Shown here: positions 1-64,000 of the stretch, piece after piece | How positions within the stretch are numbered: the stretch's first letter is position 1 | Layout: every line of letters starts with the position of its first letter | Assembly (NCBI GenBank): GCA_041389065.1 | Contig: JAWKSM010000002.1 | Coordinates: 65,556-129,555 of the forward strand | Direction of reading: 5' to 3' | From: Minisyncoccota bacterium | GTDB lineage: Bacteria > Patescibacteriota > Minisyncoccia > Phycocordibacterales > CSBR16-119 | DNA: 64,000 nt | The notes under the pieces: generated by a model | Database searches by the model: none | What the model was told of the DNA's origin: nothing | What the model saw: only the letters and a program-made list of their open reading frames with translations | Program-made: the position numbers and the translations under genes

Positions 1-388
1 GGGATTCCCCTTTCGCCGGAGCTGAAATTACAACCCTTTTTGCGCCGCCGTCTAAATGAGCTTTTGCTTTATCAAAGCTCGTAAAAAATCCAGTTGATTC
101 TACAACAACATCAATATCCAAATCTTTCCAAGGAAGTTCTTCTGGTTTTGGATTTGAGAAATATTTGATTGTTTTTCCGTCTATAACCAAGTCGCCGTTT
201 TCTGTTTTTGTTTCAAATGGTGAAATCCCGTAAGCTGTGTCGTATTTAAAAAGATAGGCAAGATTTTCTATGTCACCCAAATCATTTATCGCAACAATAT
301 TTATTTCTGGGCTAGAAATCGCAACTCGCACAAATGCTCGTCCAATTCTACCAAAACCATTTATCGCAACATTTATTTTTTTATCCAT
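1..388 (-). CDS. gap: glyceraldehyde-3-phosphate dehydrogenase, N-terminal part (gene runs off the window start)
   Basis: Reverse translation from the ATG at 386-388 gives MDKKINVAINGFGRIGRAFVR...DVVVESTGFF...RVVISAPAKG, with the NAD-binding GFGRIGR motif. It is absent from the ORF track because the window edge truncates it. Confidence 0.9.
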   Translation of the reverse strand, partial: MDKKINVAINGFGRIGRAFVRVAISSPEINIVAINDLGDIENLAYLFKYDTAYGISPFETKTENGDLVIDGKTIKYFSNPKPEELPWKDLDIDVVVESTGFFTSFDKAKAHLDGGAKRVVISAPAKGES

Positions 389-398
389 AGAAATAAAT

Positions 399-854
399 TT
401 AACTTATTAATTCACTAAGGTTTATAGTTTGGTCGCCCATCAAACTGACAAGAACTGCGCCGACAATAATAATCACAAGCTTTCCCCACCAGGTTTCGTA
501 CCACATCCTAGTTCTTGTTGCTTGGATAATTTGCTTAAGCTCTCCTTCAATTTTTTTATTTCCAGCAATTTCAGTGTCTATAATTTCTTTTATCTCAGAT
601 TTTGATTCTTCTTTTGTCCCGCTTGATTCTTCGGCTTTTTTAATATCTCTTTGTTTTTTGTATCTGTGTTCCAAGATTAGCTTTTCTTCAGAAACAAGAA
701 ATTTAATTTTTTCACCGAGTTCGGTTTTTTGTTCTGGAGAAATATGATCTTGAATTCTCTTTTTTTCAATAGCAACAATTTCTGCTTGAATTTCAAGCAA
801 CCTTTCGTTTGCATTTAGATCGAGATATTGTGCAGATTTATCCTCGGGACTCAT
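399..854 (-). CDS. hypothetical coiled-coil protein with a C-terminal transmembrane helix
   Basis: 151-aa track ORF rich in K/E heptad-like sequence. The hydrophobic stretch WWGKLVIIIVGAVLVSLMG lies near the C-terminus. No recognisable family. Confidence 0.5.
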   Translation of the reverse strand: MSPEDKSAQYLDLNANERLLEIQAEIVAIEKKRIQDHISPEQKTELGEKIKFLVSEEKLILEHRYKKQRDIKKAEESSGTKEESKSEIKEIIDTEIAGNKKIEGELKQIIQATRTRMWYETWWGKLVIIIVGAVLVSLMGDQTINLSELIS

Positions 855-873
855 GATTATATTTTAGCAGAAA

Positions 874-889
874 AGCCCCAAAAGGGGCT
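874..889 (-). terminator. rho-independent terminator hairpin
   Basis: AGCCCC-AAAA-GGGGCT stem-loop. On the minus strand it is followed by TTTTCTGC. It sits downstream of the small ORF 968..1123. Confidence 0.5.
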
Positions 890-967
890 GTGGAGAATAG
901 TTTTTATAAAAAATAACACTCCGAGACAAATTCCCGGAGTGCTGTTGCATCACAAATCTCCATGTGA

Positions 968-1123
968 TTACGACCTGGGTGGATAAAAAGAGTGGATGAG
1001 GCCGATAAACGATATAGCGATTACGGCAACACCGACCAGTTTCTGGTACTCAGGCAATACAAGCATCAGTACCCCCATCAACAGGATGGACCAAAGATAC
1101 TTATTAAGACTTTTTGAGCTCAT
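968..1123 (-). CDS. small hydrophobic protein (51 aa), hypothetical
   Basis: Hand-translated ATG..TAA ORF: MSSKSLNKYLWSILLMGVLMLVLPEYQKLVGVAVIAISFIGLIHSFYPPRS. It has two predicted TM segments and a terminator downstream. It is below the track's size cut-off. Confidence 0.35.
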   Translation of the reverse strand: MSSKSLNKYLWSILLMGVLMLVLPEYQKLVGVAVIAISFIGLIHSFYPPRS

Positions 1124-1228
1124 TGTGTGTGTTTTGTGTCACCATCTTAGGGTGACTAGTTGATGTACTTTTGTCTTTAATTTTATAGAATTTTATTTAT
1201 AATTTGTCAAGTTTAATTCGGAGGTGTG

Positions 1229-1390
1229 CGACCCTACACGAGAATACCGTTAAGAAAACAATAGATTTTGTCTTAAAAACCAGCACTGTCTAAACAAAAA
1301 CCAAAAGTGTATAGACTTTTGGTTTTTGTGAGTTTGCAGGTTTTTTGACTTAAAATCTATTGTTTTTAGGTGTGAAGTGTGGGTCTAGAA
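1229..1390. repeat. nested imperfect inverted repeat (MITE-like element or compound terminator)
   Basis: Outer arms GACCCTACAC (1231-1240) and GTGTGGGTC (1377-1385). Middle arms are AAAACAATAGATTTT (1255-1269) and its exact complement AAAATCTATTGTTTT (1352-1366). The central 13-bp hairpin is AAAAACCAAAAGT/ACTTTTGGTTTTT (1296-1327). Confidence 0.5.
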
Positions 1391-1435
1391 GTTTTTGTTA
1401 CTTTTTTGTCATGAAAAAAGTAATGACTTTTAAAT

Positions 1436-2845
1436 TTATTTAAGTAGGCCAATCAAAACCTCTGTTGCAACTTGTGGGTTTGCGCTTCCTTTACTTTCTT
1501 TCATGACTTGTCCCATTAAGAATTTTAGAGAGTTTTCATTTCCAGATTTATAGTCCGCAACAACTTTTTCGTTTGCGTTTATTACATTTTGCACAATTTC
1601 TTTTATTGCATCTTCATTTGATTCTTGAAGAAGGCCTTTTTCTTTTGCAATTTCTTCTGGGTTTCCACCTAATTCACACAAAATAGCTAAAATATCTTTC
1701 GCTCCACGCGAATTTATTTTGTTTTCAGAAACCATTTTTATCAAACCAACAAATTCAGAAACTTCTGGAATTTTAAAATTATCTTTTGTTGCGCGAATTC
1801 CAGCCATATCTGTTGTTATATAATTTACAGCTTTTTTTATCATTTCTTTGTCAGAAATTTCTTTTACAACTTCTTCAAAAAACTTTCCAATTTCAAAATC
1901 AGACAAAAAAACTTCCACGTCTTCTGACTTCAAACCAAAAGACGCATATCTTTCCCTCTTTTCCCACGGAAGCTCTGGAAGGTTTTCGCGCAATTTATCC
2001 AAATCAAAAACATCGTGCAAATACATTTTTGGCAAATCTGGTTCTGGGAAATATCTATAGTCTTCAGAATTTTCCTTTGATCTTTGAGAGAAAGTCACTT
2101 CTTTGTTTTCATCCCAACCTCTTGTTTCCTGCACAATTTCAATTCCACGACCTTCTTCCAAAAGCGCAATGTGTCTTTCAATCTCGAATTTTGCAGCTTT
2201 TTCTACTGCGCGGAAAGAGTTTATATTTTTTACTTCGACTTTTGTTCCAAATTTTTCTGTGTCAGAAACAGACAAGTTCAGCTCAACTCGCATTTCACCT
2301 TTTTCCATATTCGCATCTGAAACACCAAGGGTTCGCAAAAGCAACTGAAGTTCACGCCCAAAATTCCCCGCGTCTTCAGCGCTGTGGATTACAGGTTCTG
2401 TCACAAGCTCCATAAGTGGAAGTCCTGCTCGATTAAAATCTATAAGTGAAGCTTCTGCTGTGTGTTTATTGTTTGCAGTGTCTTCTTCCAAGTGAATACG
2501 AGTTATCTTCACACCAGCAAGTTCCCCACCAGAAACTATCGGATATTTGTATTGAGAGATTTGATAGCCTTTTGGAATATCTGGATAGAAATAGTTTTTT
2601 CTGTCCCATTCTGTGAAGTTCGCAATATTTCCGTTTATCGCAAGCCCAACTTTTATCACGTTTTCAATGGCTTGCTTGTTTAACACAGGAAGTGTTCCCG
2701 GATGAGCCATACAAACCGGACAAATATTTGTGTTTGGTTTTTCTTCGTCAGGATTGTTTTTGCACGAACAAAACATCTTTGAAGCTGTCTTCAATTCTGC
2801 GTGAACTTCGAGACCGATTGTTACTTTATATTTAGATTCGCTCAT
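1436..2845 (-). CDS. gatB: Asp/Glu-tRNA(Asn/Gln) amidotransferase subunit B
   Basis: 469 aa. The N-terminus is YKVTIGLEVHAELKT...CSCKN...CPVCMAHPGTLPVLN, and a C-terminal YqeY-like domain is present. Typical GatB. Confidence 0.95.
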   Translation of the reverse strand: MSESKYKVTIGLEVHAELKTASKMFCSCKNNPDEEKPNTNICPVCMAHPGTLPVLNKQAIENVIKVGLAINGNIANFTEWDRKNYFYPDIPKGYQISQYKYPIVSGGELAGVKITRIHLEEDTANNKHTAEASLIDFNRAGLPLMELVTEPVIHSAEDAGNFGRELQLLLRTLGVSDANMEKGEMRVELNLSVSDTEKFGTKVEVKNINSFRAVEKAAKFEIERHIALLEEGRGIEIVQETRGWDENKEVTFSQRSKENSEDYRYFPEPDLPKMYLHDVFDLDKLRENLPELPWEKRERYASFGLKSEDVEVFLSDFEIGKFFEEVVKEISDKEMIKKAVNYITTDMAGIRATKDNFKIPEVSEFVGLIKMVSENKINSRGAKDILAILCELGGNPEEIAKEKGLLQESNEDAIKEIVQNVINANEKVVADYKSGNENSLKFLMGQVMKESKGSANPQVATEVLIGLLK

Positions 2846-2916
2846 GAAGGGTATTTTAGCAGAAAATTTGATTTTCTTGAAGGTTTGACAAAAGGCACAA
2901 AAAGTTTATTGTTTAA

Positions 2917-3384
2917 ATGAAAACCAAAACGTACGTTGCCATGAAAGTCTCACAGATGATGGCTATTACAAGAGAAAAGATGCCTGGAATGATCACAGGC
3001 GTACACACTCTAGGATTTCTTGCTATTTTAGGAAACCTTATTGGTATACATCACGAATCAATTGCAGCTAAAATTATTGAGTTTATCTTTTTTCTCTCTG
3101 TAATGATTATGATTAGTTTCAGCCTTGGTTATATGGTAGTAAACTGGAAAAAAGCTATACCTTTCGAAATATTACTACTAATAGTTATTTACATGTCTGC
3201 CGACCGTGCAGTTGATATTATCGCCTTATTGCAAGGATTTAATCTTAGTGAACCAAACATCAACATTAATATAAAGAAGGCATACTTCAATATCTTTATT
3301 GCTTGGACTGTATGTATAACGGCCTTCCAAATACTTATAAAAAGGGTTGGCATGAAAGTTAGAATTAGAGATAATGATCAGTAA
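2917..3384 (+). CDS. hypothetical multi-pass membrane protein
   Basis: 155-aa track ORF with four hydrophobic segments, followed by a strong terminator. Confidence 0.5.
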   Translation: MKTKTYVAMKVSQMMAITREKMPGMITGVHTLGFLAILGNLIGIHHESIAAKIIEFIFFLSVMIMISFSLGYMVVNWKKAIPFEILLLIVIYMSADRAVDIIALLQGFNLSEPNININIKKAYFNIFIAWTVCITAFQILIKRVGMKVRIRDNDQ

Positions 3385-3407
3385 GCAACTAAGTTGGAAA
3401 AATGTCC

Positions 3408-3437
3408 AAAGGGGCGCGCCGCAAGGCGCGCCCTTTC
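3408..3437. terminator. bidirectional rho-independent terminator
   Basis: GGGCGCGCC-GCAA-GGCGCGCCC is flanked by AAAG and TTTC. It lies between convergent genes. Confidence 0.75.
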
Positions 3438-3462
3438 ATCTTGTAATTTTTTAAAATAAAAA

Positions 3463-4461
3463 TTATTGCTTTCTCAAAATCTTCACCAATTCATCAGAAA
3501 CTTTTTTCATCGATTCATCATCGAAAGCCGACATTATAAAAACTGGTTTGCCAAGCTTATCAAATTCTTTCTTTGTTTTTGAAACAGTTTCTTCGTCCAC
3601 AACATCTGTTTTTGTAAGCAAAATAATTTCAGGTTTTTCTGCAAGTTCTAAATCGTAATCTTCAAGCTCTTTTCTGATATTTTTATAAGTTTCCATCATA
3701 TCACCCTGCCCGCCTTCAGCATTCGGGCCAGCATTTTCAAAAGACACGAGATGTGCAATCATTTTTGTTCTTTTTATATGTTTTAGAAATTTAAGCCCAA
3801 GACCTTTTCCCTCTGATGCACCTTCAATAATCCCTGGAATATCTGCAATAACAAACTCTTGCAAAACCCCAAGATGCGGATCAAGAGTTGTGAAAGGATA
3901 AGCACCAATTTTTGATTTTGCGTTTGTAACAGAATTTAAAAATGTCGACTTCCCTGCGTTTGGATAACCCACAAGCCCCAAATCAGCGAAAAGTCGAAGT
4001 TCAATAAAAAAGTTTCCGTCTTGACCTTCTTTTCCCGGAGTTGATTCATACGGAGTTGTGTTTGTCGAAGATTTAAAGTGTTCGTTTCCAAGTCCACCTC
4101 GGCCACCTTTCAAAATCAAAATTTCTTTTCCATCAGCATCGACATCATATTCTTCACCAGTATCTAAATTTGTCACAAGAGAACCAACCGGAACTTTTAT
4201 AAACAAGTCATTTCCATTTGCACCTTCTCGACTGTTTTTTGCACCAGCTTCTCCAGCTTCAGCCCTGAAATTTGGTTCGTGTGTGTAATCAGAAAGAAGC
4301 GATGCATCTCGCACGCCCTTTAGATAAACATCGCCACCTTTTCCGCCGTTTCCACCCGCAGGCCCTGACCAAGGTTTTGATTTTTCACGAAGCCAACGCA
4401 CGACACCATCGCCGCCGTTCCCCGCTTTTGCATATATTTTTAATTCATCAACTAGTGCCAT
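3463..4461 (-). CDS. obg: GTPase Obg/CgtA
   Basis: 332 aa. The Gly-rich Obg fold is GNGGDGVV...GGNGGKGGDV, followed by the G-domain motifs GYPNAGKST, DIPG and TKTD. Confidence 0.95.
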   Translation of the reverse strand: MALVDELKIYAKAGNGGDGVVRWLREKSKPWSGPAGGNGGKGGDVYLKGVRDASLLSDYTHEPNFRAEAGEAGAKNSREGANGNDLFIKVPVGSLVTNLDTGEEYDVDADGKEILILKGGRGGLGNEHFKSSTNTTPYESTPGKEGQDGNFFIELRLFADLGLVGYPNAGKSTFLNSVTNAKSKIGAYPFTTLDPHLGVLQEFVIADIPGIIEGASEGKGLGLKFLKHIKRTKMIAHLVSFENAGPNAEGGQGDMMETYKNIRKELEDYDLELAEKPEIILLTKTDVVDEETVSKTKKEFDKLGKPVFIMSAFDDESMKKVSDELVKILRKQ

Positions 4462-4470
4462 ATTTTTATT

Positions 4471-4758
4471 TTATGCAGCTTCTTCTAGACCATCTTCTCT
4501 ATTTTCTGAATCATATTTTTTAAAACCCTCACCAAGATGAGAAACATTAAATTTTACTGAAAACTTACCTCTGTCTTCTGCCACAAAAGCAATATTGCCA
4601 TATTTGGCATTTATCATATCAACACGATCTTTTGCTTCTTCTTCTGTGTCGAAAGAAAGCTTTTCTATTTCAGTTTCTTCAAAAAACCTCATAACCGCCT
4701 CTTCTTTTTCAGTTAGTTCTCTTTTTGCATTGAATTTTAGTTCCGGGTTATTTTCCAT
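4471..4758 (-). CDS. hypothetical acidic protein
   Basis: Track ORF 4471..4794. I prefer the internal ATG (MENNPELKF...) because it avoids overlap with the upstream gene's stop at 4769. Confidence 0.45.
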   Translation of the reverse strand: MENNPELKFNAKRELTEKEEAVMRFFEETEIEKLSFDTEEEAKDRVDMINAKYGNIAFVAEDRGKFSVKFNVSHLGEGFKKYDSENREDGLEEAA

Positions 4759-4768
4759 ATCTATTAAA

Positions 4769-5689
4769 TTAACTATTAATTGATAATTTAGCAAGCTCTA
4801 CTGCATCTTGTCTTTTTTCGGCGACACAATAAAATCCGGAGTTATGGCAAAAACTCGCCGAAGAAATTCCTGTGACTTTTTGCAATTCTTCGTCACGCAG
4901 ACCTCGCCAATTTTCCGGAAAAGGCTTTTTGCTTTCCATATTTTGCAGGCCGATTCTCGTCGCCAAAATTTTCCATATTTTCATATCGGTGCTTGGATAA
5001 ACAACATATAAAAGCTCTGGCAAATTTAAAGAAGCAACAGCAAGAGAAAATCTTTCGTAAGGATTTTCTACAACTGCCAATCTTTTGTCTTCAGATTTTT
5101 CGTAAAGATTTTTTAAATACAAATTAATTTCAAATTGTTTTTTTGTTTTTATGATACACTTCTGCAAAATTCTTTTCGCAAGCAAAACAAGCTCGTTAAA
5201 AGCTCTAAAGTATTCTACTTCGCTCGCATCTTCGTTTGGATAGTAGAGTCCAGTAATATCCTGAAAAGTTATGGGCGAAACATTTTCAATCTGCGAAATG
5301 TAGACGTTCATTCCGTTGTCGTTTGCATCGACTGGCTGTGCCAAAGCTCTGTCTATTTCTTTTGCAACTTCAAAATCACCACAAATCTCAGCGCCAAACT
5401 TTTTCCAAACCAAACCAAAGGCCGCAAAAGGCACTCCGTTTTCTCGCACTCCAGCGCCGCCTTTTTGATGATGATCAAACCTGTTTGAATTTGGGTCGTA
5501 AATCCCACCAACATCAAAAACAAAGTCAGCTTCTTTAATTATTTTTTCATCACGAGTTCTTACAATTTCAAAATCTTCACCTATTTTTTCTAAATAAATT
5601 TGAAGAGTTGCAGAGGCAAAAATATCGTCAGAATGAAATCCGCCGTTGTGGGTCGCTAGAACTTTTTTCTTTTTTAAAAATGAAAACAT
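4769..5689 (-). CDS. MYG1/UPF0160-family metal-dependent hydrolase
   Basis: 306 aa. It contains HNGGFHSDDIFA...FDHHQ...HNSGF, the MYG1-family histidine/aspartate motifs. Confidence 0.8.
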   Translation of the reverse strand: MFSFLKKKKVLATHNGGFHSDDIFASATLQIYLEKIGEDFEIVRTRDEKIIKEADFVFDVGGIYDPNSNRFDHHQKGGAGVRENGVPFAAFGLVWKKFGAEICGDFEVAKEIDRALAQPVDANDNGMNVYISQIENVSPITFQDITGLYYPNEDASEVEYFRAFNELVLLAKRILQKCIIKTKKQFEINLYLKNLYEKSEDKRLAVVENPYERFSLAVASLNLPELLYVVYPSTDMKIWKILATRIGLQNMESKKPFPENWRGLRDEELQKVTGISSASFCHNSGFYCVAEKRQDAVELAKLSINS

Positions 5690-6030
5690 TATTCTTTATC
5701 GATAACCTTGTCAGAAAGCCAGTTTAAAATTGAAACAATCACCGATCCCCAAAGTGCGTCTGTGAAAGATTCGACAGAAAACCCAGAAACAATAGTCGAA
5801 ACGAACCAGAAAAAAAGACCATTTAAAACTATAGAGAAAATTCCGAGAGTAAGAATATTTATCGGCAAAGTCAAGATTTTTATTATTGGTTTTATTATCG
5901 TGTGAATAAAAACCAAAACAGCTCCAGCTATTATTGCCGGCAAAACTCCCACAACCTCAATCCCAGAAACAAAATACGCAGCAGCAATAACTGCGAGTAT
6001 CAACATTAACCATCTAAAAAATATATTCAT
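5689..6030 (-). CDS. YvlD/holin-4-like (DUF360) small membrane protein
   Basis: 113 aa with four TM helices. The pattern IIKPIIKILTLPINILTLGIFSIVLNGLFFW is typical of the phage_holin_4_2/YvlD family. A TAATG stop-start overlap couples it to the next gene. Confidence 0.65.
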   Translation of the reverse strand: MNIFFRWLMLILAVIAAAYFVSGIEVVGVLPAIIAGAVLVFIHTIIKPIIKILTLPINILTLGIFSIVLNGLFFWFVSTIVSGFSVESFTDALWGSVIVSILNWLSDKVIDKE

Positions 6031-6070
6031 CCGGATAGTGATGGGCGCACACTGTGAACGCCCAAATTAA

Positions 6071-6526
6071 TTAAGCAAATAATCCATCGACCACTTTTTT
6101 TACATCTCCTCCATCAGCCTTTCCTTTTAAATCTTTCATGAGCGCTCCCATAAACTGACCTTTTTGTGATGCATCTACAACGCCCATTTCTGATTTTTTG
6201 TTTTCTGCAAAAGTGCGAATTTCTTCGATAGACATTAAAGTCGGAAGAAATTCTTCCAAAACAGCAAGTTCCTTCTTTTCGTTTTCTGCTAAGTCAGCGC
6301 GACCACCAGATTCAATCTGAGAAATAGAGTCTTTTCTTTGTTTTGACAAACGGGTCACTACAGCCAGCGCTTCGTCATCAGAAAGCGCGTCTTGCGGAGT
6401 TCTTTTTGTCGCAACAAGTTCATTTGTAAAAGCAGACAAAACGCCTTTCAAAACAAGCACTCTTGTTTCGTCTTTTGCTTTCATTGCATTTTTCACCTCT
6501 TCTTTAATTTTTTCTTGAAATGTCAT
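6071..6526 (-). CDS. yqeY: GatB/YqeY domain protein
   Basis: 151 aa. It contains IKEEVKNAMKAKD...LKGVLSAF...DLKGKADGGDVKKVV, typical of YqeY. Confidence 0.85.
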   Translation of the reverse strand: MTFQEKIKEEVKNAMKAKDETRVLVLKGVLSAFTNELVATKRTPQDALSDDEALAVVTRLSKQRKDSISQIESGGRADLAENEKKELAVLEEFLPTLMSIEEIRTFAENKKSEMGVVDASQKGQFMGALMKDLKGKADGGDVKKVVDGLFA

Positions 6527-6531
6527 AATTT

Positions 6532-6642
6532 TTAAAGATTATCAATAATTTTTTCCACTTTTTCCAATCGTTTAACCAAATCTTGAAATTCGCCGTATGT
6601 TACAAATTCGTCTTTTTTATTTTTCTTAACAAACTTTTTCAT
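6532..6642 (-). CDS. small hypothetical protein (36 aa)
   Basis: Hand-translated ATG..TAA ORF: MKKFVKKNKKDEFVTYGEFQDLVKRLEKVEKIIDNL. It ends 5 nt before the yqeY start and is below the track's size cut-off. Confidence 0.3.
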   Translation of the reverse strand: MKKFVKKNKKDEFVTYGEFQDLVKRLEKVEKIIDNL

Positions 6643-6675
6643 AACCATATTTTAACATATTCACCCAAAACAAAA

Positions 6676-6699
6676 CCAGCGCGCCTTACGGCGCGCTGG
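6676..6699 (-). terminator. rho-independent terminator
   Basis: CCAGCGCGCC-TTAC-GGCGCGCTGG. On the minus strand it is followed by TTTTGTTTTGGG. It lies directly downstream of the 705-aa gene. Confidence 0.75.
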
Positions 6700-6706
6700 A
6701 AAATAG

Positions 6707-8824
6707 TTACCTGCGGAAGCGAAAGACGAGCCAGTAGTCGCCATACCACCTCTTGCCCGGACTCGCAGTACCCGCGTAAAGCTCTAGCTCAGCGCCGTCC
6801 GAGCCAAGGCTGAACACATACGGGCTGCCATCACGGTCGACAATCCGCTTCATAACAATAAGCATCCATTCACCACCGCCATATTTTAAACGGAGCTGTG
6901 GGCCAACCTCTGCCGGACAAAGCTCTAGTCCGAGATCTTGTGCTTTTTGGTAAATCTGATCAGTTGTCGCGCTGGTTAGGCCAAGCTCTGAAGCAGTAAA
7001 TCTTACTAAATCATATTTCTCAACCTTTTTACTAAATTCTGTTTTGTATAAAATATTTTTTTCCCAATCTGAGATAAAAATTCCCTTATCTGTCATTTTT
7101 TGTTCGGCTTTTTGGGGTGAATCAATCGACGGGTCTGTTTCGAGTGTCATCATGAAAATTTTCTCTTCCGGGAATTTTTTGTAGAGATGCTCGATCTGCG
7201 GGAAATTTTTAAGTTTTTGGAAAACTTCTACGCTCCACTCGCCGACATATGCTTTTGTATTTTCATTTACCTCATTTATATTCCTCGCGACTTGTTCTTG
7301 TGTACAATCAAAAATAACAAGCATGTCTTCTTCGATATTTCTTTCTGCCAGAAGCTCGACAATACGTGGATCTTTTTGATATCCAAAACCTTCTATCGGA
7401 CTTTTCATCTCATACAAAAATTCAAGTTCTTCTTTTGAAAGTTTTGGATTTAGATATTTTTTCTCACCCGTTTGTTTGTCTTCAATAAAAGATTTATTGT
7501 AAATTTCTGTCATTTTACGCATGTCGCGATCTTTCTTTTCGTATTTTTCTGCTCCGGGCAGGTCTTTGTACTTTTCTTTGGCAATATCTACAAGCTGTGG
7601 TTCGAGTTCTTGTTGTGGGTTCACTCCACGGATTTCAGCAATCTCTCCGTTTATTGTTCGTATAGCAATACGTGGCTCGGTATTGAGACCTTGCTTATTT
7701 TTCGTATAGTAGACATAAAAGTCCCCCTGTTCCACATGACATTTGGCGGAACCTTCGGCGGTGCACCAGCCGGTGCCTTTTCCGTATAGAGATTGCTCGA
7801 GCTGTTTGTAATCTCCACCTTGAGGATATTTCACCCATTCGCCCACAATAGATTCGCGATTCATTGAACCGGCTGTTTCAACTTGGGCAAACGCGTAAAG
7901 TTTAGCAAAATCACCTGTTTCAAGTCTTTTTAGAAATTCATCAACGAGCTCTTTTTGTTTTTCTTCGTCTTTTTCTAAAATATAAGGAGCAAGAAAACCT
8001 TCAGCTCGTTTAATTTTGTTTTGTCTTATAAATTCTCCGCGTTTTTTATTTCGCAAATTTTTAAGTGCACCCTTTCGAGCTTCTTCGACAAATTCTGGTT
8101 TTGATTTTTCTAAAATCCTCTTTTCGGTTTCTTCGTCTAAAACAGTATTCTCTAATATATCTTTTTCAACTTCTTCAGGAACCCCAAAAGTGTCGAATTC
8201 CATTTGCATTTCTAAAGACCTTCGCACGAAACCAAGCGACTCTGAATTTCTTTCTGGAAAAGGTGCAATTGTGTCTTTGGTCCGTTCGGCGTATCGTGCC
8301 TCGTCACGATAAAAACGACCCATATCAGAGAGTCCACGAAGAGTATAATATTTAAACCACATTGGATAATCGTCAGAATCTTTTAGATATGAAAGCCAAT
8401 TATCTAAAGTCTCTTGTTGAATTTCATATTTTTCAATGATTGAGTTTTTATATCTTTCAATAGCCTCTTCTTCGTCTAAGTTTTCAATATCTCCTCCACG
8501 ACCTTGATTTATCGCTTGCCTTTTTTCTGACTCATAAAGATCGTTTGCGAGCTTGGAAACCAACTCTTCGTTTTCAATATCTAATACAAATTCGGCTTTT
8601 ATTTTCTGGATTAAAAGATCTGCGCCAGTTCTGCCTTCTGGCCGTTCTGTTTTTAAAATCCTATCAATACGGTCAAGATATTCTTGAATTGGGGAATTTT
8701 CTAATTGCTCATCTAGCTGAAATTTTTCTTTTATTTTGTTCGCACGAGTAACTTCCTTACTTTTTTCAAGATCTGGAAGCTTTTTCTTTAAAAATGATAC
8801 TTCTGGATTTTCACTAAATTTCAT
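6707..8824 (-). CDS. large hypothetical protein (705 aa) with a compositionally distinct C-terminal end
   Basis: Single uninterrupted track ORF with no family I can name. The conserved-looking core is GKGTGWCTAEGSAKCHVEQGDFYVYYT. The last ~95 codons are far more GC-rich than the rest. Confidence 0.6.
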   Translation of the reverse strand: MKFSENPEVSFLKKKLPDLEKSKEVTRANKIKEKFQLDEQLENSPIQEYLDRIDRILKTERPEGRTGADLLIQKIKAEFVLDIENEELVSKLANDLYESEKRQAINQGRGGDIENLDEEEAIERYKNSIIEKYEIQQETLDNWLSYLKDSDDYPMWFKYYTLRGLSDMGRFYRDEARYAERTKDTIAPFPERNSESLGFVRRSLEMQMEFDTFGVPEEVEKDILENTVLDEETEKRILEKSKPEFVEEARKGALKNLRNKKRGEFIRQNKIKRAEGFLAPYILEKDEEKQKELVDEFLKRLETGDFAKLYAFAQVETAGSMNRESIVGEWVKYPQGGDYKQLEQSLYGKGTGWCTAEGSAKCHVEQGDFYVYYTKNKQGLNTEPRIAIRTINGEIAEIRGVNPQQELEPQLVDIAKEKYKDLPGAEKYEKKDRDMRKMTEIYNKSFIEDKQTGEKKYLNPKLSKEELEFLYEMKSPIEGFGYQKDPRIVELLAERNIEEDMLVIFDCTQEQVARNINEVNENTKAYVGEWSVEVFQKLKNFPQIEHLYKKFPEEKIFMMTLETDPSIDSPQKAEQKMTDKGIFISDWEKNILYKTEFSKKVEKYDLVRFTASELGLTSATTDQIYQKAQDLGLELCPAEVGPQLRLKYGGGEWMLIVMKRIVDRDGSPYVFSLGSDGAELELYAGTASPGKRWYGDYWLVFRFRR

Positions 8825-8858
8825 AACAATATTTTAGCATATTTGTTATACTGTGCAC

Positions 8859-9581
8859 ATGATAGAAAAAACACTTATATTTTTAGATACTGAAACAACA
8901 GGAAATATGCCGGACGACAAACTTTGTCAGCTTTGTTACAAAATTGAAGATAAAATAGTTGATGAACTTTACAAACCAGATAAACCAATTTCTATCGAGT
9001 CTATGGCGGTGCACCACATCACGGAAAAAATGGTTGCAGAAAAACCAGCTTTTAAAGAAAGTCCTGAGTTTAAAGAACTTGTTGATCTTTTCGCGAAAGA
9101 AAATTCTGTGCTGATTGCCCACAATGCAAAGTTCGATATAGGAATGTTAGAAAAAGAAGGTTTGAAAGTTGGTAAAAGTATTGATACTTTTCGTGTTGCA
9201 AGAAACTTGGACCCAGAAGGAAAAATCGCTTCATATAGACTTCAATATTTACGATATTTGCTTGGAATAGAAGTTGAAGCTACGGCCCACGATGCAAAGG
9301 GTGACGTTTTGGTTTTGGAAAAACTTTTTGAAAGACTTTTGAAGAAAATCATGGAGACAGAAAATATTTCAAGAGAAACTGCAATCGATCAAATGATTGA
9401 TATTTCTTCAAGGCCGGTTTTATTCAAATACTTTAACTTTGGAAAACACAAAAATATGAGTATTGAAGAAGTTGCAAAAACTGACAGAAACTATCTGGAA
9501 TGGCTTTTAAAGCAAAAGAAAGAAAATCCTGAAGAAGAGGAAGATTGGATTTACACTATTGAACATTTCCTTGGTTTGTAG
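8859..9581 (+). CDS. DEDDh 3'-5' exonuclease (DnaQ/ExoX-like) with an ExoX-type C-terminal domain
   Basis: Exo motifs are LIFLDTETTG, HNAKFDIGML and AHDAKGDVLVLEKLF. The C-terminal sequence is FNFGKHKNMSIEEVAKTDRNYLEWLL. The track starts at GTG 8853. The ATG at 8859 lies 6 nt after a TATACT box. Confidence 0.8.
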   Translation: MIEKTLIFLDTETTGNMPDDKLCQLCYKIEDKIVDELYKPDKPISIESMAVHHITEKMVAEKPAFKESPEFKELVDLFAKENSVLIAHNAKFDIGMLEKEGLKVGKSIDTFRVARNLDPEGKIASYRLQYLRYLLGIEVEATAHDAKGDVLVLEKLFERLLKKIMETENISRETAIDQMIDISSRPVLFKYFNFGKHKNMSIEEVAKTDRNYLEWLLKQKKENPEEEEDWIYTIEHFLGL

Positions 9582-9606
9582 TATTTTAAAGGCAAAGCAC
9601 ACAACC

Positions 9607-9813
9607 ATGGCGAACTTTGACATAACCATTGGAAAAGATGGTCAGAATTATTTGGAGTTGCTCGGTAAACTATATCCGTGCACAATCCTTACTGCCAGCG
9701 AAAGACTGAGAGACCCAGAAGCCTTTCAAGTCAAAATGAAGGCTATTCACGAAGATGTTCAAAGAAGACTGGCGCAAAGTGAAGTCGACTGTCGGAACAA
9801 ATTCTTGGACTAA
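9607..9813 (+). CDS. small hypothetical protein (68 aa)
   Basis: The ATG inside track ORF 9559..9813 starts MANFDITIGKDGQNYLELLG.... It lies in a locally GC-richer patch. Confidence 0.4.
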   Translation: MANFDITIGKDGQNYLELLGKLYPCTILTASERLRDPEAFQVKMKAIHEDVQRRLAQSEVDCRNKFLD

Positions 9814-9828
9814 CAAAAACCCAAGACC

Positions 9829-9957
9829 ATGAAAGAGAGAATTAAAATTGGAATCTTTGAGTTCTTCATACCGGTGAAGATCTTATGGCGTGGACGTAAA
9901 TCTACTCCAAAAGAAAATTACCCAGAGAGGAACAAAAAACGTTACAAAAAGAAATAA
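9829..9957 (+). CDS. small basic hypothetical protein (42 aa)
   Basis: Hand-translated: MKERIKIGIFEFFIPVKILWRGRKSTPKENYPERNKKRYKKK. It starts 15 nt after the previous stop. Confidence 0.3.
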   Translation: MKERIKIGIFEFFIPVKILWRGRKSTPKENYPERNKKRYKKK

Positions 9958-9965
9958 ACTACTGC

Positions 9966-10070
9966 ATGGAAAAAACAATACCCGAACCCTCAGACACATC
10001 GATCAACAGAATCATGATCTTGACCTTCTTGGCAATCATGACCCTACTACTCTTGGCACTACTACCCTAG
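9966..10070 (+). CDS. small single-TM peptide (34 aa)
   Basis: Hand-translated: MEKTIPEPSDTSINRIMILTFLAIMTLLLLALLP. A terminator follows it. Confidence 0.3.
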   Translation: MEKTIPEPSDTSINRIMILTFLAIMTLLLLALLP

Positions 10071-10077
10071 TGCCTAG

Positions 10078-10105
10078 GCGCCCACTTTGAAAAAAGCTTG
10101 GGCGC
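10078..10105 (+). terminator. rho-independent terminator
   Basis: GCGCCCA...TGGGCGC stem followed by TTTTTCTTTT. Confidence 0.6.
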
Positions 10106-10141
10106 TTTTTCTTTTCATAAATTTTAAGCTAAAATACACTT

Positions 10142-11182
10142 ATGACTATCGTATACATACTTTTGGGACTTATTGCTGGATATATAATCTTTACCCTAAT
10201 AAACAAAAATAAAAAAGAAGATGCTTCATCTGACAAAGTTTTCAGATTTTTGACAGATGAAATGAAAGATATTCGTCGAACTCTCGACGAGAGACTTCGC
10301 GACTCTGGAAAAGAAATGATGGAGTCGCTCAAATATCAAACAAGCGAATCACAAAAATTAATCCGAGAAATTACTCGCGAGATAACAGAAGTTAAAGAAA
10401 CTGGAAAGCAAGTTATGACTTTCACAGACCAACTTCAGCAACTTCAAAATATGTTAAAAAACCCAAAGTCTCGTGGTGTTTTGGGCGAATACTATTTGGA
10501 AACACTTTTGAAAAATACTCTTCCGCCTGGTTCGTATCAAATGCAATACGGTTTTCCAAACGGCGACATTGTCGATGCTGTGGTTTTTATAAAAGACAAA
10601 ATAATTCCAATTGATTCAAAATTCTCTCTTGAAAATTACAACAAAGTTTCTGAAGCGGAAAATGCGGGAGACAAAGAAAGACTTGAAAAGCTTTTTATAA
10701 ATGACTTAAAAAATAGAATTGTCGAAACTGCAAAATACATAAAACCAGAAGAAGGAACAATGGATTTTGCTTTTATGTTTATTCCTCACGAAGCGATTTA
10801 TTACGATCTTTTGATAAACAAAATTGGTGCAATTGGCGAAGATACAGAAAACCTAATTCAACGCGCGGCAAGCAAATACAAAGTTGTTATCGTCTCCCCT
10901 ACTTCTTTTCTTGCATATTTACAAACTGTGCTTCAGGGGTTAAAAGCAATGCAAATAGAAGAAAGAGCCACAGAAATTCAAAAGCGTGTTGGCGAACTTG
11001 GAAAACATTTGCAAAGTTACGCCGACTATCATGACAAGCTTGGAAAAAATCTTGGAACAGTTGTAAACCAATACAATCTTTCAAACAAAGAATTTAAGAA
11101 AATTGATAAAGATGTAATGCGAATTTCCGGAGAATCTGCGAAGCTTGAACTTGCTGATGTAGAAAAACCAAAAGAAGAATAG
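10142..11182 (+). CDS. rmuC: DNA recombination protein RmuC
   Basis: 346 aa with an N-terminal TM and coiled coil. The core is RGVLGEYYLETLL...PNGDIVDAVVF...IPIDSKFSLENY...FMFIPHEAIYYDL. Confidence 0.9.
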   Translation: MTIVYILLGLIAGYIIFTLINKNKKEDASSDKVFRFLTDEMKDIRRTLDERLRDSGKEMMESLKYQTSESQKLIREITREITEVKETGKQVMTFTDQLQQLQNMLKNPKSRGVLGEYYLETLLKNTLPPGSYQMQYGFPNGDIVDAVVFIKDKIIPIDSKFSLENYNKVSEAENAGDKERLEKLFINDLKNRIVETAKYIKPEEGTMDFAFMFIPHEAIYYDLLINKIGAIGEDTENLIQRAASKYKVVIVSPTSFLAYLQTVLQGLKAMQIEERATEIQKRVGELGKHLQSYADYHDKLGKNLGTVVNQYNLSNKEFKKIDKDVMRISGESAKLELADVEKPKEE

Positions 11183-11190
11183 AAAGAAAA

Positions 11191-11217
11191 AGCGGGTGGA
11201 CCTGTGTTCCACCCGCT
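11191..11217. terminator. bidirectional terminator
   Basis: AGCGGGTGGA-CCTGTGT-TCCACCCGCT between convergent genes. Confidence 0.7.
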
Positions 11218-11232
11218 GTTCGTTTCGGTTCT

Positions 11233-12051
11233 TCACTGGATCTTAACCCTCTTCCTGTGAGCTATTTTCTTCTTGCCTTTGACTTTCGGCGCTGGAGGTA
11301 TAGGCTTCATCACAAGGTAAGCAGAGATAAGCTTTCCATCCAGAGCATGCCCGTTTAGGGTTTCTTGGAATCTATCACCGTCTCGAAGCGAGACCTCGTA
11401 AACATTTGTCTTGTTGACAAGGTCTTCAGCGTAAGAAAGCGAAAGTGGAAAAGATCCACATATTGAACCATCCCACAACATGAGCGACAGACTGTAAGAT
11501 GAATTCGGTGAGCTATCTGCCATATCCACGTCAGTGGCCAAGATTCTCGGCGCGATCATCTTCCCTTCACGGTGCCACATAACCTCTTCCATATAGAGGA
11601 TCATCTTATGCTGCACCGGGTCCATGTTCTTGGTTATAGAATCACGGTTGAACGCAATGTCCGTCTTAGGACCACATTCACAGGGTGCCAGATCAATAAA
11701 CAGGCACTCGAGCTTCTCACCCTTGTCGTTGCAAATGGTCTCCTTGTCCATCTTGAAATCGGAGTTCGGCAGACCAATGGTGTCGAGGTTTTGTTCGATA
11801 ACATAAGTCGAGCCAACTTCACCGTGATCAACTTTTCGAAGTGTGCTATATACGCCCACTTCTTTTTGGTTCTCCAAAACGACCACATGGGTCAAGCCCT
11901 TGTAATTCTTCTTTGCCACAAGGTAATTCACCTCGTAAGGCACCCTCACATTGTCACTGAAGTCATTTGTGACAACGTTCTTGAAGTTCTTTTGCGCAAA
12001 AGCGCCGATCGTCATGAAGACGAAAAACGGAAGGAAAGAAATCGTTTTCAT
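11233..12051 (-). CDS. secreted hypothetical protein on a GC-rich patch
   Basis: 272 aa. The signal-peptide-like N-terminus is MKTISFLPFFVFMTIGAFAQ, and the tail is basic. Line 11281-11340 has 29/60 G+C, against 16/60 in neighbouring rmuC line 10201-10260. Confidence 0.55.
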   Translation of the reverse strand: MKTISFLPFFVFMTIGAFAQKNFKNVVTNDFSDNVRVPYEVNYLVAKKNYKGLTHVVVLENQKEVGVYSTLRKVDHGEVGSTYVIEQNLDTIGLPNSDFKMDKETICNDKGEKLECLFIDLAPCECGPKTDIAFNRDSITKNMDPVQHKMILYMEEVMWHREGKMIAPRILATDVDMADSSPNSSYSLSLMLWDGSICGSFPLSLSYAEDLVNKTNVYEVSLRDGDRFQETLNGHALDGKLISAYLVMKPIPPAPKVKGKKKIAHRKRVKIQ

Positions 12052-12124
12052 CGTATGTTGGGTTGATTTGTTAAATGTGCTTCTATATCTTTATACACTT
12101 AAAATGTTTTTTGTCAAGATAACC

Positions 12125-12155
12125 AAAAGCCCGGCGCCTTTGGCGCCGGGCTTTT
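12125..12155. terminator. GC-rich hairpin terminator, copy 1 of an identical pair
   Basis: AAAAGCCCGGCGCC-TTT-GGCGCCGGGCTTTTG. Its exact reverse complement recurs at 14688..14718. Confidence 0.7.
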
Positions 12156-12172
12156 GATTTTTAGTTTCAAAA

Positions 12173-12745
12173 CTACTTTACAATCTCTGTAACGTTTATC
12201 TTATACCAATCTTGAAAACCTGTTTCCTCTTCCCCAATTATCTCATTCATTTTAACCATTACATTTTCAGATTCTTGCAAAACTGCAAATTCTCTTGTAA
12301 CTTTTCCGTCTGAACATTTCGCGTAAGCAAGAGGAATTCCTGTCGTGTCTGTTGTGTCCAAAAATTCCAAACTCTCACATGTTCCAGGATGAAAACCAAG
12401 TTTGTATGGTCGTCCGAAAGCAATAGCATTTCCGTTTCGTGTAAAATCAGCAAAGATCATTTTCAAATAAGTTTGACCTGTACCAACAACCAACGGATCT
12501 TCTGTATCAAATATCCATTCAACACCAGAAAACGCATATTCGTAATCACCGCTTACAACAGGCTTTGCAACAGAAAGCGCTGTTTCGTTTTCCATTTCTG
12601 AAGATTCATCAGGAGTAACTTCTGCTTTTTCTCCCTTCTTTCCTCCAACAGTTAAAACTAATACTAAAATTATAATAAGAACAAGAACTCCCCACATTAC
12701 ATTCTTGTTAGACTTCAATTCTTCCAGTTTTTCTTTCATTTTCAT
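12173..12745 (-). CDS. membrane-anchored hypothetical protein
   Basis: 190 aa with an N-terminal TM (VMWGVLVLIIILVLVLTVGG) and an extracytoplasmic domain of unknown family. Confidence 0.5.
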   Translation of the reverse strand: MKMKEKLEELKSNKNVMWGVLVLIIILVLVLTVGGKKGEKAEVTPDESSEMENETALSVAKPVVSGDYEYAFSGVEWIFDTEDPLVVGTGQTYLKMIFADFTRNGNAIAFGRPYKLGFHPGTCESLEFLDTTDTTGIPLAYAKCSDGKVTREFAVLQESENVMVKMNEIIGEEETGFQDWYKINVTEIVK

Positions 12746-12819
12746 ACGCTTTTAATATACCACAAAAGCTTTTGCCGATTCAAACCTTGTTTTAAGCCAT
12801 TTTTTGTGTTGTTTTGCGC

Positions 12820-13506
12820 TTATTTTTTCTTTAAATACGCCAGCCAAAAGTTTCTTTTGTATTTTCTGCCGCCAACTGTTGTATAACTTGAATCCTTTTC
12901 AAGACTCAAAATATCAAAATCTTTTGAATAAATATCTTCAAAATCACCTCGAGAAAAAACTCTTTCGGTCAGCCCCAAGTCTTCCATAAAATATGTATCT
13001 TTTTCTTTTCCAGGGCTAAGCTTCAAAAGATTTTGAGCATTTTTGTCGCCGTCTTTGCAAAGCGCGCGAACAAACATATATCCGCCTGATTTTAAAACTC
13101 GCACCACTTCTTTCAGGTAAACACTTCTCTCTTTTTCGTTCAAAGAATTTGAAGAAGTCACGTCCAAAACCAAATCAAAATATTCATTTTCAAAAGGTAA
13201 AGCTTTTCCAAAATCACCTTCGGTAAAATTAGTCAAATTAGAATATTTTTCTCCTCTTTTTTTAGAAATTTTTACAGCTTCTTTTGAAATCTCAATTCCA
13301 GAGACAAAAGATCCAAGATTCGCAAGATAGAAAGCATTCTTCCCTGTTCCAGAACCAAGATCTAAAACTTTCGCATTTTCAAATTCAAATTTCTCTTTTC
13401 TGCAGAGCCTTCTTACAAAATCTTTAAAAGCCACCGCAGGCTCATCTGAGTTTGTAATCATTTTTGGATTTTTGTATTCTTTTTCCCAGGCTGAAGTTTG
13501 TGGCAT
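12820..13506 (-). CDS. class I SAM-dependent methyltransferase
   Basis: 228 aa. SAM motif I is VLDLGSGTGKNAFYLA, and motif post-I/II is DLVLDV...LKSGGYMFV. Confidence 0.8.
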   Translation of the reverse strand: MPQTSAWEKEYKNPKMITNSDEPAVAFKDFVRRLCRKEKFEFENAKVLDLGSGTGKNAFYLANLGSFVSGIEISKEAVKISKKRGEKYSNLTNFTEGDFGKALPFENEYFDLVLDVTSSNSLNEKERSVYLKEVVRVLKSGGYMFVRALCKDGDKNAQNLLKLSPGKEKDTYFMEDLGLTERVFSRGDFEDIYSKDFDILSLEKDSSYTTVGGRKYKRNFWLAYLKKK

Positions 13507-13507
13507 A

Positions 13508-14377
13508 TTATAATTCTATATTACCCGAGGCTAAAATTGAGCAGGTAAATAAAACTAATAAATGACAATAGCTTACTGCTTCATACAAAGTAGTATGGTT
13601 TTCTTTTTTTGGTTTATGTGAGTCATAATTTCTTATAATTCTTGAATTATTTAACCCCCATAAAATCTCTAAATTAATACTGTATTTTTCACAGATATTG
13701 TTGTCAGAGAAAATTTTATTAATTTTTTTACTAATCTTATCTCCTGCTTTTAATTCTGGAATTAAACCAAAAACTAAATCAGTCGCCGTAATTACAGAAG
13801 ATAACATTTTTTTAGCATCCCTATCCTCATAAGAATTCTGAATACTTTCTAAAGATAAATGAATACCTTGGTTTTTCTCAGTATCAAACTGCTCCAAAAG
13901 AACTTTAGGAATTACTCTTTCTTCATCTTCATAATTTTCTATAATATTTTCAGCAACCTTAAAAGAAACAAGAATAGGAGTCATCTTTGTATTATCAACT
14001 TGTTTTAATCCTGATAATAATCTATTTATTTTTATCTTATTACTTACGATATAACCATTTCTGATATTATCAAAAATAAAAGGTCCTATACCCACATTAA
14101 AGTTATACATTAACTCTTCCTGATCACCCAATTCATATCCAGAAACAACCCCATAGTAATCATCTTTTTTTCCAGCTTTTTCTCTATAATATTCTAATTT
14201 TGAAAGAAAATAATTAATTATATTTTCGGGAACACCAACCTCAGTAAAATAAACGACACACAAGGCTATCCAATTCCTAATATCATCCCCGCTACGTACC
14301 TTTTTACTGGCAATAAACTCTAACAATTCCTCGTTAGTCTTTTTCCATTTTGTAATTTTTAATATGTCTTTTTTCAT
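13508..14377 (-). CDS. hypothetical protein with a C-terminal HEPN-type R-x4-H motif (possible Abi-like RNase)
   Basis: 289 aa. The C-terminal sequence is NNSRIIRNYDSHKPK, where RNYDSH equals R-N-x3-H. The gene is extremely AT-rich: line 13681-13740 has 11/60 G+C. Its stop lies 1 nt from the methyltransferase start. Confidence 0.35.
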   Translation of the reverse strand: MKKDILKITKWKKTNEELLEFIASKKVRSGDDIRNWIALCVVYFTEVGVPENIINYFLSKLEYYREKAGKKDDYYGVVSGYELGDQEELMYNFNVGIGPFIFDNIRNGYIVSNKIKINRLLSGLKQVDNTKMTPILVSFKVAENIIENYEDEERVIPKVLLEQFDTEKNQGIHLSLESIQNSYEDRDAKKMLSSVITATDLVFGLIPELKAGDKISKKINKIFSDNNICEKYSINLEILWGLNNSRIIRNYDSHKPKKENHTTLYEAVSYCHLLVLFTCSILASGNIEL

Positions 14378-14571
14378 TAATATTTAAAATTATTTATCTC
14401 AATTGTTTTTTGTGTCACAAATCACTAAATAATTTATTTCGTTCCACTCATAAATTATATAAGTGTTCGTGACCTCGGCTCAAAGTTTTTCTTTGTGGTG
14501 CAAAGAAAAACATTTCTCCGCCTTCACAAAATGCCCGCAGACAAAGCAGTTTTTCTGCTTTTCGCATTTTG

Positions 14572-14643
14572 TGACTCTACCGGGAATCGAACCCGGCTTT
14601 GATCCTTGAGAAGGATCCGTCCTAACCGATAGACGATAGAGCC
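14572..14643 (-). tRNA. tRNA-Glu (anticodon CUC)
   Basis: Hand-folded 72-nt cloverleaf. Acceptor is GGCTCTA/TAGAGTC and D stem is GTCT/GGAC. The anticodon stem GATCC/GGATC carries the loop TTCTCAA. The T arm is CCGGG-TTCGATT-CCCGG. No CCA is encoded. Confidence 0.85.
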
Positions 14644-14687
14644 GAAATGCGATGTTATTCTACTATTTTTAGATAAATGAGTAAAGC

Positions 14688-14718
14688 AAAAGCCCGGCGC
14701 CAAAGGCGCCGGGCTTTT
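14688..14718. terminator. GC-rich hairpin terminator, copy 2 of an identical pair
   Basis: AAAAGCCCGGCGCC-AAA-GGCGCCGGGCTTTTG is the reverse complement of the hairpin at 12125..12155. Confidence 0.7.
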
Positions 14719-14721
14719 GCT

Positions 14722-15372
14722 TTACTTTCTAGATTTTATATAGTTTATAAATTTTTGTTTAGTGGGGTCTGGAAATAATTTCATAAATTCTTCTGCTTTT
14801 TTATATCTTTCATCATTCCTATCAAAATCTTTATCTTCAGCAAGAAAATCATATATCTCTAATTTTGTATAGCCAGCCTGCTCAAGAACATCTGTTGTTG
14901 GATGAATTTGAGAGATATCAACATCGTTTATTTCAGAAGGTCTAAAATCTGGTGAATAAACCTCCAACACAGTTCCATAAATTATAGGATAACCCGTTTC
15001 TTGTTTTGCATAAAATTCTGACAATCGAGCCTTTGATTTAAGATCTTGATCTTTAAACTTATTCTTTAACCAATCTGGATTCTCAATAAGAAAAACACCT
15101 GTTACATTTTTACGGACTTCAAAACCAAAATCTTTAAAAACTTTTCCGATCAAACCGCCACTTTTTATTTTGTCATCAATAATACTAATTTCTTTATTAC
15201 CCTTATCATATTCAAAAATAGTAAGAGCGTATGTTCTGGCAATACCAGTACTATCGGAAAGAAAAGACTCCCTCATAAATCCATCATGCCTTACAATCTC
15301 TGAGTGAATTGGTCCATACTTTGACTCTAAGACATCAGTATGAAGTTTTTTATTTATATTAAAGTGCTCCAT
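14722..15372 (-). CDS. hypothetical protein
   Basis: Track ORF 14722..15441. I prefer the ATG at 15372 (MEHFNINKK...) because it removes the overlap with the upstream gene's stop at 15380. Confidence 0.5.
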   Translation of the reverse strand: MEHFNINKKLHTDVLESKYGPIHSEIVRHDGFMRESFLSDSTGIARTYALTIFEYDKGNKEISIIDDKIKSGGLIGKVFKDFGFEVRKNVTGVFLIENPDWLKNKFKDQDLKSKARLSEFYAKQETGYPIIYGTVLEVYSPDFRPSEINDVDISQIHPTTDVLEQAGYTKLEIYDFLAEDKDFDRNDERYKKAEEFMKLFPDPTKQKFINYIKSRK

Positions 15373-15379
15373 TTTAAAA

Positions 15380-16408
15380 CTAATAAACTCTATCTTGCTT
15401 TGGGTATGGAGGATAAATATCTGGATCGATTGTTCTTTCAAAACATTTCTTGCCAGCGCTGTGATCCCAAGAATCGTTCACTCCACCACCAGGATAAGGA
15501 TAAGAAATTGCTGCATCTTCGGCATAGTTCATGAGAGGTCTAACTCCCCCGCCAGAATATTCTTGCCAACCCTTTGGCATTTCTGCAGAAAATGTCGCAC
15601 AAAGTTCAAACTTCATATCACCTGTTTTTCGGTATTCGTAACCCACACCTTTTTCAAATTCTGGATCAACAGGAACAATAGATCCTGAAAGCGGATTTGA
15701 AAGTTCTGAAATATTTTCTGGAAGTTTTTCTTTTTGTTGCCAATAATTTATAACTTGCCATTGGATAGATTGAAGATCTTGAACACGTCTGTCGTCGAGT
15801 CGCCAAGCACGTTGTTCTTTTGGAGAACCAATAACGCTAAAGCTCCAAACAACCAACGCCAAAACTATTACAGAAGATTTTATCGACGCAGAAACAGAAA
15901 CAGGAATTCCGAACATTTTGTTTTTATCTTTCAAAACAAAAATATAGTAGACAGCCACATACAAAGCCACGACAAGAGTTATCCCGACTTTATACAGAAA
16001 TCTTTCTGTAATTTCTCCAGAAACAAAATATCTAACAAGAGTTACAAGATCGACAATGATTACGATAGAAGAAAGGAAAATTAAAAGATAGAGCATCCAT
16101 TTTTTTATAACCTTGTCGATACTTCCAAGATTTTTTCGAACTGATTTTGTCCAACAATATGAGAGAACTAAAAACACAGGAAAAACAATAATCAAAGTTG
16201 CAAGTGTTCCCCTGATTGTGTCATAGCTCCAAGAAGAATATCCGTATTGATATGTAGAATTTAGAACATCTGGGAATTGTTTGTTTAGAACTTCAAAAGC
16301 TAGAGAAAGAAAAGAAACAACGCTTGTGATTAAAGTTACTAGAACACCCAAAGAAAGGAAGAAAAATTTTGGTGTTAGTTTGTCGCCTTCACTGTGATTT
16401 TCTGACAT
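15380..16408 (-). CDS. DUF5671-like multi-pass membrane protein with a C-terminal extracytoplasmic domain
   Basis: 342 aa with about six N-terminal TM helices, then EQRAWRLDDRRVQDLQSIQWQVINYW.... This architecture is common in CPR genomes. Confidence 0.55.
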   Translation of the reverse strand: MSENHSEGDKLTPKFFFLSLGVLVTLITSVVSFLSLAFEVLNKQFPDVLNSTYQYGYSSWSYDTIRGTLATLIIVFPVFLVLSYCWTKSVRKNLGSIDKVIKKWMLYLLIFLSSIVIIVDLVTLVRYFVSGEITERFLYKVGITLVVALYVAVYYIFVLKDKNKMFGIPVSVSASIKSSVIVLALVVWSFSVIGSPKEQRAWRLDDRRVQDLQSIQWQVINYWQQKEKLPENISELSNPLSGSIVPVDPEFEKGVGYEYRKTGDMKFELCATFSAEMPKGWQEYSGGGVRPLMNYAEDAAISYPYPGGGVNDSWDHSAGKKCFERTIDPDIYPPYPKQDRVY

Positions 16409-16445
16409 AAAATTTTAATTAAATTATAATGGTTTAATTATACTC

Positions 16446-17657
16446 CTACTCTGACAATCTTTCCATTGCCAAAATAAACGCACCTCTTCGAAGGTCTGTT
16501 TCGTGCTTTCTGGCTTTGTCTAGAACGTTGTTTGCTTCTTTTTCCATTTTCTCTTTCAAACGACCTAAAACATCTTCTTTTGTCCATTTTTCATTTTTTA
16601 GGTTTTGCTCCCATTCAAAAGTAGAAACCGTCACACCGCCTGAGTTTGCCAAAATATCCGGCACAACATGAATTCCTTTTGCAAACAAAATATCGTCAGC
16701 CTCTGGAGTTGTCGGGCCGTTCGCAAGTTCGAGAACCAATCGAGCTTTTATATCTTTTGCATTTTCTTCTGTAATTTGATTTTCAAGAGCTGAGGGAATC
16801 AATACATCACAAGAAAGTGTCAAAAGTTCTGATTGAGAAATTTCTTTTGATCCTGGAAAACCCACAACACTTCCACTTTCTTTTTTATATTCCATTACTT
16901 TTTTTACATCAAGACCTTCTTCAGAAAAAATCGCACCTTTTGAATCAGACAAAGCAATAATTTTATGACCGTCGGCTTCAAACAAAAGTGCTGCGTGTCC
17001 ACCCACATTTCCAAGACCTTGAACAACAACCGAAAGCGAACCTTCAAGATTTAAACTTTCTTTTAGTGCATTAAACACATAGAGCCCGCCCATAGAAGTT
17101 GCCTCTTCCCTTCCTTCAGAGCCACCACGAGAAAGTGGTTTTCCTGTAAAAGTTGCCCCAGACATTTCACCTGTTAACTTTTCGTACTCATCGATCATCC
17201 AAGACATTATTTCACCGTTTGTGTTTACGTCTGGCGCTGGAACATCTTTTTCTGGCCCCAGAAGTGGCAACATTAAAGAAACCCAGCCTCGTGATATTTT
17301 TTCTAATTCAGTTTTTGAAAGAAGTTTTGGATTTACTGTTACGCCACCTTTTCCACCACCCATTGGAATATTTGCAACAGCACATTTTAAAGTCATCCAA
17401 AGCGCAAGAGCATTTACTTCGTGCATATCGGCTTGTTCATGAAAACGAATTCCACCTTTGTATGGTCCTCTTTTGTTGTTGTGTTCGACACGATACCCTT
17501 CAAAGATTTTTTGTTCTCCATTATCCATTTCTACAGGAATAGAGATTCGGATTTGTCTATCTGGATGTCTTAGTTTTTCAATAAAACTTTCTGGGAAACT
17601 TGTTACAGAGTTTGCGCGTTGAATTTGATTTAGCGCATTTTCAAATGGATTTTGCAT
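16446..17657 (-). CDS. gdh: Glu/Leu/Phe/Val-family (glutamate) dehydrogenase
   Basis: 403 aa. The catalytic sequence is KGGIRFH...IPMGGGKGGV, and the Rossmann motif is VVQGLGNVGGH. Confidence 0.9.
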   Translation of the reverse strand: MQNPFENALNQIQRANSVTSFPESFIEKLRHPDRQIRISIPVEMDNGEQKIFEGYRVEHNNKRGPYKGGIRFHEQADMHEVNALALWMTLKCAVANIPMGGGKGGVTVNPKLLSKTELEKISRGWVSLMLPLLGPEKDVPAPDVNTNGEIMSWMIDEYEKLTGEMSGATFTGKPLSRGGSEGREEATSMGGLYVFNALKESLNLEGSLSVVVQGLGNVGGHAALLFEADGHKIIALSDSKGAIFSEEGLDVKKVMEYKKESGSVVGFPGSKEISQSELLTLSCDVLIPSALENQITEENAKDIKARLVLELANGPTTPEADDILFAKGIHVVPDILANSGGVTVSTFEWEQNLKNEKWTKEDVLGRLKEKMEKEANNVLDKARKHETDLRRGAFILAMERLSE

Positions 17658-17713
17658 GACTAAAATAATTAAAATTAACAGAGATTATTATAGCAACTTT
17701 ATAGAAGAAAAAG

Positions 17714-17746
17714 AAAAGGGGCGCCGGCGAATCCGGCGCCCCTTTT
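17714..17746 (-). terminator. rho-independent terminator
   Basis: GGGGCGCCGG-CGAAT-CCGGCGCCCC flanked by A and T runs, downstream of ftsI. Confidence 0.75.
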
Positions 17747-17750
17747 CTTT

Positions 17751-19472
17751 TTACCTATCTGGCGCTATTTCATAATAATTTATTAGAAAATGAGCAATAT
17801 TTATAAAAGGTTCAGTCAAAGTCTCTGAGGCAAACTGGGCGCCGACAGGAGCGGTGTTTGATATAAAAATTAAGAACTTTGGATCATACGCTGGGAAATA
17901 TCCAAAAAATGAGTGAAGATTTTTCCCTTCAATATATCCTCCACCTCTTGGGTTTGGTATTTGCGCCGTTCCAGTTTTTGCAGCAATAGAATGACCTTCC
18001 ATTTTATATTTTCCTCCGCCAAGTGTGTTGTCGACGCTAGAAACAAGCATTCTAGAAATTTTTTCCGAAGTTCCGTCTTTTAACAATCTTTTAGCATCTT
18101 CTTTTTTGTATTCAATATTTTTAACTTCTCCATTTACATATTCAAATCTTTTTACAACATGTGGTTCAATCAAATATCCGCCGTTTGCAATTGAAGAAAG
18201 AGCTCTGACCAAAACTATCGGACTAAAAGAAATTCCCTGACCAAAAGAAGCTGTAGCGTATTCAAGTTCTCTAGGAGATTCAAGGTTTGAAACTAAACCT
18301 TTTGCTTCATTTGGTAAATCAATCCCGGACTTTTCGCCAATTCCATAAGAAAGCATATAATCCCTAAAACGACTCTTACCAAGTTTTCGCATTGAAAAAA
18401 CCATACCGGTGTTTAGAGACTCTGAAAGAACTGTTTGCATGGTGATTTGTCCACGACCTTTTTTGTCATAGTTTTCAATTTTCTTGTCTTCAACTTGAAT
18501 AAAACCTGGATCATAAAAAGGTGTGTCGGCAGAAATAACATCGGCATCGAGAGCAGCAGCAATAACCAAAGGCTTCACAACAGAACCAAACTCAAAAACA
18601 TTTTCTACAAGCGGATTTGAATAATCAGAAACATCTTCGACACTACCAAAATTATTTAAATCAAAACTTGGCAAGTGAACCATTGAAATAATTTCTCCAT
18701 TTTGAGGATTTATGACAATTCCGTTTGCAGCTTCTGAACCAAATTTTTTCATTGTTCGGTAAAGTTCTTGTTCAACAAAATTTTGAACAACAGGTTCGAT
18801 TGTTGTAACAATATCAGCTTTTCCGCTAAGTTCTTTTTCTTCAGCGTTAGCAAAATTTGAAAAAAGCTCAGCAAAAATATTTATTTGAACGTCTTCTTCT
18901 CCGCGAGCCAAAGTGTCGTTGTAAAATCTTTCCAAACCATAGCGCCCTGTTATCTCATCGCCTTTGTAAGCCATGAACCCAAGAGTCTGTGCCGCCAAAG
19001 ATTCTCCAGGGTAAAATCGCCACTTGTGTCTTGGCATTTCAACTCCAACCAAATCAAGATCCATTATTTGATCTCTAACATCTTTTGGAATCTTTTTTGC
19101 AATTTCTTCGTAAGGATCATTTTCTTTTGAAGCTCTTTGCATGAAATCTTCTTTATCAATCGGGAAAATTTCATTTATTTTTTCATAGACATTTTCTTTG
19201 TCGACAATATCTCTTGGTCGTATTGCCAAAATATAGCTCGTCATAACTGTTGCCGCTGAAATCCTCGTACCGTCTTTTTTTTCAAAATAAATAACTCCAC
19301 GATCAAAAGAGTCAGCAGATTGAACATAGGCGCTATCACTTTTGTTTACATAAAATTCTCTATTGACATATTGAATATGAAAAAGTCGGACAATCAACAA
19401 AAGTCCGACAAGAATCACAAATGCGGATAGAACCCGTATTCTTATTAGAAACCCTTTTCTTACTGTATTCAT
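17751..19472 (-). CDS. ftsI: penicillin-binding protein, FtsI-type transpeptidase
   Basis: 573 aa with an N-terminal TM, a PBP dimerisation domain and transpeptidase motifs SVVKP, SLN and KTGT. It sits in the mraZ-rsmH-ftsL-ftsI order. Confidence 0.9.
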   Translation of the reverse strand: MNTVRKGFLIRIRVLSAFVILVGLLLIVRLFHIQYVNREFYVNKSDSAYVQSADSFDRGVIYFEKKDGTRISAATVMTSYILAIRPRDIVDKENVYEKINEIFPIDKEDFMQRASKENDPYEEIAKKIPKDVRDQIMDLDLVGVEMPRHKWRFYPGESLAAQTLGFMAYKGDEITGRYGLERFYNDTLARGEEDVQINIFAELFSNFANAEEKELSGKADIVTTIEPVVQNFVEQELYRTMKKFGSEAANGIVINPQNGEIISMVHLPSFDLNNFGSVEDVSDYSNPLVENVFEFGSVVKPLVIAAALDADVISADTPFYDPGFIQVEDKKIENYDKKGRGQITMQTVLSESLNTGMVFSMRKLGKSRFRDYMLSYGIGEKSGIDLPNEAKGLVSNLESPRELEYATASFGQGISFSPIVLVRALSSIANGGYLIEPHVVKRFEYVNGEVKNIEYKKEDAKRLLKDGTSEKISRMLVSSVDNTLGGGKYKMEGHSIAAKTGTAQIPNPRGGGYIEGKNLHSFFGYFPAYDPKFLIFISNTAPVGAQFASETLTEPFINIAHFLINYYEIAPDR

Positions 19473-19783
19473 TATCTAAGTAACGCTGTTTGTTTTCTAC
19501 TTACAAATTTTGGATCAGCATTATTAATAAAACCAAGTTCGTAAGCTTTTTGCAACGTAACTTCATTATTATAATCCAAAACCAAAAGTTCAAGCTCTGA
19601 AATTCGAGAAGATGCAAGACGGATTTCTTGTTCAACGTTTTTTCTGTCTACAAGATCAAAGATTGTTCTGCCCAAAAAGAACATATACAAACTAAAAGCT
19701 ATTCCAACAAGTAAAATTAAACTGAAGAAAAAGACTCTTCTGTGGTTTAATTTTCCTTTTACCATTTTTTGATTATTTTGCAT
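19472..19783 (-). CDS. ftsL: FtsL-like cell-division protein
   Basis: 103 aa, single TM plus coiled coil. Its position between rsmH and ftsI supports the call. Confidence 0.6.
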   Translation of the reverse strand: MQNNQKMVKGKLNHRRVFFFSLILLVGIAFSLYMFFLGRTIFDLVDRKNVEQEIRLASSRISELELLVLDYNNEVTLQKAYELGFINNADPKFVSRKQTALLR

Positions 19784-19793
19784 ATTCTTTGAA

Positions 19794-20690
19794 TTATAAT
19801 TTTTGTAATGTTCTAAGTTTTGCGCTTCTCGACCTTGGGTTTTCTTTCAATTCTTCTTCACTCGGGATTATTGGTTTTTTTGTTATTAGGATTGCCTCAC
19901 CTTCATCTTTCTTCTTTCTAAAAAAATTTTTAACTATTCTATCTTCCAAGCTATGAAATGAGATAACCGCCATCCTTCCATCTTTTTTGAGTGCCGTGAA
20001 TCCTTTTTCTAAGAATTCTTCAAGTGCGCCCAGCTCGTCGTTCACTGCAATCCGAAGCGCTTGGAAAGTTTTTGTTGCGGGATGAATTTTTCCACTTTTA
20101 TAAAAGAACGGAACCGCGCGCTCTACCACATCAACCAGGTCGACAGTTGTTGTGATTGGCATTTTGCTTCTTGAGCTGACAATCTCTCTGGCAATTCGTC
20201 TTGAAAATCTTTCGTTTCCGTATCCGTATAAAATATTTGCAATACTTTCTTCTGACCAACTATTCAAAATCATTTCCGCTGTAATATCTTTTTCTGTAAC
20301 ATCTTTTTTAAGTGTCATTAAAAGCGGTTCTTTTTTCTTGAAAGAAAGTCCTCGTCCAGAATCTTCAATCTGATAAGAACTAAAACCAAGATCAAGTAAA
20401 AATCCATCGACATAAGGAATATTTAATTTACCCAAAACTGTGTCGAATTCTCTGAAATTTGAAAGCTCGTATTTTACATCGCAATCAAGATTAAGATTTT
20501 CGATTCTTGTCTTTGAACGATTTAGAGCATCTTGGTCGACATCGAGACCGATAACTTTTACACCGTTACCAAATCTTTTACAAACTTCTTCTGTGTGACC
20601 ACCAGCGCCAAGAGTACAATCAACAACAACGCTTCCCTCTTTCAGGTTTAGAGCATCGACTGATTCATTTAAAAGAACTGTTTTGTGCAT
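19794..20690 (-). CDS. rsmH: 16S rRNA (cytosine1402-N4)-methyltransferase
   Basis: It contains HKTVLLNESVDAL...DCTLGAGGH...DLGFSSYQ...SFHSLEDR. The track ORF starts at GTG 20714. The ATG at 20690 avoids overlap with mraZ. Confidence 0.9.
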   Translation of the reverse strand: MHKTVLLNESVDALNLKEGSVVVDCTLGAGGHTEEVCKRFGNGVKVIGLDVDQDALNRSKTRIENLNLDCDVKYELSNFREFDTVLGKLNIPYVDGFLLDLGFSSYQIEDSGRGLSFKKKEPLLMTLKKDVTEKDITAEMILNSWSEESIANILYGYGNERFSRRIAREIVSSRSKMPITTTVDLVDVVERAVPFFYKSGKIHPATKTFQALRIAVNDELGALEEFLEKGFTALKKDGRMAVISFHSLEDRIVKNFFRKKKDEGEAILITKKPIIPSEEELKENPRSRSAKLRTLQKL

Positions 20691-20694
20691 AAGA

Positions 20695-21129
20695 CTAGAG
20701 CATTCCTGCGCCACCTAATTTTTCTGCTAATGAATCTGCTTGTTTCTCGACCAACTTTTTGTATGCTGACCATTTTGTGTCATTCCAAATTTCAACTCTG
20801 TTTTGAACTCCAACCAGTGCAACTTTTTCTGACAAACCTGCGCGTGTTTTTAAAAAATCAGGAAGCAAAAATCTGCCGATATTGTCGACATCAACTTCTG
20901 TGGCACCACCAAACATAAATCGGTTAAAACTTCTGTTGTCTGCTGCAAGCATTGAAAACTCAGAAAGTTTTTCAGAAATCTTAACCCATTCCTTTTTGGT
21001 AAATATAAAAAGACAATTATCCAAACCTGGAGTAACAACAAGGACTCTTCCCATTTCCTTTCGGAATTTTGCTGGAAGAGATACTCTGTTTTTGTTATCT
21101 ATTGTGTGAATATATTCGCCTATTAACAT
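20695..21129 (-). CDS. mraZ: transcriptional regulator MraZ
   Basis: 144 aa. It contains MLIGEYIHTIDNKNRVSLPAKFR and a second SpoVT/AbrB-like repeat DNIGRFLLPDFL. Confidence 0.9.
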   Translation of the reverse strand: MLIGEYIHTIDNKNRVSLPAKFRKEMGRVLVVTPGLDNCLFIFTKKEWVKISEKLSEFSMLAADNRSFNRFMFGGATEVDVDNIGRFLLPDFLKTRAGLSEKVALVGVQNRVEIWNDTKWSAYKKLVEKQADSLAEKLGGAGML

Positions 21130-21144
21130 ACATTTTTTAATTTA

Positions 21145-21210
21145 CCACTTTATCCCACCTAGTCACAATTATACACCACTTTGTCCCACTTACCAAAAAC
21201 CATTTCCCAC
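21145..21210 (-). promoter_or_regulatory. mraZ promoter with three MraZ-box direct repeats
   Basis: Minus-strand repeats are GTGGGATAAAGTGG (21145-21158), GTGGGACAAAGTGG (21176-21189) and GTGGGAAATGG (21200-21210). The promoter reads TTGGTA (21191-21196), N17, TATAAT (21168-21173). Confidence 0.6.
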
Positions 21211-21280
21211 TTAAACTGTGGAAAACGAAGGTGCTTTGACTATTTTTATAAATGTTATATTATATTAAAAAAGCACGAAG

Positions 21281-21472
21281 ATGATCCACACAATCATTAA
21301 TACGAAAACCGGAGAAGTGAAGGATTTCAAGGTCGATATGAGACTTGAACCTTCAGAAGGTAGAAGTAAACTGAACAAGGAGGTATCTACAGTGATGACC
21401 GGGTACTGCGAGAAGTTGGTACCCAAAAAAGACCCCTTAAAGGATCATGACGGCCCACGAGGACTTGGTTAG
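21281..21472 (+). CDS. small hypothetical protein (63 aa)
   Basis: Track ORF that is GC-richer than its surroundings. A terminator follows it. No family recognised. Confidence 0.35.
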   Translation: MIHTIINTKTGEVKDFKVDMRLEPSEGRSKLNKEVSTVMTGYCEKLVPKKDPLKDHDGPRGLG

Positions 21473-21488
21473 TCAATGACTGATCAAG

Positions 21489-21517
21489 AAAAGGCGCGCC
21501 CTCCGGGCGCGCCTTTC
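21489..21517. terminator. bidirectional terminator
   Basis: AAGGCGCGCCC-TCC-GGGCGCGCCTT between convergent genes. Confidence 0.75.
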
Positions 21518-21543
21518 TTTTATCTTTAAAAAGATATTAAATT

Positions 21544-23024
21544 CTATTCCTTACCCCTAGGTCGCATTATTGGAAAGAAAATTGTGTCTCTTAGATTTTT
21601 TTGTTCTGTAAATATGGCAACAAGTCTATCTATTCCCATTCCAAAACCAGTCATTGGCGGCATTCCATGTTCCATAGCAGTAAGAAACTCTTCGTTCACA
21701 CTCATTGCCTCTTCGTCTCCAGCCTCTTTTGCTTTCGCCTGAGATTCGAGAAGTCTTCTTTGCTCTACCGGATCGACAAGTTCTTGATACTGATTTGTAA
21801 TTTCTGCTCCGGCAATAATAAGCTGGCACATATTTGCTGTTCCATCACCATTTTGAGAAGCAAGAGGCTTCAAGTCTGTCGGATAATTCATAACAAAAGT
21901 TGGATGAATTATTTTATTTCTTGAAGATTTTTTGTAAACAAAATCAAGCAAATTTGCTTTTCCTGTTTTCAGAGATTCACTTTTTTCCATTCCAAAAGAA
22001 ATTGCCTTTTCGCGAATTTCATCTTCTGTTGCAGAAAACATATCAAGCGATGCATTTTCTTTTAGCAAATCAGCAAAATTTACTCTTTGCCAAGGTTTTT
22101 CAAAATCAACTTCTACTCCATTTCCGTCTTTATCAAAAACCGTAAAAGTATTTTTATTCATTACATCTCTTGCAATCCCACGAAGCAATTCTTCTGTCCA
22201 CATCATATTTTCTTCCAAAGAAACATATGCAGCGTACCATTCCATCATCGTAAATTCTTGAATGTGAGTTGGGTCAGAACCTTCGTTTCGGAAATTTTTA
22301 CCAATCTCATAAATTCGATTAAAGCCACCAGTCATCAACATTTTGTGTTCAATCTCAAGAGAAATTCGCAAGACCATATCCATGTCGTAATCGTTGTGGT
22401 GAGTGTTGAAAGTTTTTGCCATTGCACCACCAGCCTGCGTTTGAAGTACAGGGGTTTCAATTTCTAAGAATCCCTTTTGGTCAAAAAAGTTTCTAATATA
22501 TTTTATTATTTCACTTCTCTTTTTAAATCTTTCAAAAGTTTCTGGATCAGACAAAATATCCAAATATCTTTTTCTGTATTTTTCTTCTGTGTCTTGAAGT
22601 CCTGCCCATTTTTCTGGCAAAGGACTTATTGATTTTGTAAGAAGTCGCCAATCAGAAACCAAAATACTATTCGCTCCACGTTCAGTAACAAAAGCATCTC
22701 CAGAAACTTCGATAAAATCTCCAATATCTATATTGTCCACAAAAGTGAAAGTTTTCTTCGCCCAAAACATCTTTCTTTAAAACAACTAGATGGATAAGAA
22801 CCTGTTCCGTCATTTAAAGCAACAAACAAAATGGCGCCTTGTCCGCGAATAGCCATAATTCTTCCAACAACAGAAAAGTTGTTTTTTAGAGAATTAAAAT
22901 TATCTATTACTTGTTTTAAAGTGTAATCTCTTTTAGAAGATAAGCTGTACGCAGACATTCCGGCTTTTTCCAGATTTTCAATCTTTTGAAGGCGCACATT
23001 TTTAATTTCATCCAAACGAGTCAT
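21544..23024 (-). CDS. lysS: lysyl-tRNA synthetase (class II), frame broken twice as assembled
   Basis: The N-terminal OB-fold ORF contains VVGRIMAIRGQGAILFVALNDGTG. A short middle frame reads LVVLKKDVLGEENFHF. The catalytic ORF is 21544..22770, with IDIGDFIEVSGDAF...FLEIETPVLQ...NFRNEG. The three pieces lie in three successive frames. Confidence 0.85.
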
Positions 23025-23028
23025 GATT

Positions 23029-23490
23029 TTATTGTATATCAATTATCTTATATTCGATAGGTCCTGCAGGGCTTTTGAAAGTTACTGAGTCACCCTTCTT
23101 TGCTCCAAACAATGCTTCACCCAAAGGAGATTGGTAAGAGATTTTACCAAGAGCCATATCCGCCTCTCCGTCACCAACCAGCGTATATTCTTTTGTTTTT
23201 GTGTCGCCCTTTTTCTTTACAGAAACGCTACTTCCAATCCCAGCCGTGTCGCCTTTTTTCTTTGATACAATTTCTGCATCTTTTAATATTCTATTTATTT
23301 CATTTATTCGGTCTTCAAGCATTGCCTGAGCTTCACGGGCTTGTTGATACTCTGCATTTTCTGATAAATCGCCTAAAGATTTTGCATATTCTAAAGATTC
23401 AATTATTTCTTTTCTTTTTACGCTAGAAAGCTCCGCAAGCTCAGCTTTTAGTTCTTCTGATCTTTCTTTTGTTATATATTCTCTTGTCAT
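23029..23490 (-). CDS. greA: transcription elongation factor GreA
   Basis: 153 aa. It contains ITKERSEELKAELAEL...GDLSENAEYQQAREAQ and a C-terminal FKBP-like domain. Confidence 0.9.
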   Translation of the reverse strand: MTREYITKERSEELKAELAELSSVKRKEIIESLEYAKSLGDLSENAEYQQAREAQAMLEDRINEINRILKDAEIVSKKKGDTAGIGSSVSVKKKGDTKTKEYTLVGDGEADMALGKISYQSPLGEALFGAKKGDSVTFKSPAGPIEYKIIDIQ

Positions 23491-23537
23491 ATTGGCGTAA
23501 TTCTAAAGGTTTACGGCCTTTTAGTCAATGTTAACAA

Positions 23538-25226
23538 TTATTCGAAATATTCAGGAGCTTCTCTGTGTATAAAGTCAAGAACTTGCCTCATAACAAAAGA
23601 AGAACTGAGGTCGTTTTTAGAAGGACCTTTTTCCATCATCACAACAAAAGCATATTGCGGATTTTCATATGGGAAAAAGCCAAGCGACCAAGAATTAACA
23701 AATTTATTACCGGCACCTGTCTGAGCCGTACCTGTTTTTGCTGCAACGTTAATATAAGAAACATTTAGAAGTTGTCCAGTACCAGCTTTTACCACGTCTC
23801 TCATCCCCTCTTTTACAATTTTATAATTTTCTGAAGAAATATCTTTTGAAATTTTCTTTGGTTCACTAATACTTTCAAGAGAAAAACTTGGAGTAACAAA
23901 AACTCCCTCGTTTGCAATTGCAGATATTGATCTGATCATCTGGACCGGGGTAACCTGAAAACCGTATTGACCAATCGATGTGTTGTAAGTATCACCGAGC
24001 CGCCACGCGTCACCTTTGAAAACTCTTTTTTTCCAATCTGGGTTTGGTATAACTCCATCAACCTCGCCCTGCATATCAACTCCTGTTTTTTCACCCACAC
24101 CAAAGACATTCATGTATTCATCTATCTTTGAAATCCCCATACCTGTCTGACCTTTATATCCACCACCAATAGCGTAGAAAAATGTGTTAACAGAATCACC
24201 AATAGCTCTCACAACATTTACATAACCGTGCCCTTCTTCTCGCCAATCTCTAAATATTGTCGAAAGCTCTGGATTGTATGGATTTGGAATTTCTATCGAT
24301 CCTGTACTCAAAATTCTCGTATCTTTTGTGATTATGTTTTCATTTAGCGCACCAATAGCAACAAAAGGCTTCACAATAGAGCCAGGAGAATACAGACCAG
24401 AAATAGATCTATTTAAAAATGGTTTTCGAGGGTTTGTCAGATAACTTTGTATTGTCTCGCTTGGACCACCATCAGACATAATCTGCGGACTATATTCAGG
24501 ATAACTTGTAGAAACAATGATTTCTCCAGTACTAATATTCATCATCATTCCAGCACCACCTTCGTATCCAATTCTATCTGAAAGATCAACAATAGAATCG
24601 TACATGACTTTTTGTAAACGTGAATCAATAGAAATATTCAAATTTTGACCATGGACAGGATCGTTTACAATATTTTCTGATTCAATTTGCCCCAATGCAT
24701 TTTTCTCAACAAATTTACTTCCGTTTTCCCCGTTTAAATAATCGTCGTAATATTTCTCAAGTCCATCTTTTCCAATAAATTTTTCTTGCCACCAAAAACC
24801 GAATTTATCTTTTTTAGGAGTGTCGACGTATCCAAGTAAAATCCCAAAACCACCATCTTCAATATATGCACGCTTTCCAAAAGCTCCCTCTTCTTCTTTT
24901 TCTTCATTCCAAGCCAACTCAACACCATTTCTGTCATAAATAATTCCACGATCAGCAAAAATTATTTGACCATTTAGAGAATTTCTTTCACTGATTTTGT
25001 AGTACGCTTCACCTTTTTTAATTTGCAAAATATGAAGCTTAAATGAAAAAATTGTTATTATCAAAAAAAAGAAAGAAGAAAGAGCAACTAGAGATTTTTT
25101 TGAAATTGGTCTTTCTATCCGACCTTCGAATTGTTGGGTGTCAAAATCTGGCATGTTTTGACTATCCATGAATATTTCATCAAGAGCAATGTCATCTATA
25201 TTCTTTTTTCTTTTAAAGATTCTCAT
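23538..25226 (-). CDS. mrdA: penicillin-binding protein 2 (elongation-type transpeptidase)
   Basis: 562 aa with an N-terminal TM and motifs SIVKP, SIG/SxN and KTGTAQ. Confidence 0.85.
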   Translation of the reverse strand: MRIFKRKKNIDDIALDEIFMDSQNMPDFDTQQFEGRIERPISKKSLVALSSFFFLIITIFSFKLHILQIKKGEAYYKISERNSLNGQIIFADRGIIYDRNGVELAWNEEKEEEGAFGKRAYIEDGGFGILLGYVDTPKKDKFGFWWQEKFIGKDGLEKYYDDYLNGENGSKFVEKNALGQIESENIVNDPVHGQNLNISIDSRLQKVMYDSIVDLSDRIGYEGGAGMMMNISTGEIIVSTSYPEYSPQIMSDGGPSETIQSYLTNPRKPFLNRSISGLYSPGSIVKPFVAIGALNENIITKDTRILSTGSIEIPNPYNPELSTIFRDWREEGHGYVNVVRAIGDSVNTFFYAIGGGYKGQTGMGISKIDEYMNVFGVGEKTGVDMQGEVDGVIPNPDWKKRVFKGDAWRLGDTYNTSIGQYGFQVTPVQMIRSISAIANEGVFVTPSFSLESISEPKKISKDISSENYKIVKEGMRDVVKAGTGQLLNVSYINVAAKTGTAQTGAGNKFVNSWSLGFFPYENPQYAFVVMMEKGPSKNDLSSSFVMRQVLDFIHREAPEYFE

Positions 25227-25227
25227 A

Positions 25228-25491
25228 TTATTTATTGAAAGTTATAAATTTCTTTACCAAATTTGCAATTATGAAAACCACGACCGAACCAAGAAAAACA
25301 AAACCAATTCCGCCAAATGCTTCTTTTGATTCAAAACCGTATAAAACGTCGAACATAAACATGGCCAAAATTCCAAGATAAAAATTTTCAAAATAAAAAA
25401 CAGAAATAACAAACAAGGCTGCGGTCACCCAAAACGGCAAAAAAATAGAAGATGTTATTAGAATAATAAAAGCCAGAATTTTCTTAGACAT
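25228..25491 (-). CDS. small 3-TM membrane protein (possibly MreD-like)
   Basis: 87-aa hydrophobic ORF immediately upstream of PBP2. The MreD assignment rests on position only. Confidence 0.35.
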   Translation of the reverse strand: MSKKILAFIILITSSIFLPFWVTAALFVISVFYFENFYLGILAMFMFDVLYGFESKEAFGGIGFVFLGSVVVFIIANLVKKFITFNK

Positions 25492-25529
25492 ATTTAAATT
25501 ATAAGCGTTTTAAAGAAATCATCAAAATA

Positions 25530-25557
25530 TTGACTTTGCGGTGCGGGGTTGTATTAT
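25530..25557 (+). promoter_or_regulatory. sigma-70-type promoter of the sigma factor gene
   Basis: TTGACT (25530-25535), N16, TATTAT (25552-25557), about 33 nt upstream of the ATG at 25590. Confidence 0.45.
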
Positions 25558-25589
25558 TTGAAAGAAGCAAGCACCTAAACAACAAGATC

Positions 25590-26481
25590 ATGGGACGAAT
25601 GAAACCCTTAAGCATAGAGAAAACCTTTACAGACCGTAGAATTGATAGATATATAAGTGATATTAGAAAATATAAACTTGTAACAGTAGAAGAAGAAATT
25701 CTCCTGGCCCAGAAGATTAGAGAGTGGTGATGAATCTGCACTAAAGACCCTTGTGGAAGCAAATCTACTGTTTGTTATCTCAGTTGCAAAGAAATACCAG
25801 GGCCTTGGAATAGATTTGCCAGATCTTATAAACGCTGGAAACCTTGGATTAGTTAAGGCGGCTAGTCGTTTTGATGAAACAAGAGGCTTTAAGTTTATCA
25901 GCTATGCAGTCTGGTGGATAAGGCAAAGTATTCTGGATTCTATGTTCAATGAATCTAGAATTGTAAGAATCCCGCAAAACAGACTTAATCTAATAAATAA
26001 AACCATTAAAGCGATATCAGAACTCGAGCAAGAAAAAGAACGCGAACCAACAGATGAAGAGATCGCAGAAGTTCTTGATCTCGAGAAAGAGAAAGTAAAA
26101 GGTCTAATTTATGACGACGTGGGTCGAAAGCACTTGAGTACGGACTTTCCAGCAACAATAGATGGACGTGAGACAGGCACAACGTTTGGTGACACGATTG
26201 AAAGCACCGACCCGAGTCATGACCCACTGTATGTTGTAACTGACTCAGAAAAGAAAGCAAATGTCTTGAAAATGCTCCAAGATGTTTGCACTGAAGACGA
26301 GCAAATGGTTGTGAAATTATCATTTGGCATAGACACCGACGATGACCAACCGCTTTCGTGCCCTGAAATAGCCAAAAGGCTTGGAATTAAGACCAGCAGA
26401 GCAAGACTACTCAAAGAGCTAGCCTTCCGAAAACTTCGTTCCCCAAGAAAACAACGAAAGTGGGGGCGCCTAGTTTCGTGA
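25590..26481 (+). CDS. RNA polymerase sigma-70 family factor, one frameshift as assembled
   Basis: The upstream piece is MGRMKPLSIEKTF...ILLAQKIRE. The downstream piece, after shifting +1 at about 25725, is GDESALKTLVEANLLFVISVAKKYQG...GFKFISYAVWWIRQSI. Regions 2-4 are present. Confidence 0.85.
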
Positions 26482-26497
26482 TGAACCATACGACAGA

Positions 26498-26520
26498 GGG
26501 TCGGCGCGGAGCGCCGACCC
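26498..26520 (+). terminator. rho-independent terminator
   Basis: GGGTCGGCGC-GGA-GCGCCGACCC followed by TTCTTTTTTG. Confidence 0.75.
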
Positions 26521-26544
26521 TTCTTTTTTGTCACCCAAAATAAA

Positions 26545-27318
26545 TTAATCCTCTTCGTGTTTTTTTCTAAATATTCTTCTTAAGATTCTCCACAAAATTC
26601 TAAGAGCCATATAAAGTAAAATTACTGCGGTTATATAGAAAATTATTGATACAGAAAAAATATATTTAACAACAACCAAAAAATAAAAGTGAACAAAATT
26701 TATAATTTTTACAAATGTTTTTTCATCTTTATTTTCTTTTCTTTTTTTATCAACTGCAGATTTTGATTTTTCAATTTTTTCTAAAGTCTTTTCTCTAAAT
26801 TCTTCACTTTTTTTGAAATTCAATTTAAACCAAGAATCTGCTTTTTCGGTAAAACTTCCCTCGCCTTCAAAAACACTTGAAAATTTTCCAATTAGAGCCT
26901 TTTTGACAACATTTCCCGGAACTTCTTTTGTAACAGAAAAGGTTACAGTTTCTGTTTTATCTCTATTTAAAATAATTTGCTTTCCATCAACAGAAGAATA
27001 GGAAATCTGCGCATAAATCTCATGAGAACCAGAAGATGCCTTCCAATCAGCCGAAACTGTTTTTGTTTCGTTTGGGCTTAGAGAAATTTCTTTGGTTGAA
27101 AGAACGGTTGTTGTATCAATAAAATCAACCTTCAAAGTAAGACGAGAATCTTCTCCGTTAAAAACAGCGGTATGAATTTTTACATTTTCCCCTAAAGATA
27201 TTGACTCATCAGAAAACCAAACACTCCCATCAACAAAACCCGTCCGAGAAGAAATTTCTTGGGCAAACAAAAATACAGGGAAAAATAAAGCTAAGAGTAT
27301 TCCAAAACGAAACTTCAT
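26545..27318 (-). CDS. secreted/membrane hypothetical protein
   Basis: 257 aa with the signal peptide MKFRFGILLALFFPVFLFAQE and a C-terminal TM pair. No family recognised. Confidence 0.5.
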   Translation of the reverse strand: MKFRFGILLALFFPVFLFAQEISSRTGFVDGSVWFSDESISLGENVKIHTAVFNGEDSRLTLKVDFIDTTTVLSTKEISLSPNETKTVSADWKASSGSHEIYAQISYSSVDGKQIILNRDKTETVTFSVTKEVPGNVVKKALIGKFSSVFEGEGSFTEKADSWFKLNFKKSEEFREKTLEKIEKSKSAVDKKRKENKDEKTFVKIINFVHFYFLVVVKYIFSVSIIFYITAVILLYMALRILWRILRRIFRKKHEED

Positions 27319-27323
27319 ATAGA

Positions 27324-27791
27324 TTACTTCAATGGATCTTCGTTTGAGATATAGTTATCGACGTCCATTGTGAAATTCTTTTTCACACCATTTACATCAA
27401 CAGTATATTCTCCAGCTGAAATACCAACAACATCTTTAAGAGCAATTGTTTTTTCAAATGGAACAAGAGCTTGTGTACACATTACGTCTACGTCTTTTAA
27501 TTTTCTTGTTTCAAGAGTTACGTTGAAAGTTTTTGCAACAAGAGCTTGCTTAACGTCGCCGAGCTCTGTACATCCATCTGGCAGATTACCTTTAACCATA
27601 ACATCAACCTGAACCGGGAAAGATTCTTTCAAAACAATGTCGACACTATCTACTTGTGCCATACCAATTTCATATTGATTCTCTTCTCCTTTGTTTTTAT
27701 TTTTTCGTAAAAGCACAAAACCAATCAAAATGATTGCAAGTGCTAAGATTATAAAAAAGAATTTTTTTACTTGTGATGTGTTGTTGTCCAT
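27324..27791 (-). CDS. membrane-anchored hypothetical protein
   Basis: 155 aa with an N-terminal TM (FFFIILALAIILIGFVLL) and a small extracytoplasmic domain. Confidence 0.5.
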   Translation of the reverse strand: MDNNTSQVKKFFFIILALAIILIGFVLLRKNKNKGEENQYEIGMAQVDSVDIVLKESFPVQVDVMVKGNLPDGCTELGDVKQALVAKTFNVTLETRKLKDVDVMCTQALVPFEKTIALKDVVGISAGEYTVDVNGVKKNFTMDVDNYISNEDPLK

Positions 27792-27857
27792 AAAATTTAT
27801 TAGTTTAAGGATAATAAGATAATTATATCATTTTTAAAAATATAGTATAATCAGGGT

Positions 27858-28538
27858 GTGCAAGAAACAGATTTGATAATGTCCATTGGCGGACTAACAT
27901 ATGGCGGGATTTTCATACTCGCCCTACTCTCAAATATAATCATACCTGTTCCAGAAGAAATTGTTCTGCTAGCAATGGGATATTTTACTGGAATTGGCTC
28001 TTTTTTATACCCGACAGTTTTAGGGATTTTTATTCTTGGAATGCTAATCAGCGACTACATTTTATTTAGCTTGGCAAAACGCGGAAGTCGTTTGACAAAA
28101 AAGTTAACAGAGAGACTTGAGAAAAAAGGAATTTTAAAAAATACAAAATATTTAGAAAGAAATATAAACAAAATAATTTTCTTTTCTCGTTTTTTGGTTT
28201 ATCTTCGTTTTATGGGACCGGTTATTGCTGGATATGTTGGGATAAGTAGGAAAAAGTTTTTAATGTATGATTTTTTAGCTCTTGTAATCTATGTAAATAT
28301 TTTTCTAGGACTTGGAAATTATTTTCACAAACAAATTCAAATAATAAGTGACGGTGTTGCAAGATTTAAAAACTTTTTACTACTTGGTATTGCTATTATT
28401 TTTGCCTTTTTTCTACTTCGATATATTCAAAGAAATTTTATGAAGTGGCTTACAAAAATCGGAGAATTTATCCCAACAATAATCCCCGGACTTGAACAAA
28501 AAAAGAAGAAGACCTGGAGGATAAATAAAATAAAATAA
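27858..28538 (+). CDS. DedA/VTT-domain membrane protein
   Basis: 226 aa. It contains GGIFILALLSNIIIPVPEEIVLLAMGY...FFSRFLVYLRFMGPVIAG. The start is either GTG 27858 or ATG 27879. Confidence 0.7.
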   Translation: MQETDLIMSIGGLTYGGIFILALLSNIIIPVPEEIVLLAMGYFTGIGSFLYPTVLGIFILGMLISDYILFSLAKRGSRLTKKLTERLEKKGILKNTKYLERNINKIIFFSRFLVYLRFMGPVIAGYVGISRKKFLMYDFLALVIYVNIFLGLGNYFHKQIQIISDGVARFKNFLLLGIAIIFAFFLLRYIQRNFMKWLTKIGEFIPTIIPGLEQKKKKTWRINKIK

Positions 28539-28544
28539 AATAAA

Positions 28545-28569
28545 AGAGGCGCTCCAGAGGAGCGCCTCT
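28545..28569. terminator. bidirectional terminator
   Basis: AGAGGCGCTCC-AGA-GGAGCGCCTCT between convergent genes. Confidence 0.75.
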
Positions 28570-28575
28570 TTTTCT

Positions 28576-29235
28576 TTAAAGTAATCCATTTATCCCTTCA
28601 TAATTCAAAAATCCAAAGATTTTATACGCCCAAGAAATTATAAGATAAAAACTATCGAAATATAGAAGGAGGGAAATAAAGATCAAAATCAATCCTGAAA
28701 AAATAGTTAGCCATTTTGAAGATTTTAAAGCCGGACTTTTCCCTCTTTTTACAAAATACGCCACAACGAGAAACGGCACAATAAATCCAAGCGAGAAGAA
28801 AAGAAATAGCCACAGCGCTTGAAAAACGCTATATGAAAATGTTGCATAAAAGAAAATCCCGGCCAAGACTGGCCCAACGCATGGACTCCACCCAAGAGCA
28901 ATAGAAATACCGAAGAAAAACGGCGAAGCGTGTGAATGAAATATTTTTCGAAGACTTTCGCCAAAAATTTGCCCTTTGAAAAAAGGAAGTCGGAAAAATC
29001 CAAGCATTGAAAGACCGAGAATAAAGACCATTACCGCGCCAAATTTTTGAATCACAAGCTTATATGGCAAAAGTGCTTGGCCTAAAATCCCCGCAAAAAG
29101 CCCAAAGACCATAAAGGTAAGCAAAAATCCGAGACAAAAAAGAAGCGCTTTGTTAAAAACTTTTTCTCGCTCACCGTGCGAAATAAAAGAAATAAATCCA
29201 GGCACAAGCGGAAGCGTACACGGCGCCAAAAACAT
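28576..29235 (-). CDS. ccdA: cytochrome c biogenesis/thiol-disulfide transfer protein CcdA (DsbD family)
   Basis: 219 aa. It contains APCTLPLVPGFISFI...GWSPCVGPVLAGI, the two conserved Cys motifs. The N-terminal helix may extend upstream of the annotated Met. Confidence 0.75.
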   Translation of the reverse strand: MFLAPCTLPLVPGFISFISHGEREKVFNKALLFCLGFLLTFMVFGLFAGILGQALLPYKLVIQKFGAVMVFILGLSMLGFFRLPFFKGQIFGESLRKIFHSHASPFFFGISIALGWSPCVGPVLAGIFFYATFSYSVFQALWLFLFFSLGFIVPFLVVAYFVKRGKSPALKSSKWLTIFSGLILIFISLLLYFDSFYLIISWAYKIFGFLNYEGINGLL

Positions 29236-29285
29236 AACAAGCCCCGCAATAAATGATGTAATAATAGTTACGTGTTGTATAAAGA

Positions 29286-29965
29286 CTATTTACCAATCTT
29301 CTCCTCCCTCGTTATTTTTCCATCTTCAAGATAGATAATTCTGTCACAATAAAGTGTGTATTCTTTTTCGTGAGTTACCATTACGATTGTCTGGCCTTTT
29401 TTGTTAAGGTCGCGAAGAACTTCGATAATGTGATTTCCCGACGCAGAATCAAGGTTGGCTGTCGGTTCATCGGCGAAAGAATTTTTGGATCTTCGGCGAT
29501 TGCACGAGCGATAGATACGCGTTGTTGTTCACCACCAGAGAGTTGTGAAGGTCTGTTATTTTCTCGGTGAGAAAGCCCAACCTCTGTTAGAGCTTTGAGC
29601 GCTGTCTTTTTCGCTTCATCCTGTAATTGCCCTTTCATGAGAAGTGGAACAAGAACATTTTCAGAAGCAGTAAGTTCCGGCACAAGCGCATAATCTTGGA
29701 AAACATAGCCAAGTCTGTCGAGACGAAATCTTGTTCTCTCTTTGTTTGAAAGTTCTAAAACTTCTTCGCCATCGACAACAATACTTCCCGATGTCGGTTC
29801 GTCTAGCAAACTCATTTGATACATTAGAGTTGATTTTCCAGCACCAGACTTTCCCATTATCGCTACGAATTCACCTGATTTTACTTCCAGGTCAATTCCC
29901 TTCAAGACATGTGTCTCGAGTTTTCCGTTTGTGTATGTTTTTGTAAGATTTTTTATAGTAATCAT
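29286..29965 (-). CDS. ABC transporter ATP-binding protein (MacB/LolD type), one frameshift as assembled
   Basis: Walker A is GKSGAGKST and the signature is LSGGEQQRVSIARA. After AEDPKIL the frame is lost. Restoring one T at the TTT run (29476-29478) reads FADEPTANLDSASGNHIIEVLRDLNKKGQTIVMVTHE... through to a stop at 29286. Confidence 0.8.
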
Positions 29966-30007
29966 GTTTGTAAAGTTTGGTGGGTAAATAAAGTTTTGGC
30001 GAGCAAA

Positions 30008-31273
30008 TTATCTTCCCAAAATTGAATCAAGAGTATTTTTCTTAATAATCATCGAGGCTGGAATAAAGCCGGCAAAGAAAGTAACGATGATAAGAAGTAA
30101 AAATTTTCTCATCGTACTGTCAAAAGGCGCAACCAAAATTCCGTCAGAAAATGGAAAGTCTATCGGATGAGCATCGAAACCGGGAACCATTACTCCGTAC
30201 AAGAAAATTGTTCCTAGAAGTGCGCCAGCAACAGCATAGAAAAGTGATTGAAATATATAGGCAAACTGAATTGATCTGGCCTCGATACCAATAGCTTTCA
30301 AAATTCCAATATATTTTCTTCGGGTTATAGCATTGATAAAAATAATAATGAAAATCGTAATCGAAGCTACAACAATACCAATACTTCCAATAATATTTCC
30401 AAGAAGACCGAAAGCGAGTTTAATATCGTTTAGAAATTGTGGGATAGCCTCTTCAGAGGTTTGAACTTTTGCTTCTTTGTCAAAACCATTTCTAATTAAA
30501 ATACTTTTCAAAGTATTTTCTGAAATTCCATCGTTTGCAATAATCGCAACCTCGTTAACGTTCAAACTTGTTCTATCGAAAAATCTAACAAATTCTTTTT
30601 CTGTCATAAAAATTCGAAAAGATGTTTGGTCAACTTTACTGTCGACTATTCCTTTGACTGTATATTCTTTTGTTTTTCCGTTTGAAGAGATTCTAATTCT
30701 TGTTCCTGGGAAAATATCGTCGAGAGTGTCAAAACCTTCACCAAAAGCAGAAACATAGCGCTGGATCATATTTGCGCCCATCAAAACATATTCGTCATCG
30801 CCTGGTTCTAAATATTCACCTTCTGCAACATATTTTGAAATATTTGTAACTTCGTTTTCTCTTAGAACATCGATACCAGTCACCTGCCCACCAATACTGT
30901 CTCTTAACGCATCTGGGTCACGACGAGTTCGGTAGTTTGCCTCAATACTCGCCGACTGAATAAACCGAGCTGTGTAAGTTTTTACTTCTTTTGTGTTATC
31001 TAAAATTGAAATAATACTTCCACTTCCGTCGATATATGATTCGCCTTTTGGAGTTGTAAGAAGAACGTTTCCACTGTATTGTTCTCTGTTTGCTTTTACA
31101 GAACCTTCAATAAGACCAACCAAAATACCAGACACACCCACAAGATTCAAAAATGTGAGCATCATAATAAAAATTATGAGAGCGGTCGTCCATTTACTAG
31201 ATTTTTTGATTTGTCGTATTCCAAGAAAGAAACCAACTCTAAGTGCTGTTAACATATTACTCAAATTTACCAA
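30008..31273 (-). CDS. ABC transporter permease (FtsX/MacB-like)
   Basis: 421 aa with an N-terminal TM, a large periplasmic domain and a C-terminal FtsX-type 3-TM bundle. Confidence 0.8.
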   Translation of the reverse strand: MVNLSNMLTALRVGFFLGIRQIKKSSKWTTALIIFIMMLTFLNLVGVSGILVGLIEGSVKANREQYSGNVLLTTPKGESYIDGSGSIISILDNTKEVKTYTARFIQSASIEANYRTRRDPDALRDSIGGQVTGIDVLRENEVTNISKYVAEGEYLEPGDDEYVLMGANMIQRYVSAFGEGFDTLDDIFPGTRIRISSNGKTKEYTVKGIVDSKVDQTSFRIFMTEKEFVRFFDRTSLNVNEVAIIANDGISENTLKSILIRNGFDKEAKVQTSEEAIPQFLNDIKLAFGLLGNIIGSIGIVVASITIFIIIFINAITRRKYIGILKAIGIEARSIQFAYIFQSLFYAVAGALLGTIFLYGVMVPGFDAHPIDFPFSDGILVAPFDSTMRKFLLLIIVTFFAGFIPASMIIKKNTLDSILGR

Positions 31274-32640
31274 TAAGAATATCTGATTCAGAAAGACCGC
31301 TTGTCACCTCGATAAGTCCGTCGCCACCAACAAAACCTGTTGTTATGTAAGTTTTAACTTGTTCGTCGCCCATCAAAACATAGACATAGTCGCCTGTTTC
31401 ATCTTTTTCAATAAATTGTTTTTTAATTCTTAGAACATTTTCTTTCACACCTGTTGTAATATCCACTGTCGCAGTCATTCCTGAACGAATTTCTGAATTA
31501 ATTCCGTCTAGATAAAGCGTGGCCTCGTAAACAGAAACGCCTTCAACTATTGTTTCTGCTGGATCTATAGAAGTCACTTTTGCGGTAAAAACTTTTTCTG
31601 GATAAGCATCGAGTGTCACGTTTGCAATCTGCCCAATATTTATCGAAGACAAATCAATTTCAGGAATTTGGATAACGATTTTGTAACTTTCTGGAGAAAG
31701 TAGCGATACCGCCACGTCTGTAGAGTTTGCAATTTCACCCTTGCTTGGCCCAACAAAAGAAATTGTTCCAGAAAAAGGAGCTCTTATAACACGCTGACTT
31801 ATTTCAGCCTGAATTCTAGAAACTTCAGCTTCTGCTTGTTTTATTTTTGCATTTGCAATTTGAGTTGCAACACTTCCCGATTCTCTCGCGTCTCGACTCG
31901 CAACTGCGCTTTTATATTTATTCAAAGCTAAAAGATATGTCGAACTTCTTGTGTTTGGAATTGGGATAACCCAATCAGTAGTTCCCGTGGTAGTTTGAAG
32001 TGTTGCATTTGAATTCAAGCGAAAAGTCCAAGTTTTCCCAGAGCAAAAGAGAATATTCATTTACTGTACTCGATCCATTTTCAAAGGACCAGTGTATCTG
32101 TATGAAGAACCTGATGTTGCCACAGATCCATAAACCTCAGAAAATATTCGCCTCTCATTTCCACCCTTATAAGACCCCACAACAACTGGAGATTCTACGT
32201 TGTAATCGTCGCCACTGTAACGAGGATAAGCTTGCAAGTCGTTATTTAAAAGATCGTCATAAGCATTTTCAACAGCCAGATCAAGTTCAGCTGTATCTAC
32301 TTTTGATTGCGCTTTTTGTAGTTCAAGATTTGCCTCGGCTCTTTTTAAATCTGCATAAAGAGATGCGTTATCGAGACTCATCAAAGTTTGACCTTCAGAA
32401 ACGCTTTGACCTTCAGACACATAAACACCTTCTACTCGGCCAGAAGTAGTAAAACTAAGAGAAACATTTTGAGAAGATTCAACTTCTTTCCAGAAAGACG
32501 AATAGACGAAGTAATATTTCCACTTTTATAAAAACACCACCCTTATGAGAGTGCTATCTTCTTTGTTATTTCCAAAGCAATAATCAGAAGTAAGATTATC
32601 AGGAAAATGGCCCCACCAATAAAATATTTTTTGTTTTTTT
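31257..32640 (-). pseudogene. HlyD/MacA-type periplasmic adaptor, disrupted (in-frame TAA plus several frameshifts)
   Basis: The intact C-terminal ORF is 31257..32060, with the lipoyl/beta-barrel sequence RAPFSGTISFVG...GMTATVDI. A TAA at 32061-32063 separates it from 32064..32420. Further upstream the pieces KYFIGGAIFLIILLLIIAL (TM), KSGNITSSIRLSGK and EVESSQNVSLSFTTSGRVEGVYV lie in different frames. Confidence 0.7.
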
Positions 32641-32994
32641 TCTAAGTTCAGTTTCTCTCCAATTTTAAACCTTGCTAAGTTACTCTATTTTTAAATTAAT
32701 TTAATAAGAATTTTCTACGCTTACATCAACATTTAAACCTGTTTCTGTTTGTCTCCACCCACACCACCAGTCATTTTAGGAGTTGAGCAACAGCTTTTTT
32801 CTTCTTCGTCATTCCAAAGCAAGTGTAACATATAACTATTGCGATACAAACAACCCAAAGTATTACTTTAATGTGTTTTTCATAGTATAGATTTCATTTA
32901 CATGAATAATAATTCTCGGTCAAATTATAACAAATTTTCATTTTAAAATTCATATAAAAGCACCCCTCAGTCATAAGGAGTACTTGGTTTATCA

Positions 32995-33102
32995 CTAGAA
33001 TTGGTTTTGTATATCTTTTTGATGTTTATAAACAAATAACAAAATAGCACAAGTGGTGAAGATAAGGAAAAGAACGAGGGCGAAGACTTTTAAGGCAATC
33101 AT
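32995..33102 (-). CDS. tiny hydrophobic peptide (35 aa)
   Basis: Hand-translated: MIALKVFALVLFLIFTTCAILLFVYKHQKDIQNQF. No support beyond the ORF itself. Confidence 0.2.
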   Translation of the reverse strand: MIALKVFALVLFLIFTTCAILLFVYKHQKDIQNQF

Positions 33103-33215
33103 GTGTCGGAAGTGTTTGTTTTTTTAATTTTACACCCAAAAATATTTTTGTCAAAAAATGTTAATTTTTTTATACGCTAAAATAAACGCACATTAAATTA
33201 AGCCACGATGAAAGC

Positions 33216-33539
33216 TTGCGACCTCTCTTCTTTTGCTTGCTCGTAATTGCGAATTTCGCTTTTGGACAAACAACGCTCATATCTGATGTTCAGAACAATA
33301 ACTTAAAACCAAGAAAGACAAAATACTACAGGATACCTGGACAAGGTATTCTAATTCAATTGAGATATAAAAGTGGGAGAATTTTTCTTTATGGTAATGA
33401 TACAGAGAGTAGAGAGGGCGATTTTATAAACGAAGACTATCCAATAAATCAAAGAAGATTGACAGACTCTCTAGCCGGACCAACCTTTTTCGTTCTTCGA
33501 AGATCGAAACATGCGCCCGTAGAAAAAGTATCAATATAA
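33216..33539 (+). CDS. small secreted hypothetical protein
   Basis: 107-aa track ORF with a TTG start. The signal-like N-terminus is LFFCLLVIANFAFGQ. An ATGAAAGC just upstream is out of frame by one base. Confidence 0.35.
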   Translation: MRPLFFCLLVIANFAFGQTTLISDVQNNNLKPRKTKYYRIPGQGILIQLRYKSGRIFLYGNDTESREGDFINEDYPINQRRLTDSLAGPTFFVLRRSKHAPVEKVSI

Positions 33540-33560
33540 TTCCGATACAAAATCTTGGCA

Positions 33561-34124
33561 TTACGACAAAAGATTCATTCCCCCTCTCCATCGTGGAGAG
33601 TTGGAGAGAGAGGGCCTGTAGGGGCCCTTCCTTTCTTTACCTGCAACACTTACTTTGGAAGAGTCGTCGAATTGTGGCTCGTGGCCTGAGGTATTATCTT
33701 TTCTGAAAATTAGATAACCATAATCAGTTAGATTGTTATTAGAAAAATTTATACTCTCCTTTTGCGAAAAAGGCACGATTTGTTGTCATCCACTCACCTT
33801 CTGCACTCATAGTGTTCCGCAAGAACCGGCCATTTGCATCTGTAAGAGTCACCGGCGCACTTTGCCCAAAACCAATTCCCTGGCGCTCTTCCTTTTATAT
33901 AAATTGGGCTTTCTGTACTTTGATTTTTCTTTGGAGATTCGAGATAAATACTTACCCCTTTTTCACTCATAAATAAAACTTCGGGAGTATCTTCAATCCA
34001 AATGTCTTCTGGTGTGTTAGAAGGTTTGACATTTTTCTTTACAAAACCAAGTAATAAAAGAGTCACTTAATAGTAATGAAATATAAATAATTGTTACGTT
34101 TTTTACAAATTTAATTGTTTCCAT
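33561..34124 (-). pseudogene. Gmad2 (Ig-like) domain secreted protein, at least three frameshifts
   Basis: Four pieces lie in different frames: METIKFVKNVTIIYISLLL; TLLLLGF...SPIYIKGRAPGNWF; GQSAPVTLTDANGRFLRNTMSAEGEWMTTN; and PFSQKESINFSNNNLTDYGYLIFRKDNTSG. Joined, they match the Gmad2 pattern G.A.GNWFFE...D.NG....GEWM...F......L...DNPSG. Confidence 0.6.
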
Positions 34125-34536
34125 ATAAAAAGATTATAACAAAATATATAACAAAACACAAAAACTCCCGCAAATGCGGGATTTTATGTTGATGGGATAA
34201 ATTATCGCTTTTCTTCTCGCAGCTTTTTCTTGCTGTCTTCTTGCAGCTTTTTTAGCTACCTTCTCGGCAGCTTTTTCTTTGACATATTAGTTAGATCACT
34301 CTTCAAGGATTAAAACTATTAATAATATCAACCTACGTTCTCCTTAAAACTTTTACAAAAGCCTGAAGGGAAAGTTTGTTTGAAGTGAACGTTACTAAAA
34401 TTTACTTCTTTTTTAAATGCACAGAGTAAAATAAAACTGTAAAACTTTTCTTTCTAAAAAATTTTTTAGAAAAAAAAGTTTTACAAAAAAATAAAAAAAT
34501 TGCAAAACTTGTTTTGGCAAATTTTTTATTTTATTT

Positions 34537-35089
34537 TTATTTTTTAAATAGTTTGAAAGTAATATTTGTTGGAAGAGAAAACTTTGATTCGACATTCCAT
34601 TTCACACATTTATAATCAAGTTCTCGATCTTTTAGGAAACACTTCCACTTGATTCCGATGATGATTCTTCAGAAACAGTACTGGTAACCTCTGTACGTCA
34701 TCGATGTCCGCGTAGATTGATTCGCCATCGCTTATCATTGAAGTTTTTATATCTCCCATTCCAGCCGGAAGTCCAGAAACACTAATCTTGCTTGTAAAAT
34801 CTCCTCTTATTTTCTTTCCTGAAATATACACAACTCCATTTGAAGATCCGACTTCTGAAGAATGGGTCACTGTGCATTCGTAGTTTCCACCTCTTTGTGC
34901 AATTTTTGCCAAAGTTGTCTTTTCGTTAAAATCTTCTTCCATATTTACATTTTCTGATTCTTGCATTTCTCCCGCATCAGAAGACATATTTTCTGTGTTT
35001 TCATTTTGCATTTCTTTGTCGCCTCCCTTGAATATAAAAAACGCAACACCGCCTAAAACCAAAAGTCCTACTAAAATTTTTGTGAACAT
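34537..35089 (-). pseudogene. membrane-anchored secreted protein, C-terminus frameshifted
   Basis: Track ORF 34616..35089 reads well up to SMISDGESIY. The expected continuation is split over other frames: STVSEESSSESSGSVS, then LDYKCVKWNVESKFSLPTNITFKLFKK, with a stop at 34537-34539. Confidence 0.5.
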
Positions 35090-35125
35090 ATTATTTGTAA
35101 TTTATAAATAATAAAATATTATACA

Positions 35126-36166
35126 CTAAATATTTTCTCCGTCTCGATATATCGAAATAAGTGCGTGAAGCAAACTAATACAAAGCGGTCCAACCAAAAC
35201 TCCAATAGGACCAAGAAGTGAGATCCCACCCAAAACAGCAAACAAAACAAGAAGTGGCGGAATATTTAATTTTGTTCCAATAACTATCGGACGAAGTATT
35301 TCATCTGATAGACCGACAACAACTCCAGACCAAATAGAAAGCCCGACAGCAGAAGCTGTGTCCCCCGTTGCGAACAAAAATAAAATAATCGGTATCGCGA
35401 CAAGCCCAGTTCCGACCATTGGAACCAAAGATGCGACAGCTGCAACAACTCCGAACAAAACAGCGTTTGGAATTCCAAAAATCGCAAGACCAATACCAAG
35501 AAGTGCACCTTGAGCAAATCCAATAAACAAATACCCTACCATTATTCCGTTCACGGCTTGCTTTAATTTTTGAATAACCTTTTTGTCGTAAGAATCAGGA
35601 AGTGGACTTAAAAAAATAATCATCTTTTTCCAACGATGTCCGTCTTTTAGGAAATAGAACATTGAAAAAATTATAAGCAAGAAAGAAAAAAGCGTGTGAA
35701 GTGTTGAACTAAATATTTTTCCAACGTCGTCAGATAGTGTCGCCACAACATCTGCAACTCGCTTTTTCAAATCGACATCGATACCATCTGGAAGAAATCC
35801 GGAGATTTTAAGCTCAAGATCTTCTAGAAACTGATTTGAACCATATGTCGATGTTAGAGACTGATAAAGGTCGGCTGATTGTTGAAAGATTAGCTTCCCT
35901 ATTAAAAAAAGAGGACCACAAAGAACAATAACAAAAACAAACGTTGTTAGAATTGATGCAAGCCAGCCAGACTGCCAAGTCATTTTTGATTGAAGCCATT
36001 TATACAAAGGACTAAAGACAAGAGCCAGTGAAGCAGACAAAACTAAGACACTAAAAAATGGTTTAAATAAAAATAGAGTTAGTCCAAGAGTAATAATTAA
36101 AAGTCCAAAGAAAAAATATTTCGGAGAAATTTTTGTATTCATAATATAAGTATATACAACATACAA
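35126..36166 (-). CDS. AI-2E family transporter (PerM/UPF0118)
   Basis: 346 aa with about eight TM helices and the characteristic C-terminal GGISLLGPIGVLVGPL. Confidence 0.8.
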   Translation of the reverse strand: MYVVYTYIMNTKISPKYFFFGLLIITLGLTLFLFKPFFSVLVLSASLALVFSPLYKWLQSKMTWQSGWLASILTTFVFVIVLCGPLFLIGKLIFQQSADLYQSLTSTYGSNQFLEDLELKISGFLPDGIDVDLKKRVADVVATLSDDVGKIFSSTLHTLFSFLLIIFSMFYFLKDGHRWKKMIIFLSPLPDSYDKKVIQKLKQAVNGIMVGYLFIGFAQGALLGIGLAIFGIPNAVLFGVVAAVASLVPMVGTGLVAIPIILFLFATGDTASAVGLSIWSGVVVGLSDEILRPIVIGTKLNIPPLLVLFAVLGGISLLGPIGVLVGPLCISLLHALISIYRDGENI

Positions 36167-36199
36167 ATTTAATCCTAAAAAATATCCACAAAAAAAAGA

Positions 36200-36227
36200 G
36201 AGCCAGGCGACTTACGTCGCCTGGCTC
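36200..36227 (-). terminator. rho-independent terminator
   Basis: GAGCCAGGCGAC-TTAC-GTCGCCTGGCTC. On the minus strand it is followed by TCTTTTTTTT. Confidence 0.75.
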
Positions 36228-36244
36228 CACTACTCATCACACGA

Positions 36245-36664
36245 TCATGCGCGAGCTCTCGTAGGAATCATGTGACGCGCATCCCTCAGCTGTTCACGGA
36301 AGGGCTTCAAGACCTTCATCCTTTCTTCGTCGAGAAGGATTAGTCTTGCCCGGTATCCGTTGAAAACCAGAAGGCATGATCCGCTCAACTCCGAGTGAGC
36401 CCCCGACAATTCCCCGAAGGAAAAATGAGGGTTGTCACCCAAATTATAATTGGGCCCGATAAGACCAAGATCAGAAAGGTAGTCTTGCAACTCCTGCGTC
36501 AGATCGGAAAGGCAGAACTGGTTTAACCTTGTGGAAAATAGCTCTTCCACCCTATCATCACTAGGAAGTGTGACAGAGATGTGGAGTGATCTCCGTTCCG
36601 AAAGGAAAACCCTATCGATCCCCATTTGCTCATTAGAACGAGCCTCAAGCGCTTGTTGGTACAT
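36245..36664 (-). CDS. hypothetical protein on a GC-rich patch
   Basis: 139-aa track ORF. Line 36301-36360 has 30/60 G+C. It is bracketed by two terminators. No family recognised. Confidence 0.45.
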   Translation of the reverse strand: MYQQALEARSNEQMGIDRVFLSERRSLHISVTLPSDDRVEELFSTRLNQFCLSDLTQELQDYLSDLGLIGPNYNLGDNPHFSFGELSGAHSELSGSCLLVFNGYRARLILLDEERMKVLKPFREQLRDARHMIPTRARA

Positions 36665-36730
36665 GTGTGTTTTTGGTTGTGTTGTTACAGGTTCAGAAAG
36701 ATATTACAATTTTATAAAAAAATGTCAACA

Positions 36731-36756
36731 AAAAGCGCGCCGTGAGGCGCGCTTTT
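36731..36756 (-). terminator. rho-independent terminator
   Basis: AAAAGCGCGCC-GTGA-GGCGCGCTTTT. Confidence 0.75.
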
Positions 36757-36773
36757 TGTTTAAAACAAATTTA

Positions 36774-37133
36774 TTATTTTATTTTGTGATAGTTAACATA
36801 AGAGATAATTAACACAATCATTGCGACAACTGGGAACAAAAGTCCAACGTTAAATCCTGTTACAACCCAAAGGCTGATAAACGCACAGATAAAATCTATA
36901 CCAAAACCAGCATATGCCCATTCTTTTATTCTCGAAGGAACGCTTGGGATAATTAGAACAAGTGATCCAACAACCTTAAATGCCGCGATTATCGTCACAA
37001 AGTAAAGCGGATAACCAAGACCTGTAATTCCAGCAATAGACATTTCCGAATGAGAAGAAACTGCCGACATAACACCTTCGAACAAGAATATAAGACTTGT
37101 TGAAACCCAAAATAATATTTTTGCTTTTTTCAT
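36774..37133 (-). CDS. DoxX-like membrane protein
   Basis: 119 aa with four TM helices. It contains LFEGVMSAV...AAFKVVGSLVLIIP...EWAYAGFGIDF. Confidence 0.65.
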   Translation of the reverse strand: MKKAKILFWVSTSLIFLFEGVMSAVSSHSEMSIAGITGLGYPLYFVTIIAAFKVVGSLVLIIPSVPSRIKEWAYAGFGIDFICAFISLWVVTGFNVGLLFPVVAMIVLIISYVNYHKIK

Positions 37134-37157
37134 GTAATTTATTTAATAATTTTTAAA

Positions 37158-37628
37158 CTAAGCTGCACATTCTTCTTTTGAGAAAAATGATAGTGTCGAA
37201 GACGCATCATATTTCACATCATCAATATCTTCAAATCTTGTTCCTGTTTCGTCCAACTCTCCGTAACCTCTAACAAAGTCATTACCCATTCTTTTGAAGA
37301 TAACATCCATTTGCGAATCCATTCCTTCTGAAGTGAAAGAATATCCTCCGAACAAAATTCCATCTTTGTAAAATCCATCATATGTTCCACTTGAACTATC
37401 TTTTTCAAAATTGTTGAACTCAAGTGTTCCAGAAAACGCTCCATTGTTTTCTATCTTTTGGATTTTTAGAGTGTAGACATCGTTGTCTGTTCTTGAAACA
37501 TAACATCCAGCCAACATCGCCAAATTTTCAGGCTCTGTTGTGTTTTCCATTTCTTTGTCTTTTTTAAACACTGTAAATCCTAAAATAAGAAGTGCCGCAA
37601 CAACCAAAACTATTATTGAATTCTTCAT
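37158..37628 (-). CDS. membrane-anchored/secreted hypothetical protein
   Basis: 156 aa with an N-terminal TM (IIVLVVAALLILGFTVF). No family recognised. Confidence 0.5.
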   Translation of the reverse strand: MKNSIIVLVVAALLILGFTVFKKDKEMENTTEPENLAMLAGCYVSRTDNDVYTLKIQKIENNGAFSGTLEFNNFEKDSSSGTYDGFYKDGILFGGYSFTSEGMDSQMDVIFKRMGNDFVRGYGELDETGTRFEDIDDVKYDASSTLSFFSKEECAA

Positions 37629-37689
37629 ATTGATTTAAAGTTAAATTAATAATAACTTCTCTTGGTTTATTATAGCATATTTAAAGAGA

Positions 37690-37730
37690 AAAAGCCGCCC
37701 CTCTGCTTGCAAGCAGAGGGGCGGCTTTTT
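37690..37730. terminator. long perfect-palindrome terminator
   Basis: GCCGCCCCTCTGCT-TGCA-AGCAGAGGGGCGGC flanked by AAA and TTTTT. Confidence 0.75.
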
Positions 37731-37750
37731 CATTTATCTTTACTCAAATT

Positions 37751-38206
37751 CTATCTCTCTGAGATCTCTTTTAGTTTTTTCAAAGCATCTGGCCACATTC
37801 TTTCAAACTCTCCCGCCAACTCATCTGTAACATTCAAATCAATCACGAGTTCTGTCTTTCCATCTTTTTCATTGAACGTGTAATTTTCAAAAGAAGAATC
37901 CGCCCAAGTTTTTGCCATTTCACTTTCAGTATCTTCTATTCCATTTTGCACAAAACCAATATGCTTGAGTGAGATAAATTCATAAGGTTTGTTTTCTGAA
38001 ACCATACTCACCATACCACCCTCTTCCCCGGTTCTTGGATCTGGCCCAAGAAAAAGTATTTTTGAACCCGCACTCCAATCACCCTTGTAATATGACCCAG
38101 GACTAAAAACAGAAGTCCACTCGCGATAAGTCGCATCTTCGAGCATTGTATCCCAAACCTTTTCCTTTGAAGCTTCTATATTGATTTTAAATTGAAGTTT
38201 TTTCAT
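37751..38206 (-). CDS. SRPBCC/AHSA1 (START-like) domain protein
   Basis: 151 aa. It contains INIEASKEKVWDTMLEDATYREWTSVF...KHIGFV, typical of the Aha1/BPI-like SRPBCC family. Confidence 0.7.
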   Translation of the reverse strand: MKKLQFKINIEASKEKVWDTMLEDATYREWTSVFSPGSYYKGDWSAGSKILFLGPDPRTGEEGGMVSMVSENKPYEFISLKHIGFVQNGIEDTESEMAKTWADSSFENYTFNEKDGKTELVIDLNVTDELAGEFERMWPDALKKLKEISER

Positions 38207-38230
38207 GGGTTTATTTTAGCATAATAAATT

Positions 38231-38440
38231 GAAGAGAAAATAAAGTCAGAAGTTGAAAGAATCAAACGATTCAATCAGTCGGTTTTGAACACTAAACAAC
38301 AGATACAAATAAAAGACGTGGATATCAGAGACTACGCCAAATTTATTTTGAAAGATGGATCAATCGAAGAGAAACGAGAACTGCTTACTTGTTTTAAGAG
38401 CAAGATTTTACTTAAAGAAAAGCAAATCTACTTGCCTTAA
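38231..38440 (+). pseudogene. 3' remnant of a large serine recombinase gene
   Basis: A 69-codon open frame with no start codon, directly preceded by TAA TAA. It reads ...IRDYAKFILKDGSIEEKRELLTCFKSKILLKEKQIYLP. This resembles the C-terminal tail of large serine recombinases (from memory, not searched). Confidence 0.45.
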
Positions 38441-38838
38441 GAAAAACTGATCGAGAAGTTATACATTCCCATACCACAAACTCCTTGAAGTGGAACTCCA
38501 GATTTGGGCGTGCCTATATCAATAACTTCTTCTCCAGTTTGAGCTAGGACTTTCTGGTATCCAATAGATTTGATCACCAAGGATGATGAGCAATCATAGG
38601 TGCCGTTTGTTTTAACGACAAGCTTGGTAGGAATATCTGCTTTGGCAGAAGATATTTTTGGAGAATATCCACCCTTAGCATCAATCGTTATATATTGAAC
38701 ACCATCTCGTATCTCTACGTTTTGGGCTTGCTGTATTGAAGTGGTATCAGATATTTTTTGCTTTGATCCACCAACAAATATGATGCCGAGACCTACCACA
38801 AGGGCTAAAGTAATAATGATTGAAGCGGTTTTGTTCAT
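38437..38838 (-). CDS. cupredoxin-like domain protein (membrane-anchored)
   Basis: I prefer the ATG at 38838 (MNKTASIIITLALVVGLGIIF). The body reads YITIDAKGGYSPK...KTNGTYDCSSSLVI...GVCGMGMYNF, a pattern seen next to copA genes. Confidence 0.6.
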   Translation of the reverse strand: MNKTASIIITLALVVGLGIIFVGGSKQKISDTTSIQQAQNVEIRDGVQYITIDAKGGYSPKISSAKADIPTKLVVKTNGTYDCSSSLVIKSIGYQKVLAQTGEEVIDIGTPKSGVPLQGVCGMGMYNFSISFS

Positions 38839-38845
38839 AAAGTAA

Positions 38846-39853
38846 TTATATATTAAATAAAGGATTAATAATTCCGAGTCCTGCCAGACCTGCAAGCAGT
38901 GCAAATATTCCAAGACCTATTACCACGACTCCAGCAGATTTGAAGAACAATGGCGCATGTTTCCCATTAGCAAGTGATGCTCCTCCAAATGACAGGAGCA
39001 AAAGCATCGGGAGCGTACCAAGAGCAAACGCGAGCATAATAAGTAATCCTGAAATAAATGAACCGCTAGACAGTGCCACAACTTGCATCGACTGAGTAAA
39101 GCCGCAAGGCAAGAAGAATGTAGCAAATCCAATTATTAAAGGAGTTAGAGTCTTGTGTTCTATTTTGCGGAAGAAGTTAAAAATTCCTGAAGGTAATGCA
39201 ACCTTGTTCTTTTTGAACACTCCGACCAGATTAAGTCCCAATAGGAGCATTACTATTGACGCAACAATCCCTAGAATTGCAGTAAAAGTAAAACTGATTC
39301 CTATAGCACTCCCAACTAAGCCAAGCACCCCGCCAAGGAACGCAAAACTAACAAGTCTTCCGATGTGGAAAAGTATGAAAGTTTTTGTATCGCTTACGTT
39401 GTCTTGAGAGATTTTTGCTGAAAGTGATAGAACAAGTCCTCCAACCACAGCAAGACAACTTGATACAGATGCGATTAATCCAATAATGAAACTTGTGGCA
39501 GGCGTGGTTGTGCCACCGATACCAAGATTTAATAGCCCTGACTTTTGTAATACAAAGAAAAGTATTAAGAATACTAACCCTATAGGTAGTGCCTTCCAGA
39601 TAACATCATCTTTTTGTTTTTCTATTAAAACCCTTTCTACTGATACCGTATAGCCGTTTGGTTTTACCTTCTCAGTAAGTAAATCTGCCAATTCTTCTGG
39701 AGATTTCTCACTCACAGTTTCTATTCGTAAGGTTTGATTTTTTAAATCTACTTGTGCGCTACTAATATAATCTTGATCATTTAAAACATCTTCGATTAAG
39801 ATTTTGCATGATGCACAATGGGTACCCGATACGTGTAATGTGTATGCTTTCAT
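38846..39853 (-). CDS. HMA-domain fusion to a TauE/SafE (DsbD_2-like) membrane protein
   Basis: 335 aa. The N-terminal metal-binding motif is GTHCASC. The membrane domain carries SSCLAVVGG and FLPCGFT. Confidence 0.7.
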   Translation of the reverse strand: MKAYTLHVSGTHCASCKILIEDVLNDQDYISSAQVDLKNQTLRIETVSEKSPEELADLLTEKVKPNGYTVSVERVLIEKQKDDVIWKALPIGLVFLILFFVLQKSGLLNLGIGGTTTPATSFIIGLIASVSSCLAVVGGLVLSLSAKISQDNVSDTKTFILFHIGRLVSFAFLGGVLGLVGSAIGISFTFTAILGIVASIVMLLLGLNLVGVFKKNKVALPSGIFNFFRKIEHKTLTPLIIGFATFFLPCGFTQSMQVVALSSGSFISGLLIMLAFALGTLPMLLLLSFGGASLANGKHAPLFFKSAGVVVIGLGIFALLAGLAGLGIINPLFNI

Positions 39854-39855
39854 AA

Positions 39856-42150
39856 TTATAATTTCTTAGCTTTAATGCGAAGCGAATTCGACACTACGGA
39901 GACCGACGACATCGCCATAGCTAATCCAGCAAAGATAGGATTCAAAAGCCAACCGAAGATTGGATAGAAAGCACCTGCGGCAAGTGGTATACCGACAATG
40001 TTGTAGACGAATGCCCAGAAAAGATTTTGCTTGATTCCTCGCATAGTGATTTTGGAAAGCTTGATAGCTTTTACAAGCTTTGAAATATCACCGCCAAGAA
40101 GTGTGATGCCTGCAGACTCGATCGCAACATCCGTACCCGTACCCATAGCAATCCCTACATCAGCCTGAGCAAGCGCAGGCGCATCGTTCACTCCATCACC
40201 AGCCATAGCAACAATACGACCTTGCGATTGAAGTTCTTTTATTTTTTCAAGCTTATCCTGCGGTAACACATGAGCTACAACATCATCGATACCGACTAGT
40301 GACCCGATATACTTTGCAGCTTTTTGATCATCTCCTGTAAGCATAACTACCTTTATGCCGAGAGCGTGAAGATTTTTAATAGCCTCGACTGACTCGGTCT
40401 TGATTTCATCTGCCACCATCACGAAACCAAGAACTTTTTCATTGGTGGCAAGAATGACTGGTGTTTTTCCTTGTGAAGTAAACTCATCTAACTTATTAGC
40501 GTCAAATGAAATCTTGAGATCACTCACAAGTTTTGCATTACCTACAAAATATTCAGTGTCTTTAATCTTTCCCTTAAGACCCTTTCCTTGTATTCCTTCA
40601 AAGTTTGAAACATCAGATATTGAGATATTTTTCTCTTGTGCGTAGTTTACGATTGCGTGTGCGATCGGATGCTCTGATTTTTTCTCAAGCGAAGCGAGGA
40701 TTGAAACAAGCTCATCATCTTTCAAGTTTGAGAAGTTTTGTATATCAACAAGCGTCGGCTTTCCCTTGGTGATTGTTCCTGTTTTATCAACGACGATAGT
40801 GTTTACCTTATGAAGCTTTTCGAGAGTAGCCGCATCTTTGATGAGGATACCTTCCTTAGCACCTTTGCCGACTCCCACAATGATTGCGGTTGGAGTAGCA
40901 AGTCCGAGTGCACACGGACAGGCGATCACTAGAATTCCTACAAAAGATACGAGACCAAATGAAAGTGCCTGAGAAAATCCGAGATATTGCGACCCGACAA
41001 TAAGCCATGTGCCGAGACTAAGGAATGCAATTACAAGAACTATGGGCACAAAAATTGCTGATATTTTGTCTGCCAGTGCCTGTATGGGAGCCTTGCTTCC
41101 TTGTGCGTCCTCAACCATCTTTATGATCTGAGCCAAAAGAGTTTCTGATCCGACCTTTGTGGCTTTAAAAGTGAACGATCCGCTTGTATTTATTGTTCCC
41201 GATACGACATTGTCACCAATCTTTTTCTGGGCAGGCATCGGTTCCCCTGTAACCATCGATTCGTCAACAAAAGATGCCCCTTCAGTAATAACGCCATCAA
41301 CAGGAATCTTTGCACCTGGCTTAACAATAATGAAATCGCCATGCTTAACATCATTCACTGAAATCTCGATTTCCTTCCCATCACGAACAACAAGAGCGGT
41401 CTTCGCCTGAAGGTTGAGAAGCTTTTCGATGGCATCTCCTGTTTTAATTTTAGACCTTGCCTCAAGGTATTTACCAAGCGCAATAAAAGTAATGACTACA
41501 ATTGTTACATCGTAGTATTGATATTCGACGTTAATAAATGTCTTGAGAACATCCTCAAAAGCACTGACGGCGAAACTGTATAAAAAAGCGGCTACCGTAC
41601 CGATACCGATAAGCGTATCCATATTCGCTTTGCCGTATCGGAGAAATCTATAAAAACCAAGAAGGTATGGCTTACCTACGACAAAAAGGATATAAGTGGC
41701 AAATATCGGAAGGAGATGATGAAAGAATTCCTTGAGCGTATAACTCATTGCAGGAACGATGCTGTACTCAGCGAGAATATCCCAACCCATAACGAAAGCG
41801 GCAAAAACTGCCAGCGGAATTGCAGAGAGAACTTTCGTTCGCATATCACTAACCTCAGCAAGTTTTTCTTTCTTAGATTGGTTGAGCCCTAGATGTGCCG
41901 CATGTTCGCTTTCGGACATACCCATCTCGTTCGCTGTCTCGGGAACCTCAAGAGAATACCCGAGAGGTTCGATATGCTTAGAGAGGTCATGAGGACTGGT
42001 TTTTGAAGGATCAAAGGAAACCTTCGCCCTTTCTGTACCATAGTTCACTTCCGCAGAATGCACCCCCTCGACTTTCTTAAATGTTTTTTCAATAACAGAT
42101 GAGCATGAGGCACAATGCATTCCTTTTACGTTATATGTCTGTGTGTGCAT
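39856..42150 (-). CDS. copA: copper-translocating P1B-type ATPase
   Basis: 764 aa. The N-terminal HMA motif is GMHCASC. It also has TGEP, the CPC in [17 protein letters not shown], and [10 protein letters not shown]. Confidence 0.95.
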
Positions 42151-42154
42151 AAAA

Positions 42155-42430
42155 TTATTTTCTCTTTAGCTTATAAACTTTTAAAATTTCCTGCTTTGCC
42201 TTTTCAGTCTGTCCAGCTTTCACCTGATTCAGGATGCATCCACCAAGATGATTTTCGAGCAGTAAGTCTTCCACATTGGAAAGTCCCTGCTTGACCGCAG
42301 AGGTTTGGGTGATCACGTCAATACAGTAGGTATCGCTTTCAATCATCTTTTGCAGGCCTCGAATCTGCCCCTCGATAAGCTTGAGGCGACGGATAATCTT
42401 TCCTTTACTTTTATCTTCCATATATTTCAT
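42155..42430 (-). CDS. csoR: CsoR-family copper-sensing repressor
   Basis: It contains [37 protein letters not shown]...HLGGC. The track ORF extends to 42484 across the promoter. ATG 42430 (MKYMEDK) lies 7 nt after the -10 box, and ATG 42421 is also possible. Confidence 0.85.
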
Positions 42431-42437
42431 ACTTAGC

Positions 42438-42467
42438 ATTATATACCCCCTAGGGGGTATAGTGCAA
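42438..42467 (-). promoter_or_regulatory. csoR-copA promoter with an embedded CsoR operator
   Basis: The perfect 20-bp palindrome TATACCCCCTAGGGGGTATA lies at 42442-42461. The -35 box TTGCAC is at 42462-42467 and the -10 box TATAAT is at 42438-42443 on the minus strand. The operator fills the spacer and overlaps the -10. Confidence 0.7.
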
Positions 42468-42677
42468 GTCAAACAAAAAACCACCTTCTCAGATGGCTTT
42501 CTGTTCTGGATACTGCTCTCAGCAGGTATGCAATGTGCGGAATAGTTACCTTTGATTTCTACCGAAACTTGAAGAGTCTAGGACACCCCCTTTGGAGGGT
42601 TCGTGCCCATGACTCGTTCTTAAAATGCTTTGGAAAATATAGCGATTTTAAGAGTCTCGATAGCTCTCACTTGGCTG

Positions 42678-42747
42678 CTGCCGGACTAGGACTCGAACCT
42701 AGATAGCTGGTACCAAAACCAGAGTCCTACCATTAGACGATCCGGCA
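42678..42747 (-). tRNA. tRNA-Gln-like (UUG expected), anticodon loop one nucleotide short as assembled
   Basis: The hand-folded acceptor is TGCCGGA/TCCGGCA, giving U1-A72, with discriminator G73. The D arm is GTCT-AATGGTA-GGAC and the T arm is CTAGG-TTCGAGT-CCTAG. The anticodon stem CTGGT/ACCAG encloses only 6 nt (TTTGGT). Confidence 0.7.
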
Positions 42748-42872
42748 AAATTAATTACTCTGTTTAAATCTCGCGGGTTTTAGAAAAATCTAGCACACCG
42801 GCAAGATCGTAAATATTAGTCGAAACTAATAACGGATATTATTGTGCCTTAAAATAGAGTAAAAATCAAGGA

Positions 42873-42895
42873 GAGCGCCGGCGAAGCCGGCGCTC
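42873..42895 (-). terminator. rho-independent terminator
   Basis: GAGCGCCGGC-GAA-GCCGGCGCTC. Confidence 0.7.
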
Positions 42896-42925
42896 AAAAT
42901 TTTCTCGTTCTGCCGCCACAGAACA

Positions 42926-43196
42926 CTAATCGACATCCATGAAGTGAAAGCCTGTAGAGGCAATCTCCTCCTTTGTCATCAGTATGGGTTCACCTCCCCC
43001 ACCCAGATCTTGGAGGTGCAACGACAAGACTCCGTTTTCGTTCTGAAAATAGAGAATGTGGTTCGGAAACACATTTTATTTCATCCTTTACAACAGAGAC
43101 GTTGTACTTACCCGGATCTAGGGAGTGGCCACTCTTTTCTCCTTCTCCCTCAAGAACTACTTCCGACTCCTTTAAACCAAGCTTGTAGATACTCAT
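42926..43196 (-). CDS. small hypothetical protein on a GC-rich patch, probably one frameshift
   Basis: The track ORF 42990..43196 begins MSIYKLGLKESEVVLEGEGEK.... The next frame continues ENENGVLSLHLQDLGGGGEPILMTKEEIASTGFHFMDVD to a TAG at 42926. The total length of 271 nt is not a multiple of 3. Confidence 0.35.
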
Positions 43197-43269
43197 GGTC
43201 TTTGGGTTTTGGGTTTTGGATTCTTAGATATTTCTATCACAAAAAGTCTGAAAATAAAAATCTATGAAT

Positions 43270-44298
43270 TTAAGAAACGAGTTTTGTTAGCGCTATTTCA
43301 AGCGGAAGAGTTTTTACAAAAGAATGTTTTATTTGTCTTTCTGCTTCAAGCAATACTTCTAAAGTTTTTGAAGTTATCGCACCTTTCGTATCTTTTAAAA
43401 CTTCTTTAAAGAAATCTTTGTCTGAATCGATAATTTCATTTTCCAATTCTTTTTTCATTTCTGGTGCGTATCGCATCAAAAGAGCATGACGAAGTTTTAT
43501 TAAAATAAGTTTTAGATAAATTTCAATATCGATATTTTTTTCTTCAGCTTTTTTTATCGCAGAAAATCCTTTTGAAACGTCGCTTTCGACAACCGACAAA
43601 ATAAAATCATTTACAAGTTCGCTACTTGGTGCGCCAGTCACCATTTCAACCTCTTTCGCAGTCAAAACTTTATCTTTTGAAAACGAAATAACTTTTTGAA
43701 GAGTACTTTGTGTATCTCGAAAAGATCCATCGCCCAAAAGAGCGATTATTTCTGCTGAAGCGTTGTCTATCTTCACACCTTCTTTTTTCGCAACTGATAA
43801 AACCAAATCTTTTAAAGTAGATATTGTTGGTTTTTTAAATGTGAAAAGCTGACAACGAGAAACTATTGTATCCGGAACTTTTTCAAGCTCTGTTGTCGCG
43901 AGAATAAATATCACGTGAGCTGGCGGCTCTTCCAAAGTTTTCAAAAGCGCGTTAAATGCTTCTTTTGTAAGCATGTGAACTTCATCGATTATATAAACTT
44001 TGTACTTTGAATCGAAAGGAAGAGTTCTGACAGAATCTCGAACTTCACGAATATCTTCTATTTTTCTGTTCGACGCTGCGTCGATTTCATAAATATCGTG
44101 GTCTTTTGTTTTTAGTTCATTTGCAACTATTCTGGCGATGGAAGTCTTCCCTGTTCCGCGCGGACCATAAAAAAGATATGCGTGAGAAACATTTCCAAGT
44201 TTTAGAGCACCCTTTAAAACTTTTACAATATGTTCTTGACCTAAAACATCGTCGAAGTCTTTTGGTCTATATTTTCTATACAAAGCTAATTCTGACAT
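43270..44298 (-). CDS. dnaX: DNA polymerase III subunit gamma/tau (short form)
   Basis: 342 aa. It contains LYRKYRPKDFDDVLGQEHI...GPRGTGKTS...IIDEVHML...VSRCQ. Confidence 0.9.
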   Translation of the reverse strand: MSELALYRKYRPKDFDDVLGQEHIVKVLKGALKLGNVSHAYLFYGPRGTGKTSIARIVANELKTKDHDIYEIDAASNRKIEDIREVRDSVRTLPFDSKYKVYIIDEVHMLTKEAFNALLKTLEEPPAHVIFILATTELEKVPDTIVSRCQLFTFKKPTISTLKDLVLSVAKKEGVKIDNASAEIIALLGDGSFRDTQSTLQKVISFSKDKVLTAKEVEMVTGAPSSELVNDFILSVVESDVSKGFSAIKKAEEKNIDIEIYLKLILIKLRHALLMRYAPEMKKELENEIIDSDKDFFKEVLKDTKGAITSKTLEVLLEAERQIKHSFVKTLPLEIALTKLVS

Positions 44299-44341
44299 AG
44301 GTGTATTAAATCAGAAGCGAAAAAGCTTCAAAATATAGAAC

Positions 44342-44372
44342 AATGGCCCGCCGGCTTCGCCGGCGGGCCATT
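44342..44372 (-). terminator. rho-independent terminator
   Basis: GGCCCGCCGGC-TTC-GCCGGCGGGCC with AAT/ATT extensions. Confidence 0.75.
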
Positions 44373-44375
44373 GTT

Positions 44376-45326
44376 CTATTCATTATTATCTACCTTTTTC
44401 TTTTTCTTTTTCTTTGATTTCGCTTTTTCTTTTTCTTTGATTTTTTTATCAACCTTTTTAACAGCTGCTTCTATAATTTTTTCTGCAATATTAACACCTG
44501 TTGCTCTTTCAATTCCTTGAAGCCCGGGAGAAGAATTAACTTCAATTATAAGCGGACCACGAGAAGATATGAGCATGTCCACGCCAGCGACCATCAAACC
44601 GTGAAGTCTTGCCGCTTCCACTGCCACAGCTTTTTCTTTTGTAGAAAGTTCGATTGGTCTAGCCGATCCACCCTTGTGAAGATTTGAACGAAATTCCCCT
44701 TCTTGTCCGCTTCGCTCCATTGCGCCGACAACCTCTCCATCAACAACAAAAGCTCTAATATCTTTTCCTCCCGCTTCTTCAATAAATTCCTGAACAATAA
44801 TATCTTTTTTAATTCCTGAAAAAGCTTCAACGGCAGATTTTGCAGACGAAACTGAATCTGCTTTTATAACTCCTGTTCCGTGGGTTCCTTCTAGGAGTTT
44901 TAAGATAACAGGAGTTCCACCAGCTTCAGCGATCATTGTTTTAACATCGTCGGCTTTTGGATGACGAGCAAAAACAGATTTTGGAATCCCGACACCAGAC
45001 TTTGAAAGAATTTGAAGTGAACGAAGTTTGTCTCGAGAACGGATAAGCGCAGTCGAGGTCAAAGTCGATGGAACGCCCATCAAATCAAACTGCCTGATAA
45101 CAGCAGCACCGTAAACAGTCACAGAAGCACCGATTCTTGGAATAATAATATCAACATCTTTTATATATTCTGATCCGACCCTGATAGCTGGTTTTGCTTT
45201 TTCCATAATCAAATTACATTTTGTGTGATCGATTATTGAAACTTCGTGACCCAAGTTTTTTGCAGATTCAAGCAAACGCTTTGTCGAATAAAGATCTGGC
45301 TTTCTTGAAAGAATAACTATACGCAT
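44376..45326 (-). CDS. rimK: RimK-family ATP-grasp alpha-L-glutamate ligase
   Basis: 316 aa. It contains MRIVILS...SLQILSKSGVGIPKS...VILKLLEGTHGTGV...IRAFVVDGEVVGAMER...NLHKGG...EVNSSPGL. The C-terminal tail is lysine-rich (KSKKKKKKK). Confidence 0.9.
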   Translation of the reverse strand: MRIVILSRKPDLYSTKRLLESAKNLGHEVSIIDHTKCNLIMEKAKPAIRVGSEYIKDVDIIIPRIGASVTVYGAAVIRQFDLMGVPSTLTSTALIRSRDKLRSLQILSKSGVGIPKSVFARHPKADDVKTMIAEAGGTPVILKLLEGTHGTGVIKADSVSSAKSAVEAFSGIKKDIIVQEFIEEAGGKDIRAFVVDGEVVGAMERSGQEGEFRSNLHKGGSARPIELSTKEKAVAVEAARLHGLMVAGVDMLISSRGPLIIEVNSSPGLQGIERATGVNIAEKIIEAAVKKVDKKIKEKEKAKSKKKKKKKVDNNE

Positions 45327-45330
45327 AAAT

Positions 45331-45711
45331 TTATTTTGTGAATTTTTTATTTACGTCAACAATAAAATGTTTTTTAATAATTTTTCTTCCAATCAAAACT
45401 GGATGTTTTAATTTTTTTCTATTACTTAAACTAAGTTTAACTTTTATCTCCTCGCCCGCCAATACTATTTTTGTCGGCACCACATAGCGAAGTTCGGAAT
45501 CACCATTTGAGTTTTTTACTTTTCTCTTTTCAAAATTATCTACTTGATACGACTCTTCTGTGAACTCAGGATGACTGTCGTCTAGCAAACTAAATTCAAT
45601 AACCTTTTTACTGTCGATTTCTTTTTCTATAACGCTTGTTGTATGTATCGCACCGTTATATGCCCCTGTGTCTATTTTGGCAACAATATTTGAAAGACCA
45701 AATTCTGGCAA
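45331..45711 (-). CDS. RimB-like retropepsin/ATP-dependent zinc protease family protein
   Basis: It contains AKIDTGAYNGAIH...VPTKIVLAGEEI. The track uses a TTG start. An upstream ATG (45759, MSENTKK) would join in frame if the A6 run at about 45731-45736 were A7. Confidence 0.65.
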   Translation of the reverse strand: MPEFGLSNIVAKIDTGAYNGAIHTTSVIEKEIDSKKVIEFSLLDDSHPEFTEESYQVDNFEKRKVKNSNGDSELRYVVPTKIVLAGEEIKVKLSLSNRKKLKHPVLIGRKIIKKHFIVDVNKKFTK

Positions 45712-45804
45712 ATCTATATACTCAAGTCTCCCAATAATTTTTTCGTATTTTCTGACATAATTAAATTATACACAAGAATCTACCTATTTGAATATTAAAA
45801 AAAA

Positions 45805-45838
45805 AAAAGTCGCCCGCGGCACGGCCCGCGACTTTTTT
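45805..45838. terminator. bidirectional terminator
   Basis: GTCGC...GCGAC with an inner CCG/CGG stem, flanked by A12 and T6 runs. Confidence 0.55.
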
Positions 45839-45850
45839 ATGTAAACAATA

Positions 45851-45967
45851 TTACATTGCTGGAGTTTCTTCTGCTGGCGATGCTGGTGCATCTGTAGCCG
45901 GAGTTTCTGTAACTGGAGCCATTTCATCTTTCTTTTCTTCTGGCATTGTGTTGTCGTTAGTATCCAT
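45851..45967 (-). CDS. small acidic Pro/Thr/Glu-rich peptide (38 aa)
   Basis: Hand-translated: MDTNDNTMPEEKKDEMAPVTETPATDAPASPAEETPAM. It is GC-richer than the flanks and a terminator lies downstream. Confidence 0.3.
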   Translation of the reverse strand: MDTNDNTMPEEKKDEMAPVTETPATDAPASPAEETPAM

Positions 45968-46043
45968 AATTATTTTGATTAACTGATAATTATGCAATCC
46001 GAAGACCACATAAAATTATCTTATCATAATTTTCTAGCAAAAA

Positions 46044-47108
46044 TTATAAAGAGGACACTTCTTTGTATTCGTCAAGAAAATCTTTTGTGTGTTTTTCAAT
46101 CTCTTCGTAATTTAAAGAGTCCATAAGTTTAATCCTAAGCTCTTTTGCACCTGGGAAATTATTAACGTAAGCTTTATAATGCTTTTTCATAATATTAAAA
46201 TTTTTGTACTGACCCAAATCTTCCACAAAAGTTCGTGTGTGTTCGAGCATTACTTCCAGTCTTTCTTTTACAGAAATTTCTTTTTTGTTTTCATCAAAAA
46301 GCCAAGGATTTCCAAAAATTGCGCGACCAAGCATCAATCCGTCCACGCCAGATTTTGTGGCTTTTTGTTTTCCGTCTTCCAAAGACAAGACATCGCCGTT
46401 TCCAATAACTAAAGTTTTAAGACCAGACTCACGTACAATTTCTACAACTCTTTTTATATCGTTCCATCTTGCTGAAACTTTCGACATTTCTTTTTTTGTT
46501 CTTCCGTGCATTGTTAAAACCGCAATCCCACAAGAAAGGATTTTCGGAACCCAAGTTTCGATTTCATTTTTATTAAACCCAAGCCGAGTTTTTACAGACA
46601 CAGGCAAATCACCCGCACCGCGTTTTACAGCTTTTATAATTCGGAGCGCTTTTTCTGGATCTCTTATTGCTCCTGCACCACAGCATTGTTTTATAATCGC
46701 CTTGTCGGGGCAACCCATATTTATATCAATTCCATCAAAACCAAGTTCTTTGCAAAGTTTTGCGGTTGCTTCCATATTTTCTTCATTTGATCCAAAAATC
46801 TGCGCGACTATCGGACGCTGAGTGTCTTCAAAAGCCAAATCAATCATGAGTTTGTCTTTGCCGGGAGAACAAAGTCCATCTGCAGAAACAAACTCAGTCC
46901 AAAAAACATCTGGTCCGCCACCTTCTTGTCCGTGCCGACTATACTTTGCAATCATTTTACGAAAAGCAATGTCGGTAACATCGGCCATTGGCGCCAAAAC
47001 AAAAAAAGGCTTTCTGTTTTTTGAAATATTTTCCCAAAAACCCAAATTTATAGAATCATTTAGATTTTTATCGTATTTGATTTTCTTTTTAAAAAAATTA
47101 AAAAACAT
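46044..47108 (-). CDS. dus: tRNA-dihydrouridine synthase
   Basis: 354 aa. It contains LAPMADVTD...FGSNEENM...DINMGCP...GAGA...KTRLG...HGRT. Confidence 0.9.
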   Translation of the reverse strand: MFFNFFKKKIKYDKNLNDSINLGFWENISKNRKPFFVLAPMADVTDIAFRKMIAKYSRHGQEGGGPDVFWTEFVSADGLCSPGKDKLMIDLAFEDTQRPIVAQIFGSNEENMEATAKLCKELGFDGIDINMGCPDKAIIKQCCGAGAIRDPEKALRIIKAVKRGAGDLPVSVKTRLGFNKNEIETWVPKILSCGIAVLTMHGRTKKEMSKVSARWNDIKRVVEIVRESGLKTLVIGNGDVLSLEDGKQKATKSGVDGLMLGRAIFGNPWLFDENKKEISVKERLEVMLEHTRTFVEDLGQYKNFNIMKKHYKAYVNNFPGAKELRIKLMDSLNYEEIEKHTKDFLDEYKEVSSL

Positions 47109-47111
47109 ATT

Positions 47112-47978
47112 TTACTCAGCAAATTTATAGAAAATTCTATTTGCAAATCTTGCGTCAATATACTCTAAACCATTTGGAGAATTTTCAAAATCTGTTTTAA
47201 ATGGATCTTCGTCGACAATAGAAATTAGCTTGTTATAAATTTCTTCAAGATTTTGATCTTCAGTAAAAAGAAGTTTTGCATAATCTCCGTGAATCGACGA
47301 AATATTAAACAAAAGCTCATATTGTCCACCGTCTAGCGCGACAAGCGAATGCACCGGAAAGCCGGCATCTTTAACACCTTTTATAAAAGATTCCAGATCT
47401 TTCAAAAAATCAAAATCTAAAATGTATTGACCTATTGGATTTTCATCTTCTATCTTTTTATAGAAAGTAAAATAAACCCCCGAAGAAAATTTTGGCGAAG
47501 TGTCAAAAATAAATCCGCTATTGTCCAAAAAATAGCAGTCTTCGTCCGAAGAAAGCCTGTCTCCGTATGCTGGCGGATTGTCTCCGCACCAAAGATGAGC
47601 TCTTTCACGTTCTGTTAAAGAAAAGTTAATAGAATTCCCTTCCAAAGAAGATTCTATTGTAAGTATTCGAGGAAATTCTTTTTTCAAACTGTTTTCAATA
47701 TTTTTCTTTGAAAGAATAAATTTGTTTTGTCCGAAAAAAAGAAGAAGTCTTTTTTTAGAAAGAAGAGAAAGTGTTTTTTTGCTAATATCTTCTTCTTTCA
47801 AAATTGTATTTCCTGATACGTTTACTTCTTTTATCAGCAAACTATCGATTCGTGAAAGAAACGAAAGTCCAATCACAAAAAAAATTAGGAACAAAAAATA
47901 CCAAAGAAGTTTTACAAAAGCTTTTTTTTGACGCTCGCGTGTAGCATTTGAGGTACTTGTTATTCTTTCTCGCATCAT
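47112..47978 (-). CDS. ftsQ: FtsQ-type (POTRA domain) cell-division protein
   Basis: 288 aa with an N-terminal TM, then the POTRA-like sequence IKEVNVSGNTILKEEDI. Confidence 0.6.
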   Translation of the reverse strand: MMRERITSTSNATRERQKKAFVKLLWYFLFLIFFVIGLSFLSRIDSLLIKEVNVSGNTILKEEDISKKTLSLLSKKRLLLFFGQNKFILSKKNIENSLKKEFPRILTIESSLEGNSINFSLTERERAHLWCGDNPPAYGDRLSSDEDCYFLDNSGFIFDTSPKFSSGVYFTFYKKIEDENPIGQYILDFDFLKDLESFIKGVKDAGFPVHSLVALDGGQYELLFNISSIHGDYAKLLFTEDQNLEEIYNKLISIVDEDPFKTDFENSPNGLEYIDARFANRIFYKFAE

Positions 47979-47983
47979 AAAAA

Positions 47984-49246
47984 CTAAGAAATTTTATCTT
48001 TTCCAAAATAAGGAACAAGAGCTTCTGGGATTTTGATTGAACCGTCTTCTTGTTGAAAATTTTCAACTAAAGAAACCAAAATTCTAGGAGTTGGAATAGC
48101 TGTACAGTTTAACGAGTGAGCAAAACGAATTTTTCCGTCTTCATCTTTATATCTGATGTTAAATCTTCGTGTTTGAAAATCATGGAAGTATGAAGCCGAA
48201 GAAATTTCTCTGTATTTTTGTTCACCAGGAACCCAAAGCTCAACATCGTATTTTTTAACTTGCCCAAGACCCAAATCTCCTCCGCAGTTCATCACAGTGT
48301 GATACGGAATTCCAAGAGACTCGATAAATTCTTCCGTATTTCTGTTTAACCATTCGTGAAAAGTTACAGAAGTTTCGTGACTTGCTTCACATAAAATAAC
48401 TTGTTCAACTTTGTAAAATTCGTGAACTCTGATCAAACCCTTTGTATCTTTTCCATGACTTCCCGCTTCTCTTCGATAACAAGGAGAAAATGCCAAAAAC
48501 TTTTTTGGTAAATCTGCTTTTGTTAGAACTTCGTTTGAGTAATATCCCATAACTGGAACTTCAGCCGTTCCTGATAGATAATCATCGTCTTGAGTTTCAA
48601 ACAAATCTTCGGCGTCGCCCGGCAAATGCCCTGTTCCAAAAAAATGTTCTTTTCTCGCGATAGCCGGAGCAATCATTGGGATAAAGCCACGCTTTCCAAA
48701 AAAATCCATCGCATATCTCCAAATAGCCATCGACAAAATCGCTCCGTCATTTTTTAAAAAGTAACCTCGAAAACCGTGAACTTTTGTCCCACGCTCAAAA
48801 TCAACCATATCGAGCTTTGTCATAATCTCAACATGATCTTTTGGTTTAAAATCGAAAATGGTTTTTTCTCCCCAAACTTTTACTTCTTTGTTGTCAGCAT
48901 CTGAATCTCCGTCTGGAACAGAAACGTCTGGAATGTTTGGAACTCTGAGCATCAAGCCTCTCCAAGTTTCCATAACTTCTTTCAAAGAGTCTTCACCTTT
49001 TTTCAAATCTTCTTTTAGAATTTGCATTTGTCTTATCAGCTCAGCTCTTTCTGATTCATCTTTTAGCTGTGGCATTCTTTCACTAACCAAATTTTGTTTT
49101 GCTCGAAGACGTTCAACTTCAGCCAAAAGAACCAGACGTTCATCGTCTGACTTTATTAGTTCGTTTATATCGAGCTTCACTTTCTTTTTCTTTATAGCCA
49201 GCTCTACGAGGTCTTTATTTTCGCGAATAAATTTGATATCTAACAT
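47984..49246 (-). CDS. serS: seryl-tRNA synthetase
   Basis: The ATG at 49246 starts MLDIKFIRENKDLV, followed by a coiled-coil arm. The class II motifs are FRGYFL and GLIRVHEF...SSASYF. The track ORF extends 36 codons further upstream. Confidence 0.93.
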   Translation of the reverse strand: MLDIKFIRENKDLVELAIKKKKVKLDINELIKSDDERLVLLAEVERLRAKQNLVSERMPQLKDESERAELIRQMQILKEDLKKGEDSLKEVMETWRGLMLRVPNIPDVSVPDGDSDADNKEVKVWGEKTIFDFKPKDHVEIMTKLDMVDFERGTKVHGFRGYFLKNDGAILSMAIWRYAMDFFGKRGFIPMIAPAIARKEHFFGTGHLPGDAEDLFETQDDDYLSGTAEVPVMGYYSNEVLTKADLPKKFLAFSPCYRREAGSHGKDTKGLIRVHEFYKVEQVILCEASHETSVTFHEWLNRNTEEFIESLGIPYHTVMNCGGDLGLGQVKKYDVELWVPGEQKYREISSASYFHDFQTRRFNIRYKDEDGKIRFAHSLNCTAIPTPRILVSLVENFQQEDGSIKIPEALVPYFGKDKIS

Positions 49247-49284
49247 GTCCTGTATTATACAAAAAATGATACAATTTAGGAAGT

Positions 49285-50130
49285 ATGTTTCCCATCGAAA
49301 AATTAAATAAAATCCCCTATCGTTTGCAGGAAATCGGCGACCCTCCAAAATCACTCTATATTCAAGGCGAATTCCCAGACGAAGAAATGAAATTTTTAAT
49401 GGTTGTGGGATCTCGAAAACACAGCACTTATGGGAAAATGGTTTGTGAAAAGTTGATAGAAAAACTTGCAGGCTACCCTATTGTTATTGTTTCTGGGATG
49501 GCGCTCGGTATCGATGCTATTGCTCACGAAAGTGCAATTCGTGCAGGGCTAAAGACAATCGCAATCCCAGGATCAGGGCTTGATAAAAAAGTTCTATATC
49601 CAAAAAGCAACTTCAACCTTTCTAAAAAGATTTTAGAATCTGGTGGATGTCTTTTGTCTGAATTCGAGCCAGAATTCAAGGCAACAAATTGGAGCTTTAT
49701 AAAAAGAAACAGGATTGGTGCCGGATTATCGGATGCCGTTCTGCTGATAGAAGCAGAAGAAAAATCTGGAACACTGACCAGCGCAAGGTTCGCTATAGAC
49801 TACAATCGTGAAGTTATGGTGATTCCAGGAAATATAAACTCACCAACATCAAAAGGCACAAATAACCTTTTACGTGACGGCGCGACTCCAGTTTTAAAAA
49901 GTAAAGATATTTTAGAAGTGCTCGGACTTTCTGTAAAAGAAGAAAAAGAAGTTTTAGTAAATTTACCCGAAGAAGAAAGTTTGGTTTATGGAATCCTAAC
50001 CGAACCAAAGTCAAAAGAAGAGATTTGTGAGGAGTTGGATAAAAATATAAAAGATATAAATGTTTTGGTTTCAATGCTCGAACTTCGCGGACTTGTAAAA
50101 GAAAATGATGGAAAAATTGAAAGAATTTAA
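49285..50130 (+). CDS. dprA: DNA processing protein DprA/Smf
   Basis: 281 aa. It contains VVGSRKHSTYG...IVSGMALGIDAIAHE...KRNRIGAGLSDAVLLIEAEEKSGTL. Confidence 0.9.
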   Translation: MFPIEKLNKIPYRLQEIGDPPKSLYIQGEFPDEEMKFLMVVGSRKHSTYGKMVCEKLIEKLAGYPIVIVSGMALGIDAIAHESAIRAGLKTIAIPGSGLDKKVLYPKSNFNLSKKILESGGCLLSEFEPEFKATNWSFIKRNRIGAGLSDAVLLIEAEEKSGTLTSARFAIDYNREVMVIPGNINSPTSKGTNNLLRDGATPVLKSKDILEVLGLSVKEEKEVLVNLPEEESLVYGILTEPKSKEEICEELDKNIKDINVLVSMLELRGLVKENDGKIERI

Positions 50131-50187
50131 GACTATTGACGAACCAGAGCTAAATGTGTAAGGTTGTATAAACCAATACATGTTCCA

Positions 50188-50523
50188 ATGAAAAGCGAAA
50201 CCAGCGTGCTTATGATAGTAAGCTACGAAACCCCAAAGATCATCATAGATGGTAAGGAAGCAGAGATCAGAAGTAGAATGGAGATAATTCGGGTTTTAGA
50301 AATACGAATGTATGAACACCAGATAACAATCTCTTCTGAGGGCTCGACAACAGAAATAACTCTTACGGAAGTCGAGCCACCAATGATGACACTTATGAGA
50401 GCTATAAAAAATTATATGGATAGGGAAAAACATTTGGTTGTCGTTTACGCAAACAGGCCGGTGAAAGATTGGGTGTGTTTACAGGCAAGTATGAATTTTC
50501 AAGATGTTCACAATATCGATTAA
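50188..50523 (+). CDS. hypothetical protein between dprA and topA
   Basis: Track ORF 50164..50523 has a TTG start, and the first ATG is at 50188 (MKSETSVLMIV...). Its own terminator follows. No family recognised. Confidence 0.4.
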   Translation: MKSETSVLMIVSYETPKIIIDGKEAEIRSRMEIIRVLEIRMYEHQITISSEGSTTEITLTEVEPPMMTLMRAIKNYMDREKHLVVVYANRPVKDWVCLQASMNFQDVHNID

Positions 50524-50524
50524 T

Positions 50525-50546
50525 ATGGGCGGGAATTTCCCGCCCA
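50525..50546 (+). terminator. perfect-palindrome terminator
   Basis: ATGGGCGGGAA/TTCCCGCCCAT. Confidence 0.65.
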
Positions 50547-50600
50547 TTTATGTCCCCAGTTTGCATAAATTAAAAATTCGTAGTATTACTGTATCAATAT

Positions 50601-52775
50601 ATGAAACTATTAATAGTAGAGTCACCATCGAAAGCAAAGACTATAGAAAAGTACTTGGACAACAAGTACACTGTTCGTGCGTCTGTTGGACATATCAGAG
50701 ATTTGCCAAAATCAAACAAAAAAGCCGTTGATATTAGAAACGGATTTAAACCAACATACGAAATATCACCTCTTAAAAAGAAGGTTGTTGATGAACTTAA
50801 AAAAATCGCGAACAAGGCAGATGAAGTTGTTCTTGCAACCGACCTCGACCGCGAAGGTGAAGCTATTGCTTGGCACCTCGAAGAAACACTTGGACTTAAA
50901 AACCCAAAGAGAATTGTCTTCAACGAAATTACAGAAAGCGCGATCAAAGAGGCGCTTCTTCATCCACGAGAAGTTGATATAAATTTAAAAAACGCCCAAG
51001 AAGCTCGCCGAGTTTTAGACAGGCTTTTTGGATACGATCTTTCTGGACTTATTTGGAAAAAAGTTAGATATGGACTTTCAGCAGGTCGTGTTCAATCCCC
51101 TGCTCTTCGGATTATCATGGAACGCGAAAGAGAAATTCGTGCTTTCAAACCTGAAAACTATTATGTGCTTTCTGCACTTTTAAAAGGGGGTGGCGACGAA
51201 ATGCTTTTTACTTGTGACAAAGAAATTTGGGACAAAAAAGAAGCAGAAGAAATTTTCGAAAATGCAAAAGTTGGAAAATGGTCTGTTGTATCTATTAAAG
51301 AAACTGAAGCGGCTCGCGCACCAAGACCACCGTTTACAACATCGACAATGCAACAAGTTGCTTCGACGCGTCTTGGCTTTGCACCATCTCGAACAATGGG
51401 CGTGGCTCAAAAACTTTACGAAAAAGGTTTGATCACATACATGAGAACTGACAGCACAAATCTTTCAAAATCGGCCCAAATGCAAATGGTTAAATACGTG
51501 GAAGAAAACTTCGGCAAAGAATACGCCAAAGCAAACTTCTATTCAAAAAAATCTAAAAACGCTCAAGAGGCTCACGAAGCTATCAGACCAACAAACCCGG
51601 CGCGACCAGCTCTTGGAACAACAGAAGATGAGAAAAAGCTTTACACTTTGATTTGGGAAAGAGCGATTTCTTCACAAATGACTCCAGCAAAAATCCTTCG
51701 AACAAAAGTTTCTGCAAATATTTCTGATGGTAAAATTCCAAACTTTTCTATAAACGGATCTCGAATACTTTTCCCGGGCTGGCTTGCGGTAGACAAAAGA
51801 TCTCGAGGTGAAGATGTTGAAGTTCCAAAACTTTCTGAAAAAGACTCTTTGACTTTAACAAAAGCAAATATGGAAGAAAAAGAAACTCTTCCACCTGGAA
51901 GATATACAGAAGCTGGACTTATCAAAGAACTTGAAAAAAGAGATATTGGAAGACCTTCAACATATGCTTCGATAATCAAAACAATTGTTGACAGAGGTTA
52001 CGTGATGAAAGAAGGAAGAACTCTTATCCCAACAGACACGGGCGATGTCGTTTCTACTTTCATTGAAAATAATTTTGGAAACTATATTTCTGATTCTTTC
52101 ACCGCTGAAATGGAAAGCGAGTTAGACGAAATCGCTGTTGGAAAAAGAACTTATGTAAAAACTCTTGAAGATTTTTATGGACCATTTACAAAAGCTTTAA
52201 AAGAAAAAGATGGAATAGAAAAACTGACAAATATTGGAGACGCACCGGCAGAATTCCCTTGCCCAATTTGCGGTAAAAAAATGGTTTACAAGCTTTCAAA
52301 AAATGGAAAGTTTATGAGTTGTTCTGACTTCCCTAATTGCACTGGTGCGCGAACAGAAGAAGGAAAAGAACTTGAGCCACCAAAAGAAATCGGCGAAACT
52401 TGTCCTGATTGCGGAGAAAAACACGGCGGGAAACTCGTTCTTCGAGAAGGACGATTTGGAATGTTTATATCTTGCTCAAGATATCCAAAATGTAAATTTA
52501 TAAAAGAAGATGAAGAAGAGGCAAAGAAAAAAAGAACTGGTGTAAAATGCACCGATTGTAAAGAAGGAGAAATGGTAGAACTACGTGGAAGATTTGGAAT
52601 TTTCTATTCTTGTTCAAATTATCCAGATTGTAAAAATGCCATAAAAGCAAAACCGACTGGAAAATTGTGCGAAATGTGCGGAAAACTCATGATGGAAGGG
52701 ACGAAGACAATCCCCGAACGTTGTAGCGATAAGAAATGTGCAATGCACAACCTCATAAATTACAGAAGTAATTAG
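50601..52775 (+). CDS. topA: DNA topoisomerase I
   Basis: 724 aa. The TOPRIM sequence is LLIVESPSKAKTI...ATDLDREGEAI and the catalytic region is TYMRTDS. Several C-terminal C4 zinc ribbons follow (CPICG...CSDFPNC, CPDCG...CSRYPKC, CTDC...CSNYPDC). Confidence 0.95.
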   Translation: MKLLIVESPSKAKTIEKYLDNKYTVRASVGHIRDLPKSNKKAVDIRNGFKPTYEISPLKKKVVDELKKIANKADEVVLATDLDREGEAIAWHLEETLGLKNPKRIVFNEITESAIKEALLHPREVDINLKNAQEARRVLDRLFGYDLSGLIWKKVRYGLSAGRVQSPALRIIMEREREIRAFKPENYYVLSALLKGGGDEMLFTCDKEIWDKKEAEEIFENAKVGKWSVVSIKETEAARAPRPPFTTSTMQQVASTRLGFAPSRTMGVAQKLYEKGLITYMRTDSTNLSKSAQMQMVKYVEENFGKEYAKANFYSKKSKNAQEAHEAIRPTNPARPALGTTEDEKKLYTLIWERAISSQMTPAKILRTKVSANISDGKIPNFSINGSRILFPGWLAVDKRSRGEDVEVPKLSEKDSLTLTKANMEEKETLPPGRYTEAGLIKELEKRDIGRPSTYASIIKTIVDRGYVMKEGRTLIPTDTGDVVSTFIENNFGNYISDSFTAEMESELDEIAVGKRTYVKTLEDFYGPFTKALKEKDGIEKLTNIGDAPAEFPCPICGKKMVYKLSKNGKFMSCSDFPNCTGARTEEGKELEPPKEIGETCPDCGEKHGGKLVLREGRFGMFISCSRYPKCKFIKEDEEEAKKKRTGVKCTDCKEGEMVELRGRFGIFYSCSNYPDCKNAIKAKPTGKLCEMCGKLMMEGTKTIPERCSDKKCAMHNLINYRSN

Positions 52776-52887
52776 TAAAGCATGCAAATTTCTTTGCATG
52801 CGATGATTGTCTTCGTCAGGCGCAGGTATATTTTGTTTTGCTAAGCAGAGGCAAAAATACCGAGCCGGGGTCAAAATTTACGTCAGT

Positions 52888-52979
52888 AAATTTATGTGTG
52901 ACCAAAAACCATACCAGAAAGATGCTCTGATAAAAAATGTCCTAACCATAATCCTCATAAATTAGAAGCTAAAAAATAA
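52888..52979 (+). pseudogene. diverged second copy of the topA 3' end
   Basis: It reads KFMC, then a 2-nt offset, then PKTIPERCSDKKCPNHNPHKLEAKK with a stop. The topA end reads KLMMEGTKTIPERCSDKKCAMHNLINYRSN. The copies differ by synonymous codon swaps (AGC/TCT, CGT/AGA). Confidence 0.55.
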
Positions 52980-52983
52980 AAGA

Positions 52984-53008
52984 AAATCCACCATTATAGG
53001 TGGATTTT
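52984..53008 (+). terminator. rho-independent terminator
   Basis: AAAATCCACC-ATTATA-GGTGGATTTT followed by CTTTTATTTT. Confidence 0.7.
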
Positions 53009-53063
53009 CTTTTATTTTAAGCAAAACTTGCAATAAAAAATCAATGGTTGTAGAATATAATTA

Positions 53064-53295
53064 TCCGCCCACTGTGGTTAGATAGCAGAACGACTGGTGA
53101 GGAGGAAGACTGCGAGAGAAGAGACAAGTGTCACGTAAGATAGGCCTTAGTGGTGGTGGGCTGACGACTGCGTGTAGCTTGTTTCTTCTCGAGCAGTAAA
53201 ATGTTCTTTAATGCAATCGCAAATTTACGAGATAAGAAATTCTTATCGTTTGGCTCATAGCCGATTCACGTCCACCCCAACGGGTGGATTTTGCT
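53064..53295 (+). ncRNA. candidate structured small RNA, class unassigned
   Basis: Its promoter is TTGCAA (53028-53033), N17, TAGAAT (53051-53056), and its terminator is TCCACCC-CAAC-GGGTGGA plus TTTTGCTTTT (53271-53295). No ORF is present. It contains a 19-position helix, 53110-53128 with 53178-53196, with 17 pairs. It is GC-richer than the flanks. Confidence 0.4.
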
Positions 53296-53304
53296 TTTAT
53301 ATGT

Positions 53305-55029
53305 TTACGACATTGTGTGAAGTTCGTCTTCACTTCCCTGCACCACAGGAGTTTTCCAAAACTTTTTCTTGCTTAGAACTTTTTCAATTTGTGCCATTTG
53401 TTCATTTTTCAAAACTTTAAGAACAACATAGCCAGAACAGATACCAAGAACTCCAGAGAAAAATCCTTGTCCCAATATTCCCCAAAAAGTATTTATATTT
53501 AAAAAGTTATCAAAAACATTTAAGAATGAATATGCGACATAGCCCATAAAAAATGCACCGGCAAAACTTTGGAAAAATGATTTTAACAAGAAAGAATCTT
53601 TTTCATCTTTAACTTTAAAGTCACTTCTAAAATTTATCCAAAGGAAAAATGCGTTTAGTATTGATCCCAAAGAATACGCGAGCGGTAACATTACAATTTC
53701 TGAGTGATTAATATTTTCAATTCGAAGAAGGCTTTCGAAAAAATATCTAAACAGTTCGCTATTTTTAAAAATATGAACAAAATAAAAAGCAGAAATAATT
53801 GTTATTAAAGTAGAAAAAATATTTATATAAAGTGGCTTTTTTGTGTTTCCGGCAGCGTAGTAACCACGAGTGAACAAAAGTATCAAGCTTTGTGCAGAAA
53901 TCGAAATAGCAAAGAGTGCGAGTGACGCGGCAGTAAGCCTGGTGTCGTCCCAAGAAAAGCTTCCTGTTCCCAAAATAACACGGACGATTTGCGCACGTAA
54001 AACTATAAACAAAAACATTACTGGAAGTGACCAGAAAATAATCTGTCGTGCAGCAAGTGCAATATAAGAAACGAATTCGCTCATTTTTTGACCTTGGAAA
54101 AATCTTGCCAACGTTGGAAAAGCTGCAACAGAATAAGAAATCCCGATAATCCCGAGTGGAACATTTTGCAAATTCAAAGAAAATTGAAAAGTGGAAATCG
54201 CACCTTCACCAATAAGCGAAGCTATCGCCACGATAGCTATTAAAGAAATCGTACTGAGAGAAAGCCCGATAGTTCTTGGAAGCGAAGTCAGAATCATTTC
54301 TTTTAGGTCAGTCCAATTTACTTTAAAAGAAATCGCTGGGAAAAAGTGATGTTTTAACAAAACTGGAAACTGTATCAACATGTGAAGAAAAGCACCAAGA
54401 ACAACTCCGGCAGCAAGCCCTGGCAAACCCCACACAGGGTAAAAGAAAATAATCCCCAAAATTATTCCAAGATTATAGAAAAGTGGACTTAGTGCAAAAA
54501 TAAAAAACTTTTTGAACATTTGTGTGACAGATCCAAAAAGATTTGAAAGACCAAGAAAAATTGGCGAAAGAATCATTATTCTACTAAGTAAAATAAGGTC
54601 TTTTAGCTCATTACCAGAAAATCCAGGAGCAACAATCTTCACAAGGCTCGGCATAAAAATAAGACATAGAAAAGAAACGACGATCATCGCAAAAAGAAAA
54701 ACTGTAAATGTGTCGTTTAAAAATTTTCTTGCTTTGACGCTGTTACCGTTCAATTCTCCATCTTCTTTAACGCCAAGTTTTTCTACAAGAAACGGCAAAA
54801 GAACTGTCACCGAAGCCAAAGATGCAACCGAAACAAAAATAAAATCTGGAATACGAAAAGCTGCGTAGTAAACGTCGAGCGAACTCGATGGACCAAGCTG
54901 ATGAGCGAACATTCTGTCACGCACAAGACCCAAAACTTGAGAAAGCAAAGTAAAAAAGCCCAAAATAATCGCGGCTTGATTTATGTTAGAAAATTCTCTT
55001 TGCAATAAACTAAAAACTCTTTTTACCAT
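53305..55029 (-). CDS. murJ: lipid II flippase MurJ (MviN)
   Basis: 574 aa with about 14 TM helices. The N-terminus is AAIILGFFTLLSQVLGLVRDRMFAHQLG...DVYYAAFRIPDF. Confidence 0.9.
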   Translation of the reverse strand: MVKRVFSLLQREFSNINQAAIILGFFTLLSQVLGLVRDRMFAHQLGPSSSLDVYYAAFRIPDFIFVSVASLASVTVLLPFLVEKLGVKEDGELNGNSVKARKFLNDTFTVFLFAMIVVSFLCLIFMPSLVKIVAPGFSGNELKDLILLSRIMILSPIFLGLSNLFGSVTQMFKKFFIFALSPLFYNLGIILGIIFFYPVWGLPGLAAGVVLGAFLHMLIQFPVLLKHHFFPAISFKVNWTDLKEMILTSLPRTIGLSLSTISLIAIVAIASLIGEGAISTFQFSLNLQNVPLGIIGISYSVAAFPTLARFFQGQKMSEFVSYIALAARQIIFWSLPVMFLFIVLRAQIVRVILGTGSFSWDDTRLTAASLALFAISISAQSLILLFTRGYYAAGNTKKPLYINIFSTLITIISAFYFVHIFKNSELFRYFFESLLRIENINHSEIVMLPLAYSLGSILNAFFLWINFRSDFKVKDEKDSFLLKSFFQSFAGAFFMGYVAYSFLNVFDNFLNINTFWGILGQGFFSGVLGICSGYVVLKVLKNEQMAQIEKVLSKKKFWKTPVVQGSEDELHTMS

Positions 55030-55032
55030 AGA

Positions 55033-57435
55033 CTAAATAACAATGTTCACTATTTTACCTTTTACGTAAATAAATTTTTTGATTTGGGTTCCTGAAATTA
55101 TCTCTGCTATATTTTTTTCGGAAGTCGCGATCTCTTTTGCTTCTTCTTCACTCGCATCTGGTGAGATATCTATTTCCGCGCGAACTTTTCCGTTTATCTG
55201 AACAGCGATTTTTACTTTTTCGTCTTTTAGTTTTGACTCGTCAGCTTTCGGCCAAGAAGACTTGTGAATCGAACCACTTTCACCAAGCTCGTGCCACAAT
55301 TCTTCTGTCATGTGTGGTGCAAAGGGCGCGAGGATTTGCAAGAAACTCAAATAATTTTCTTTTGAAAAAGATTCGGCTTCTTCCATTTTGTTAACCAAAA
55401 TCATCATTGAAGACACAGACGTGTTGAATCTAAAGTTTTCGATATCATCGCTGATTTTTTTGATTGTTTTGTTTACCAAAATATCAATTTCTGTATTTTC
55501 TGCACCGATTTTTTCTTTCGCTCGCCATACGCGTTCCAAGAAACGTCGTGTTCCCACAAGCCCATCGGTGTTCCATGAAGTGTATTGATCAAACGGCCCG
55601 ATAAACATTTCATACAAACGAAACGCATCTGCACCAAAGCGGTCTACCATTTCATCTGGATTGACTACGTTTCCCCATCGCTTAGACATTTTTCGTCCGT
55701 CGCTTGCGAGAATAAGTCCTTGGTTTTTCAAAAGTTTGAATGGTTCGTCTGTCGGCACATATCCCAAATCATGTAAAAACTTATTCCAAAAACGAGCATA
55801 CAAAAGGTGTCCTGTCGCGTGCTCTGCGCCACCAATATACACATCTACATTTTGCCAATATTTAAGAGCGTCTTTCCCGGCAAAAGCTTCGCTGTTTTTC
55901 GGATCCATATATCGCAAAAAATACCATGAAGAACCAGCCCATCCCGGCATGGTGTTTGTCTCGTATCCTTTTGAAACCCACTCAGAAACACCAGCAAGCG
56001 GCGACTCTCCTGTTCCCGATGGTTTATATGAATCTACTTTTGGAAGTTCGAGGTCGAGAAGTGGTAGCTCATCTTCTTTCAGCGGATGAATAATTCCATC
56101 TTCGCGTCGAAGTGGAATCGGTTCACCCCAATATCTTTGCCGCGCAAACACCGCATCACGCATTTTGTATTTTGTAACAAATTTTGCAGTACCTTCAGCT
56201 CCTAAATGTTCAACAACTTCTTGTGTGGCATCGTCAGAGAGTAATCCATTCATCCAATTTGCGCTATTTTTTATAACTCCATAACCCGTATAAATATTTT
56301 TATCATCAAAGTCTTCTGGCTTTTCTATAACTTCTTTAATCGGTAAATCAAACTTCTTCGCAAAATCAAAATCACGTTCATCATGTGCGGGCACGCCCAT
56401 CACAGCGCCGGTACCGTACCCTTCTAAAACATAGTCCGCCTCCCACACTGGCACCTCTTCGCCGTTTGCGGGATTTATTGCATACTTCCCAGTAAATTTA
56501 TTTTCTGTTCCAGGCACAGCAAGATAGGTCACACCGAACAGCGTGTCAGGGCGCGTCGTAAATACTTTTATTTTTTCGTCGCTGTCTTTTAGTGCAAATT
56601 CAATTTCCGCACCCTCTGATTTCCCTATCCAATTCCTTTGAATTTCTTTTATGTGCTCTGGCCAATCGATAGTTTCGAGTCCAGACAAAAGTCTGTCGGC
56701 ATATGAAGTAATTCGCAAAAACATTTGCTTCATTTGCTTTTTCACCACAGGAAAACCACCTCGCTCTGACACAGGTTCTCCATTTGGTCCGTCAATGATT
56801 TCATCATTTGCGAGAACTGTTCCAAGCTCTTCGCACCAATTCACTTCCGAAAGACCTTCGTATGCCAAACGATAGTTCATCAAGACATCTTGCTTTTCTT
56901 GTTCTGATTTTGCGCTCCAAGAAGAATCTTCTTTTTCAAATCTCTTCACAAGTTCTGAAATCGGCTTTGCTTTGTTTTCTTTTTCGTCGTAGAAAGATTC
57001 AAAAAGTTTCAAGAAAATCCATTGTGTCCATTTATAGTATTGTGGATCGATAGTTCGCACCTCTCGAGACCAATCATAAGAAAGACCGATAAGCTCGAGT
57101 TGTTTTTTGTAAGTGTCGATAGCTTTTTCAGTGATGACAGATGGATGCTCGCCCGTCTGGATGGCGTACTGTTCGGCTGGAAGACCGAAAGCGTCGAAGC
57201 CCATCGGGTGAAGGACATTGAAGCCCTGCATACGTCGCATACGAGAAAGCACGTCAGAGCCGATATAGCCTCGAGGGTGACCCACGTGAAGTCCAGCCCC
57301 CGAAGGATACGGAAACATGTCTAAGATGTATTGTTTTGGTTTTTGAGAGGATTCTTCGGTTTTATAAATACCGTCTTTTTCCCAGATTTCCTGCCATTTT
57401 TTCTCTATATTTTGAGGATTATAATTATCCGCCAT
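55033..57435 (-). CDS. leuS: leucyl-tRNA synthetase
   Basis: The ATG at 57435 starts MADNYNPQNIEKKWQEIW. The HIGH motif is PYPSGAGLHVGHP and the KMSKS motif is KMSKRWGN. The track ORF's 23 extra N-terminal codons run across a terminator. Confidence 0.95.
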   Translation of the reverse strand: MADNYNPQNIEKKWQEIWEKDGIYKTEESSQKPKQYILDMFPYPSGAGLHVGHPRGYIGSDVLSRMRRMQGFNVLHPMGFDAFGLPAEQYAIQTGEHPSVITEKAIDTYKKQLELIGLSYDWSREVRTIDPQYYKWTQWIFLKLFESFYDEKENKAKPISELVKRFEKEDSSWSAKSEQEKQDVLMNYRLAYEGLSEVNWCEELGTVLANDEIIDGPNGEPVSERGGFPVVKKQMKQMFLRITSYADRLLSGLETIDWPEHIKEIQRNWIGKSEGAEIEFALKDSDEKIKVFTTRPDTLFGVTYLAVPGTENKFTGKYAINPANGEEVPVWEADYVLEGYGTGAVMGVPAHDERDFDFAKKFDLPIKEVIEKPEDFDDKNIYTGYGVIKNSANWMNGLLSDDATQEVVEHLGAEGTAKFVTKYKMRDAVFARQRYWGEPIPLRREDGIIHPLKEDELPLLDLELPKVDSYKPSGTGESPLAGVSEWVSKGYETNTMPGWAGSSWYFLRYMDPKNSEAFAGKDALKYWQNVDVYIGGAEHATGHLLYARFWNKFLHDLGYVPTDEPFKLLKNQGLILASDGRKMSKRWGNVVNPDEMVDRFGADAFRLYEMFIGPFDQYTSWNTDGLVGTRRFLERVWRAKEKIGAENTEIDILVNKTIKKISDDIENFRFNTSVSSMMILVNKMEEAESFSKENYLSFLQILAPFAPHMTEELWHELGESGSIHKSSWPKADESKLKDEKVKIAVQINGKVRAEIDISPDASEEEAKEIATSEKNIAEIISGTQIKKFIYVKGKIVNIVI

Positions 57436-57474
57436 GATTACTATAATACCTGAAAAAAAGTCTTTTTCAAATGA

Positions 57475-57500
57475 AAAACTTCGCCCAAGGGCGAAGTTTT
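57475..57500 (-). terminator. rho-independent terminator
   Basis: AAAACTTCGCCC-AA-GGGCGAAGTTTT. Confidence 0.7.
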
Positions 57501-57508
57501 TCATTTGA

Positions 57509-58774
57509 TTAATTTTGTTTTACTTCAGGAGTCCATTGTACTTTGTACATAATTTTTGGATCCTCTAGGTAAACTTCTGATTCTGGACAATCTATTATTT
57601 CGTTTGCCATCATCTTAGTTGTTTTATACCATCGATATGTTGCTTTTTTCTTAAAGAATGGGAACCAAGGATTTAGAATTTGTTCAGAGTATTTTTCTTG
57701 GAAAGCCCCAACAGCTTTTGCTGTAGCTTCATCATATACTCCGTTCACTGTTAGACCTGCATTCACTTCTTCATTTAGAAATTCTTGAATTCTTGCAACT
57801 TCTCCACCAACATCACCTTTTTTGTGATATTCAGTGAATGGAACACAAGCTCCCAAAACATCGCCTTCTGTAGAAGCTCCTAAAACTGAGCCCCCTGATC
57901 GTGATCCAGATGAACTACTTGAGCCACCTGAAGTTTGTTGTGGAGGTGTGTCTTGATTTCCATCACCATTAGTCGGATTATTGTCACCTGGTTCTTCATC
58001 AATTGGTTCATCAGCACATACAACTCTTACATCATCTAGGAAAGTTCCAGTTGAGTTTGGAAAACCAGCATCTTCAAATGCGATTGTTGTAACTGAAGAT
58101 GTTGCAGTGAATCCTATAGTGTAAGTTGTCCAAGAAGTATTAATACCTGCATATGCCCCAGTTGATTGGGTGTCTTTATGATCTCCATTAATGAAAACTT
58201 TTAAAATATTTTCACCTTCATATGTTCCAGGTCGTGGAGAAAATGCATAACTAAGTTCGTAGTATTGTCCCGGGATTGTAGAAATATCTTGAGAAATTCT
58301 AACTGACGCCGCTCCGCCTGCTGGATTTCCGTAATCAGTATCAAGCTCTGAGTGTTGATTTCCTTCATAACTTGTCCATCCATTTACACCATTATGTAGT
58401 TCAAGCTTTGCAACTTCTGGCGCACCAGCAATATCGCTTCGCCATTCAACATTCCATCCAAGACCTGGTGTTCCGTTGTCATAAATATCCCAAGAATTTT
58501 CTGGAGCAATAGGATATTCAAATCCTCCGTTTGCAACAAGATTTTCTTGAATGTCACAATATCTTGGATTTTCTTCAAAGATGTTTAGAACGATAATTGT
58601 TCTATTTCTTCCTGCGTTACTTTGGTTTAGAACAATGTGTCCGTCTGCGTTTGTGTTAAATGAATTTCCATCTGCATCGATACTTCCTTTTGGATCAAGA
58701 TTTAAGTCAAGACCAGAAGTGAAAAGGTTGTCGTTGTATTCGTCAACATCTTCAAAAGCATCAACTGGAAGCAA
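57509..58774 (-). CDS. surface protein B, intact C-terminal part: DUF642-like beta-sandwich, Gly/Ser linker and peptidoglycan-binding domain
   Basis: 421-aa track ORF. It contains LVANGGFEYP...LGWNVEW...HSELD...ISQDISTIPGQYYELSYAFSPRPG...FLDDVRVVC, then GGSSSSSGSRSGGS, then the PG_binding_1-like ARIQEFLNEEVNAGLTVNGVYDEATAKAVGAFQEKY. Confidence 0.7.
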   Translation of the reverse strand: MLPVDAFEDVDEYNDNLFTSGLDLNLDPKGSIDADGNSFNTNADGHIVLNQSNAGRNRTIIVLNIFEENPRYCDIQENLVANGGFEYPIAPENSWDIYDNGTPGLGWNVEWRSDIAGAPEVAKLELHNGVNGWTSYEGNQHSELDTDYGNPAGGAASVRISQDISTIPGQYYELSYAFSPRPGTYEGENILKVFINGDHKDTQSTGAYAGINTSWTTYTIGFTATSSVTTIAFEDAGFPNSTGTFLDDVRVVCADEPIDEEPGDNNPTNGDGNQDTPPQQTSGGSSSSSGSRSGGSVLGASTEGDVLGACVPFTEYHKKGDVGGEVARIQEFLNEEVNAGLTVNGVYDEATAKAVGAFQEKYSEQILNPWFPFFKKKATYRWYKTTKMMANEIIDCPESEVYLEDPKIMYKVQWTPEVKQN

Positions 58775-59432
58775 TATTTGATCACTGTATTTTGTTGTCC
58801 AAGTTACAGAATCATCACCACCTGTGATTTCTTCTTGTCAAAGCCTTCCGGCCATGTAAGGTTTGAGAATTTTATACATTCACTGTCTGGAGTTTCTCCA
58901 AAAAATGCTTTTGTTGGAGTAAACGCGTCAGTTGTGAAAACTGCGTCTGGGTTGATTACAGGTTGAGCATTTAGTCCTTCTGTTCCTGGTGTTGCTGGTT
59001 TTCCAACCCAAGGAATTGTAAATGTGTATCCTGGAACTGCCCATCAGCAATCATAATTTCATCGCCAACTTTTCTTAGCGATTGGCACAAACTGTGATAG
59101 AAGCGTTTGCAACTGGTGGCAGCACAATATTGATTTGCAGCCTTGTGGCAACTTCTTCCATTTGCTGTTTCGTCAAAAACAACTTCTGCTTCAACAAGCT
59201 CACCTTCTTTAATTGCTTCTTCAGTTTTCTGAGTTCTTCTTCTTTTGAGATTCTATTCATTTTTACCTCTTCTTCAAATAAGCTTCTTTGTCATTTGAAA
59301 TTTCTTCAGTTTTACTTCAACTTTTTTCTTCAGAAATTGAAGTTGGAACTTCGATTTGTACATTTCATGTTGAATGTCATTGCAAAAACAGTAAATATTC
59401 CTAGTGATTTTGATAATATGTTTTGTACTTTC
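58775..59432 (-). pseudogene. surface protein B, N-terminal part broken by at least five frameshifts
   Basis: The signal peptide MKVQNILSKSLGIFTVFAMTF starts at 59432. The later pieces TEEAIKEGELVEAEVVFDETANG, EEVATRLQINIVLPPVANASITVCANR, LRKVGDEIMIADGQ, PGYTFTIPWVGKPATPGTEGLNAQPVINPDAVFTTDAF...NLTWPEGFDK and EEITGGDDSVTWTTKYSDQILLPVDAFEDV lie in alternating frames. They are colinear with paralog A. Confidence 0.65.
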
Positions 59433-59527
59433 ATAATAATCTTATCTAACTACTAACATTAAAATAATAATTTGACTGATAAAAAGCTTATAAAAAATAG
59501 TTAATTAAAAATCGTCGTCTTTTTTGA

Positions 59528-59554
59528 ATTATATCATATAACTATAATTGTCAA
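59528..59554 (-). promoter_or_regulatory. promoter of surface protein B
   Basis: On the minus strand: TTGACA (59549-59554), N15, an extended -10 of TGA plus TATAAT (59528-59536). Confidence 0.5.
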
Positions 59555-59698
59555 CGATTTACCTGAAATAATAAATTAGGTTAAAAATTTAATTACGCAG
59601 CAGCAATTACTGGATTTGAACATTTCTAGTTAGCACTTTGCTAAAAATAAAACAAGAATCAAAAGCAGTACCGTAACGATGTTTTGGATGCTGAGTTC

Positions 59699-60647
59699 TT
59701 ATAGAAACGAAAATTTTAGAATAAGTGCAAACAAAATTACAACAAAAAGTATGATGTACTTGTTGCAGCATCTTGATTTACTAAAAATATCTTTCAAGAT
59801 TAACATGTATTTTTCCATCTTCGTTTGGTAAAACATCTTCTGCGCCAGCAACATTTTGATTTTCAAAAGCTGGGTTACTTGTTTCGGTAAAATTTCAGTT
59901 TGGCTTTCAGCCGGAACTGTTTCTGTATTTGAAAGCACTATTTTCTTGACTTCCAGAATTTTGAGAAGTTGGAGCTTCTGGTTTTGTATCAGATTTTATT
60001 TCAGTTTTTTTCTAAAGCTTTTTTATTTACGTCAAAGTCCTTCCGGAAACTTCAGGCGTGATATTTACCGCTACAAGATTAGCTTCTTGGGTTTCTTCTA
60101 CTTCTTGAGCCTCAGATACTTGTGCGTTTGAATTATTTAAAACACTTGAAGAAACAGGTGTTCCGAACATTTGAACAACAAAGGTTGTTTGTCTGCTATA
60201 CATTCCTTCAGCTGTTGTGCGATTTTCAGCGTATCGATTATTCAGAAATATTTGCTCGGTGGGCAATTCATCGGCTCTTTGGTGCTCTTCAGTCTATTGA
60301 AGTTTATAGCCAAGTTTTCACCAGCGTAAATATAAGTGTATCCAGCTTCATCGAACCAATTGCCAAGGAGTTACGCCTTCAGGACTGACGTGCGCAAAAT
60401 AACTTTTGTGCCATGTCATTTGCTTTGAGGCGACGACATTACAGCTTCTCATTTTTATAATAAAGGTCTGCTGCCTTCTTCAGCTCGGTCTTCGTTTGCC
60501 AAATCAACAAGAAACGCCGACTGAATCGCGCTATCAAGAACTTTAGAGTTTTAATAACATGAGCCAGTAGCAAACAAAAGAATATTGCCGCTAAAGCAGT
60601 TGTCCTTCTTACTAAATTTTCACGTAGAAAATGAGGTTTGTGATCAT
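59699..60647 (-). pseudogene. CAP/SCP (YkwD-like) domain secreted protein, several frameshifts
   Basis: Fragments in different frames are: ATG 60647 MITNLIF; HFLRENLVRRTTALAAIFFCLLLA (TM); VLDSAIQSAFLVDLANEDRAEEGSRPL; KANDMAQK; SYFAHVSPEGVTPW; and RQTTFVVQMFGTP (track ORF 60027..60266). Confidence 0.6.
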
Positions 60648-60692
60648 TTTCTTTATTAGGTATAAAGTATTTCTCAAACTTTTCTGTAGTAT

Positions 60693-60720
60693 ATTATAAC
60701 ACAAATAAAATAAAAATCAA
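60693..60720 (-). promoter_or_regulatory. promoter of the CAP-domain gene
   Basis: On the minus strand: TTGATT (60715-60720), N16, TATAAT (60693-60698). Confidence 0.5.
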
Positions 60721-60775
60721 GCTTTTCTCTACTTATCTAATATTACCAAATTAACTGTGTTTATACATTATTTAA

Positions 60776-61252
60776 TTAGGAATTAATTAAATTTCTTGTC
60801 ATTTCACCCACAATCCCAGTTCCGTTAGTCAAACCAAAGGGCTTTAGTATTATATCTCTGTGAGCTTCTTGAAAACGGATCAGCGCGTCTTGCGTCCCCT
60901 TTCCAAAACGAGTTGTTTCTTGACCAATAGATCAGGACCAGACTGGGCAACCCAAAAAAACCCCTGCTGTTGATCTGTTCTTGAAACTTTACTTCTGGAT
61001 CTTCCGTCACCAGTCGCAACTCTTTTGTAATCAAAAGTTTTGGTTTTTCTATTTTTATTTCTGTTCTTCTTTTGGTTCTTCGTTAGTATTTTCTGCTGGA
61101 TTTTGTTCGGCAACATATACGAGACTAACAAACAAACAACTTCTTTTTCTTTTGTGAAAGCAATTGCTGGAACTATAAAACAGATCCGATAAAAATTGTA
61201 ACAACGAAACCCACGCAATATTTAACTTAGCTGAAAGTATTTTTTTAGTCAT
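60776..61252 (-). pseudogene. small secreted peptidoglycan-binding-domain protein, frameshifted
   Basis: ATG 61252 starts MTKKILSAKLNIAWVSLLQFL. The C-terminal piece is GTQDALIRFQEAHRDIILKPFGLTNGTGIVGEMTRNLINS, with a stop at 60776-60778. It is split over three track ORFs in different frames. Confidence 0.5.
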
Positions 61253-61366
61253 ATTGTTTAATCTAATTATAGCAATACAAATTTTATTCTCCACTACATT
61301 TTTTGTGGAAAACAAAAACCCCTTTCAGGTTTTGTTTAAAAATACAAATCTTACATCCAATAGTTT

Positions 61367-62738
61367 TTATTTTCCGTACATTAGATCGTAGTTAGGATCA
61401 AAAATGTCTAGAATGTTTACATTGTTTACGTTTGAATCTGATTTGCTCCAAGAACTTGTCCTGATTGTTAGCTGCAGTAAGTTATATATCATTTCCATTT
61501 GCTCTGTTGAGAATGGCTTCATGTCACTAACTTCTGTAACTTGATGCATCCACCTGGATAACTGCAAAGTCGCTTGGAGCTTCTAGGATGACAAATATTA
61601 CAGTGGTGTCAGTCTTGTTTTGTGTTCATCCGGTAGCGATCGTTGGTTTAGTGGCGGTGTCCAGGTCATTAACTTCTGACCAGTGGTAAGCTTGGAAATC
61701 GTGAACAGCTTGAACTGTTGATCTTCTTATACACCATCTACTGTTAGTCCTGCATTCCTTATATTCGTTTAAGGAAAGTTTGAAGTGCTTTAATTTCACC
61801 ACCTGAATTTCCTAATCCTGCATTGTAAGTTGTAAGAAGGCAACATGTTGAAGCTCCAAAGAACTTCTCCATTTGATGAACCTCTGAACTTCCTGATGAT
61901 GAAGATGAGCCTCCGCCCCTCCACCACCTCCTCCACCACCGCCACCACCTCCGTTTCCTCATCTATCACGATCGTTTTTAACTGAGATAGATCGAGTAAC
62001 AGTAATAGTGTTTAGGAATGAGTCAGTGAATACTAGAAATTTGTATATTATATATACTAACCGCAAGTTATTTCAGTAACAACAGACCGTCAAGATTAAT
62101 TTCTGCTACGGTGTTTGCTTCTAGGTCTTCAGTAGAAACTTTTCGATCTTCGCTAACTCCATCAAAACAAATCCGTTTCATTTGTTATCGCCTGGCTTTC
62201 AGTAACAAACTTTCAGGAACGATTATTGTTGGTTCGTCTTCATCTCCTCCGCACTACACGCGTTGCATGCAATCTTCAATAGTTATGATTCAGCTATAAC
62301 TGTAAACCACTTCTCTTGCATATGAGGTCTGTGAAAATGTATTCAACAGAGAATGTTTGACCTAGTTGAGTAAAGTCAACCAATTCTTCTCCGATAACAT
62401 TTAGATCTAGAGAAAGTGTGATCACGTTTCCTTGTGAATCTGTTGCAACAACACCTTCTAGAAAATCAAAGTTTGTTGTATTAACGTCATAACATACATC
62501 TGGAAGTGTAGTGTAGGATTCTCATCCCCACCATTTCCACCACAATTTTCTTTCACATATACGTTTCGTAGTCCGTAAACCGTAACCATCACTGTCTGTA
62601 ACAGAATGTTCTACACAACATAAGCACCTTCTGTTCCGAAAACAATATTATTTGAAGTTACGTTACCAAGGTGAGAAATATCTCCATCTTCTGCATCTTC
62701 CGCTCTAACTCCAGATAAAACATCATATGAGTCAGCTG
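61367..62738 (-). pseudogene. surface protein A, C-terminal part broken by many frameshifts or stops
   Basis: After the stop at 62739, the +1 frame continues MTADSYDVLSGVRAEDAEDGDISHLGNVTSNNIVFGTEGAYVV, which resembles a DUF5011/Ig-like repeat. More such pieces follow, then a poly-Gly linker (61915-61960) and a PG-binding-like tail ending at 61367. Confidence 0.55.
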
Positions 62739-64000
62739 TCATTGTGGTAGACAGACAGAGTCTGGAATCACGATAATTTTTGGTGGAATATTGTCTGGAT
62801 TACTATCATCCACACAAACCACTTCAACGCCGTCTAGAAGAGTTCCAAGTGAATTTGGATTTCCAAGATCAGAGAATGAAATAGTTGTTTGTGTAGAACT
62901 TGCATAAAATGCAAAGATTCGTGTTTGCCAATATGGTTGTGTTAGTCCAAGTCCTGAATCAGAAACATCATCGTAAAGCACGCCATCAACATAGAAACCA
63001 AGTCTATTGTCTGACTCTGGAGTACCAGGTCTAGCGGCAAATTGATAAGTTACTTTATAGAATTGTCCAGGAACTGTGTCTATTACTTGTGAAATTGTTG
63101 TTGATGCAGGTTCTCCATTTAGACTTCCAACGTGTCCGTTTTGGTCTGAATCAAGTTCTGCGTATTGATCACCATCATATGCTTGCCATCCAGAAACATT
63201 TTCTTGAATTTCAAGTTTTGGTGATACGTTTGGATTAATACCATTCCATGCAACAGTCCAACCAAGGTTAGCTGTTCCATTTTCATAGATATCCCATCCA
63301 GCATTTGAAACTTCTGGAGTTTCAAATGAACCGTTTACAATTAAGTTTCTTGTAGCTTCACAGTATTTTGGAGGTTTTACCTTACTTTCAAAAATGTTTA
63401 CAACAACCAAAGTTCGGTGTCGTCCAGCATTGCTTCTGTTTAGAACAATGTGTCCGTCAGCGTTTGTGTTGAAAGCATTTCCATTTGCATCAATACTTCC
63501 TCTTGGGTCAGCGTTTAAGTCAAGACCTGTTGCGAAAATATTGTCTCGGTAAGTATCAACATCTTCAAAACCATTTACTGGAACAAGAACTTGATCACTG
63601 TATTTTGTTGTCCAAGTTACAGAATCGTCTCCACCAGAAATAGTTTCTTGTCCGTAGAAATAACTTCCTCGTGTTAAGTTTGTGAACTTTTGACACATTG
63701 CGTCGTTTCCATTTGAACCAGACATTATTTGTCTATCTGTAACAAATGCGTTTGTCGCGAAAGTTGCGTCAGGAGAAAGCATTGGTTGAACATTGAAGTT
63801 TTCAGTACCAGGAGTACTTGGTGCTCCAATCCATGGAACAGTAAAAGTGTAACCTGGAACTTCAGTTGCAGAAGCAACTACAGGTGTTCCGTTTACTCTT
63901 TTTGCAATAACTTTACAAACAGTTATTGAACCAAGTCCGTTGTCGTTTGGATCAACGTAACCTGTGAACTTGTTTACAAGTAGGATTTGTCCTTTGAAAC
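62739..64000 (-). CDS. surface protein A, intact N-terminal/central part (DUF642-like); open to the window end
   Basis: Track ORF 62739..63782, and the same frame stays open to 64000 (VSKGQILLVNKFTGYVDPNDNGLGSITVCKVIAKRVNG...). It is roughly half identical by eye to protein B, for example NTNADGHIVLN, VNGSFE, LGWTVAW and LLDGVEVVC. Confidence 0.7.
   Translation of the reverse strand, partial: FKGQILLVNKFTGYVDPNDNGLGSITVCKVIAKRVNGTPVVASATEVPGYTFTVPWIGAPSTPGTENFNVQPMLSPDATFATNAFVTDRQIMSGSNGNDAMCQKFTNLTRGSYFYGQETISGGDDSVTWTTKYSDQVLVPVNGFEDVDTYRDNIFATGLDLNADPRGSIDANGNAFNTNADGHIVLNRSNAGRHRTLVVVNIFESKVKPPKYCEATRNLIVNGSFETPEVSNAGWDIYENGTANLGWTVAWNGINPNVSPKLEIQENVSGWQAYDGDQYAELDSDQNGHVGSLNGEPASTTISQVIDTVPGQFYKVTYQFAARPGTPESDNRLGFYVDGVLYDDVSDSGLGLTQPYWQTRIFAFYASSTQTTISFSDLGNPNSLGTLLDGVEVVCVDDSNPDNIPPKIIVIPDSVCLPQ

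Follow-up and report, generated by a model that had tools for sequence, protein, structure and literature searches.

HEPN domains form a superfamily recognized by a conserved Rx4-6H motif, in which a polar residue (N, D or H) directly follows the conserved arginine and which is located where the penultimate helix ends or where the loop leading to the last helix begins; a second hallmark is a conserved acidic residue in helix 2, typically within Ex3[KR] (Anantharaman et al. 2013, PMC3710099). A conserved arginine, polar residue and histidine together are the signature of catalytic HEPN families, whose endoribonuclease activity needs no metal and depends on the arginine and the histidine (PMC3710099). 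The Abi proteins AbiD/AbiF (Abi_2, PF07751), AbiJ, AbiU2 and AbiV are products of single genes residing in defence or mobile islands, and join a family-specific N-terminal region to a C-terminal HEPN domain with an R-N-x3-5-H motif. The minimal HEPN proteins associated with nucleotidyltransferases (MNT; HEPN-T, PF05168; 2hsb AF0298, 1ufb TT1696, HEPN toxin 7ae8) are stand-alone proteins of ~125-150 aa paired with a nucleotidyltransferase antitoxin. In PrrC/RloC the HEPN RNase is fused to its ATPase, and the CRISPR ancillary HEPN RNases Csm6/Csx1 carry an N-terminal CARF (or SAVED) sensor and are linked to CRISPR-Cas. Few known defence systems are detected in bacteria of the Candidate Phyla Radiation (CPR), whose genomes are tiny.

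The gene described here lies on the minus strand of a 64,000-nt stretch of DNA from a Minisyncoccota bacterium, analysed as a whole and referred to as the window (Table 1). An original prediction, made from the sequence alone, had described a 289-aa open reading frame (ORF), far more AT-rich than its neighbours, immediately downstream of tRNA-Glu and 1 nt away from a SAM-methyltransferase gene, and the re-examined sequence agrees. The G+C content of the ORF is 27.6% vs 36.7% across the window, the lowest among the 39 stop-to-stop ORFs of ≥200 codons (mean 36.7%, sd 3.5%), and the line 13681-13740 holds exactly 11 G+C in 60 nt. The ORF starts 193 nt downstream of tRNA-Glu(CTC) on the same strand, and its stop codon TAA (13510-13508) is followed by a single base and then by the methyltransferase ATG (13506).

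Table 1. Coordinates of the features at the locus (positions in the window)
Feature	Position	Strand	Basis and remarks
HEPN-family ORF	13508..14377	-	289 aa, ATG start; N-terminal alpha/beta domain and C-terminal HEPN-like helical domain
N-terminal domain, ~residues 1-112	14042..14377	-	three helices and small sheet; separate AF2 model, pLDDT 84, pTM 0.74
C-terminal HEPN-like domain, ~residues 129-289	13511..13993	-	AF2 model and Foldseek
Predicted catalytic motif R249-N250-Y-D-S-H254 (Rx4H, polar residue after R)	13616..13633	-	conserved; C-terminal end of helix 236-254
Class-I SAM methyltransferase, 228 aa	12820..13506	-	Methyltransf_11/31/25, E ~1e-18; core gene
Strain-specific segment, 1058 nt vs 94%-identical L015	13508..14565		blastn break points
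Conserved structured non-coding element, ~150 nt, tRNA-Glu to ORF	14409..14565	-	fold z-score -4.76; inside strain-specific segment
Two sigma-70-like promoter matches	14389..14483	-	consensus scan, 10/12 each; consensus matches only
tRNA-Glu(CTC), core gene anchoring variable slot	14571..14643	-	ARAGORN; Rfam tRNA 55.7 bits

The protein had been regarded as an orphan of no obvious family, which holds as far as curated families are concerned. Searches of the 289-aa protein against Pfam, NCBIfam, PADLOC (a check proposed at the outset) and PHROGs gave no matches, five consensus sequences of its family matched no HEPN family in Pfam, no HEPN profile of Pfam or PADLOC was hit even with family consensus sequences, and profile searches of PDB sequences with two family alignments (A1 and A2) returned nothing meaningful. 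It is not an orphan, since there are 27 close homologues and an exhaustive profile search of 1.84 billion representative proteins retrieved 89 clusters of the family, all of them metagenomic. Among 64 members, single ones gave sub-threshold matches, all of them to Abi families that contain HEPN: Abi_2 (7.8e-4), AbiJ (4e-4) and AbiD (2.6e-3). An hhalign comparison of the family with one HEPN_RiboL-PSP protein of the L008 context (contexts and relatives are denoted by L numbers) gave a probability of 0.4%, which is uninformative because the template is a single sequence. All members named so far come from Paceibacteria/Parcubacteria metagenome genomes. Unlike the Abi proteins, the window protein and the family consensuses have no profile match. 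A phage origin was considered and rejected, as no relative was found in IMG/VR or among INPHARED phages, nor among PLSDB plasmids.

The motif proposed as HEPN-like lies in the segment ...NNSRIIRNYDSHKPK..., which contains R249-N250-Y-D-S-H254. It is invariant in alignment A1, and in the wider alignment A2 Arg249 is kept in 64/64 sequences, Asn250 in 63/64 (Asp in 1/64) and the histidine in 64/64 when a spacing of 3-5 residues is allowed (R-to-H spacing 4-6). Thus R-[N/D]-x3-5-H is conserved in every aligned member, down to ~21% identity; a lone R-x4-H in one protein could be chance, whereas its conservation across the family is not. In the structural model, R249-H254 close helix 236-254 and are followed by a loop (255-263) and the last helix (264-283). 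The Rx4-6H spacing and the polar residue after the arginine that characterize the superfamily are found in the family, and the motif position in the model is the one defined for it. For the acidic residue of helix 2 no clear counterpart is seen: D/E occurs at position 200 (helix 188-203) in only 52/64 members, with no K/R four residues on, and E/Q/D at position 180 in 62/64; E150-x3-R154 is conserved, but in a helix earlier than helix 188-203.

Structure prediction had been named as the means of confirming or refuting a HEPN fold. An AlphaFold2 model of the whole protein (pLDDT 85, pTM 0.70) shows the C-terminal half as a helical bundle with helices 129-153, 170-184 and 188-203, an insert at 215-231, and helices 236-254 and 264-283. 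The best Foldseek matches in the PDB are HEPN domains, 2hsb and 1ufb (target-normalised TM 0.72/0.68, rmsd 2.7/3.6 Å, probability 1.00), aligned over ~120 columns at 11-15% sequence identity; further top matches are 2q00, Csm6 6tug (through its HEPN part only), HEPN toxin 7ae8 and 1o3u. The MNT-associated HEPN proteins are therefore the closest structural matches, with R-x4-H at the same helix junction; in contrast to these stand-alone domains, the window protein has an extra N-terminal domain and additional helices. Sequence and model together place the encoded protein in a small family, absent from the catalogues, of enzymes predicted to cut RNA by a HEPN domain.

The position of 2hsb and 1ufb at the head of the structural matches could also be read to mean that the protein is a catalytically inert HEPN-fold adaptor that binds a ligand or a protein, as nucleotidyltransferase-associated HEPN domains do, the more so as the 2hsb family typically lacks the motif histidine (PMC3710099). 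In the present family, however, the arginine, polar residue and histidine are retained throughout 64 divergent members, and a nucleotidyltransferase neighbour (MNT, NTP_transf-type), as found next to the toxin gene in HEPN-MNT type II/VII toxin-antitoxin systems, occurs neither in the window nor in any of 14 homologue contexts. We consider an inert adaptor improbable.

The N-terminal domain is specific to the family. Its separate model gave no fold match in the PDB (all E>3, probability <0.25, TM <0.33), and residues L18, W36, F57, G98 and F100 are conserved in it across the family. We propose that it would act as a regulatory or sensor domain; given that no structure related to it could be detected, HEPN effectors may here have a new type of sensing or regulatory module.

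It had further been proposed that the gene and the adjacent methyltransferase gene form a two-gene defence or toxin module. In such a module the methyltransferase would modify the target of the RNase or neutralise the RNase itself. The 1-nt gap, with no terminator-like site found between the two genes, is compatible with such a module, as is the resemblance of the methyltransferase domain to the SAM-MTase domain of PADLOC mad2 (E 1.1e-16), but the latter match covers the generic SAM-binding domain only. The suggested survey of relatives contradicts the module: in L015 (93% identity) and L016 (73% identity) syntenic methyltransferase orthologues stand in place while the HEPN gene is missing, full-length orthologues are present in eight more genomes, and a search within 8 kb of the methyltransferase gives no HEPN homologue in any of these ten genomes or in any of 42 methyltransferase loci. 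Conversely, none of the 14 contexts of the HEPN family contains a methyltransferase homologue. Moreover, the match to L015 picks up again precisely 1 nt ahead of the methyltransferase ATG; the 1-nt spacing exists because the variable segment ends there and, since it marks the edge of a replaceable segment, it is no evidence of a functional pair. The methyltransferase is an unrelated core gene at the far edge of the slot and no partner of the HEPN gene, probably co-transcribed with it simply as the neighbour of an insert, and a two-gene module is very unlikely indeed. This negative result matters in that so close a spacing to the methyltransferase is here no sign of functional pairing.

At the other edge of the slot, the tRNA-Glu flank had been suggested as a landing site for accessory DNA, and comparison with relatives bears this out. 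The blastn break points against L015 (window 14566 = L015 3731; window 13507 = L015 8000) place one end of the strain-specific segment 5 nt beyond the 3' end of tRNA-Glu and leave a single nucleotide between its other end and the methyltransferase ATG; in the same slot L015 carries 4268 nt of other DNA (47% G+C) with a type-IV-DinG-like helicase. L016 keeps tRNA-Glu and the methyltransferase and has a different arrangement; the HEPN gene is absent from both relatives and its presence is thus strain-specific. Direct repeats of the tRNA 3' end point in the same direction: in L063, a 6.7-kb segment with the homologue lies between 111-nt repeats containing the 3' end of tRNA-Glu, and L015 has a perfect 19-nt repeat. 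In all eight contexts measured, the G+C content of the HEPN gene is below that of its locus. These features (a segment beginning next to the tRNA 3' end, different cargo in close relatives, tRNA 3'-end repeats and defence-rich cargo) are shared with tRNA-linked islands and with defence-island hot spots flanked by core genes. Unlike such islands, neither the window slot nor the L015 and L063 islands have an integrase gene, the window shows no repeat of the tRNA 3' end on the far side, and the insert there is a single 1-kb gene. The best explanation is that the HEPN gene is accessory cargo of a variable slot 3' of tRNA-Glu in Paceibacteria and no housekeeping gene. Protein identity between genomes is 44-52%, about that of the core protein PBP2 (44-47%), so the gene may equally well have been inherited vertically for a long time, with losses, or gained recently.

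Two other features near the slot were considered and set aside. The gene p239 (14722-15372), which is also missing from L015, was rejected as a partner, there being no homologue of it in any HEPN-family locus; its own family is widespread and well conserved in Parcubacteria, and its absence in L015 is therefore probably a deletion there. Twin GC-rich hairpins (12116-12160 and 14683-14727) were rejected as mobile-element ends, as both are present in L015 and occupy terminator positions.

The recurrence of tRNA-Glu also allows for a functional link. Of the 14 homologue contexts (a metagenome scan for more loci gave only 5), eight have a tRNA-Glu upstream of the gene on its strand, and in three of these (L005, L059 and L064) a gap of just 26-36 nt separates the two, too short for the gene to have a promoter of its own. 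The protein could then be an anticodon nuclease or a tRNA-processing or quality-control RNase acting on tRNA-Glu and co-transcribed with it, the tRNA serving as substrate, backup or immunity; the HEPN anticodon nucleases PrrC and RloC offer a precedent (PMC3710099), and the tRNA genes of L005 and L006 differ at anticodon position 34 only (CTC vs TTC) while the encoded HEPN-family proteins are identical. Against this, L015 and L016 lack the HEPN gene yet have the core tRNA-Glu gene with 100% identity; no tRNA-Glu is found within 6 kb in six of the 14 contexts; the family is rare and patchily distributed; and the tRNA flank holds unrelated cargo in L015, L008, L010 and L063 which, together with the att-like repeats, is what an integration hot spot predicts. 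A role in tRNA-Glu metabolism is accordingly unlikely, and a variable slot beside the tRNA gene is the reading we retain.

Between tRNA-Glu and the ORF lies a conserved structured non-coding element (Table 1), with homologues in L065 and L063 that show compensatory changes in nine of 34 predicted pairs and with no Rfam family. A covariance model found further copies at window 52773-52913, located at the end of topA beside a second, diverged copy of that gene's 3' end, and at L063 10411-10537, both away from any HEPN gene. Pattern matches to the element in IMG/VR (51) are attributed to chance, because none scored with the covariance model. The promoter matches upstream of the ORF are TTGAGC-18-TATAAT at 14483-14454 and GTGACA-18-AATAAT at 14418-14389.

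A HEPN RNase that stands alone is as a rule toxic and has to be kept in check by an inhibitor, and an element of this kind directly upstream of the gene, as seen in the window and in L065 and L063, raises the possibility that the protein is the toxin of a toxin-antitoxin pair whose antitoxin has gone unrecognised, for example the ~150-nt structured RNA or an unannotated small peptide. The element is absent, however, at the 26-36-nt tRNA gaps and in the contexts that lack the tRNA, the copies by topA and at L063 10411 have no HEPN gene nearby, and no conserved neighbouring ORF was found, which makes an antitoxin of either sort unlikely. There is also a slight chance that the linkage to tRNA-Glu is functional rather than positional, either because the protein is a HEPN anticodon nuclease that targets tRNA-Glu and is produced from the transcript of that tRNA, or because the ~150-nt element is part of a miniature element of Paceibacteria, not described before, that is mobile or guides recombination. 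In the latter case the element may enter highly conserved genes at their 3' ends, regenerating those ends, and may seed integrase-less defence islands with cargo such as the HEPN gene; if mobile, it could explain the turnover of integrase-less islands in these genomes.

The genes found near homologues point, if indirectly, to a defence setting. A type IV Mrr enzyme occurs in the L007 context, an NsnA/GmrSD-like protein and HEPN_RiboL-PSP in L008, and SocA, SNase and a resolvase in L003, while ATPase genes lie directly upstream of the homologue in L063 (GajA/AriA/Old-like, 44 nt) and L001 (Ppl/AriA-like, 2 nt). A conserved protein partner was rejected, as the immediate neighbours are not homologous between contexts. 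The combination of a HEPN RNase with an ABC-type ATPase in L063 and L001 recalls PrrC/RloC and the OLD/Gabija/PARIS-type systems, and the tRNA link is suggestive; in the present family, by contrast, the ATPase is a separate gene, found in two of 14 contexts and not in the window, and the PADLOC models used describe no HEPN partner for GajA/AriA. In contrast to Csm6/Csx1, the model of the N-terminal domain matches neither CARF nor any other fold in the PDB, and no cas genes lie next to the family in the contexts examined. The Abi proteins resemble it in gene organization, domain order and genomic setting.

Taken together, the gene probably encodes a HEPN RNase that stands alone, regulates itself and belongs to the cargo of a hot spot linked to tRNA-Glu; this is the reading that we favour with some reserve. 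The intact R-N-x3-H motif in a C-terminal domain modelled as HEPN suggests that the protein is most likely a metal-independent endoribonuclease. RNase activity, dimerisation, regulation by the N-terminal domain and a function in defence are what we infer for it. By analogy with other HEPN enzymes, two HEPN copies would dimerise, their two R/H motifs forming one active site, and the family-specific N-terminal domain would hold the enzyme inactive until a trigger, probably infection. Once triggered, the enzyme would cut cellular or invader RNA and stop growth, as an abortive-infection or toxin-type effector. The family would supply annotation pipelines with a missing HEPN profile and, if the proposal is true, uncatalogued solitary HEPN nucleases that share a recurrent tRNA-Glu slot with further defence genes would extend the known immune repertoire of CPR bacteria.

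Each feature on which the original prediction was built is present in the sequence: the open reading frame of the HEPN gene, its R-x4-H motif (R249 and H254, carried in the stretch NNSRIIRNYDSHKPK), its AT-richness, the gap of one nucleotide to a methyltransferase gene, and the neighboring tRNA-Glu (see table). The G+C content of the HEPN gene is 27.6% versus 36.7% for the window and is the lowest among 39 long ORFs (mean 36.7%, s.d. 3.5%), falling to 11/60 at positions 13681-13740, and HEPN-family genes (its homologues) lie below their locus in G+C in all eight contexts measured. The gene is not the orphan it was taken for, though the protein has no match in Pfam, NCBIfam, PADLOC or PHROGs. 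A word-indexed search returned 27 homologues (34-65% identity), all annotated as hypothetical, those named being from metagenome genomes of Candidatus Paceibacterota, Pacebacteria or Nomurabacteria, and when 1.84 billion cluster representatives were searched exhaustively with an HMM of the family, 89 clusters scored at E ≤ 0.001 (80 at E ≤ 1e-10), most of them singletons from metagenomes. No relatives were found in PDB sequences, IMG/VR, phage records or plasmids. This is a genuine, small family that stands alone in sequence space.

Features of the window and of loci from other genomes (L labels)
Feature	Location	Strand	Remarks
HEPN gene	window 13508-14377	-	ORF, 289 aa
Class-I SAM methyltransferase	window 12820-13506	-	228 aa; 1 base after HEPN gene stop; Methyltransf_11/31/25, E ~1e-18
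tRNA-Glu(CTC)	window 14571-14643	-	same strand as HEPN gene, 193 nt upstream of it
Structured element, ~150 nt	window 14409-14565	-	after tRNA-Glu
Structured element, second window copy	window 52773-52913	+	covariance model, E 4e-11
Structured element copy	L065 87-225		
Structured element copy	L063 3662-3815		
Structured element, second L063 copy	L063 10411-10537		
ATPase, GajA/AriA/Old-like	L063 4095-5957		44 nt upstream of HEPN-family gene
ATPase, Ppl/AriA-like	L001 3233-5998		921 aa; 2 nt upstream of HEPN-family gene
bAvd + RVT_1 DGR, GIY-YIG nuclease	L012 1-1182		Pacebacteria; ~5 kb upstream of HEPN-family gene
Different DNA in the slot	L015 3732-7999		4268 nt, 47% G+C
Closest homologue, frameshifted	L064 5679-6534		63% identity, C-terminal part
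tRNA-Glu	L005 5901-5973		
tRNA-Glu	L006 122-194		
Twin hairpins	window 12116-12160 and 14683-14727		AAAAGCCCGGCGCC-NNN-GGCGCCGGGCTTTT
Protein of 216 aa	window 14722-15372	-	no Pfam, PADLOC, NCBIfam or PHROG match
tRNA-like gene, 71 nt	window 42677-42747	-	ARAGORN; two-base anticodon call (tg), no identity assigned

R249, N250 and H254 are invariant in an alignment of 27 sequences. When 64 sequences reaching down to 21% identity are aligned, the arginine and the motif histidine are kept in 64/64 each and N250 in 63/64 (D once), with three to five residues from N to H (Rx4-6H); in HEPN domains the residue following R is 'mostly N, D or H' and inserts are common between helices 2 and 3 (PMC3710099). 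An AlphaFold2 model made with the family alignment (pLDDT 85, pTM 0.70) is all-helical over residues 129-289, with a helical insert at 215-231 and with R249-H254 at the end of the penultimate helix (236-254), where PMC3710099 places the HEPN motif, followed by a loop (255-263) and the last helix (264-283). The top-ranked PDB matches of the model in Foldseek are the HEPN domains 2hsb and 1ufb (TM on target 0.72 and 0.68, rmsd 2.7 and 3.6 Å, 120 columns, probability 1.00), and next come 2q00, Csm6 6tug, the HEPN toxin 7ae8 and 1o3u; beyond the HEPN entries, random helical proteins are interspersed. The second HEPN hallmark, the acidic Ex3[KR] residue of helix 2, is not clearly present in the family, and the family consensus sequences matched no HEPN model. 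Scanned singly, the 64 members gave sub-threshold matches to the HEPN-containing Abi_2 (7.8e-4), AbiJ (4e-4) and AbiD (2.6e-3), the only defence-related ones. Of the two outcomes named beforehand as refuting the HEPN reading, loss of R and H among homologues and a model lacking the HEPN fold, neither came about. Because of the motif conservation and the modeled fold, the C-terminal half belongs in the HEPN superfamily, within none of its existing families, and it is very likely that the protein combines a HEPN fold with a catalytic-type motif, as had been proposed.

Residues 1-112 fold confidently by themselves (separate model, pLDDT 84, pTM 0.74) as three helices and then a small sheet, a model that has no counterpart in the PDB (every hit at E > 3 and probability < 0.25). 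L18, W36, F57, G98 and F100 are conserved family-wide in this N-terminal domain, which may have a regulatory or sensor role.

The proposed pairing of the HEPN gene with the methyltransferase did not hold up. Among genomes sampled at one per species, a scan with the methyltransferase returned 10 full-length orthologues, two of which (L015 and L016) are syntenic with the window, sharing PBP2, GDH, DUF5671, tRNA-Glu, methyltransferase, p190, p272 and RmuC; both lack the HEPN gene. L015 is 93-99% identical to the window in proteins and ~94% in DNA, and L016 ~75% in DNA, with tRNA-Glu inverted and 87 nt from the methyltransferase. Homology between the window and L015 ends at window 14566, 5 nt beyond the tRNA-Glu 3' end, and restarts at 13507, 1 nt ahead of the methyltransferase ATG; L015 carries different DNA in between, including a helicase matching PADLOC typeIV_DinG (2.8e-38), which resembles the DinG associated with type IV CRISPR. 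This 4.3-kb island of L015 also holds a 214-aa protein matching a PHROG of unknown function and six copies of an intergenic module (stem-loop, terminator hairpin, TTGACA promoter-like box). No methyltransferase homologue occurs in the HEPN-family loci (14 contexts), and no HEPN homologue in 42 methyltransferase loci. The methyltransferase is thus very probably unrelated to the HEPN gene, and the single base between the TAA stop and the ATG is, given the L015 break points and the lack of co-occurrence, the border of a replaceable segment. Since no terminator-like site lies between them, the two genes are likely co-transcribed, incidentally.

Across the 14 independent contexts sampled, immediate neighbors of HEPN-family genes are mutually non-homologous, leaving no conserved partner. 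Defence or mobile genes frequently lie nearby: a type IV Mrr enzyme (PADLOC 6.6e-59), NOV_C, DUF2726 and a serine recombinase in L007; an NsnA/GmrSD-like protein (3e-74), a HEPN_RiboL-PSP protein and an HTH protein in L008; SocA_Panacea, SNase, DUF1016 and a resolvase in L003; and a DGR reverse transcriptase with bAvd and a DNA methylase in L012. The ABC-type ATPase and HEPN genes of L063 and L001 may form a two-gene variant of the system.

A same-strand upstream tRNA-Glu was found in 8/14 contexts, at 26 nt (L059), 28 nt (L005/L006), 36 nt (L064), 170 nt (L065), 193 nt (window), 1.9 kb (L010), 2.3 kb (L008) and 2.4 kb (L063). Rather than a functional link between tRNA-Glu and the HEPN gene, we favor a hot spot in the tRNA flank, as the tRNA is core and, in the two relatives without the HEPN gene (L015 and L016), 100% identical, as the flank holds unrelated cargo in L015, L008, L010 and L063, and as tRNA 3'-end direct repeats occur in L063 and L015. 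In L063, 111-nt repeats (90% identical), comprising the last 7 nt of tRNA-Glu and the sequence downstream, enclose a 6.7-kb segment with the ATPase and the HEPN homologue; in L015, a perfect 19-nt copy of the tRNA 3' end lies 166 nt downstream. Integrases are absent from the tRNA-Glu slots examined, these two included. The HEPN protein is 44-52% identical to those of L005, L010 and L060, similar to PBP2 (44-47%), and the gene may be either a recent gain or a long resident lost in L015 and L016. In L064, a frameshift close to a run of C splits the homologue into ORFs of 99 aa and 177 aa, which points to a pseudogene or else to a mistake in the assembly. L005 and L006 encode an identical HEPN-family protein in two assemblies, and their tRNA-Glu genes differ solely at anticodon position 34 (CTC versus TTC), an apparent anticodon polymorphism.

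The spacer between tRNA-Glu and the HEPN gene is strongly structured (z -4.76), and its structured element is conserved in L065 and L063, with compensatory changes in 9 of 34 predicted pairs (three sequences only) and no Rfam match. A covariance model picked up the second copies in the window and in L063, but no further copy in the window (filters off) and none among IMG/VR candidates. The second window copy sets in at the topA stop codon; behind it come a diverged duplicate of the final ~65 nt of that gene, through which ...PERCSDKKC... is encoded twice, and then the terminator. The element behaves like a small insertion that restores the 3' terminus of the gene it targets, and could be a miniature mobile element or else mark the turnover of islands. 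It is missing where the HEPN-family gene lies 26-36 nt from tRNA-Glu; the HEPN gene can therefore do without it.

Nearby, two near-identical, perfect GC-rich hairpins, the sole two in 64 kb, each directly follow the stop of a minus-strand gene; as both also occur in L015, they are conserved bidirectional terminators and were ruled out as ends of an insert. The gene for the 216-aa protein, which probably starts at the ATG at 15372, 8 nt past the DUF5671 stop, is absent from the 94%-identical L015; its product is nevertheless a member of a Parcubacteria family of unknown function that is both widespread and well conserved, with 224 or more homologues at identities reaching 81%; a single source labels a member chorismate-pyruvate lyase.

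On balance, we regard the HEPN gene as probably encoding a solitary, self-regulated predicted HEPN endoribonuclease, an effector of abortive-infection or toxin type, in a variable, defence-rich, tRNA-Glu-linked slot of Paceibacteria. The family and its N-terminal domain are new; the superfamily is well known, the kind of system is not new, and further HEPN families are what specialists expect. Defence in Paceibacteria is poorly charted, and the structured upstream element adds to the interest of the locus.

What the first reader, a model, noticed from the sequence alone, without database searches (positions are those of the whole stretch)
53028..53295. Stand-alone promoter-to-terminator unit of about 230 nt with no ORF: probable structured RNA of unknown class
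A good promoter (TTGCAA-N17-TAGAAT) and a canonical terminator delimit a GC-enriched segment between the topA terminator and the murJ stop. It contains a long helix (53110-53128 pairing with 53178-53196, 17 of 19 positions). It also has smaller hairpins (GATAAG-AAATT-CTTATC at 53231-53247, GGCT-CAT-AGCC at 53252-53262). A possible pseudoknot pairs GCCCAC (53067-53072) with GTGGGC (53156-53161). I could not match it by eye to RNase P, tmRNA, SRP or 6S signatures. The GAGGAGGAAGACUGC stretch only loosely recalls the RNase P and SRP motifs.
Basis: partly seen in the sequence, partly recalled or inferred. Interest (0 to 1): 0.55.

Follow-up and report, generated by a model that had tools for sequence, protein, structure and literature searches.

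The report
Orphan structured small RNA gene
Between topA and murJ of a tiny-genome (candidate phyla radiation) bacterium lies a real, self-contained gene for a folded RNA of about 235 bases that matches no described RNA family, is kept with compensating base changes in four sister species, and has no known function.

Summary
Window 53028-53299 (+) carries a sigma-70-type promoter, a ~235-nt non-coding stretch and an intrinsic terminator. The + strand folds far better than shuffles (z = -6.0). Homologues sit at the same place, abutting the murJ stop, in 4 other genomes of the same genus. All five have a promoter (TTGnnn-16/17-TAnnnT) and a terminator. 15 of 42 modelled base pairs show changes on both sides that keep the pair.

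It matches none of 4227 Rfam families. It is not RNase P RNA (found elsewhere in 5 of 5 relatives) or tmRNA (elsewhere in this genome). It is not SRP RNA: no SRP RNA, Ffh or FtsY was detected in this lineage. It lacks the 6S architecture. No conserved ORF, no phage or plasmid match, and no Cas9-, TnpB- or IscB-type partner was found.

The family was found only in 5 of 8 genomes of one genus; two sister genomes have the locus without it. It evolves in modules: the nearest relative keeps the 3' 190 nt at about 96% identity but has an unalignable 5' hairpin of the same size.

Best reading: a new, lineage-restricted, dispensable trans-acting structured RNA. The function is inferred, not shown, and no expression data were found. 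The proposed pseudoknot and the RNase P/SRP resemblance are not supported.

The parts
52981..53012 (+). Upstream hairpin with a T-run that closes the topA side, just before the RNA promoter. It marks the RNA as a separate unit.
   Evidence: Read. cmscan matched only the terminator-hairpin parts of unrelated models here. It is conserved with compensating changes in G007.
53028..53056 (+). Sigma-70-type promoter: -35 TTGCAA, 17-nt spacer, -10 TAGAAT.
   Evidence: A TTGnnn-16/17-TAnnnT promoter stands at the same place in all 5 homologues.
53063..53296 (+). Predicted transcript of about 234 nt. The start is inferred 6-8 nt after the -10 box and the end in the T-run; neither end has been mapped.
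   Evidence: Fold z = -6.03; covariance model R3 scores it at 133 bits; no Rfam family matches.
53064..53106 (+). 5' hairpin of 43 nt with 14 bp, the variable module. In G007 it is replaced by an unalignable hairpin of the same size; only an AGCAG loop motif and GGUG are shared.
   Evidence: Contigs of one public run (X3) carry the G007-like allele; X1 and X2 carry this one.
53109..53197 (+). Long rod-like hairpin made of 5-bp, 14-bp, 6-bp and apical 5-bp helices separated by 2x2 internal loops. The purine-rich 5' strand and pyrimidine-rich 3' strand are conserved.
   Evidence: In helix 2 of the model, 19 pairs are 93.7% paired across 5 sequences, and 6 of them change on both sides.
53198..53230 (+). 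Unpaired linker holding the motifs GTTCTTT (53203-53209) and TTTAC (53224-53228), which are the same in all five homologues.
   Evidence: GTTCTTT and TTTAC read the same in all five rows of alignment A6. The region is unpaired in the MFE structure.
53231..53247 (+). Hairpin 1 (GATAAG-AAATT-CTTATC). The stem is kept with a different sequence in relatives (AAGACC/GGTCTT and GAAGCC/GGCTTC).
   Evidence: Helix 4 has 3 of 8 pairs changed on both sides.
53252..53262 (+). Hairpin 2 (GGCT-CAT-AGCC), preceded by the conserved linker TCGTTYGG. Relatives have GGTCA/TGACC here.
   Evidence: Helix 5 has 2 of 5 pairs changed on both sides.
53270..53299 (+). Intrinsic terminator: an 8-bp stem with 5 G-C pairs and a 4-nt loop, then TTTTGCTTTT. 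It ends 6 nt before the murJ stop codon on the other strand.
   Evidence: Every homologue has a G+C-rich hairpin and T-run here.

Best explanation
Window 53028-53299 (+) is an independent gene for a structured, non-coding small RNA of about 235 nt. It belongs to an undescribed family that I could find only in one genus of an ultra-small-genome (CPR) lineage. Records of three relatives are titled Candidatus Saccharibacteria.

Shown: a conserved promoter and terminator delimit it, it folds unusually well on the + strand, its helices are kept by compensating substitutions, it encodes no conserved peptide, and it belongs to none of the known housekeeping RNA families.

Inferred: the RNA acts in trans as a stable particle. 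The long G+C-rich rod, continued by the 5' hairpin, serves as a shape-selected scaffold or a double-stranded-RNA binding surface. The invariant unpaired motifs between the 3' hairpins (GUUCUUU, UUUAC, UCGUUYGG) are the site that contacts a partner, either a protein or another RNA.

It is dispensable: sister genomes have the locus without it. It evolves by swapping whole hairpin modules. Both points fit an accessory regulatory or protein-binding RNA better than a core machine.
For: Promoter and terminator. A TTGnnn-16/17-TAnnnT promoter is present in 5 of 5 homologues, and all have terminators.

Fold: z = -6.03 on the + strand against -3.47 on the - strand. G-U pairs in the rod would be A-C mismatches on the other strand. 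G007 folds the same way (z = -5.86).

Homology: models built from one subtype find the other. R2, built from G004/G006/G002, scores G000 at 30.6 bits and G007 at 34.7 bits with filters off. R1, built from G000/G007, scores the G004-type locus at 50.8 bits.

Covariation on 5 sequences: 88.9% of cells are paired against 40-47% when partners are slid. 15 of 42 pairs change on both sides against 3-7 when slid. 0 of 500 shuffles reach the observed pairing or covariation score. RNAalifold on a plain MAFFT alignment gives 16 of 47 pairs with compensatory change.

Position: in all five the gene abuts the murJ stop.

Other points: G+C is 47% against 36.3% for the genome. There is no conserved ORF and a single copy in the genome. 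A dsRBD protein of RNase III size is encoded in 18 of 20 family genomes, so a reader of double-stranded RNA exists.
Against: No transcript evidence: no RNA run holding the stretch was listed, and the one 'miRNA-Seq' run covers only murJ and is probably DNA.

There are only 5 sequences, effectively three or four lineages, all from one genus. The alignment used for the pair counts was fitted to the model, which favours the structure.

The promoter match alone is no better than chance in this A+T-rich region. No partner was identified. Hfq was not found in 5 of 5 carriers, which removes the best-known route for base-pairing sRNAs. A target scan with the linker gave nothing convincing.

G001 and G005 have the locus without the RNA and no copy elsewhere, so any function is not essential.
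Confidence: 0.55

Rival explanations
1. A cis-antisense or convergent-transcription element. The unit faces the murJ-leuS operon head-on and ends 6 nt from the murJ stop. murJ has no T-run of its own after the shared hairpin, so murJ transcripts may read into the antisense of the RNA gene. The two RNAs would then form a perfect duplex cut by RNase III, and the RNA (or simply its promoter and terminator) would set the 3' end and stability of the murJ-leuS mRNA.
For: The geometry is constant in 5 of 5 homologues. On the - strand the hairpin at 53270-53289 is not followed by a T-run, and the scan lists no - strand terminator there. An RNase III-like dsRBD protein is present in 18 of 20 family genomes.
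Against: Pure antisense action needs no conserved fold, yet helices are kept by compensating changes and unpaired motifs are invariant. G016 has only 36 nt between the topA and murJ alignments and G001 has 137 nt, neither with such an element, so murJ does not need it.
Confidence: 0.15
2. A neutral or decaying passenger of a recombination hot spot. The topA-murJ spacer varies from 36 to about 1300 nt among relatives and holds different inserted genes. The RNA-like unit could be cargo or a remnant of a mobile element, with its hairpins kept for DNA-level reasons such as recombination sites or terminators.
For: The spacer is highly variable, with an XRE-like ORF, lipoprotein-like ORFs and other hairpin elements. 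The unit is cleanly absent in G001 and G005. The distribution is narrow, 5 of 20 family genomes. The 5' hairpin is replaced wholesale between near-identical genomes.
Against: It is single-copy. There is no match in phages, plasmids or viral contigs. A strong promoter is kept in all five. G-U pairs make the structure strand-specific. Compensatory changes accumulate across species whose MurJ is 86-99% identical to that of the window.
Confidence: 0.12
3. A guide-type RNA, like an sgRNA, tracrRNA or omega RNA. The layout is a 5' segment that differs between close strains, then a long duplex, then a short hairpin, linker, hairpin and terminator. From memory, this resembles single-guide and omega RNA scaffolds, so it could program an RNA-guided protein.
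For: The 5' 45 nt are unalignable between G000 and G007 while the rest is about 96% identical. The 3' hairpin-linker-hairpin-terminator module is. The resemblance to guide scaffolds is recalled, not tested.
Against: No TnpB/Cas12 zinc-ribbon domain in 0 of 20 family genomes. No Cas9 in 0 of 20, although no control genome passed the cut-off. No IscB RRXRR domain in 0 of 20, although no control rang, so this result is uninformative. There is no nuclease gene among the neighbours. The variable part is a self-paired hairpin, not a free guide. The 5' leaders of G004, G006 and G002 are similar to each other, not variable. No complementary target longer than 11 nt exists in the genome. There is no HEARO or tracrRNA hit in Rfam.
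Confidence: 0.04
4. A very divergent copy of a known housekeeping RNA (6S RNA, SRP RNA or RNase P RNA) that the Rfam models miss.
For: The Rfam models for RNase P, small and large SRP RNA and 6S find nothing in this 76%-complete genome. The RNA is rod-like, as 6S and SRP RNAs are.
Against: RNase P RNA is found at other loci in 5 of 5 relatives.

SRP RNA is not found in 0 of 81 order genomes, and its protein partners are missing. The SRP_SPB domain is found in 0 of 5 genomes. The SRP54 GTPase domain is found in 0 of 5, and in the order there are only P-loop-length fragments in 11 of 61. SecY is found in 5 of 5 by the same method.

The 5' and 3' ends do not pair and there is no central bubble, so the 6S layout is not met. 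The RNA is missing from sister genomes, unlike a core RNA.
Confidence: 0.04
5. An mRNA for a small protein.
For: Short ORFs of 19-65 codons can be drawn on both strands.
Against: None is conserved in position, frame or sequence among the five homologues. The only ATG ORF in the window copy runs through the terminator. The substitutions preserve base pairs, not codons.
Confidence: 0.02

Closest known systems
Stand-alone bacterial small RNAs with their own promoter and Rho-independent terminator (trans-encoded sRNAs)
   Same: An independent transcription unit in an intergenic region. Size is about 200-240 nt. It has 3' hairpins plus a terminator, with conserved unpaired stretches between the hairpins. 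It is narrowly distributed and dispensable.
   Different: No Hfq was found in the carriers. About half of the RNA is a long, nearly perfect rod, which is unusual for seed-pairing sRNAs. No target was identified.
6S RNA (Rfam RF00013)
   Same: A rod-like, highly structured RNA of about 200 nt, made from a strong sigma-70-type promoter.
   Different: There is no closing stem between the 5' and 3' ends and no large central bubble. There is no Rfam hit even at E up to 10. It is not present in all genomes of the genus.
Bacterial SRP RNA (RF00169, RF01854)
   Same: A long hairpin with internal loops.
   Different: There is no model match. No Ffh or FtsY partner was detected in the lineage. In passages of PMC4508563 the same absence of ffh and ffs is reported for Parcubacteria, another CPR group.
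Guide-RNA scaffolds (Cas9 sgRNA/tracrRNA, IscB omega RNA)
   Same: The order of parts is a variable 5' part, a long duplex, a short hairpin, a linker, a hairpin and a terminator. This resemblance is recalled, not tested.
   Different: No effector gene was found. The variable part is self-paired. There is no Rfam HEARO or tracrRNA match.

Membership tests
RNase P RNA (RF00010) | Match to the covariance model, meaning the conserved P4 core and overall fold | tested here: not met
   No hit in the window at gathering score or at E up to 10, and none in the own genome.
RNase P RNA (RF00010) | It should be the only such gene in the genome | tested here: not met
   5 of 5 relatives have an RNase P RNA at another locus (83.8-151.6 bits), not next to murJ.
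Bacterial SRP RNA (RF00169, RF01854) | Match to the model (domain IV helix with its conserved loops) | tested here: not met
   No hit in the region or the own genome. No hit in 5 relatives at E up to 1, nor in 81 genomes of the order.
Bacterial SRP RNA (RF00169, RF01854) | The Ffh M-domain partner is encoded in the genome | tested here: not met
   PF02978 in 0 of 5 genomes. PF00448 in 0 of 5, and only weak P-loop fragments in 11 of 61 order genomes. A motif scan of the own genome was negative. SecY, as a positive control, was found in 5 of 5.
6S RNA (RF00013) | Model match | tested here: not met
   No hit. The model is weak, however: it rang in only 5 of 14 control genomes.
6S RNA (RF00013) | A closing stem formed by the 5' and 3' ends, a large central bubble and a terminal stem | tested here: not met
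   In the MFE and centroid folds of all five RNAs, the rod is internal and nearly perfect, and the 3' end is a terminator hairpin.
6S RNA (RF00013) | Binds RNA polymerase holoenzyme and templates product RNA | not testable with these tools
   This needs biochemistry.
tmRNA (RF00023) | Model match with a tRNA-like domain and tag reading frame | tested here: not met
   The genome's tmRNA is on another contig (119.8 bits). Nothing matches in the region.
RNA-guided nuclease guide RNAs (sgRNA/tracrRNA, omega RNA) | A cognate effector gene (Cas9, IscB/IsrB or TnpB/Cas12) in the genome, usually adjacent | tested here: not met
   PF07282 in 0 of 20, TIGR01865 in 0 of 20 and PF14239 in 0 of 20. The last search had no ringing control, and the Cas9 search had none over the cut-off. 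The neighbouring genes are housekeeping genes.
RNA-guided nuclease guide RNAs (sgRNA/tracrRNA, omega RNA) | A free guide segment complementary to a target | tested here: inconclusive
   The variable 5' part is self-paired. It has no match longer than 11 nt in the own genome. Foreign targets could not be searched exhaustively.
Hfq-dependent base-pairing sRNA | Hfq is encoded by the organism | tested here: not met
   PF17209 in 0 of 5 carriers; three of them are at least 92% complete.

The most novel reading that the evidence does not exclude
The RNA is the nucleic-acid half of an unrecognised ribonucleoprotein specific to this Saccharibacteria-like genus. In this reading, a shape-selected double-stranded rod has its lower helix built from either strand order. 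In G000 the 5' arm resembles what is the 3' strand of the lower stem in G002. The 5' hairpin is an exchangeable specificity module that differs between otherwise near-identical strains. This would be a strain-variable recognition RNA, for example in host or phage interaction of an epibiont, rather than a conventional regulator.
Probability: 0.1. Interest if true: 0.7.

Novelty: new variant of a known kind. Interest (0 to 1): 0.4.

Why it matters
In the three literature searches that bore on this I found no paper describing non-coding RNAs of CPR/Patescibacteria beyond the universal ones. In a 0.5-Mb genome, a 270-bp unit kept with its own strong promoter is a noticeable investment.

The family gives a concrete, covariation-supported candidate for a lineage-specific RNA in organisms that lack Hfq and, by these searches, the SRP system. 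It also shows an unusual way of evolving: whole-hairpin replacement between genomes whose MurJ is 99% identical, and possibly a strand-permuted helix.

The weight is limited. There are only five sequences in one genus, there are no expression data, and no partner is known.

Tried and rejected
Rfam. There was no hit at gathering score for the whole window. At E up to 10 on 52750-53350 only terminator-like chance hits appeared. At E up to 0.5 on six related loci only chance hits appeared.

Wider homologue hunts:
- BLAST-type search of 61 relatives found only G000 and G007.
- R1 on the family found only G000 and G007.
- R2 on 151 genomes of the order found nothing. It did not even recover G000 under the stricter filters, so that blank is weak.
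- R3 on the family found 5 of 20 genomes.
- A weak R2/R3 hit in G003 lies inside a 409-codon ORF and was rejected.
- A weak R3 hit at G000:C3 has no convincing fold and was rejected.
- The metagenome scan with a MurJ alignment gave 8 loci. Two of them (L043, L046) carry RNA sequences identical to those of G002 and G004. The others have protein genes downstream of murJ.
- The genome contigs pattern scan gave 102 stretches, of which 80 were listed. I scored 9 of those 80 with R2 and 5 with R1. Only L197, L230 and L246 are real, with the same bit scores as G004, G006 and G002. L186 and L191, also titled Saccharibacteria, look coding and were rejected. The other 71 listed stretches and the 22 unlisted ones were not scored.
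- The viral contigs pattern scan gave 117 or more stretches. I scored the 80 listed loci with R2 and found 0 hits.
- Phages and plasmids gave no match.

The longer RNAs (350-383 nt) at the same place in G017 and G019 could not be shown to be homologous.

Expression. No RNA holder was listed. The laid contigs only showed the G000 allele (X1, X2) and a G007-like allele (X3). X20 covers only murJ.

Targets. The 5' segments have no match longer than 13 nt in the own genome. A duplex scan of the linker against 1157 crude start regions gave a best energy of -26.3 kcal/mol against a mean of -13.3 (sd 3.55). That hit uses the part of the linker that is not conserved in the other subtype, so I did not count it.

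Strand-permutation idea. The G000 5' arm matches the 3' strand of the lower stem in G002 at 13 of 14 positions (11 of 500 shuffles score as high). The G000 3' arm matches the 5' strand in G006 at 10 of 11 positions (21 of 500). Neither arm gives a signal against G004, and the G007 arms give none at all. I keep it as a lead only.

Literature. Searches found no paper on such an RNA. PMC4508563 (passages only) reports no ffh or ffs in Parcubacteria. In PMC10768705 (passages only) all the SRP and sec genes named carry one locus-tag prefix, which I took to be the host's; I did not check this.

Supplementary files were not consulted.

Full report
**What is there.** Window 53028-53299 on the + strand lies between topA (50601-52775, +; Topoisom_bac, Toprim and zinc ribbons) and murJ (53305-55029, -), which is followed by leuS. 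The wider neighbourhood is housekeeping: serS, dprA, dus, a clamp-loader subunit and a P-type ATPase. The stretch opens with TTGCAA-17 nt-TAGAAT (53028-53056). It closes with an 8-bp, 5-G-C hairpin at 53270-53289 followed by TTTTGCTTTT. A separate hairpin with a T-run at about 52981-53012 closes the topA side, so the unit stands alone. The promoter match by itself is no better than chance in this A+T-rich region (3 sites found, 2.9 expected). What makes it credible is conservation, described below.

**Fold.** The + strand of 53062-53295 folds at -89.9 kcal/mol against -63.8 for dinucleotide shuffles (z = -6.03, 0 of 200 shuffles as good). The - strand gives z = -3.47, and G-U pairs in the rod are specific to the + strand. 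The fold has these parts, in order:
- a 43-nt 5' hairpin (53064-53106);
- an 89-nt rod (53109-53197) of 5-, 14-, 6- and 5-bp helices separated by small internal loops;
- an unpaired linker (53198-53230);
- two small hairpins (53231-53247 and 53252-53262);
- the terminator.

G+C is 47% (51% in the rod) against 36.3% for the genome, the 97th percentile of 234-nt windows.

**The organism.** The window lies in a 526-kb assembly that is 76% complete. Its relatives have 0.5-1.1 Mb genomes in an order with more than 80 families. Three public records that carry the RNA are titled 'uncultured Candidatus Saccharibacteria bacterium'. This is a CPR/Patescibacteria lineage.

**Is it a known RNA?** No family of Rfam 15 matches at gathering score. 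At E up to 10 only terminator-like chance hits appear. Six related loci also gave nothing at E up to 0.5.
- tmRNA lies on another contig (119.8 bits).
- RNase P RNA is not in this incomplete assembly. It is found in 5 of 5 relatives at loci unrelated to murJ.
- SRP RNA, small or large, is found in none of the 5 relatives and in 0 of 81 genomes of the order. Its partners are missing too. The Ffh M domain is found in 0 of 5. The SRP54-type GTPase domain is found in 0 of 5, and across the order there are only P-loop-length fragments in 11 of 61 (best 25.5 bits). A motif scan of the own genome was negative. SecY is found in 5 of 5 by the same method. Passages of PMC4508563 report the same absence of ffh and ffs for Parcubacteria.
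- 6S: there is no model hit. The 5' and 3' ends do not pair and there is no central bubble.

**Relatives.** A DNA search of 61 relatives found only one other genome, G007, whose MurJ is 99% identical. Its promoter and its 3' 190 nt are about 96% identical to the window, but the 45 nt after the start site cannot be aligned. Even so, they fold into a hairpin of the same size at the same place. Only an AGCAG loop motif and GGUG are shared. Contigs of one public run carry this second allele and two runs carry the window's allele.

Following murJ through the family (20 of 20 genomes have it) showed that the topA-murJ spacer ranges from 36 to about 1300 nt. In G004, G006 and G002 (MurJ 86-90% identical), a unit of about 211 nt abuts the murJ stop. 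It consists of a TTGACA/TTGACG promoter, a short single-stranded leader, a long rod, the motif GUUCUUU, the motif UUUAC, a hairpin, UCGUUYGG, a second hairpin and a terminator.

Covariance models confirm the homology in both directions. The model of these three scores the window copy at 30.6 bits (E 1.8e-6) and G007 at 34.7 bits. The model of G000 and G007 scores the G004-type locus at 50.8 bits. A model of all five finds exactly these five among the 20 family genomes, at 129-149 bits. It finds none in G001, G003 or G005 of the same genus, and none in the other three genera. G001 and G005 have the locus assembled without the unit, so it is dispensable.

Metagenome, genome-collection, viral, phage and plasmid searches added no further members.

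**Covariation.** On the model-guided alignment of the five sequences:
- 88.9% of cells form standard pairs, against 40-47% when the partners are slid by 1-3 columns.
- 15 of 42 pairs change on both sides, against 3-7 when slid.
- No shuffle out of 500 reaches the observed pairing or covariation score.

Examples are hairpin 1 as GAUAAG/CUUAUC, AAGACC/GGUCUU and GAAGCC/GGCUUC, and hairpin 2 as GGCU/AGCC and GGUCA/UGACC. A plain MAFFT alignment gives the same picture, with 16 of 47 pairs showing compensatory change. There are caveats: only five related sequences, and an alignment fitted to the structure. No ORF is conserved on either strand. The proposed pseudoknot fails because G007 keeps GUGGGC but lacks GCCCAC, and the other three have neither arrangement.

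**How it may work.** Two features stand out. First, half of the molecule is a rod whose strands are conserved and compensated. Second, the only invariant unpaired letters lie between the 3' hairpins. I infer a stable trans-acting RNA in which the rod is a scaffold or double-strand binding surface and the linker motifs contact a partner.

Hfq is not encoded in the five carriers. A single dsRBD protein of RNase III size is encoded in 18 of 20 family genomes. A linker-versus-start-region duplex scan gave no convincing target.

The main rival is antisense action on the murJ-leuS 3' end. The unit converges on murJ within 6 nt, and the shared hairpin has no T-run on the murJ strand. However, that would not require a conserved fold, and relatives do without the unit.

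A guide-RNA reading is prompted by the strain-variable 5' part and by an sgRNA-like order of parts that I recall from memory. It finds no effector: TnpB, Cas9 and IscB searches gave 0 of 20 each, the last without a working control. It also finds no free guide and no target.

A tentative observation: the G000 5' arm resembles the 3' strand of the lower stem of G002 (13 of 14 positions; 11 of 500 shuffles score as high). Its 3' arm resembles the 5' strand in G006 (10 of 11; 21 of 500). This suggests that the same lower helix is built with a different strand order. G004 and G007 give no such signal.

**Verdict.** This is a real, covariation-supported gene for an undescribed small structured RNA, restricted as far as I can detect to one genus. 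It is dispensable and evolves by modules. Its function and partner are unknown, and expression is untested: no RNA run holding it was listed. It is moderately interesting as a lineage-specific RNA of a CPR bacterium. It is not a new kind of system on present evidence.

Noticed in passing
whole genome G000 and relatives (no window coordinates): The SRP pathway was not detected in this lineage. SRP RNA was found in 0 of 81 order genomes, the Ffh M domain in 0 of 5, and the SRP54-type GTPase domain (Ffh and FtsY) in 0 of 5. Across the order only P-loop fragments appeared in 11 of 61. SecY was found in 5 of 5 by the same method. Passages of PMC4508563 report the same for Parcubacteria. Three relatives' records here are titled Candidatus Saccharibacteria, so the loss may be wider in CPR.
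   Followed up: partly
window 52776-52979: The topA ORF stops at 52775, but the last zinc-ribbon half of topA is repeated in another frame at about 52904-52979. This repeat matches the true C-terminus of G007 (peptide ...RCSDKKCPNHNPHKLEAKK). Between the two copies lies a conserved structured insert of about 140 nt, consisting of a hairpin and then a larger fold with compensating changes. The insert is shared with G002, G004 and G005 and absent from G007. It looks like an insertion that carries its own replacement gene end, or a second unknown RNA element. No Rfam hit.
   Followed up: partly
L020:3230-3612 (-) and L023:3379-3728 (-): In two genomes of another genus (G017 and G019), the same place next to the murJ stop holds a different, longer structured RNA-like unit of 350-383 nt. 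It has a TTGACA-17-TAGACT promoter and a terminator. The two copies share the first ~200 nt, and then one rod is replaced by an unrelated rod. Homology to the window RNA could not be shown, and there is no Rfam hit.
   Followed up: partly
L017, L018, L019, L032 (topA-murJ spacers of G004, G006, G002, G005): The topA-murJ spacer is a hot spot. It holds an XRE-like ORF (G006, G002) or a lipoprotein-like ORF (G004, G005) on the - strand. It also holds further conserved hairpin elements upstream of the RNA gene, for example a long inverted repeat ACCACC...GGTGGT in G002 and G005.
   Followed up: no
L032/L035 (G005 murJ): murJ of G005 is split by in-frame stops (one TGA and one TAG between two matching pieces). 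In the same genome the RNA unit is missing.
   Followed up: no
G000:C6:13514 and C6:21831: Two near-identical copies of a start region about 8 kb apart on contig C6 (a repeated gene) surfaced as the best, but unconvincing, duplex partners of the linker.
   Followed up: no

Follow-up and report, generated by a model that had tools for sequence, protein, structure and literature searches.

Frameshifted surface-protein genes in a Candidatus Paceibacterota metagenome contig: a probable local failure of consensus quality

We report that positions 58,838–62,743 of the window (the whole 64,000-nucleotide stretch of DNA analysed here), where four neighbouring surface-protein genes are broken, are very probably uncorrected low-quality sequence in an otherwise good metagenome-assembled genome (MAG) contig, and not a record of gene decay. 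We infer this artefact from the density of the lesions, the sharp edges of the damaged zone, the intact orthologues in relatives, a twin zone elsewhere on the contig that could be tested directly, and a break in the short-read assembly graph at one of the edges. Most likely, all four genes, coding for a DUF642 protein (B), a CAP protein, a small PG-binding protein and a second DUF642 protein (A), are intact in the organism itself.

Extent and content of the damaged zone

The zone lies on the minus strand and covers the N-terminus of protein B, the CAP gene, the gene for the small PG-binding protein and the Ig-like/PG-binding C-terminus of protein A. Lesions were called against the intact orthologues of two syntenic relatives, L081 and L094, in our own alignment that allows frameshifts; this superseded plain tblastn, which reads through frames and masks the lesions. 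The four genes carry at least 39 frameshifts and about eight in-frame stops, with a mean lesion spacing of 103 nt; the frameshifts are distributed as 5 in the B N-terminus, 11–12 in CAP, 5 in the PG-binding gene and 18 in the A C-terminus. Neither the ORF listing nor stop-to-stop maps yield an ORF of at least 125 aa in 58,775–62,739. The sequence-only reading had named four consecutive broken genes, and the alignment recovers all of them in that order; its figure of more than 15 short ORFs was correct as far as it went but too low, and the flanks that it described as open are indeed so, with minus-strand frames at 57,512–58,837 (442 codons, B) and 62,742–63,998 (419 codons, A, continuing past the window). 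The features are as follows:

57,509–58,837, minus strand: intact C-terminal 442 codons of protein B, a DUF642/PG-binding surface protein (open frame; Pfam DUF642 and PG_binding_1; 100% match to P0001; lesion-free against B of L081 and L094); NCBI annotates 57,509–58,774 as MEZ4210979.1 (421 aa, TTG start)
58,778–58,813, no strand assigned: B copy of a 36-nt exact repeat common to A, inside a 79%-identical paralogous stretch of 266 nt (58,574–58,839)
58,838–59,434, minus strand: N-terminal third of B, damaged by at least 5 frameshifts and 3 in-frame stops (frameshift-aware alignment to B_646 of L081 and B94 of L094)
59,648–60,684, minus strand: damaged CAP/SCP-family gene, 11–12 frameshifts and 3 in-frame stops (54–62% identity to the L081 and L094 CAP proteins, PF00188, after frame correction)
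60,779–61,249, minus strand: damaged gene for the small PG-binding protein, 5 frameshifts (orthologue of 162 aa; PG_binding_1 matches both the last open fragment and the stitched protein)
61,370–62,743, minus strand: damaged C-terminal part of protein A with Ig-like repeats, a Gly/Ser linker and a PG-binding-like end, 18 frameshifts and 4 in-frame stops (alignment to A94; Ig-repeat junctions)
62,742–64,000, minus strand: intact part of protein A with the DUF642 module, extending past the window (open frame and alignment; NCBI MEZ4210986.1, 696 aa, ends at 62,739)
63,591–63,626, no strand assigned: the 36-nt exact repeat as it occurs in A, lying 845 nt into intact sequence and not a zone boundary

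The stitched CAP sequence has no Pfam match, CAP included, and its family assignment comes from its identity to the relatives' PF00188-carrying proteins. The orthologue of A in L094 (A94) is a 1222-aa protein combining DUF642, Bact_surface_Ig-like and PG_binding_1. P0004 (693 aa) was considered as a same-species orthologue of A and rejected, being a B-type homologue from another organism. The shared 421-aa size of the ORFs at 30,008–31,273 and 57,509–58,774 is a coincidence, the former encoding an FtsX permease. No RNA genes were detected by Rfam in 58,838–62,743 or in the twin zone at 31,982–34,710.

In character, the lesions are for the most part not the 1-nt changes in A/T runs described earlier: homopolymers show no enrichment, a run of at least 4 nt lying within 4 nt of 16% of the sites versus 16% expected. 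For the lesion at about 58,838, a 4-nt gap opens whether the alignment is to the paralogue or to the orthologue. DNA alignment of the damaged B N-terminus to the same two sequences shows gaps of 2 nt as well as 4 nt. Shifts of net +1 and net −1 occur in similar numbers (18 versus 21) with no deletional bias, and the length of the zone is conserved.

Zone edges and the repeat shared by A and B

The density of damage shifts about 200-fold across edges that are sharp and fall within genes. Against 39 frameshifts in 3.9 kb, the neighbouring stretches of B (1,326 nt) and A (1,254 nt) have no frameshift at all, and the Poisson probabilities of their being lesion-free at the zone density are 1.8e-6 and 3.7e-6, respectively; indeed, the first 2.1 kb of the protein A gene are lesion-free. 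The sparing of the B C-terminus below five frameshifts argues against decay, since a decaying, inactivated gene would not spare its downstream part.

The earlier claim that the boundaries coincide with sequence common to the two paralogues holds on the B side, where the first lesion (58,838) adjoins the repeat, but not on the A side, where the edge at 62,743 is 845 nt from the A copy. The 36-mer itself is exactly repeated as had been proposed, although the position given for its B copy was about 8 nt off. Two Logan k=31 contigs of the same species, L092 and L093 (LeuRS 92% identical), begin with the last 30 nt of the repeat, at 58,807 and 25–30 nt from the first lesion. At the A-side edge no strong repeat was found; internal Ig repeats were rejected as its cause, their DNA identity being only 65–74% in L094. 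The want of an identifiable repeat at this edge is a counterpoint to an artefact.

The intact cluster in relatives

A comparison with relatives, which the sequence-only reading had proposed, finds the same locus undamaged in L081 and L094, both of which keep the four genes intact and in synteny. In these Paceibacterota the DUF642/CAP/PG_binding_1 cluster lies upstream of leuS; in L094 it has the same order as in the window (A, small PG-binding, CAP, B, LeuRS, MurJ), and in L081 the order is again that of the window, but with an extra fn3 gene between the PG-binding and CAP genes. Once frame-corrected, the window cluster is 54–82% identical to its counterparts; it differs from them in having one Ig-like repeat fewer in A, in lacking the 190-aa insert of the L094 B protein and the fn3 gene of L081, and in its frame-broken copies. 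In a relative-rate test, the identity of the window to L081 falls 6–14 points below that of L094 to L081 in the damaged segments, while the intact genes have no such deficit. This excess divergence of the window lineage in the genes of the zone is accounted for equally well by sequencing error and by real decay.

A scan for LeuRS among species-representative genomes returned only relatives of at most 57% identity, useless for nucleotide comparison. Look-ups of the exact window proteins LeuRS (with two start choices), MurJ and P0001 gave no match, and no identical strain in the index searched has these genes complete.

A twin zone and rare lesions on the same contig

The twin zone at 31,982–34,710 is where the absence of the lesions from a near-identical strain was tested directly, 58,838–62,743 being spanned only by L081 and L094, whose LeuRS is 73–82% identical. 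An independent short-read assembly (L097; Logan SRR32609001) shows, over 2.38 kb of flank, 3 substitutions and 2 homopolymer-length indels relative to the window (0.13%); inside the twin zone there are 62 gap openings and mismatches of about 6.6%, and every gene of L097 is intact. Similarly, the window has 56 unique indels there versus 3 in an independent same-species MAG (L083). Inserted and deleted bases amount to 67 versus 70 nt, again without deletional bias, and 10 of the 23 1-nt indels have no identical neighbouring base. The excess transitions are strand-asymmetric (A<->G 98 versus T<->C 62, as against 49 versus 67 in the flanks), which fits error from a few single-strand reads. The excess substitutions are also transition-rich (ts/tv 2.7), as would be expected from real mutation too, a counterpoint to the artefact; as a discriminator of error from mutation, ts/tv proved uninformative, the flanks standing at 3.4. 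A literature search on the SRA runs found no paper.

The rest of the window has only rare homopolymer-length errors. These include an ABC ATPase gene in which T4 has become T3 at 29,479 (intact in L083, L085 and L097), a class II aminoacyl-tRNA synthetase gene split at a T-run at about 22,750, and a tRNA at 42,677–42,747 with a 6-nt anticodon loop that one added G or T restores. Such lesions, some of them in indispensable genes, point to an indel-prone type of data.

Artefact versus biological explanations

The account that we prefer is a local failure of consensus quality: in the deposited MAG contig (NCBI, Candidatus Paceibacterota, 134,277 bp), a few kilobases would carry error near the level of raw long reads. 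This error might stem from a single long read, or very few of them, used for bridging or gap-filling, or from a patch missed by short-read polishing; which sequencing platform and exactly which assembly step were involved is the conjectural part of this proposal. The sequence-only reading had itself favoured assembly or bridging from lower-quality data, and this is supported by the steep density edges, the twin zone, the homopolymer errors elsewhere and the two k=31 contig ends at the repeat. Unpolished or gap-filled long-read stretches in metagenome assemblies, whether hybrid or long-read, share with the window several features: indel-dominated, roughly balanced random errors at the percent level; sharp edges that ignore gene boundaries; rare homopolymer-length errors in the remaining sequence; and, at one edge of the zone, a branch point of the short-read graph. 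Unlike them, the window has no Ns or gap marks, and its A-side edge lacks a detectable repeat.

Genuine pseudogenisation, in which the B/CAP/PG-binding/A locus of this lineage would have been inactivated and left to decay through indels and substitutions, is very unlikely. The lesions are present in the deposited sequence, the window lineage has extra amino-acid divergence in the damaged segments only, the locus varies among relatives (L081 has the fn3 gene, and the architectures of its A and B differ), and the twin-zone excess substitutions are transition-rich. Bacterial pseudogene clusters of reduced or host-associated genomes also comprise adjacent genes with multiple frameshifts and stops whose orthologues are intact in relatives. 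However, the lesions here, unlike those of such clusters, end abruptly inside genes and have a density about 200 times the contig background, and the 1.3-kb C-terminus of B is lesion-free below at least five frameshifts (P of about 2e-6). Bacterial pseudogenes accumulate indels with a deletional bias, of which there is no sign in this length-conserved zone. Also against decay, frameshifts occur in essential genes elsewhere, and a near-identical strain lacks the twin zone: the divergence of that zone from L097 is out of step with that of the flank, and 62 indels beside near-identical sequence are impossible at ordinary mutation rates. The recombination-associated decay zone that had been offered as an alternative found no support. 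If the lesions were nonetheless real, which we regard as highly improbable, they would define, in a Paceibacterota population, an extremely localised, recently hyper-mutated and inactivated surface-protein locus, with a second island at 32–34.7 kb, and with edges set by a mutagenic or recombination process anchored at the A/B repeat.

A consensus collapsed from strains, wherein reads from several diverged strains of a hypervariable island were merged as a mosaic whose joins make indels, is a variant of the artefact reading and not a biological alternative. The locus does differ between relatives, same-species contigs are 2–9% different in neighbouring regions, and some short-read contigs break inside the twin zone and at the A/B repeat; yet coding strain variants differ in-frame, and a mosaic of them would not yield about one frameshift per 100 nt with random indels of 1–12 nt, which leaves it very unlikely. 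Surface-protein loci are classic sites of phase variation, and some patescibacterial relatives use recoded stops, so that an alternative genetic code, programmed frameshifting or phase-variable simple-sequence tracts might come to mind. The frame analysis effectively refutes this: the genes are interrupted by changes of frame and not by in-frame stops alone, TGA, TAA and TAG are all present, and the flanking 57 kb read normally in table 11. Further, the lesion sites have no homopolymer or repeat enrichment such as phase variation would need, and about 40 sites far exceed any known programmed system.

Implications

Under the preferred reading of a consensus-quality failure, one MAG contig combines two error regimes: rare homopolymer-length errors throughout and percent-level random errors in kilobase patches. 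The public record contains truncated “proteins”, namely MEZ4210979.1 (421 aa), MEZ4210986.1 (696 aa) and apparently six more entries between them, which in a CPR genome risk being misread as pseudogenes, gene loss or novel short ORFs. Analyses of pseudogenes or genome reduction that use this assembly should mask 58.8–62.75 kb and 32.0–34.7 kb. The biological weight of the locus is small: it is an ordinary DUF642/CAP/PG-binding surface-protein cluster, intact in the relatives of this organism.

Structure of the damaged surface-protein locus

On the minus strand, the genes for MurJ (53,305-55,029) and LeuRS (55,033-57,504) are followed by a surface-protein cluster, in which two paralogous DUF642 proteins, B and A, retain open frames at 57,512-58,837 and from 62,742 to the window end, respectively; in Pfam terms, B additionally displays PG_binding_1. 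Between these open frames, neither the ORF listing nor the stop-to-stop map contains an ORF of at least 125 aa. In the NCBI annotation the B remnant is MEZ4210979.1 (421 aa) and the A remnant MEZ4210986.1 (696 aa), with six accession numbers between them; full-length B homologues have ~646 aa. Two relatives carry intact versions of the cluster:

Intact clusters in relatives
L081 (Logan SRR31843402): A-like 1290 aa, PG-binding 162 aa, fn3 451 aa, CAP 370 aa, B 646 aa, LeuRS, MurJ
L094 (GCA_013558375.1): A 1222 aa (DUF642 + Ig-like + PG-binding), PG 162 aa, CAP 363 aa, B 827 aa, LeuRS, MurJ, TopA, onward

The locus thus varies among relatives, with the arrangement in L094 being identical to that of the window. 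Using a purpose-written frameshift-aware protein-to-DNA alignment, we recovered B, CAP, PG-binding and A from the damaged stretch (zone 2, 58,838-62,743), and the list of broken genes in the sequence-only reading was therefore correct. The CAP gene is assigned by orthology, the stitched sequence falling below the Pfam threshold.

Broken genes of zone 2
59,434-58,838, minus strand: B N-terminus; 54% identity to L094 (damaged part, three-way columns); 5 frameshifts, 3 in-frame stops
60,684-59,648, minus strand: CAP; 62% identity to L094; 11-12 frameshifts, 3 in-frame stops
61,249-60,779, minus strand: PG-binding; 63% identity to L094; 5 frameshifts, 0 in-frame stops
62,743-61,370, minus strand: A C-terminus; 57.5% identity to L094 (damaged part, three-way columns); 18 frameshifts, 4 in-frame stops

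The dense damage reported earlier is hence real, with its lesion count set too low: there are 39 frameshifts (18 net +1 and 21 net -1) at a mean spacing of 103 nt. Zone 2 does not bear out their earlier description as 1-nt changes in A/T runs, since comparison of the B DNA with its paralogue and orthologue gives a 2-nt gap, a 1-nt insertion and two 4-nt gaps, and homopolymers are not enriched near the zone 2 lesion calls.

The edges of zone 2

At the zone's rate of 0.01 lesions per nt, the Poisson probability of a lesion-free flank is 1.8e-6 for the 1,326 nt of B and 3.7e-6 for the 1,254 nt of A. The clean part of B lies downstream of five frameshifts, so that selection on B could not have protected it. 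These flanks argue for a position-bound rather than a gene-bound process.

A 36-mer noted earlier as common to both paralogues is exact at 58,778-58,813 and 63,591-63,626, within a 266-nt repeat of 79% identity, and the first zone 2 lesion (58,838) lies 25 nt from its B copy. Two same-species contigs from separate Logan runs (L092 and L093, k=31; LeuRS 92% identical to that of the window) have an identical first base inside this 36-mer, at window 58,807, their positions 1-30 being its last 30 nt (window 58778-58807). This is how a de Bruijn graph behaves at a repeat common to A and B; hence, short-read graphs break at the B-side edge, and the repeat is conserved in a related strain and fragments k=31 assemblies of the locus, which accounts for the absence of partial B proteins from the searchable protein set. 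On the A side, the edge (62,743) and the 36-mer copy in A are 845 nt apart; this edge lies at the start of A's Ig-like repeats, which in L094 are only 65-74% alike, and a search for a repeat here found none. Thus, the earlier placement of the edges at paralogue-common repeats is supported on the B side only.

A twin zone on the same contig

A second damaged stretch, zone 1 (31,982-34,710), is probably the "Zone 1" of the sequence-only reading. A nearby FtsX protein (30,008-31,273) is found at 99-100% identity in independent assemblies, whose contigs cover window 26.5-41.6 kb. Against one of these, L085, gap openings number 7-18 per 500 nt in 32.0-34.7 kb and 0-3 everywhere else. A five-way alignment gives 56 indels unique to the window in zone 1 versus 3 for L083, an independent same-species MAG, and window-unique substitutions rise there from 3.3% to 8.1%, with L083 at ~3% (its flank count being inflated by a run of ~96 Ns). 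A contig from Logan SRR32609001 (L097) matches the window over a 2.38 kb flank (28,407-30,790) except for 3 substitutions and 2 homopolymer-length indels; inside zone 1 the two differ by 62 gap openings and ~6.6% mismatches, and all genes of L097 are intact there (an efflux adaptor of 466 aa, a Gmad2 protein of 161 aa, and proteins of 136 and 59 aa). Same-species contigs are likewise intact, coding for a 464-466-aa HlyD-like efflux adaptor, a 161-aa Gmad2 protein and 136-, 59- and 183-aa proteins. The indels, of 1-12 nt, are balanced (67 nt inserted versus 70 nt deleted), and 10 of the 23 single-base ones lack an identical neighbouring base. Damage of this kind next to a flank of 99.9% identity is beyond ordinary mutation and resembles raw long-read-level error. 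A 117-codon open stretch in zone 1 (33186-33536, plus strand), with a signal-peptide-like start (MRPLFFCLLVIANFAFGQ), runs opposite to the gene calls of relatives and probably reflects chance in a sequence full of errors.

The comparison with L085 also covers a copper-resistance-like cluster (38437-42484) of a cupredoxin, an HMA-DsbD protein, a P-type ATPase and a CsoR-like repressor. At 38.5-40 kb there are 0-1 mismatches per 500 nt, versus a 4-8% difference in the neighbouring 26.5-36.7 kb; the near-identity at 38500-41000 suggests that the metal-resistance island recently swept through or was exchanged between strains.

Rare lesions elsewhere in the window

Outside both zones lesions are rare, and each is a homopolymer-length change:

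28,503: T5 to T7
29,479: T4 to T3, a 1-nt deletion causing a frameshift at the Walker B region of an ABC ATPase (29289-29965, minus strand); the extra T is present in L083, L085 and L097, whose 226-aa protein is intact
~22,750: T-run splitting a class II (Asp/Lys/Asn-type) aminoacyl-tRNA synthetase (21544-23042, minus strand) into a 104-aa OB-fold ORF and a 408-aa catalytic ORF in different frames, overlapping by 43 nt; probably a homopolymer error in an essential gene
42,677-42,747, minus strand: tRNA with a 6-nt anticodon loop, called by ARAGORN as tRNA-?(Gln|Pro) with a 2-nt anticodon; one added G gives tRNA-Pro(TGG), one added T tRNA-Gln(TTG)

That indispensable genes are frameshifted points to data of an indel-prone type. 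Two error regimes can therefore be distinguished on the contig, namely systematic homopolymer errors at ~1 per 19 kb and percent-level random errors in two kilobase patches. Separately, a G+C-rich perfect palindrome (AAAAGCCCGGCGCC...GGCGCCGGGCTTTT) occurs in three intergenic copies (12116-12160, 14683-14727 and 44338-44377) in this A+T-rich genome; these look like bidirectional intrinsic terminators.

Origin of the damage

A relative-rate test finds extra change on the window lineage in the damaged segments only (CAP: window-L081 identity 53.7% vs 66.1% for L094-L081; LeuRS: 79.0% vs 77.5%), which fits error and decay equally. Real pseudogenisation of the surface-protein locus is at odds with a downstream part of B that is clean, with indels that show no deletional bias, with a zone length that is conserved and with the twin-zone comparison. 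A consensus collapsed from several strains is a variant of the artefact reading, and strain merging alone would not create random frameshifts. Recoding, programmed frameshifting and phase variation fail, since what changes at the lesions is the frame, the sites are not repetitive, each of the three stop codons is present, and the remaining 57 kb is normal in table 11.

The damage in zone 2 is almost certainly not a real biological feature, and the best-supported explanation is that 58,838-62,743 is a poorly corrected sequence patch in the deposited contig. One or very few long reads may have bridged or gap-filled it, or short-read polishing may have missed it; the sequencing platform and the exact assembly step are what we infer here. 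The locus is variable between relatives, and short-read graphs break in it at the A/B repeat. The direct comparison with a near-identical strain covers zone 1, and zone 2 is judged with the relatives L081 and L094. Of the earlier proposal of a lower-quality bridged or assembled segment, the core is supported, by the twin-zone comparison and the clean part of B among others; repeat edges on both sides and A/T-run lesions are not. Most likely, the B, CAP, PG-binding and A genes are intact in the organism, and the value of the finding is that, in this public MAG, two regions (58.8-62.75 kb and 32.0-34.7 kb) are flagged as unreliable, together with the truncated proteins annotated there.
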